The notes: generated by a model from the letters alone, not told the origin. A stretch of 64,000 nt of DNA from Orbicella franksi (GCA_964199315.1 OZ116700.1:13454001-13518000), one strand, 5' to 3'; shown: positions 1-64,000, counted from the stretch's first letter. Numbers and translations: made by a program.

Positions 1-13500: not shown

Positions 13501-16500
13501 CCATGTTGGGAGGTTGTTTCTTCAATTAAAGTTTGGTCGACAGCTTCTTACATGTCCCGAGAGAGTATGCTCGAAACTATTTTGTCAAAATCATGGTACA
13601 GTTTCAACATAGTGATTAAATATGTTGTTTCACTCCGCTGTTACAGTAGAAAGTGCATTAACCAGGCCAAACAAAAGATGTCCGTGTTAAAAGTTGGTTT
13701 TAAATGCCTCACATTACAAGTTTATTTAATGCTGGAAATGCTCGCCCTTCCAGATCGTACACTTAAAACGAAGACCACTTTTTTAAACTCACTAACACGG
13801 AATGACGACAACCTCAGAGTTCTCTGTAAGAAAAGTAGCACGTTGCGCAGAGTCACTGAGTTTTTATTGCACGGCGGGGCCTGACTGATTCTTTCGTGTC
13901 CAACAGGATTGTGAAGACAGTCTACAGAGTTCAGAACCTGAAATAAGGTTTGCTTTAGACTATGGCGAGCAGTTGGTTGACGACGATCTCACTGATTCAG
14001 ACGAAAAGCAAAAGATTCAGGAAGATGTGATCGACATGGAACGAACCCTGAAGGGTCTTAAAGAGGAAGCCGCTAAAGAAAAAATAAGGTATGGTGCATA
14101 CCTAAGGTATATTTATAATTTCCGGAGTCAGTACGTTTTGGTCAAAAACAGCGTAATCATTGCGCGTTCTTTATGAACCTTCTTTGTAGGCTATTTCTTG
14201 CACAACTTTAGAGAAGTAAAAAAAATTAATCGCGTTTAGAGAAAAGTCACCCTAGCGATACCTGGTTCAATGAATTCGACATATACGCGCTACATTAGAA
14301 TTGATCTGCATCTTTACCTGTACCTCTATTATTTAAGACTTCCAATCTAAATGGCCTTGTTTCCTTTTTTTGTTTGTTTGTTTGTTTGTTTGTTTTCTTA
14401 TGTTTGTAACTCTTTTCAAGGCTGGGGCAAATATATGTCCGACAAAATGAGGAGAAGGAGCAGAAGCTGAAACAGTGGGAGATATGGATGATTCGTATAA
14501 CCGAGCTAGAGAAAAAGTGTCAGGAAAAGCTTGGAGATCTCAAGTCCAAGGGAGAGCCGCAAGATCAGACAGAAGTTGAAGATCAGATTGTTCTAGCCAA
14601 GGTTAGTTTTTAATAATGATTTAAATTGAAGAATTCTCCATACCTTATCGTTCATTCTGTAAGGATTTGACATTTTATACGAGTGCATCGATGAAGGCAA
14701 AGGTACAAGCCTCGAACAATGAGTATATGGTTGGGTTGCCATCTTAGCGCGTTTCTGTTATGTAATAAGACAACTACTCTCACATACTGTTGGTCATCCC
14801 TTGGCTTGTCTGCATACTTCCATTTCTGACCTGCATGACAGGCGGTTTGATGAGGGGTTGGGGAAGGGGGGACGAGGAGGAGGGTAGCGCGACCGCAATA
14901 TAAGAGCGTGAAGCTCGAGGGCTAGCTCGGATTGCGAGATTGCGCCAACGAAAATCTGCAGGCTAGCTTACTCTCCAAAGGTCACAAAATTATGTGAATT
15001 TATGTGTTGCTTTCTTTTCATTCTTTTGTCGCATACTACGCATGCTGCTTCTGTTAGATGCTGTATTTTAAGTCAGGTGTATATTCCCTTCATGTCAGGA
15101 ATTTCAAGAGGAGTTACAGTCTGCCAAACCCGTGATCACCGATGGTCTTGAATATGGATCGCACCTGCTAGAAGATGACTTGATCGATGAAGACAACAGG
15201 GCAAAGATTAGGCAGGACGTCCATCATCTCGAAGGAGACCTCGTGAAACTGGAACAGGCTAATGACGATGAACACAAGAGGTATCACCTTAAGTCTTGTG
15301 AAACATGTTACCGGGACATTATTCCACTTGCTTTCTTCCTTTGGTCTGACTGTACGTTGCGTTTCCTATCCTTTCTTCGGTATTGCGCTTACCACTAACC
15401 AGTGATTTTCTTCACATATGGAAAGGACATATAGGGATTACCATTGCATAGAGAAGCCCGTACATATTATTAAGGTGTTTCTCGATAGCTGCTGCAACAA
15501 AGATAATTCAAAATAAAATTGAGCATAGAAAAAATTGATAAAATCTAAGACAATGTTTACTGCGATAGCCACGTACCGTCCGTGACATTGATAACTAGTA
15601 TTAGCTAAAAACTCGTCATTAATAAAGTCTAGTTGTAGTTTTAATTTAGCAAAACACCTACTAAGAACGTACATGACCTAACGTGATCTTTTAGTAACTA
15701 TGTACTTATGTTGTTCGGAAAACTTTACAGATTGGAAGAAGCTCTTCAATTACATGGTCAAAGGCAAAAATTGAAAAACTGGGAGAACTGGACCACTCGC
15801 ATCAAGGAGTTGATGGGCGATTGTGAAGATAAGCTGGCAGACCTAAAATCAAAGGAGGAACCAAAAGATGGAAAGGAACTTGAACAGCAAATTATCTTAG
15901 CCAATGTAAGATCTGGAATCTGTTGTCTTTGTGTGTTTCCTTTACAGGGACAATGTTTTTGTTTGTTTGGTTGTTTGGTTGGCTGTTTTTGGTATTATAA
16001 CGTATTTAATTGGGCTAAATCAAGTATATGCACACCTTTTACAAACCACGGCTATTTTCATCGGTGTTTTCCCTTTTTTCTTTTCTTCTTTTCATCCTCT
16101 TACTTCATTTCATATCCTAGTGTACTTCGCTAAGACACATTTAGCTACTCTGCTGCTGCCTTTTAAAGGTATGGGCGGAGTAAAGAGAAAATACAACTAA
16201 ATTCATCTCAAACTATTTAAAGCTGCTGGAAAACAATTCAAGCAGTCGTCCTAGCGAGACTAGCAACCCATAACTAGAGCAAGTTCTTGAGAAATATATG
16301 AGAAGATATCCGTCTCGTCTGTTGATCGTATCCCACTTACTAGTTTATGTTGTATGTAGGAGTGCAAAGATAAACTGCAGGCATCGAAATCCGAGATGAG
16401 TGACGGCTTTGCATATGGAAAGGAACTTTTGGAGGACGACGCCCTCGATGACGGTGTCAAGGCGAATGTCAAACGGGACTTAGATCAGCTGGAGGGAGAC

Positions 16501-19500
16501 TTCTTGAGCATGGAGCGAGCCAGTGATGAAGAAGTTCTCAGGTAAACAACATATAGACGCGATTGTTCTGACAATGTCGTAAATTATGTCTCAATTTATA
16601 ACGTTTGCCAAGATGGCCGTTAAAGAGTTAAAGTCAAAATATGGAACTTTCTTATGATATTATGGGCTCATACCAATGCAAAATGAATTTTTTGCTCTAC
16701 TTTTTCATTAAGCGGCACCTGAACTCCATACATGTAGTCGGTAGCAAAAAAATCTCAAGATTTTATCTCAAGACTTTATCGATACAAGGAGCCTTATCTT
16801 TCATAGTACAGAGTAGCCAGGTGCAAGACTGATACTGTGAATTCACAACTAGCTAGCGAGAAAACCGATTTGAATAATTGCATGCAAAACGCTCATTCCC
16901 AAAATTTCCACTGTATTTGTGAAAAGGACCTTTGTCCCAGTTTAACTATGCGACTGTTCTGTCAAAAATAAGCTGAGCTTCGCAGTCGATCCTGATAAAC
17001 GGCCATATCCGTTGTAAAATTAACTTTTTGTTTTGTGCTGTTCGTACATAGACTGCAAGGACGCTTAGAAGCAATAAACGCTGAAACGAAAATTATGGAG
17101 GACTGGCGTGAGAAATGCAACATCGTAGAGACTCACATGGACGCTGCTGATGCAATAATACAAGAAGGAAAGAAAGCAAAGAGTCACGATGAGATAGAAA
17201 GCTGTTACAACAAGCTGAAGGTGTGGGTCTGTTTCATGTGCATAAGAAGACCGTGCCATGGTCTCATTTGAAAGATAAAAATGTGACAAAATTTTTGGTC
17301 GTTGTATATCAAAAACTATATAATAGGTGAGAAATGGTAGCGATATTATATCGCGTGTTATTAAATATAGAGTGATTTTCCATTGTACTTGTTATGTTTG
17401 TGGATGTTTCTGCTTCTGACGCTGCTCATAGTTGCTTGGGACAACTTCAAGATCAGTTTGAGCTTATTGCGAACGTGAGGTTTTCTTTTTGGTTAGACTG
17501 GTTTTGCAAAACTTAACTCACGGCAGTCACAATATTTTGTCAGGGAAAACATTAGCTACGCAATAAACTCGTAAAAATTCAAAGGAAATTAAATCAGAAT
17601 AGGCCATTTCCGAGATACATTCAAAACAAATCTAAGTCCCTCAAAATGAGTTTGTCTTCCATGAAAAAGAACCTGTAGAGGGAACACATTTTCATATGAA
17701 TGGTTTTGCAAGAAGACTCTTTTGACACAGAGGCAAAAGGCAAACTCGAGAATGGCCTATTATACATAAGCGGCACCGAGGGCGGAAAAACGCAAATTAC
17801 GGAGTCGTTTGATTGCTTGAATGAGTGACTCAGGGCTTAAAGCAAAAGCAAAGGTCTGTGGTAGTCAAGGAGAAATTTTATGCATTTTTTTTTTCTTATT
17901 TTGTCACGAGATATTTCGTTGTTAGGTGAAAATTATGTAAATGCGCTGTAAAAAACCCAGTTCTGTATTCTTATCGACAATACAGCAATGAGTCAGGTCA
18001 AGAAAATAATGTAATTGCTGGCTCATCTTTGGGTTTACATGCAGTTTGAAAGACAGATTTTAATTTGTTTCATTCCTTTAATTTAGTGTACTCATTATTC
18101 ATTTTGGCATGTTGAACTTTAGGACCTAACAAAGGACCTTGGTGATACCGAACCTGAGTTGAATGACACTTTAGATCACGGCAGAAAGTTGTCCTCAAAC
18201 AAAGACCTGAGTGACGGTAGTCGTCAAGCTGTTTCCGATGATGTTGTTCTCCTGGAAGAAAAATGGAAGGCCGTCATGAAAGTATCCCAAGAGGAATACG
18301 CCAGGTACGTCCATAGCTCGTACTGAAGGCTGAAGCGTACCGCCTGACCAATAGTAGAAAAACAAATAGATTCTGAACGATTTTTATAATGCTTGCTGTT
18401 AGCGATCTATTCAGTGGGATAATATAAAGCTCGATTGATTTTGAATGTGCATTATTCAATGACGTGTTTCGTTCAGCTGTTTTAACTTTTGTGAGTTATT
18501 GCAGACTTGGAGTCGAACTTGGGGCTTCTCAAGCAAAACAAAGAAACATAGCGACTTGGCACGAGCGATGCGACACTCTCCATGAATGGGTGAACGACAA
18601 ATACGTAAGGCTGCGTTCCCGACCGACCTCACCTGAGTCATCATTTGGAGGAATAAAAAGACAGCAAAGCGTCATCGAGGTAAGCTTGCATGTGGACTAT
18701 AAATAACAAGTATTTCCTCATTTTGGCCCATGTGTTTTTTCAAAGGAAGTGTTTACATTTGGTTTCATTTTACATCGTAGTTCGTTATGATTCCAGCAAA
18801 CGGTTTTGAGTTTGGCACGGGTTTCGTTATGACCTGACTGACTGTTAGTTTTAAAATTTTTACTCCCTCTTCCGTCTAACGCTTTGTTTTGATAGACCGC
18901 GATAGAAAGTACATAGCTTAATGTAGAAATTGTAAATCTACAGTAGACGAGTTATTTTGTTTTTGTCGTCGTCGTCGTCGTCGTTGTTGTTGTTTTTGAG
19001 AAGGAGGTAGCCTGTAATAATATGACTGAGAGACTTTCTTTATGACGGTTTGAAACGTTTTTCCAGGTACTCTGTTCTGATTGATTCGCATTTGACTGTC
19101 TGCTTATAGGATTTAGTTAAAGATTTGGTGACTAAACAAGGTGAAGTAAACGAAACCATTGACGAGGGAAATCAGATTATCGACGACGATTCCATCCCTG
19201 AAGGAGAAAGGAAACAAGTCCACGAAAAGATGATCGCACTTCATGACGACTGGAACAAACTGGCTAATTTGACTTCCGGGAAACAACAAAGGTTGGTTGG
19301 TCGAGATATGGAACTTTACAAAGAAAATGTATTAACTACTTCTAATTGTATCTTTCTAGCCGAGGAATGCACTACTATTTGTTTCAAATGTAATGCTTAT
19401 CTTTGTGACTTAACTATCCATATTCTGCTTTGCTCTTACGAAGAATGAAAAAGACTGAAAGATCTTCATAGCAAACGTATTTGTTTGTCACACTAGCTTC

Positions 19501-20132
19501 AATTTTCGCGTGGGTTTTAAACTGTAAGGGGACAAGGAAGTTGTTTGATTAAAGCTGACCTGAGTTCAGGCTTTTGTCTCCATCTATCTCAGCTCACATC
19601 ACAGCGTTTGTTGTTTCTAGTGTCCAAGTTCTACTTCTTGAAAAGGAACAGCAACACTTGGACAAGACCCAAAATTGGAGAAGAAAGATAGATCCTCTCA
19701 TGATGTGGATTTCATCAGCGGAGAACAGAGTGAACACCCAGTTTGAAATTGCTCCAGATCTCGACACCGTGAAGAAGCAAAAAAATGATCTTGAGGTAAA
19801 TCTTCACATGCCTTTATTCTTTGAAAATTATGTTAGTATTTAAAAAGAACTGTCTCTAAGCATTTCCCTAAGGATACATTCTATGGTGTTGATAGTCCAT
19901 CAAATCCAAATTAAGGAGCATAAGAATAGATAATCTCACTCTCTTAAATGACCATCATTTAGTCTTAAATTTTTCGGAGTTCCTAAAGCACATTAGACGT
20001 CATTGAACATTTGCAAAATGAAGCTTTGGTTTGACTGACCTTCTGAATGATTGATTAATTGATCGATACAGGGATTCGTTGATCGGTTGATCGACCGATC
20101 AAGTTACTGGCTGATTGGCTTTATGAGAAATA

Positions 20133-20199
<67 letters not shown>

Positions 20200-23100
20200 C
20201 ACTGCAGGATTTCAACACCGAGATGTTATCCCATCAACGCGAAGTTAGCGACGCTCTGGAGACTGGGGACAAACTTTTGAAAGACTCTGAACTTCCAGAG
20301 GATGACAGGACCGCAATACAGAAAGAAGTCCTGGATCTTGGTCACCGCTGGGAGAATCTAGAGGAGTTAGTCTCGTGGAAAACCGAAAGGTAGTAGGATA
20401 TTTGTCATATTCGTTAACTGAGCTTCATCATTCTAAATGAGTAAGTCTAATAAGCAATTTCTTTGTCTTTTTGTCACTTTCAGTAGATCTATAGCTGCAT
20501 TTGGTATTTTTGTCCGTGTTTTTGTACAATACCATGATGAAAAGGTCGATACCTCCCTCGAGGGAGAGATCGAGGCAAGAACACGATAATGCAAAAGAAA
20601 GATGTTTGGAATGTTTTGTGAAAATCCTCGGTGAATAAAGGGTTTTCGGCGCTTTCTATGAACAATATTCATAACTGAACTGACGGGCATAACAAGTTAA
20701 TGCTTCCCCGTTGAGCCTCTTTGCCGATTTAAACGAGACCATGCTTTCTCTCTTATCCCAGAATTGATGACACGATTCAGAAACTCAAGATGCAGCAAGA
20801 GGACAAACTGCAAAAGTGGCACGAGGGCGTAGATGAAGTCAATGTATGGGTGACAAAGATAAGAGTAAAGGTTGAATCGCCGATGAGACTTGCAACTGAT
20901 GTGGACTCCGCTTTAGAACAAATGGACGACTTTCAGGTTTGTTGCTGTTATTTTTATTCACATAGTGTCTTGCGGCAGAAGCCTTTCTGTTGCCATTGTG
21001 CCTTGATTAGGAAATTACTCAGCCACATTAAAATCTCCATTTGCCAAAAGTGGTCAGCCAGCAGATATTCGCTGCCTTTACGGCGCGAAAAAATTATTTA
21101 GTTTTTTTTTTCTTGCTCTCCAAACTTTCGGGTGCTTTAATTACTCGAGAGATGCACACTGAGCATGAACTAATTATTCGTTAAACTTGGAAGTATTTTT
21201 GTGGAAGCAGGTAAGTTTGAAAAATGCCAAGTACTCCTCGCATGATCAAGTCCCCCGATGGCAGCTGCATCAGTTTCAGAAAAATAAAACAATGTTGAGA
21301 CTTATTTCAGAGTTAAATACATGTAAGTTTGCCGTTTGTTCCCATCGTAAAAAAGGACGTTATCAAAGATGCTCCGTTGTATCAAGAAAAAGTCACCTAT
21401 CTAAATGAGTTCAGTGGCAACCTAGTGTCCGACCCATGTCTTGGCGAAGAAGAAAGAAGAAATGTGCGCGAGGAAACTGTGATCTGCAATGAAAACTGGA
21501 ACGATCTGGTTAACCTCGCCAATGCTCGACAAGCCAGGTAACTGAGTATTCCCTTTGCTGGCCATATTGTTTTTACATTACCTTGATAAATAGTCTGTGC
21601 AGACGGCGTACAAAGGGAACTGGGACAAGTGAAGAAGTTGGGCGCGAGTGAGAAGGAAAGAGCTCTCAAATTCCCCCTCCTACCTTGCCTTTTTACGTCT
21701 ATTAGTCCAATAACGCCATCGTAAATGCAATAGGTTGAAGTTACTCACTTTGCGTGGCTTCAGCATTATCCTAAACGGCAAAAATGTAATTTATGATTAG
21801 CTCTGGAAGAATCATTACTGATAATGGTGGTGGTGGTGGTGGTGGTGGTGGTGGTGGTGGTGGTGGTGGTGGTGAGCGTACTGACACAAGTAGCGTCGAA
21901 CTGTTTCAGCTGTTAATACACGTTAAGGGGGATCTCTAGTACATTGAGACTTGCGGTTGGAAATGCACGAAAATATTTCAGTCTACTTCAATCAGTAAAA
22001 TTTCTTGATACTTTCCAGTTTGTATTTTTAATGCAGCAAGCTTAAGCTCTTTTTTCTCTTTTAAGAATGGAGGAAAATCTTGACAAATTAGAACGACAAC
22101 AACAGGATACTTTGGAACGCTGGAGGATTCGTTCAGAAAGATCGGGACTGGCGTTAGATAAGCTGGAAGGCCAAATATCAGTTATTGATGATCCAATAGG
22201 AAATAACCTAGAGACAGTAAGGAGGCAGGAAGATGCGTTTGAGGTAGGCTCGGAGTAACTTGTATTTGTCTTATCTTGACCTGCATTCCATGCGGTACCT
22301 AAGTAAGACAGGTTACGTGTTACACTAGCCTCCTACTCGGACACTCTTAGGGCTCGTCACGCAATCTTCTTCGTCCTCTTGACGAACCCAAAGAGCGTCT
22401 GCGTAGGAGACTATTGTTGCACATGCTTTGATGAATCCAAGTCACTGTACCAGTCACAGGACGACGGGTTCTATTGACACCAATTATTCAGCCTAAAGCG
22501 GTTTTGGTTTATTAACTGGAACCATTGACATTCAACGTTCTTTGTTAAAAAGGTTTATTTCTGTATTTATCAAGTAATCGTGGAAGATATTATAACTGTG
22601 TATGTTTAGAGAATAACCTTTTTTATCAATGCCAATTGTATCTTTGTCAACTTCTGGTGTTGCTCTGTTTTCGTAGATATTTGCAAACGAAGTGGAACTG
22701 AACACGCCTCAGATGATTGACACAATTGCATTAGGCGAGAAAGTCAGGAAGGATCCAAAGCTCACCCAAAAACGCAAAGATGAGGTGGACGAGCATCTCG
22801 ATTCATTGACAGCACGCTGGGACAGAGTCAAGGATTTTATGGCGTTAAGAAAGGAAAGGTATGTAGAGAGATATAGGGTGCATATCGTTTAGTTACCTTT
22901 TTAACAAATAGTAATAATTTTTCATAATACTAATAATGCATTCTTTGTTCGAGTAGACCTTGACTTCTAGTGATAACAAAATACTGTTTATGCAGATGAG
23001 CAGTGTTTGTTTTCCTTTTGAACATTGTCGCCACTGTCTTCGCTAAGTTGTCATACGGTTGTTTTTATCCTTACGCCTTAAGGAAAGCCATCCTTTACTT

Positions 23101-26100
23101 TACCGTTGCTTAACTCGGGTTCTCTTTTTTCCTACGTACAATATTCAAGGCTTGGCGAAGCTTCTAAAAGGTTGCAAAGGGAGAGGAGAGACAAACTTCA
23201 TGAATGGGAGGAAAGACTGAGCAGTTTCGACAGCTTTTTGCGTAAAGCAGAGAGGGAGACAGAGAGACTCGAACCAATAGGAGACGACTTGGACACTGTC
23301 AAACGACAAAATGAGGACTTCGAGGTAAGATTTTTTTTATTCCTAGGAAAGAGTTTTCCTTTCTACAGAACGTATGGGTATTGATATTTTTTCATGACTT
23401 CCGCGCCCATTTCCCTTTGTGAGACCCGGCGTGTGTGGAGTCTGGCAAATGATTTATAAATCTGGTGACATAGTCTGTTTGTGTAGCTGCTAACATGTTA
23501 GTTTCATGAGTGCTTATGACTCTCTGATGAAGGATCTTTCTCTTTCCTCCAAATATTAGCAGTCGGCGGGACTTCTTATTGGACAGCAGAAGAAAGTGTA
23601 TGATTTTGAGAATTGCGCTGACGATTTAGCAACAGATCCCGCAATCGATCAAAAGTCCAAAGAGAGCATAGAAAATGACAAAAACAACCGTCTTGAGCGA
23701 TGGGCGAGGGTCGTCGACAAGATTAATAGTCACCAGGCTAAGTAATAACAATGCTCTATATTGGAAGTACAGGTTATATCATAAGTATGGGTAATGAAAT
23801 GGTCATTGTAAACCAGGCGCTGCATGCAGTTTGGTAACCTTGGAAAGCGAAAGTCACTTAGTAGTACACGAAAATCATTTAGCGACAACTGAACTTTTTC
23901 TGCCCCTGGTGTATGATTCAAGTGATTAGCGTTTCTTTAGACAATTATTGGATGGGGTTTTTGTGATATCCAGAATAATCAAGGTGCAGGTAGAGGTTAT
24001 CAGCCGAAGCCAAAGGTTGAGGCTGATAAACCTTACCGTGACCTTGATTATTCTAGATATCACAAAAAGCGAATCTAATAATTGTTTTATTATACATTGA
24101 ACGAAGTAAAAAATGTTTTGTCGTGTTTTTTGTTTCTTCGCTAACGGCAAGCAACACAAAGCGCGCGAACTTGACATGATTTCCCTTAGAAATTATGCAA
24201 CGCGGTCACGCATGACACGAATATCCGTGACCTTGAGTGTCCTTGACATGATTATTGTATAATCTGCAGCTAGATGACGTCACAGGTGCTGATTTCGAAA
24301 ATTCACTGTACGCTTTCGGCCAATCGGAAAAGGGATAACGAGTTCAATGTATAATAAAGTAGCTTATCAGTAACGAGGATTGTGGTTGTTATTATTCTTT
24401 GCGACAATAATATCTGAAAAGCAATACGCCTTGGAAAATCAAAGAAGAACAAACTTAACACTATTCTACATCAAACGTGAAAAAATGCCGCGAAGGTAAT
24501 ATAGTGTTACACCAGTATAATTACTTTTCCATGCATACAAGTTCTATCTCATTCCCCATGTATCTAAACAACTACAGTGAGCGTCAGTCTCCTCGTCGAG
24601 TTTAGAACGGTTGATTCGTAGTAGTATGCCGATCTAAATTCTTGTGGTAGGCCATTCAGCAAACACGTCCCTGAACGAAACATACAAGTAATAAAATTGT
24701 CATAATATTACTTACAGGCTCGAAGAAGAGCTTTTGAACTTGGAGAAAACTGAAGGGGAGTTTACGAGGTGGAACGACCAGCTTGTGACAATCCAAGAGG
24801 ACGTTTCGAAAGTTGAAAGTATCTGTGAGCAAGAAATAGCTCCCGATCTGGAGACACTTGAACAGCAAAGAAAGGAGGCCAAGGTGGGTCTTTGATAGCG
24901 TGTTTTCTTTACACCATTTCCATAAGCAGCAACCCTTAACAAGGACGTAGAATTTCAATCTCAAAGACGCCTGTACGAGGATGAATAGCCATATTTTTTC
25001 AGTTGACGTTGTCCTTGAACGCAGTTTTGATTATCATACGGTGTGTTTGAACTATCAGAGAAGCATGGAAGTAAACAGGGCGTTATCCAAACACTCTCAC
25101 TTATTTAACGTGAAATCTTCCTGTTTTCTTCTATCTTTTCTCTTTTCTTTTGCCTGATTACTTTCGATACTATAATGCTAATGCATTTCGTCATCTTTCT
25201 GCAGAATTTGAAAGAGGACGTGGCCCTGCTGGACCCTCAAATTGAAGAATTTCTCAAGAGCTCTGACAGTTTGCTCGATAATAGCGATTTACCTGACGAG
25301 GATCACCAGACGGTTGAGCGCGAGTCTGAATTGCTCGAGAAACGTTGGAACAAAGTAAAGAACGACGCTAATTCAAGAGAGCCAAGGTTTGTGAATACGA
25401 TAAAATTACATTTAAGCGAACGAACTAAGGGTCAGGGCTTGAGCACTGTGTTCTTTAGTAAGACATAATTCTCTCACTGCCCCACCGCACAGGATTATCC
25501 ACATGTACGGCTATAATATCAGCGAAATGTCAGTCGCGCACACTGGGATTGACCTGCAATGGCCATTTGATGTCACTTCGTACTGCAGAAGCCAGTACCA
25601 GTGCTATCTGGACCATCTGGTTTCAACAGACCTAATCTTAACTGTTTCTATGTTTCATTATCTTTTATGGCAGAATCGAAGAAGCGTACAGAACCGTACA
25701 GAAGGGTCAAAAAGCCTTGTTGGATGAATGGAAAAACTCTTGTAACTCCACTCTCAAGTGGATAGCTGATTCTTCTGCGCGTGTGCAGGCACAAGATCAT
25801 ACCGCTCCAGACCTCGACCACGCGCGGGCTCAGAAGCAAGAAATTGAGGTAGAAAAAAAATGCTTGTAGCAGTGATTTATTTAAAGCAATAAAAACAGCA
25901 GAAGAAACCAGTCAGGAAATACTAGTCTACTCAATGATAAATTTCTTAAAAGAACGAGAACAGGGAAATTTCATCAAATGTCCGGATTGATTTAATTTAT
26001 TGTTTTTGTCCTTGAGCTGAGACAGACAATCTTTTTTATGTAGGATTTAATGAAGGAAATTAAACAATACGATAAACAGATGGATAAACTTGATCAACTT

Positions 26101-29100
26101 GGAGAAAAGATTGTTCACGACCCGAACATGCGTGACCTGGAAAAAACACTGGTAACTAACGAGAAAGCATCCATCATTGGACAATGGCAAGGACTCCTAT
26201 CAAATACAGAAGCCACCAGAAACAGGTACGAGCACTGTCTGCTAAAATAGCTTTCCATGGAGTTTTAGATTTATCTAAGCAGACGCGTCAACGTAAATAA
26301 AAAGATACATTTTTTGACGTCTGGATTTGTAAAAGTTGCCAGGAAATGATATGGCCGGTAACCAATCAGGAGCCGAGAAAGACAATGGGCTATCGTTTGG
26401 AGAACAATGGATGCTATTGCTCATTAAATCCAAGATGGCGCCTTGAAAAATCGGACCAATCAGGAGCCGAATTAAGAATTCAAGATGGCGGCGCCCACAA
26501 AAGTCGGCCATGTTGGAAAACAGCCCACCAGCCTCGACGGAGGACTGGGATCGGTCTCACGGATTTCCATGGCGACACAAATCACGCCAGGGTCACGCAA
26601 GTGGCCATGATGAAGACTGAAAGACTTGGGTCCGACTGCAGCTTAGATAGGGTGGTACAAAGCATGGTGGGACAATGACCTCATCGGGAACCAATCAGAA
26701 TGAATTAAAGTACTTACAGTGGTTGGCTTCCCCAGTCCCCCTCTCTTAAGGAGAGCACTAAATCCCGAGCGTGTCGATAAGTGGGGCACTCCCCGTGGTA
26801 TTAATTTTCTCGGTAGAGATGAAAAAAGGAAGGGGGTACTTCCGAAAGTCAATGATCACACAGAATTGAAAATGAAAAAAACTATTTTTCATCACTGAAC
26901 AAAGGGTAACAAATCCAGTAACTTACTTGTTTTCCCATGATCCCTTCCATTACGATTCAATTCTGTGTGATCATTGACTTTCGGGGGTACCCCCTTCCTT
27001 TTTTCACCTCTACCGAGAAATACCTCGGGGAGTGCCCCTCTCAGTCTTCATCATGGCCACTTGCCGGACGGACCTCTGTGGTTTAGGACTACAGGACACT
27101 GTAAGTATCGATTTTGAAGTTGCATGACATTATTTTGCGTGACCCTGGCGTGATTTGTGTCGCCATGAAAATCCGTGAGACCGATCCCAGTCCTCCGTCG
27201 AGGCTGGTGGGCTGTTTTCCAACATGGCCGACTTTCGTGGGCGCCGCCATCTTGAATTCTTAATTCGGCTCCTGATTGGTCCGATTTTTCAAGGCGCCAT
27301 CTTGGTTTTGGAGAACAATAGCATCTGTTGTTCTCCAAACAATAGCCCATTGTCTCTCTCGGCTCCTGATTGGTTACCGGCCATATAAGCGTGCATTACT
27401 GCTAATGATATCCTTGCTAGGAACTGGTGTTGTTTCGTGGTGAGTTTGCGATAGTTACTCACCGTTATAGAAAAGATTTTTTCAGTTTTCACTAGCGTGT
27501 CGTAAAATGTCACGTCAGCATTCTGTCCCAAGAATACGCCATGTCACTCAGCCTTTTTAGCACCTTCTGTTGTAAAACCTTGGTTTTGTAAGAAGTTTGG
27601 CGAAACGATTTCGAAGTAACTTGAGTCAGTAATCGTGGTAATTCTTTACCTGAAAGATTGGATAAGCAAATTGAACAACTGGAAAGGGAGCAGCAGGAAA
27701 AGATGAAGATGTGGTCAAAAAAGACTGAGCCTCTGGAGACGTGGCTGGTTAAGAAGGAGACCATCGTGGAGTCTTACGAGCCAATCGGATATGACATCAG
27801 TTATGTAAAGGGACAAAGTGAAGATGCTCAGGTTGGTACTGATTCTCCCGAATCGTGTTCCATTTCTTGAACTCTCAGTCACCAGTAATGGACATGAAAG
27901 TTCTCCCAGTACATCACATACCACACAGGGAACAAAAATTGTGTGAATTTTTTTAACAAAACGTCCAATGATTCATATTGCGTATGTTTTTCAGGCGATG
28001 ATCACAGACCTACTCCACGAGCAGCCGAAGTTCGCTGAGATGACGGACCTCGGTAACCAGCTTACAACCGAGCCTTGTGTAGGATTGGAGGAACGGGTCA
28101 GGATACAGAAAGAGATGCAGTCACTGCACGAGAGATGGGACGGTTTGTATGGATCAGCCACCTCCCGGCACGACAGGTAATGGCTGAAATTTTGAGAAGA
28201 TATTCTTTGCTTAAAATAAAGTTATTTTGGATTAATAAATTGTGACATAAGTCATCAGTACGACGTTCATAGATATTTTCAAGTGTTACACCAAAAATCG
28301 TCTAAGTTATTGAACTGTTGAATTCTTACAATGGACTATTATTGCAAAAAAAGAGTATTTGTGGGGTTGCTTTGCTTTGCGTAGTCCACTCTTTAACACT
28401 GTTTCCATTTATTGTCCTGCTTAAACATATTGTATTATGGCCTTTGGATGGTTTTTGGAAAAATTTCGGTGACGAAAGCAACTATATTCTTGTACCTGAA
28501 CAACTAGGTGTACCTCCTTTAGACGTATAGTCGTCGTGTTGTGATACGAAATTGGTATGGCATAGCTTTTGGTGAACCGCGTTACTTTTACTTTTTAAGG
28601 ATTCAAGAAAGGCTAAGAATATTAGAAGACGAGCAAAGAAAGCTGGAGGAAGAAAGACAAAAATTGGAAGAGGAAGAAAGGCAGAGGAGAGCGGAAGAGG
28701 AGAAGAGACGACAGGAAGAGATTGAAAGAAGACGAAAAGAGGATGAGGAGAGAAGAAAACGGGAGGAAGAGGCAAGAAAACGCAGAGAAGAGGAAGAACG
28801 AAAACGGAAAGAAGAAGAGGAAAGGCTACGAAGAGAGGAGGAAGAGGAAAGGAAAAGGAAGGAAGAAGAGGAAAGAAAACGAAGGGAAGAAGAGGCGAGG
28901 AAAAGAAGAGAAGAGGAAGAGACAGCAAGGAAAGAGGAAGAAGAAAGACGAAAGCGCGAGGAAGAAGAAAAAAAGCGAAAGGAAGAGGAAGAACGTAAGA
29001 GGCGGGAAGAAGAAAGAAAAAAGAGAGAGGAAGAAGAACGAAAGAGAAGAGAGGAGGAGGATAGAAAGCGGAAGGAAGAACAAGAACGACGGAAAAGAGA

Positions 29101-32100
29101 GCAAGAAGAGCGACGGAAGAGGGAAGAAGAAGAACGAAAGAAGAAGGAGGAAGAGAAAAGGAAGCAGCGCGAGGAAGAGGAAAAAAAGAGAAAAGAAAGA
29201 GAAAGGAAACGAAAGGAAGAAGAGGAAAAGAGACGTCAGGAGGAAGAGGAACGGAAAAGAAAGGAGGCTGAAGAAAAACGAAAGAAAGAAGAGGAAAAGG
29301 TTGGTTGTATTGACAGTAAATATCTTAACTTTTCAAGCATTACCAGACTTTGCCTCGTTGTTGTCCATGCTCTGCTTGTTCAAAGGATGGATAAAGCCTT
29401 CCACCGTCCACTCTATAGAGATTTATACGGTGGATAGCGTTATCCAGCCTTTGAACAACTGTGCCCCGCCAAATAGCAGGTTAATGTCCTGGGTTGTGCA
29501 TATTAGCGTAAGTTTTTGAGTCCAAAATTCATGAAGCGTGATTGGCCGCTTCGGAAATGAACGAAAGCAAATCTCGGGTTCCGCGTGGCGACGTGTAAAT
29601 TCATGGTCAAGTAAAAACCCTCACTTCTTTTCGAAGCCAAAGTTTGTCTTCCGAGGCGCTATACTCGTAAAGGGATAAACATGTATGTTGAAGACTTTAT
29701 CACACCCATGGTCATACGGGATCAAAATGTTTGAAGTAATATATCAAACACGAAAGACCGTGTTTGACCACATTTCCAAACACCGAGAGGACAGTTGAAA
29801 ATACGACGCGTAGCGGAGTATTTTTGACGAACTTCGAGGTGTTTGGAAATGTGTTCAAACACTGTCTTGAGTCTTTGATATATCTTCTCAATCGAAACTA
29901 AAACTAAGAAGATCAGATATCCAAACACCGTCACGGTCGTGATTTCCTTTGTTTAAATTTAATGAATTATTAGTGAGTTTGAGAATGTTGTTTCAATTCA
30001 GACAAAAGCTTTCGCTTATATCGCACCTCAACCTCGCGTTCAGCTGGTTGAGCAGGAGCCAAGACTGTTCAGCAGTCCAGTGGACGAAGTTATTGTGTCT
30101 GTTGACGAGAATGTTGTCGAGGCGGCAGCAGAACCCGATGGAATTGTATTAGATGGAAGGCTACAGGACTGGAGAAACGAGGCAGAGAAAATGAAGGCGT
30201 AAGTACCGGATGACTAGTCACATAAATTTTTTGTATCGATAGTGAAAGCATAATAACCAAACTCAGTTGCAGAAGAAAAATTAATTTACTTGGTTGTCAT
30301 TCCATTGAAGCCCTGATTGATGTTGTCGTTTCCGGTTTTCGTTGTTGTTGTTGTTGTTGTTGTTGGGTAAGTTTCTTTATTTGCAAAGATGATTTCTGTC
30401 CTTAGCTCATGACATTTATATTCTTCACTTCATCACTTGCCATACTTATTCCTTATGATGTTCTCTGGCTGTTACTCTGGTTATTATCTCCTGGTAAAAT
30501 TTCTATTGAGATCGTGAATCCGGGGGCCACTGGTTTCTCAAGCGCTACATTGATGAAATAAAGTTAAACTCGTTGAGAAATTCAGTAACATTTCGCGCCA
30601 CTTACCCCAGCGCATTGGTCACACACCTTACTATTAAGCCGTCCATGAGTTGTATTTTGAATTCAATGCAATTTGGCCAGTTGTCCAAACGTAGTCGGTA
30701 TTGCCTCTTTTTAGGTGGATAAAGGATCAAGACAACACACTACCCGAAGAATCCGACGAGGACAACATTGCAACTCTTATTGAGAAAGAAGGCAAAATTG
30801 CGGTGAGCTGCAGGCATTTACACTGTCATATGAGTTAGGAAAACCAGAAAATTAGAAAACACATTTCATAAGAGAAACTATTCACTGATGACATTCCCAA
30901 GCAAGGCGTTGTTCAGGAGGCTACATTTCTTTTTTCAATTAAAGTTTCTTTTGGTTCAAAAGACAAGTATGTTTTTCAGCATGGATTTAAACTTTCATTG
31001 CTTCTATCTCCCTATAGAATCTTGAGAGGGAACTACCTGTCTATGATAAACGCTACCGTGATCTGGATAGAGACTTTGAAGAGCTCATTAGCGACAAGAA
31101 TATAAAAGAAGATCAACGGGAAGAAATCGTCGAAGACATGGATAACGTCAGAGATCTCTGGCATTCTTTGAACAAGAACAAAGATACCAAGAAAAATAGG
31201 TAACGACAATGGCTAAGGGACCAAATGAGATCTATGAAGTCGTTCGCAGACGCTCTTTTGACCGCGTCAAATATCTCGCCAGTAGCTTAACGAAGGCTTG
31301 CATGGGAAGCTTTTAGCTATCTGGTTAAGATTTGATTACACATGACTTTGCCAGCTGCATGAGTCAGTCTGTTATAACGTTTTCACAGAAGTTCTGTAAT
31401 CGTTGTTGGTTTTGTAGCCCTTTATGCTAATTCTATGTTTTTTGTTGTTTTTGTTGTTCTGTTGACATGTCTGTAACGATCTTCAATAGATTGATTGATT
31501 GATTGATTTTACAGATTTGTCAGTAATCCAAATAATTAAATGACAAACCTTGAAAACGAAGGCCAGGATTTCTAACGTGAAGACTGTGGATTCCTTTTGT
31601 GTAGAATAAAGAAAATGATCTGGGATGAAGAACAAAAGAAAGCTGGGGAGCTCGCGGGATGCCGTGTAAACTTACAAGCTGTGAAGGACTGGATAGAACT
31701 ACGAGATAAAGAACTTGAGGCCATGGATCCCATTGGAATTGATCTAAAAACGTTAGTCAGGCAAAAGGAAGACATGAAGGTATCATAAGAAATGTTTAAG
31801 GATATCTTTTGGACACTGTTTGTAAGCTAAAAGTCATGGGCATACTTTTTTTTTGCCGTCTCTGTCTCGACCAATTGGGACCAATTATAGAGCGTCTGAT
31901 CACTCACGTGGCCGGCACACAAGCAAATTTACTGAAACAAAAGAAAGTGTTTACATAAGAAAGAATTCAACTCCCACAGGATTGGTTTAGTACGATAACA
32001 TGGCCGCCGTTTCATTGTTTGGGAACACCAATATGGCCACCGTAACTTCATGTGAAAACGCTCTGTAGGAGACATGCTGTTCCAGCTTTTAACAGTCACA

Positions 32101-35100
32101 TACTAAACCAAAATCAGTCGTCCTCTCCCGCTTGGCGCTTGTGGTGTGCCTTTGCCTTGAACTCTTATTGCATGGTTTCTTATGTTATTTACTTCGATTA
32201 CGTCCATGCCTTTTTACGGCAGTCATCAAAAGGTCGCGCCATTTTACAGCACGTCGAAGTTCATGTACTTAGTCCCCACTTCACTTAATATATACATTTG
32301 GTCGGATGACTTGATTGTTAATCACGATTTCCTTCTCAGAGCGCCACTGTGAGACCTTTGTCTTTTTTTTTTTCCTTCGTAGCAATTCTCTAAGCGACTA
32401 AATGACTACGAGCCAAGATTTACAGAAGCAACAGATTCTGCCTATAGGTTATGTAAGGACCCTGCCTTTTCTGATGAGCAAAACAAAGTTCTTCGACAGG
32501 ACGCAGAAGACTGCGAAACACGATGGGATAATGTGTTGGAGAAGGTCAAAGACCGCATGGACGAGTAAGTAACTGATTTTTTACCTTGAGATTTTACTCA
32601 GTACATGGGACGCACAGTCACAGGTATCCCAAGTCCCTTGGGAGTCCTGCACATTATATTATATGGAGAGGAAAACACTGAAACTAAAACTCGTCGATAT
32701 CGCCTTGAAACGGTCCCAAAACGCCCCAAATACTGTGTAAGGTACTGAATTTCTTTTCCATATTTTGAACTGATATATTCGATCGTTACATTTCCATGCA
32801 ATCTCTTATATTCATCCTGTTATTAATGTTCCCAAGCAGCTTGGGATACCTGTGGTTTAATACCGTGGGAAGTTTGAAATCGCTTTACTAGATTTTAAAA
32901 AAAGATGTTGCCTATCTTGAGTGAAAAATGTTCTGCTTTTTGTTTTTGCTGTTGTCCTTATTTCACCAACCCGGGGTCGATCGTGCTGTTGAGTTTGCGA
33001 AGAGAGTTGTTACATTTCCTTTATTTTTCCCGCAGAATTGTTAGAAAGATCCCCAAGCTTCAAAAAGACCAGAAAGAACTTTTGGAAGAATGGAAAGATA
33101 GGTCCTCTCGCTTCGACAAATCTCTCAAGAAAACAGAAGAAAAACTCAAGGAACAGATATCCATTGGAAGAGAGGTAACCATCGGAGTTATGTGTGCATT
33201 ACCTTCAAAGCCGTGAGAGATCATTTCGGAGGAGTTTTGTTCTTTAACGTTTTCAAACGGCATTAATCTCGATTCGAGTTGTTGATAAGTATCTAGCAAT
33301 CTTTTAAAGCACGCAGGCGATAATAGTTGATCTCAATAAGCGATGGCCTAACAGATGTCGACCAATTTAACTGCCGTGAAAAAAATTGGGAAAATACTCC
33401 ACTGGAACAATTCAGCCAACTGAACCAAAATCGGTTACCGTTAATTCCTTGCTTCCTCAGAGCTGAGATGAAACGCTTACTTTACTCAAACATATTTACT
33501 AAATTTAATATAACTGACTTAAGTAAGGTGATTTTTATCAATAATGACTATTCTAATTCCGACATTTTCTTATTTCATCGCAGATTGGCTTTGAAAAACG
33601 ATTCTCTGAGATCAGGTCTCCAGAACTGACTAAAAGACAAGGAGAAAATAACAACGAGTGGAAACCATCAGTTGACGAGTCCAATGCTAGCCTAAGAAGG
33701 TAAGTATCAGTACTGACTATTGGCAAACCTAGTACTGTATGTAACTGGCTGCTCTTTTCTGGGACAACAAAACTTCAGCAAGGTACTGATATACTCGTAC
33801 TTCGTGTTCACCATCTTTTTTATAATGTTACACACTTATGTAGTTCTCTTATCCATGGCAATATTTTTACTCCTTCAGTTCATTACATTAACATTTATTT
33901 TTCAGAGTTAAAGAAAAGCTTCAAGACATCCAGCGAGACAAGAAAAACCGAAAGTGGTCGATCATCGAGGCGCTGAAAGATGTTATGCATTCCATAACAA
34001 CCAGGTTTCGCGGCGATTCCAAATCTGGAGTCCATCTTGACAAGGTGGTTGACCTGTTGGAAGACCATGAGGTGAAGAGAGTTTTAGCCCTGGTTACATA
34101 GCGTCTAAGATAGACCTCGTGCAATTTTGTCCCGATTGTATGTTTCCTTCTTGAGTTGATGGAAAGAGTTAGGAAGTTCGTTGCCAGAATCGGTTGTCAA
34201 AAGGTCTGACAACACGTTTCACTGGACAGAAAGAATCAGCCAAGCAGGTTTATCCCATGAAAACTCGAAAACATTAGCTCGAATGCAGTTTACAGTGATT
34301 GGGTCCAGAATCCTGTAACCACTTTTTTAGGCTCCATTTTACCTAGCATTCGACACTTTCAAATATAGTCTTTCTTTTCCATTAATTGAAAGTTGTATTT
34401 TTAGGACATCATGACTGATACATCATCAAAACAGAAGGACGCTGATGAACTGATTGCCTTGAGCGAAAACGCTCTCGAGAGCGGCATGTTAGAAAATGAC
34501 CAAGCCAACGATGTTCATGATCGGATGGCAGACTTGAATCACCGATGGAATGGATTAAACATTGACGTCATTGAGCGTGAGAAAAGGTTGGTCTTCGTTA
34601 GATCGTTTCTTTTTTAAAATTTGAATGCTATAGTTTTGAAAACAAACTTTCGGTATCGTTGGGATAGGTCGATTCTAAATTCAAGTTCATTTAATTGTTT
34701 ACACCTATTTCTATTACAGCAAAATGTCTTGCGTTAACGACACTGAAGAAAATAAAATAAAACAAATGCCAAATTACATTAAACAAAAAATAAGTGTGTA
34801 GAGGCCACAGAAACACAAGCTTCCGAGTTGCTCACTTCGACAGTGAATATATTCAAAACTAATTTTAAGCAAAGTTTGATAGCCAAATATTTATCCCATC
34901 AGTACAGCACAGTACGTAGTATTTTGTCCATAACATACGGCGCAATTAAAGAAACTGTAGTAACATTGGTGTTCCTTTTGAAAACATTTATGTATTCCAG
35001 CGTATAGAAATTAGAAATTTTAATTGAGGCCCTCAAACAGTGTAACATCCACGCATCATTGAACGTATTTGGACCGTGTATCCCGGTAGTCTTGAGATTA

Positions 35101-38100
35101 TGAAATCAAGCTTCTGTGTAATAACAGAATCCTTATATAACACTTCAGTCTCAATGCTAACAATGCCACTTATGTCGGCATTTATTAACGTTTCCCGTTC
35201 TACAATAAATGGCGAGATCACTGATTCTTTGTTAGGCATTTTATAACATCTAAGGATAAAAAGTGAATCCACATTTCACCTATAAAACGGTGATTACCCT
35301 TCCACGCAGTCTCCCTCATCGTTAAAATATCGTACACCACACACTGACTTGTTTTGGTTTGGCTGCCCATTAATTCCTTCTTTTGTCTCCTGTGTTTTTC
35401 TCATTGTTGCTGATATTTTTTTTTTCACTTGTGAACTTTTTTTATTTGATCATGTCAAGATAGTCAACGACATTGTTCGAATTCCGCAGTGACAAAGAAA
35501 ATCACAACAAATGTCCCTGTAAACAGCCTCCGCTTCTTCTGTAAACGTAAATGCCAAGCTCAAATATTTGCCGTGATTAACTTGAATGCGATGTTGATTT
35601 ACATTTGCGTGACCTAGACGCATTTGAATGTGCATTCCCAGGTTGTCAACGCGTTCTACGCACGAAAACGTGTTAAATACAACGTGACATCGAGATTTTA
35701 GCTCATTATGGAGCGCGATGATAACGATTTTGAGAAGTCGCTGGCTCTTGCCTCCGCCACAGCCGACTTAATGCAGTACAGGTACATCCCATAACAATTA
35801 TGCAGATGGTGCAAATTGTAGTCTTAATTGAATATGTTACGCCAGGTACAGTGTACATGCATTCTCGCACAACTGTTTTAAACGTGTTACCTTTTATAGC
35901 GATTCACCCAGGCGCTATTTTAAAAAGATAATTCCATTACTAAAAGTCCACATAACGGAAACGAAAGGCTGTAATAACATTATGGAGTTATGCTGCGTCG
36001 ACGATTTCTGAGATATAAACATCTGTTGTGTCTGGATTTTCCTTGATTTTGCCAACAATTTTAGTTCTTGCTCTTAACTACACTATGAAACGAGCTTTAG
36101 TGAGGTTAGATACGTTTTCGACTGTAAGGTTCAAACTAATTTTGAAACAGGAATTATACGAATCTTTTGACAGGTCTCTCATAATTTCGGACATGTTTAA
36201 ATAACAGTGCCTTAACTACAAGTGTTAAATATCTTCGCGCTAATTGAAAACTTGAAAATACGCTGGCATGTTTAAATTACCCGCCGCTGATAAAGACTGT
36301 AATGTACTGTTGGAAAAAAAAAAAAAACATACATGACCTTGCGTAAATTGTGGGAGAAGATTCACTATAACGCACTGATGGCGTGTTATCGATATGAGAG
36401 ATTCCAATGTTGACCAACGTCTAAGTTTTCCGCACGATGTCAGCGCACAGACGGCATTATCCTGATGAAACACCAAGATGTTGAACCTTCAACCAAGGTG
36501 ATATCTGACAATCACCAATCACTACAGCCAGTAAATATTGTGATAAGCAGGCTAAAATGGATCAAATAACGATACGTTGTCTTTTGTAGGCTGGAGCAAC
36601 TTGCCCAAGATATCGAGAGCGAGTACAAGAGGTTCGACTCCTGGCGTGACAAATGCGACAACATGAATCAGTGGCTCACTGAATCGGAGAAACTGATTAA
36701 AAACGAAGAGAAGATTGGATCTGACATAGACGTTCTTCAAGAGCAGATTAAGGACAACCAGGTTGGTTTGAAGTCTTATACCATGCCATAGAAAATACAG
36801 CCAATCAGAATACAGGAAAGCCGTCGCTTACCCCACGGTATTCTACCCAACCTTCCCATCGTGTGCTGCTCGTATGTCGCATTGATTGTATTGGGCACTG
36901 TATTTTCAACGGCATGGTACTAGTGTCTCGTGGGATATTACTTGGTATACCATTCGAAAGCGTTGCGTAAATAGCATTTATCATTGTTCAAGACCATGAG
37001 TCCTCTTCAACCATGCACATGAAAAAAACAAATGATCATTTAAAATACGAGTTCACCATCCGTTTTAATATTAGTCCCACCTATTTAAGAAAAAAACAAT
37101 TTTGTCACTCTGTAACTAATCGGTATTAACTTGAAATTATGTAATGGTACATTGCTATAATTTGGAGAGTTTTTTCCTATCTAAATATGATACGGTTGTT
37201 AAAAATGAACTAAAATATTACAATGTACAATGGTAGACCTTTGTTTGCTTTGGCGAAAACATATATACAGAAAAAATACATTTCGCTGGGTAACACTTGT
37301 AAGGACCTAAGGTAAACCTTTTGCATAGCTGCAAGATTTTGTTTGATTGTCTCTGGCTTAGTCACCTTACATGATGTATGTGCTCGTTACCCACAGCTCT
37401 TTCTGAATGAAGTAAAGGAGTACGAGCCAAAAGTTAACGCGATGGTTCAGGAAAGCCAGGACCTCGTTGACAGTAGCAAGCTGGATAAAACGGACATTGA
37501 TGGAGTTGATAAAACCAAGAATGCCCTTAATTCAAGATGGAAGGCTGTCAATGACCATCTCAAAGAGCGGCAGCAAAAGTTAGTGATGCGCTGATAAACA
37601 CTGTCATTGATAAAAACAACAAAACTGTTAACAGCTTAACATTCAATTAGGTACCATTTAAGGGTTTTCTCTATACTGGTAAATTCTCAGCTCACTTTGA
37701 AGTGTGATAACAAACAATCTAGGCTGCAAAACAGTCGTATTTTTTGCGAATGCGGACGACGATCAATATTCGCAGGAAAGGTCTGAAGCGAATGTAAAAA
37801 CGGCGAGGGAGATTGGGAAGAGACGCTAAAAAATACAGTCGTTTTCTCGCCTCGCACGCCCTTCGGCCGTGTGAGGCTCGCGCGCTTCACACGCGAGGAT
37901 CGAGCTTACGGCGCTTCGCGCCTTCCGAAAACGTCCAAAAACGACTGTTTTGCAGTCTACAAACAATGAAGCTCCCCGCGAGACACGCCTTACGTCAGAA
38001 CTGAAAGGCTGCAGGTAGCTAGCATTTATCATTTATATTGCTATGGAAACCAGATGCCTGCGATAGCGGGGAAATTCTGAGGAATATCAAGTTATCGTTT

Positions 38101-60232: not shown

Positions 60233-63200
60233 TTAATTATACGACCAAATCGGAAATAGTCTCTTTTTCAAGAACGCGCCACAGCAGTTGTTGGATGAAG
60301 CTTTGCTCCCGGCGTCCTTTTCATCATAATTTTCAATCATCTCCCTGATCTTGCTCCACCTTTCCCCCAGTGCTTCTGCTTCCTTTAGAAACGGCTGGCT
60401 GATTGTTGGGTCCAAAGTCTCGTTCTCAATCTGCTTGCTCAGCAGCTTAATGGAGTCTACCTTAGATTGTTTGTCCTTCATCTCCCCATACCGTATCTGG
60501 AAACAAAATATTTATAGTACAAAGTGTGTAAGAAAAGAAAAGCACACAGCTCTAAAAAAAACTAATTTCTCACTGAAAACGTATCCGTTTGATAAAGATA
60601 AGAAGATATAAACTGGAAATAAAAATACATCATGGTGACGCTAAATACTCACGTTAATTTTATCTTGTACTCTGCTCGCTTTCTTCGGATCCATATTCAC
60701 GCTTAGTGAATTGACCAACTTTTCCGTCTCGTCCATCCAGTCGTTCATGGACTTGTTTTCTTTCTTAAACTTTTCCATCTTCTGATTTATGAGCGACTAA
60801 GGTTATATTAGGATAAGATGCATTAGAACACAGGGAAAATAGAAGGTGCCACATCAGTGGAAAAACAGTTTACAAATTACCCTGTCGTACCCTATCCTAT
60901 TGTACATTGTAGCTGCGCATTAAGTAACATTAACAGAATCAATTGCAGTTTTCTATACCAGTGTTATAGACTAGGTGGAAAGAAAAAGCTGATTGGTTTA
61001 GCATAAGCGCTGTCTTAGGGCATGCTCTAGCGCTTTCTGCTGACCAAATACGCTGCACACGACGAAATCGGACGGTGAACATTTATCACAAGAGCTTCGC
61101 GAATTCGAGTTGCGACGGAGAATTACTGTGGAATTTCTCCCCTCTGCACTATCTTCTGTTCGTCGTATAGAGAATACAGATTAAGCGAAAAGTATGTACA
61201 GTTTTCTAGGCTGGTTTCTTTGCTTTCTTCGAGCGCCATTTTTTATAGTATGATTTCCTTTTTCAGCTGGAGCCTTCGCGTGCTCTTCAGTCATGTTCAT
61301 TTCAGCGAAGCACGTGCTTTGTTTGACCGTCAAACAAAGCACGTGCTTCGCTTTGCTGTAGCAGCTAAAATAATTTATACAGAGCACAGGCTGTGCTCTG
61401 TATAATTTACTTTAGCTGCTACAGGCATTGGTGCACAGATGTCGCAACGCAATAGAGTTAAACGGTAAGCCAAGTTTGTCTTCTTACACGGAAAAAAGCT
61501 TTGGGCATGAATTAACTGTGATGCATATCTCCGTGAGCGGTGGATATTTTTGGCGCCATTTTCTATCGTAACCCTTGTTTGGCTCCCCGCATCTTATTTC
61601 CCAGCGTGTAAAATGTTGTTATCGCAAGTTGCAGATTTTGCACAAAATTATCTTACTCTGTCATTTAAATTTCCCTTTGTTTCCTCTCCCCGACAGACAC
61701 CCGCTTGGTTTTTGGTTTTTTGCCCACCAACATAATATCGACAAATTAGTAAAGAAAACAGCACTGTAAATATTAACACGTTTAATAGTAGTGAATATTC
61801 AAACAGCATGTCAGCTTATGCTTAACCGGGTCTCAGCCATTTATCCAAAACGTGACATTTCTTCCCCGCTTAGCGTATTCGTAACACCAGAGAATATTTC
61901 ACAGGTTTCTCATTGTTTTGCATGATCCGTTTGTGAAATGTTCTGAAGAAAAATTAACGGCCGATTTAGTATTTTTTTCTCCTGCTCAATGGAGACTACA
62001 ATTGCGAATATTTTTCTTCTTAATTACTTTACTGATCATAATCTATCATGTGCTTTTCACCGTCAAAAACTGTTTGTACTTCACTGAGGCAAAGTGTGTT
62101 TCGCGCTATTGAGAGGCTCCTGTTTAAAGTGAGCACGACAAACAAACAAAACAATTAGCCTTAATCAAACTCCAAACCCAGGACAGATAACCCGGGACCT
62201 TTGACAAATTCTGCTAGCTAAAAACTTCATGCGTGGATCACTAAAGTGAAATCCACGGACTTAATTTCGATAATTTGAACCTGTGATATGCTTACATTGT
62301 ACATAACTGCTAATTGTGCTGCTCACATCAGGGATGCTGTATTGTTCAGATCGCGTACATGAAGGCCACAGTGTTGTTCCAATGCCGGGATTCGAGTTCA
62401 CCGACGGAAAGAAATGTGAAATGGGTGTGCTCCTCATTTGCGATTTTTTATTCGCCTTTGAATTTTTTTTCTTCTAATCCTAACGGTTGTTTAACTCAAT
62501 TTATAGCCTCAAGTACATGTATTCAGAAAAGCCCTTAAGTTTTCAAATTTTGTGCTCTGCGTTTATCACCGAGTACTGTACAAGTTCAGTCAAGTTAGAT
62601 AGCGCGTTGCGCTGAAGAATCGAGCCGATTAATTCCATGCAAAATTTGTATTTCAAGAATATGGAATAACATTTCTTGGGCGGATTTTGTAATCTTTCCA
62701 GATTTCTTGAGCGGCTTGGGATTGGTCAGCGGATATTGATAATACCAAGGAAATATAAGTAGATACTGCCACTGACCTCATAAGTGACTTTCTTCTTAAA
62801 AAAATGATCCTTTGGTTCAACAAAGCCTTCGTCATTTTCTGAAAACTGGTCAGGTGCAGAGTGGGCAACTGACACACTGGAAGCCACCATTACCTCATTA
62901 ACTGCAGTGGCTTTCTCGATTTCCAGCAACGACGCAGTAATCCTGAGAGAAAATATAAAAGAGAACCAAAAAATGGCCGAATTATTCATGGCATTCATAT
63001 ATTTCTAACAATTTTAGCGACGTTTGTCCTGGCATATTAGCTCCTATCGTTAGAGAAAAATTTGAAGGTGTAGCTGCAAAACGCGGCACAGTTTGCCGTT
63101 GAGGAAGACGCTTGCTCCCATCTTCTGACACAAAAATTAAATGCCTCTCCGATGAAGCATGGAATATATATTTCGTCGACAGTGCAGTATCTGGACTTAT

Positions 63201-64000
63201 CTTGTTGCTCAGCATGAGACGGGCAATCGAAGAATGGATGTACTAAACTTTTCTCAATTAAGCTTCTTAGAATATATGTTTCAATGGACCTTTTCTTCTT
63301 TTCTATTGCCTCAGCTTTCAATCGCTCCAGCCTGTCTTCCAGTTCCTCCGTCTCATGTGTGATTGTTTTTCCGGTCTCCTCCGTGACAAGATCTCTTCGT
63401 TGGACCTCTCTTGCAACATCCACTGCTCCGCTGACAGAATCTTCATACGAACTTATCTTATTCATGATTTCCTAAATATAAAAACATAATAATATCATCA
63501 CCATTACACAGTCGCCCTCTAAATCTTAAACTGCAAAGTCGACTTCCAAGGAAAACATAAACCTTCTAATTAAGCAAACAGTGCATCAATAGATGTTACA
63601 ATTGCAAATGACTTCGTCAGCTTTGGAGTAACTGACTGTATCAAGCACTTAACCCTATCCACCTCTAAGATCAATTGTTTGTTAATTGTTCTCTTTATAG
63701 ACATAGACTGGAAAGTATGGTTGCCATACTAGATGCTACATACGGAGATTTTCTCAGAGTCTACTATAACGGTAACCTTACAAATCCGCCCTGGCGTTAA
63801 TCTTTATCACTAACATAGTCCAGCAACACGCTTTCTTACGATGTACACGTTTTGGTTCACCTTGTGCTTTTGTTGTTCTTCGCGCAACGCCTTCATATCA
63901 TCTGCTGGGATCTTCAGTGATTTAATATCATCTTCCAGATCATCAAGGCTGTTGTTAACTCTTCCCATCCACTGACCTCCCATAATCAAAATGGCTTGCA
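60233..64000 (-). CDS. 3' end of a convergent paralogous spectrin-repeat (dystrophin-like) gene
   Basis: Minus-strand exons 63861 to beyond 64000, 63290-63471 (182 nt), 62777 (or 62894)-62942, 60653-60796 (144) and 60233-60496 (terminal). MNDWMDETEKLVNSLSVNMDP matches the + gene's TNEWMDETEKLLKSFSVGMEP. Ends ...SNNCCGAFLKKRLFPIWSYN*. Confidence 0.88.
61304..61423. other. Two adjacent near-perfect DNA/RNA hairpins
   Basis: Perfect 23-bp stem 61304-61326 / 61330-61352 with a 3-nt loop. A 33-bp stem 61357-61389 / 61391-61423 with 2 mismatches follows. Confidence 0.85.

What the first reader, a model, noticed from the sequence alone, without database searches (positions are those of the whole stretch)
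28600..29299. About 230-residue ER/K single alpha-helix spliced into the middle of a dystrophin-type rod
Seen: one in-phase exon of E4-5/(R,K)3-4 periodic sequence with no helix breakers. Known: ER/K SAH domains act as stable monomeric helices, levers or constant-force springs in myosin VI/X, caldesmon and INCENP; at 0.15 nm per residue this one would span about 33 nm. Inference: a spring element placed in series with spectrin repeats. I know of no SAH in bilaterian dystrophin or utrophin.
Basis: partly seen in the sequence, partly recalled or inferred. Interest (0 to 1): 0.76.

Follow-up and report, generated by a model that had tools for sequence, protein, structure and literature searches.

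The report
Long charged helix in coral dystrophin-like protein
A reef-coral gene for a giant actin-binding rod protein, a relative of dystrophin, has one always-included exon of 233 residues that are almost all glutamate, arginine and lysine; by prediction it forms a free-standing helix about 35 nm long, and other corals keep it at nearly the same length, so it is a real and selected part of the protein, but of an already known structural type.

Summary
Window 28600-29299 is a 700-nt exon with AG and GT borders. It encodes 233 residues (E101, R64, K42; no Gly or Pro; net charge +2) with an 8-residue charge period.

RNA-seq from four runs of four studies joins it to both neighbouring exons (860 and 1411 junction reads in the deepest run). 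Skipping it alone shifts the frame, so it is not a cassette exon.

I found orthologous exons on seven distinct coral-derived contigs (an eighth repeats one of them). All are 198-235 residues long, have the same intron phase and at most one Gly/Pro. Their introns cannot be aligned and their synonymous codons are randomised. Selection therefore acts on the protein, not on a purine repeat.

Sequence features and AlphaFold2 fit an ER/K single alpha-helix. Monomer state and spring function are untested.

The host is not the canonical dystrophin. It has tandem CH domains, about 31 spectrin repeats and no WW-EF-ZZ region. The dystrophin-type EF-hand locus lies 6.7 Mb away. That locus gives the best out-of-family matches to this gene's CH2, R1 and R30 exons, so the host is probably a dystrophin-derived paralogue.

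None of four partial or short paralogues carries the exon.

Verdict: a real new instance of a known motif in a new host, of moderate interest.

The parts
581..46563 (+). Host gene, from my own splice-aware model: 78 exons, about 4295 aa. It has tandem CH domains (aa ~51-297), R1-R2, a hinge, R3-R19, the ER/K helix, a linker, R20-R31 and a short Cys-Cys/basic tail. There is no WW-EF-ZZ region.
   Evidence: Most repeats are an A exon of about 175 nt plus a B exon of 182 nt. Pfam finds CH and Spectrin exon by exon. Only five junctions around the finding are RNA-verified. The 5' start and a few small exons (5977-6060, 44915-44971) are uncertain.
27657..27831 (+). Spectrin repeat 19, A exon
   Evidence: RNA junction 27831>27995; gene model
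27995..28176 (+). Spectrin repeat 19, B exon (helices B and C). It ends two bases into the Arg codon that the ER/K exon completes.
   Evidence: Pfam Spectrin matches positions 49-100 of 105. RNA junction 28176>28600. Identity to orthologues is 76-100%.
28600..29299 (+). ER/K exon, 700 nt, protein residues 2641-2873: the predicted single alpha-helix of about 35 nm
29300..30001 (+). Intron. At about 29730-29990 it holds an interspersed repeat that is very abundant in RNA.
   Evidence: Junction 29299>30002. Contig depth over 29786-29912 reaches about 17000, with many variant letters and loose ends.
30002..30198 (+). Linker exon. It carries a conserved Pro-rich/acidic motif (P-x-P-R...Q-x-P-x-L-F-S-S-P) and then the start of helix A of repeat 20.
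   Evidence: RNA junctions on both sides. Five fragment orthologues at 58-88% identity; the alignment of four of them has invariant P9 P11 R12 Q18 P20 L22 F23 S24 S25 P26 W57. No Pfam match.
30715..30802 (+). Short exon that completes the A part of repeat 20
   Evidence: Junctions 30198>30715 and 30802>31018. It matches my A-exon profile weakly (E 0.02).
31018..31199 (+). Spectrin repeat 20, B exon
   Evidence: Pfam Spectrin; RNA junction

Best explanation
Window 28600-29299 is a constitutive coding exon of a coral gene for a giant actin-binding rod protein, probably a dystrophin-derived paralogue without the dystroglycan-binding end. It encodes 233 residues of near-ideal E4(R/K)4 octads. These most likely form one continuous, salt-bridge-stabilised single alpha-helix of about 35 nm. 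The helix would run on from helix C of spectrin repeat 19, since no helix breaker lies between them. It would end at a conserved Pro-rich/acidic linker before repeat 20. The inferred role is a semi-rigid spacer placed in series with the spectrin repeats. Under load it would unwind gradually and reversibly at low force, from about 35 nm towards about 84 nm, before any spectrin repeat unfolds. The Pro-rich linker would supply the hinge. Shown here: the exon, its inclusion in mRNA, its frame, its composition and periodicity, and its conservation in length and pattern across corals. Inferred: the monomeric helix. More speculative: the mechanical role.
For: Exon and frame: splice junctions on both sides in four RNA runs of four studies, with sense depth equal to that of neighbouring exons. 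Skipping the exon gives a frameshift and a stop after 50 codons.
Helix features: 90% charged, no Gly or Pro, i,i+4 acid-to-base pairs 11 SD above shuffles, and a charge period of 8.0. Hydrophobic-plus-Ala occupancy of the a/d heptad positions is at most 9% in any register, so there is no coiled-coil seam. AlphaFold2 with four orthologues gives helix over residues 2-119 and 124-232 at mean pLDDT 89.
Selection: orthologous exons lie on seven distinct coral-derived contigs (an eighth repeats one of them). They are 198, 220, 225, 226, 232 and 235 residues long, against 233 here. All are 1 mod 3 in length with AG|G...|GT borders, are 82-87% E, R or K, and have at most one Gly/Pro. Between the window and L003 the introns do not align, while the exon is 81% identical in DNA and 85% in protein, with dN/dS about 0.04. 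Against the more distant copies, codon choice at conserved residues is random (0.46-0.49 observed against 0.44-0.45 expected), yet the pattern persists. The L005 locus is collinear from R17 to R23.
Mechanics by analogy: the INCENP single alpha-helix has 213 residues and is estimated to go from about 32 nm to about 80 nm; the myosin-10 one unfolds non-cooperatively below 30 pN (PMC4571873).
Against: No biophysical data exist. AlphaFold2 puts a low-confidence break at residues 119-124 and pTM is only 0.32. This could be the usual fold-back artefact or a real kink. Arg outnumbers Lys (64 to 42), and designed AEEEXXX repeats with two or three Arg aggregated (PMC5812594, citing PMC5347031). Identity to the distant orthologues (0.55-0.74) is only modestly above the roughly 0.5 that any in-phase octad alignment gives. 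For those copies the pattern, length and borders are conserved, not demonstrably each position. I did not run the published predictors (Waggawagga, SCAN4CSAH, FT_CHARGE); the scores are my own re-implementation. Minor isoforms cannot be excluded, because 115 weaker joints were not listed.
Confidence: 0.6

Rival explanations
1. The charged helix is mainly a binding surface, for microtubules, nucleic acid or a partner protein. The conserved Pro-rich motif next to it would act as a docking site. It would not be a mechanical element.
For: [quoted passage not shown] The KER helix of CAF-1 binds DNA (PMC10335832, abstract seen). The linker motif P-x-P-R...L-F-S-S-P right after the helix is invariant in five sequences, which suggests a recognition site.
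Against: Net charge is about zero (+2 to -4 in four orthologues), unlike basic microtubule- or DNA-binding helices. Away from the first 20 or so residues, what is conserved is pattern and length, not particular side chains. PMC5812594 argues that direct binding through such helices is probably rare.
Confidence: 0.15
2. The segment self-associates. Either it folds back as an antiparallel helical hairpin, or it pairs with a second molecule through staggered charge blocks and so dimerises the rod.
For: AlphaFold2 breaks the helix at its midpoint, residues 119-124. Blocks of four acidic then four basic residues could zip antiparallel. Arg-rich designed repeats aggregated (PMC5812594).
Against: There is no hydrophobic seam: a/d occupancy is at most 9%, and there are no bulky hydrophobic residues after position 76. 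The midpoint break has pLDDT below 50, and mid-helix fold-backs are, from my own knowledge, common in such models of very long helices. (E4K4)n-type peptides are the experimental model of monomeric helices (PMC5812594).
Confidence: 0.1
3. It is a tolerated low-complexity expansion, a disordered polyampholyte linker with no requirement beyond keeping the frame.
For: The DNA is purine-rich with degenerate short periods. The genome has other long E/R/K-coding stretches, at C5:16.10 Mb and C10:20.58 Mb, and 4317 first-look candidates. Such helices are predicted in 0.5-3.5% of eukaryotic proteins (PMC5812594).
Against: Length stays within 198-235 residues in eight orthologues. There is at most one Gly/Pro. 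The 8-residue register is coherent over the whole exon: identity is about 0.5 at shifts of 8, 16 or 24 but 0.04-0.13 at shifts of 4 or 12. All this holds while synonymous sites are randomised and introns cannot be aligned.
Confidence: 0.1
4. It is an intronic purine-rich repeat that only looks like an exon.
For: All three forward frames are open across it.
Against: Hundreds to thousands of spliced reads join it to both neighbouring exons in the ER/K frame, and an RNA contig spans it.
Confidence: 0.01

Closest known systems
INCENP single alpha-helix (chicken residues 503-715)
   Same: A very long E/R/K helix (213 residues, about 32 nm at rest) that links two functional parts of a protein. It was first mistaken for a coiled coil and is proposed to be an extensible tether (PMC4571873).
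   Different: The host is a chromosomal passenger protein, not a spectrin-repeat rod. Its N-terminal half binds microtubules. Its sequence is less regular; the coral exon is a coherent array of E4(R/K)4 octads.
Single alpha-helices of myosin VI, VIIa, X and Dictyostelium MyoM
   Same: ER/K-type salt-bridged monomeric helices that act as lever extensions and constant-force springs (PMC4183817, PMC5378345).
   Different: They are much shorter (MyoM 97 residues, PMC4571873; roughly 40-70 for the others, from my own knowledge). They follow a motor and IQ lever and do not lie inside a rod of three-helix bundles.
Designed (E4K4)n / (E4R4)n peptides, and natural ER/K helices used as engineered spacers of 10-30 nm
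   Same: The same octad pattern. The 30-nm natural spacer is of similar length (the engineered spacers are cited from my own knowledge, Sivaramakrishnan and Spudich).
   Different: PMC5812594 states that E4[K/R]4 octads are extremely rare in natural eukaryotic helices of this kind and are not found as repeated patterns. This exon has 12 strict octads and a dominant 8.0-residue period, conserved in all four orthologues tested.
Dystrophin (canonical) and its hinges
   Same: An N-terminal tandem-CH actin-binding domain and a long rod of spectrin-type repeats interrupted by non-repeat segments. By my count the insertion lies after repeat 19; from my own knowledge, human hinge 3 lies at that position, which may be coincidence.
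   Different: There is no WW-EF-ZZ dystroglycan-binding region. It has about 31 repeats instead of 24, mostly 119-residue units built from 175-nt and 182-nt exon pairs. The interruption is a 233-residue charged helix plus a Pro-rich linker, not a short Pro-rich hinge. The canonical locus lies elsewhere in this genome. Cnidarians are reported to have a complete dystrophin (PMC10293626).

Membership tests
ER/K (charged) single alpha-helix | About 75-80% or more of residues are E, K or R, with Glu rather than Asp as the acid | tested here: met
   E+R+K is 89% and there are only 3 Asp. Orthologues have 82-87%.
ER/K (charged) single alpha-helix | Opposite charges at i,i+4 and i,i+3 in excess of what the composition alone gives | tested here: met
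   There are 89 acid-to-base i,i+4 pairs against 46.7 +/- 3.7 in shuffles, and the charge period is 8.0. The published predictors were not run.
ER/K (charged) single alpha-helix | No hydrophobic heptad seam and no helix breakers | tested here: met
   Maximum a/d occupancy by hydrophobic residues plus Ala is 9%, and there is no Gly or Pro.
ER/K (charged) single alpha-helix | Predicted continuous helix | tested here: inconclusive
   AlphaFold2 gives helix over 2-119 and 124-232 at pLDDT 89, but with a low-confidence break at 119-124 and pTM 0.32.
ER/K (charged) single alpha-helix | Monomeric, highly helical and non-cooperatively melting in solution | not testable with these tools
   This needs CD, AUC or SEC-MALS, and SAXS on recombinant protein.
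Dystrophin/utrophin | N-terminal tandem calponin-homology actin-binding domain | tested here: met
   Pfam finds CH on three exons, each below the curated cut-off on its own. PDB matches cover CH1 and CH2, but summed bits rank plectin 113, beta-spectrin 106, utrophin 93, alpha-actinin-4 91 and dystrophin 87. The domain is therefore generic, not dystrophin-specific.
Dystrophin/utrophin | Rod of spectrin-type repeats | tested here: met
   Pfam finds Spectrin on B exons. A profile of 28 B exons hits alpha-spectrin (38 bits), dystrophin R1 (37) and utrophin R1 (35).
Dystrophin/utrophin | C-terminal WW, EF-hand and ZZ dystroglycan-binding region | tested here: not met
   The modelled last exon runs into a stop at 46561-46563. 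EF-hand_2 and EF-hand_3 exons occur only at C3:6.69 Mb(-), C14:18.50 Mb(-) and C3:28.89 Mb(+). The 3' end of the gene was not checked with RNA.
Dystrophin/utrophin | Closest relative in the same genome is the canonical dystrophin locus (paralogy) | tested here: met
   The best out-of-family matches of the CH2 exon (71%), the R1 B exon (28%, E 0.07) and the R30 A and B exons (47%, E 1e-5; 28%, E 0.006) lie in gene order at C3:6745943-6739866(-). That is 44 kb upstream of the EF-hand exons. The matches are short and two are weak.

The most novel reading that the evidence does not exclude
Reef corals have turned a duplicated 5' piece of dystrophin into a giant two-segment tether. Its two spectrin rods would be joined by a selected module: a 35-nm constant-force-spring helix plus a conserved Pro-rich docking or hinge motif. 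That would make it the first mechanical rod protein with a single alpha-helix in series with spectrin repeats. It would also be the first long, coherent natural E4(R/K)4 octad array kept over a long span of coral evolution.
Probability: 0.3. Interest if true: 0.6.

Novelty: new member of a known kind. Interest (0 to 1): 0.45.

Why it matters
Single alpha-helices are accepted spacers and low-force springs, but the well-studied cases sit in motors, INCENP and a few others. Here one lies inside a spectrin-repeat rod, in series with domains whose stepwise unfolding is the textbook model of cytoskeletal elasticity. This gives a natural construct (R19-helix-linker-R20) for testing how a non-cooperative spring and cooperative bundles share load. 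It is also an unusually regular natural E4(R/K)4 array, a pattern said to be almost absent from natural helices of this kind (PMC5812594), and it comes with comparative data on which features selection keeps: length, register and absence of helix breakers. Finally, it marks a coral-lineage family of dystrophin-derived genes without the dystroglycan-binding end, whose cell biology is unknown.

Tried and rejected
1. I searched the 5.8-billion-protein collection with residues 1-80 of the exon. The 8000 candidates passed on were swamped by unrelated E/K/R-rich proteins and none scored. This says nothing about orthologues.

2. An exhaustive HMMER search with the 65-residue linker exon returned only five exon-sized fragments and no full-length annotated protein. 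I therefore could not get a source's name or a full-length orthologue. Exon-sized queries cannot reach proteins of 4000 residues, and a joined model protein has no reference to hand in.

3. I tested whether the ER/K exon derives from an A-type repeat exon. It has the same entry and exit phase and starts R-I-Q-E-R-L-R-I-L-E in register with the R-L-E-E... start of A exons. A profile of 25 A exons scores it only marginally above shuffles (4 of 200 shuffles reach it; 26-33 of 200 for the orthologues). This is inconclusive and is kept only as an inference.

4. I searched four paralogues for the exon. They are a tail-to-tail 3' partial copy (window about 71400-60233, minus strand), an upstream 5' partial duplicate (C3:13.418-13.441 Mb, interrupted by retrotransposon ORFs), a short paralogue (C3:4.369-4.380 Mb) and, from exon hits only, its partner at C3:4.334 Mb(-). 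No E/R/K-rich open frame was found in the 144 kb plus 120 kb I read.

I used exon-wise searches of the genome instead.

6. dN/dS against the distant orthologues could not be computed, because synonymous sites are saturated. I replaced it with a codon-identity test.

7. I did not run a homodimer complex prediction. I do not claim binding, and 'no support' from that tool is not evidence.

8. Literature searches that combined single alpha-helix terms with spectrin repeat, nesprin, dystrophin or plakin listed no paper holding both among those shown. This is weak negative evidence only.
Full report
WHAT IS THERE

The window is coral nuclear DNA. Runs that hold it are labelled coral metagenome or carry coded coral-associated organism names. 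It is G000:C3:13454001-13518000 of a 497-Mb assembly.

At 28600-29299 lies an open stretch bounded by ...ttttaag|G and AAG|gttggt. In the frame fixed by the neighbouring exons it encodes 233 residues: E101, R64, K42, Q9, L5, A5, I3, D3, T1. Ninety per cent are charged and the net charge is +2. There is no Gly or Pro, and the 8 bulky hydrophobic residues all lie within the first 76.

Acid-to-base pairs at i,i+4 number 89, against 46.7 +/- 3.7 in shuffles. The Fourier spectrum of charge has one dominant peak at 8.0 residues. Twelve strict [ED]4[RK]4 octads are present.

Tandem Repeats Finder sees only degenerate periods; the 24-nt period has 62% matches. The DNA is therefore an old, codon-diversified array and not a fresh microsatellite.

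IS IT AN EXON IN mRNA?

Yes. I laid two raw poly-A RNA-seq runs (X21, X23) and the contigs of two metatranscriptome runs (X1, X5), from four studies, on 27500-31300.

- Junction 28176>28600: 860 reads in X21, 22 in X23, and one contig each in X1 and X5.
- Junction 29299>30002: 1411 reads, 56 reads, and contigs.
- The neighbouring junctions 27831>27995, 30198>30715 and 30802>31018 are equally clear.
- An X5 contig of 702 nt covers the exon end to end.
- In the stranded run X21, depth in the orientation that the flanking exons show for this gene is 710-1133 over the exon, against 370-1630 over its neighbours.
- Of the X21 reads laid, 82% are 99% or more identical, so that run is the same species.

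Extra reads of the opposite mate orientation inside the exon, loose ends at 28802 and 29024, and a 578-read odd joint 28823/29007 look like cross-mapping from another E/K-rich transcript. I do not take them as an isoform.

No exon-skipping joint is among those listed, but 115 weaker joints were not shown. The exon is 700 nt (1 mod 3). Skipping it alone shifts the frame and gives a stop after 50 codons. Skipping it together with the next exon (897 nt in all) keeps the frame.

THE HOST GENE

I built a splice-aware dynamic-programming model, using a codon log-odds score trained on the obvious exons plus generic splice matrices. I corrected it at the RNA-verified acceptor 30002.

The model has 78 exons from 191/581 to 46563 and gives about 4295 residues. 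Its parts, in order, are:
- tandem CH domains;
- two repeats;
- a hinge of about 100 residues;
- seventeen more repeats;
- the ER/K exon (residues 2641-2873);
- a linker;
- about twelve further repeats;
- a short tail ending in a Cys-Cys/basic/aromatic stretch.

Most repeats are 119-residue units made of an A exon of about 175 nt, entered two bases into a codon, and a B exon of exactly 182 nt. Pfam finds CH and Spectrin exon by exon, and nothing on the ER/K or linker exons.

The ER/K exon occupies an A-type phase slot. It begins R-I-Q-E-R-L-R-I-L-E, in register with the R-L-E-E... start of A exons. A profile test of that relationship is only marginal.

No helix breaker separates helix C of R19 from the charged stretch. 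The stretch ends at ...EEEK | TKAFAYIAPQPR..., a Pro-rich then acidic segment. Helix A of R20 follows.

IS THE HOST DYSTROPHIN?

Not the canonical one. The model ends at a stop with no WW-EF-ZZ region. Dystrophin-type EF-hand_2 and EF-hand_3 exons occur only at C3:6.69 Mb(-), C14:18.50 Mb(-) and C3:28.89 Mb(+).

Exon-wise PDB searches of five CH exons sum to plectin 113 bits, beta-spectrin 106, utrophin 93, alpha-actinin-4 91 and dystrophin 87. A profile of 28 B exons hits alpha-spectrin, dystrophin R1 and utrophin R1 about equally.

Within the genome, however, the best matches outside the gene's own small family all fall, in gene order, on the minus strand of C3:
- the CH2 exon at 6745943-6745872 (71% identity);
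- the R1 B exon at 6742631-6742482 (weak);
- the R30 A and B exons at 6740640-6740506 and 6740039-6739866.

These lie 44 kb upstream of the EF-hand exons. It also fits the report that cnidarians have a complete dystrophin (PMC10293626). I therefore call the host a dystrophin-derived paralogue, with moderate confidence.

CONSERVATION

The linker exon found five exon-sized fragments in an exhaustive search. The R19 B exon found nine more at 80-100% identity.

Eight contigs that carry them show an E/R/K open frame in the expected place. The contigs come from TARA Pacific metagenomes, other ENA assemblies and Logan contigs. Two of them (L037, L039) hold the same exon, so there are seven distinct orthologues. 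The fragment on L007 also ends in E/R/K sequence.

The exon is 198, 220, 225, 225, 226, 232 and 235 residues long in these orthologues, against 233 here. In every case it is 1 mod 3 in length, has AG|G and |GT borders, is 82-87% E, R or K, has at most one Gly/Pro, and starts R-(I/V/L)-Q-(D/E)-R-L-(R/K)-I-L-E. The charge period, computed for the window, L003, L004 and L005, is 7.9-8.0. L005 is collinear with the window from R17 to R23.

Between the window and L003 the introns do not align at all. The exon aligns in register at 81% DNA identity, against 66-71% off register, and 85% protein identity, with dN/dS about 0.04. Against L004 and L005, codon identity at conserved residues (0.46-0.49) equals the random expectation (0.44-0.45), so synonymous sites are saturated.

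One caveat comes from my own control. Any in-phase alignment of two such octad arrays gives about 0.5 identity, so the 0.55-0.74 seen for distant copies shows conserved pattern, register, length and borders, not conserved individual positions. For L003, L036 and L040 the in-register excess is clear: 0.72-0.88 against 0.52.

The linker that follows is conserved as a real motif, with P9 P11 R12 Q18 P20 L22 F23 S24 S25 P26 invariant in five sequences.

PARALOGUES

None of the related genes I could read has the exon:
- The tail-to-tail neighbour (window about 71400-60233, minus strand) copies only the last five or six repeats.
- A gene 30 kb upstream (C3:13.418-13.441 Mb) copies the CH domains (84-93% identity per exon) and about seven repeats. 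It then runs into retrotransposon ORFs.
- A short paralogue at C3:4.369-4.380 Mb has CH domains plus about six repeats.

The linker exon and the R19 B exon are single-copy in the genome. Other long E/R/K-coding stretches exist, at C5:16.10 Mb and C10:20.58 Mb.

STRUCTURE AND MECHANISM

AlphaFold2 with the four-orthologue alignment gives helix over residues 2-119 and 124-232 at mean pLDDT 89. There is a low-confidence break at 119-124 and pTM is 0.32. I read the break as the usual fold-back of very long helices, but it keeps a hairpin alive as a rival.

The lack of any hydrophobic seam (a/d occupancy at most 9%) argues against a canonical coiled coil. At 0.15 nm per residue the helix spans 35 nm. 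Fully unwound at 0.36 nm per residue it would span about 84 nm. Those per-residue figures are the ones used for the 213-residue INCENP helix, and the myosin-10 helix unwinds non-cooperatively below 30 pN (PMC4571873; PMC4183817, abstract).

From my own knowledge, spectrin repeats unfold cooperatively at forces of a few tens of pN in AFM. If so, a helix in series would yield first and reversibly.

This is inference. A docking role for the helix and its Pro-rich neighbour, self-association, and a merely tolerated linker are the rivals.

COMPARISON AND NOVELTY

Helices of this kind are predicted in 0.5-3.5% of eukaryotic proteins and are enriched in long ones (PMC5812594). One in a giant cytoskeletal protein is therefore not surprising in itself.

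What is unusual is the host: I found no paper linking such a helix to spectrin-repeat, nesprin, dystrophin or plakin rods. Also unusual are the length, which is at the top of the characterised range, and the coherent E4(R/K)4 octad array, which PMC5812594 calls extremely rare and not repeated in natural examples.

I class it as a new member of a known kind, of moderate interest.

Noticed in passing
window 29730-29990: The intron after the ER/K exon holds a short interspersed repeat. RNA contig depth over it reaches about 17000, with many sequence variants, loose ends and internal joints. It is evidently present in many transcripts genome-wide.
   Followed up: no
window 30002-30130: A linear motif right after the charged helix is conserved: Y-I-x-P-(E/Q)-P-R-V-Q-L-V-E-Q-E-P-R-L-F-S-S-P. 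Ten of its residues (plus four elsewhere in the exon) are invariant in five coral sequences. It has no Pfam match and could be a docking or phosphorylation site.
   Followed up: partly
window 7600-28176 and 31018-43626: The exon architecture is strikingly regular. Each repeat of about 119 residues is an A exon of about 175 nt plus a B exon of exactly 182 nt, with constant phases. This points to tandem duplication of a two-exon unit.
   Followed up: partly
L023-L026 (G000:C3:13414001-13454000): An upstream partial duplicate of this gene's 5' part has CH domains 84-93% identical per exon and about seven repeats. It runs into retrotransposon-like ORFs (endonuclease and reverse-transcriptase type) at about C3:13443100-13447300. 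It may be a truncated gene or a pseudogene.
   Followed up: partly
L027-L028 (G000:C3:4369500-4380100) and C3:4334005-4334796(-): A short paralogue has CH domains plus about six repeats, and its last repeats match R29-R31 of the window gene. A second set of matching exons lies on the opposite strand 35-43 kb away, which echoes the tail-to-tail pair in the window.
   Followed up: partly
window 60233-71400, minus strand: The tail-to-tail neighbour gene copies the last five or six repeats. It ends in a similar Cys-Cys/basic/aromatic tail (...NNCCGAFLKKRLFPIWSYN against ...SECCFLRIMRRKFGVFQ).
   Followed up: partly
G000:C3:6693842-6745943, minus strand: This is probably the canonical dystrophin locus. 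It has a CH2-like exon, repeat exons and, 44 kb further on, EF-hand_2 and EF-hand_3 exons. Two other loci with dystrophin-type EF-hands lie at C14:18.50 Mb and C3:28.89 Mb.
   Followed up: partly
G000:C5:16099012-16102279 and C10:20582086-20582742: These are other very long E/R/K-coding open frames in the same genome, with frames of up to 1094 codons at the C5 site. One of them may be the source of the reads that cross-map inside the exon.
   Followed up: no
window 26301-27440: The intron between R18 and R19 holds two copies, in opposite orientation, of an element that encodes nearly the same peptide (...RLENN-CYCS-PRWRLEKSDQSGAELRIQDGGAH...). It is probably a transposon-derived inverted pair.
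   Followed up: no
window 56146-58400: Open frames on both strands look like a mobile element. My gene-model run wrongly chained them to the gene's 3' end before I trimmed it.
   Followed up: no
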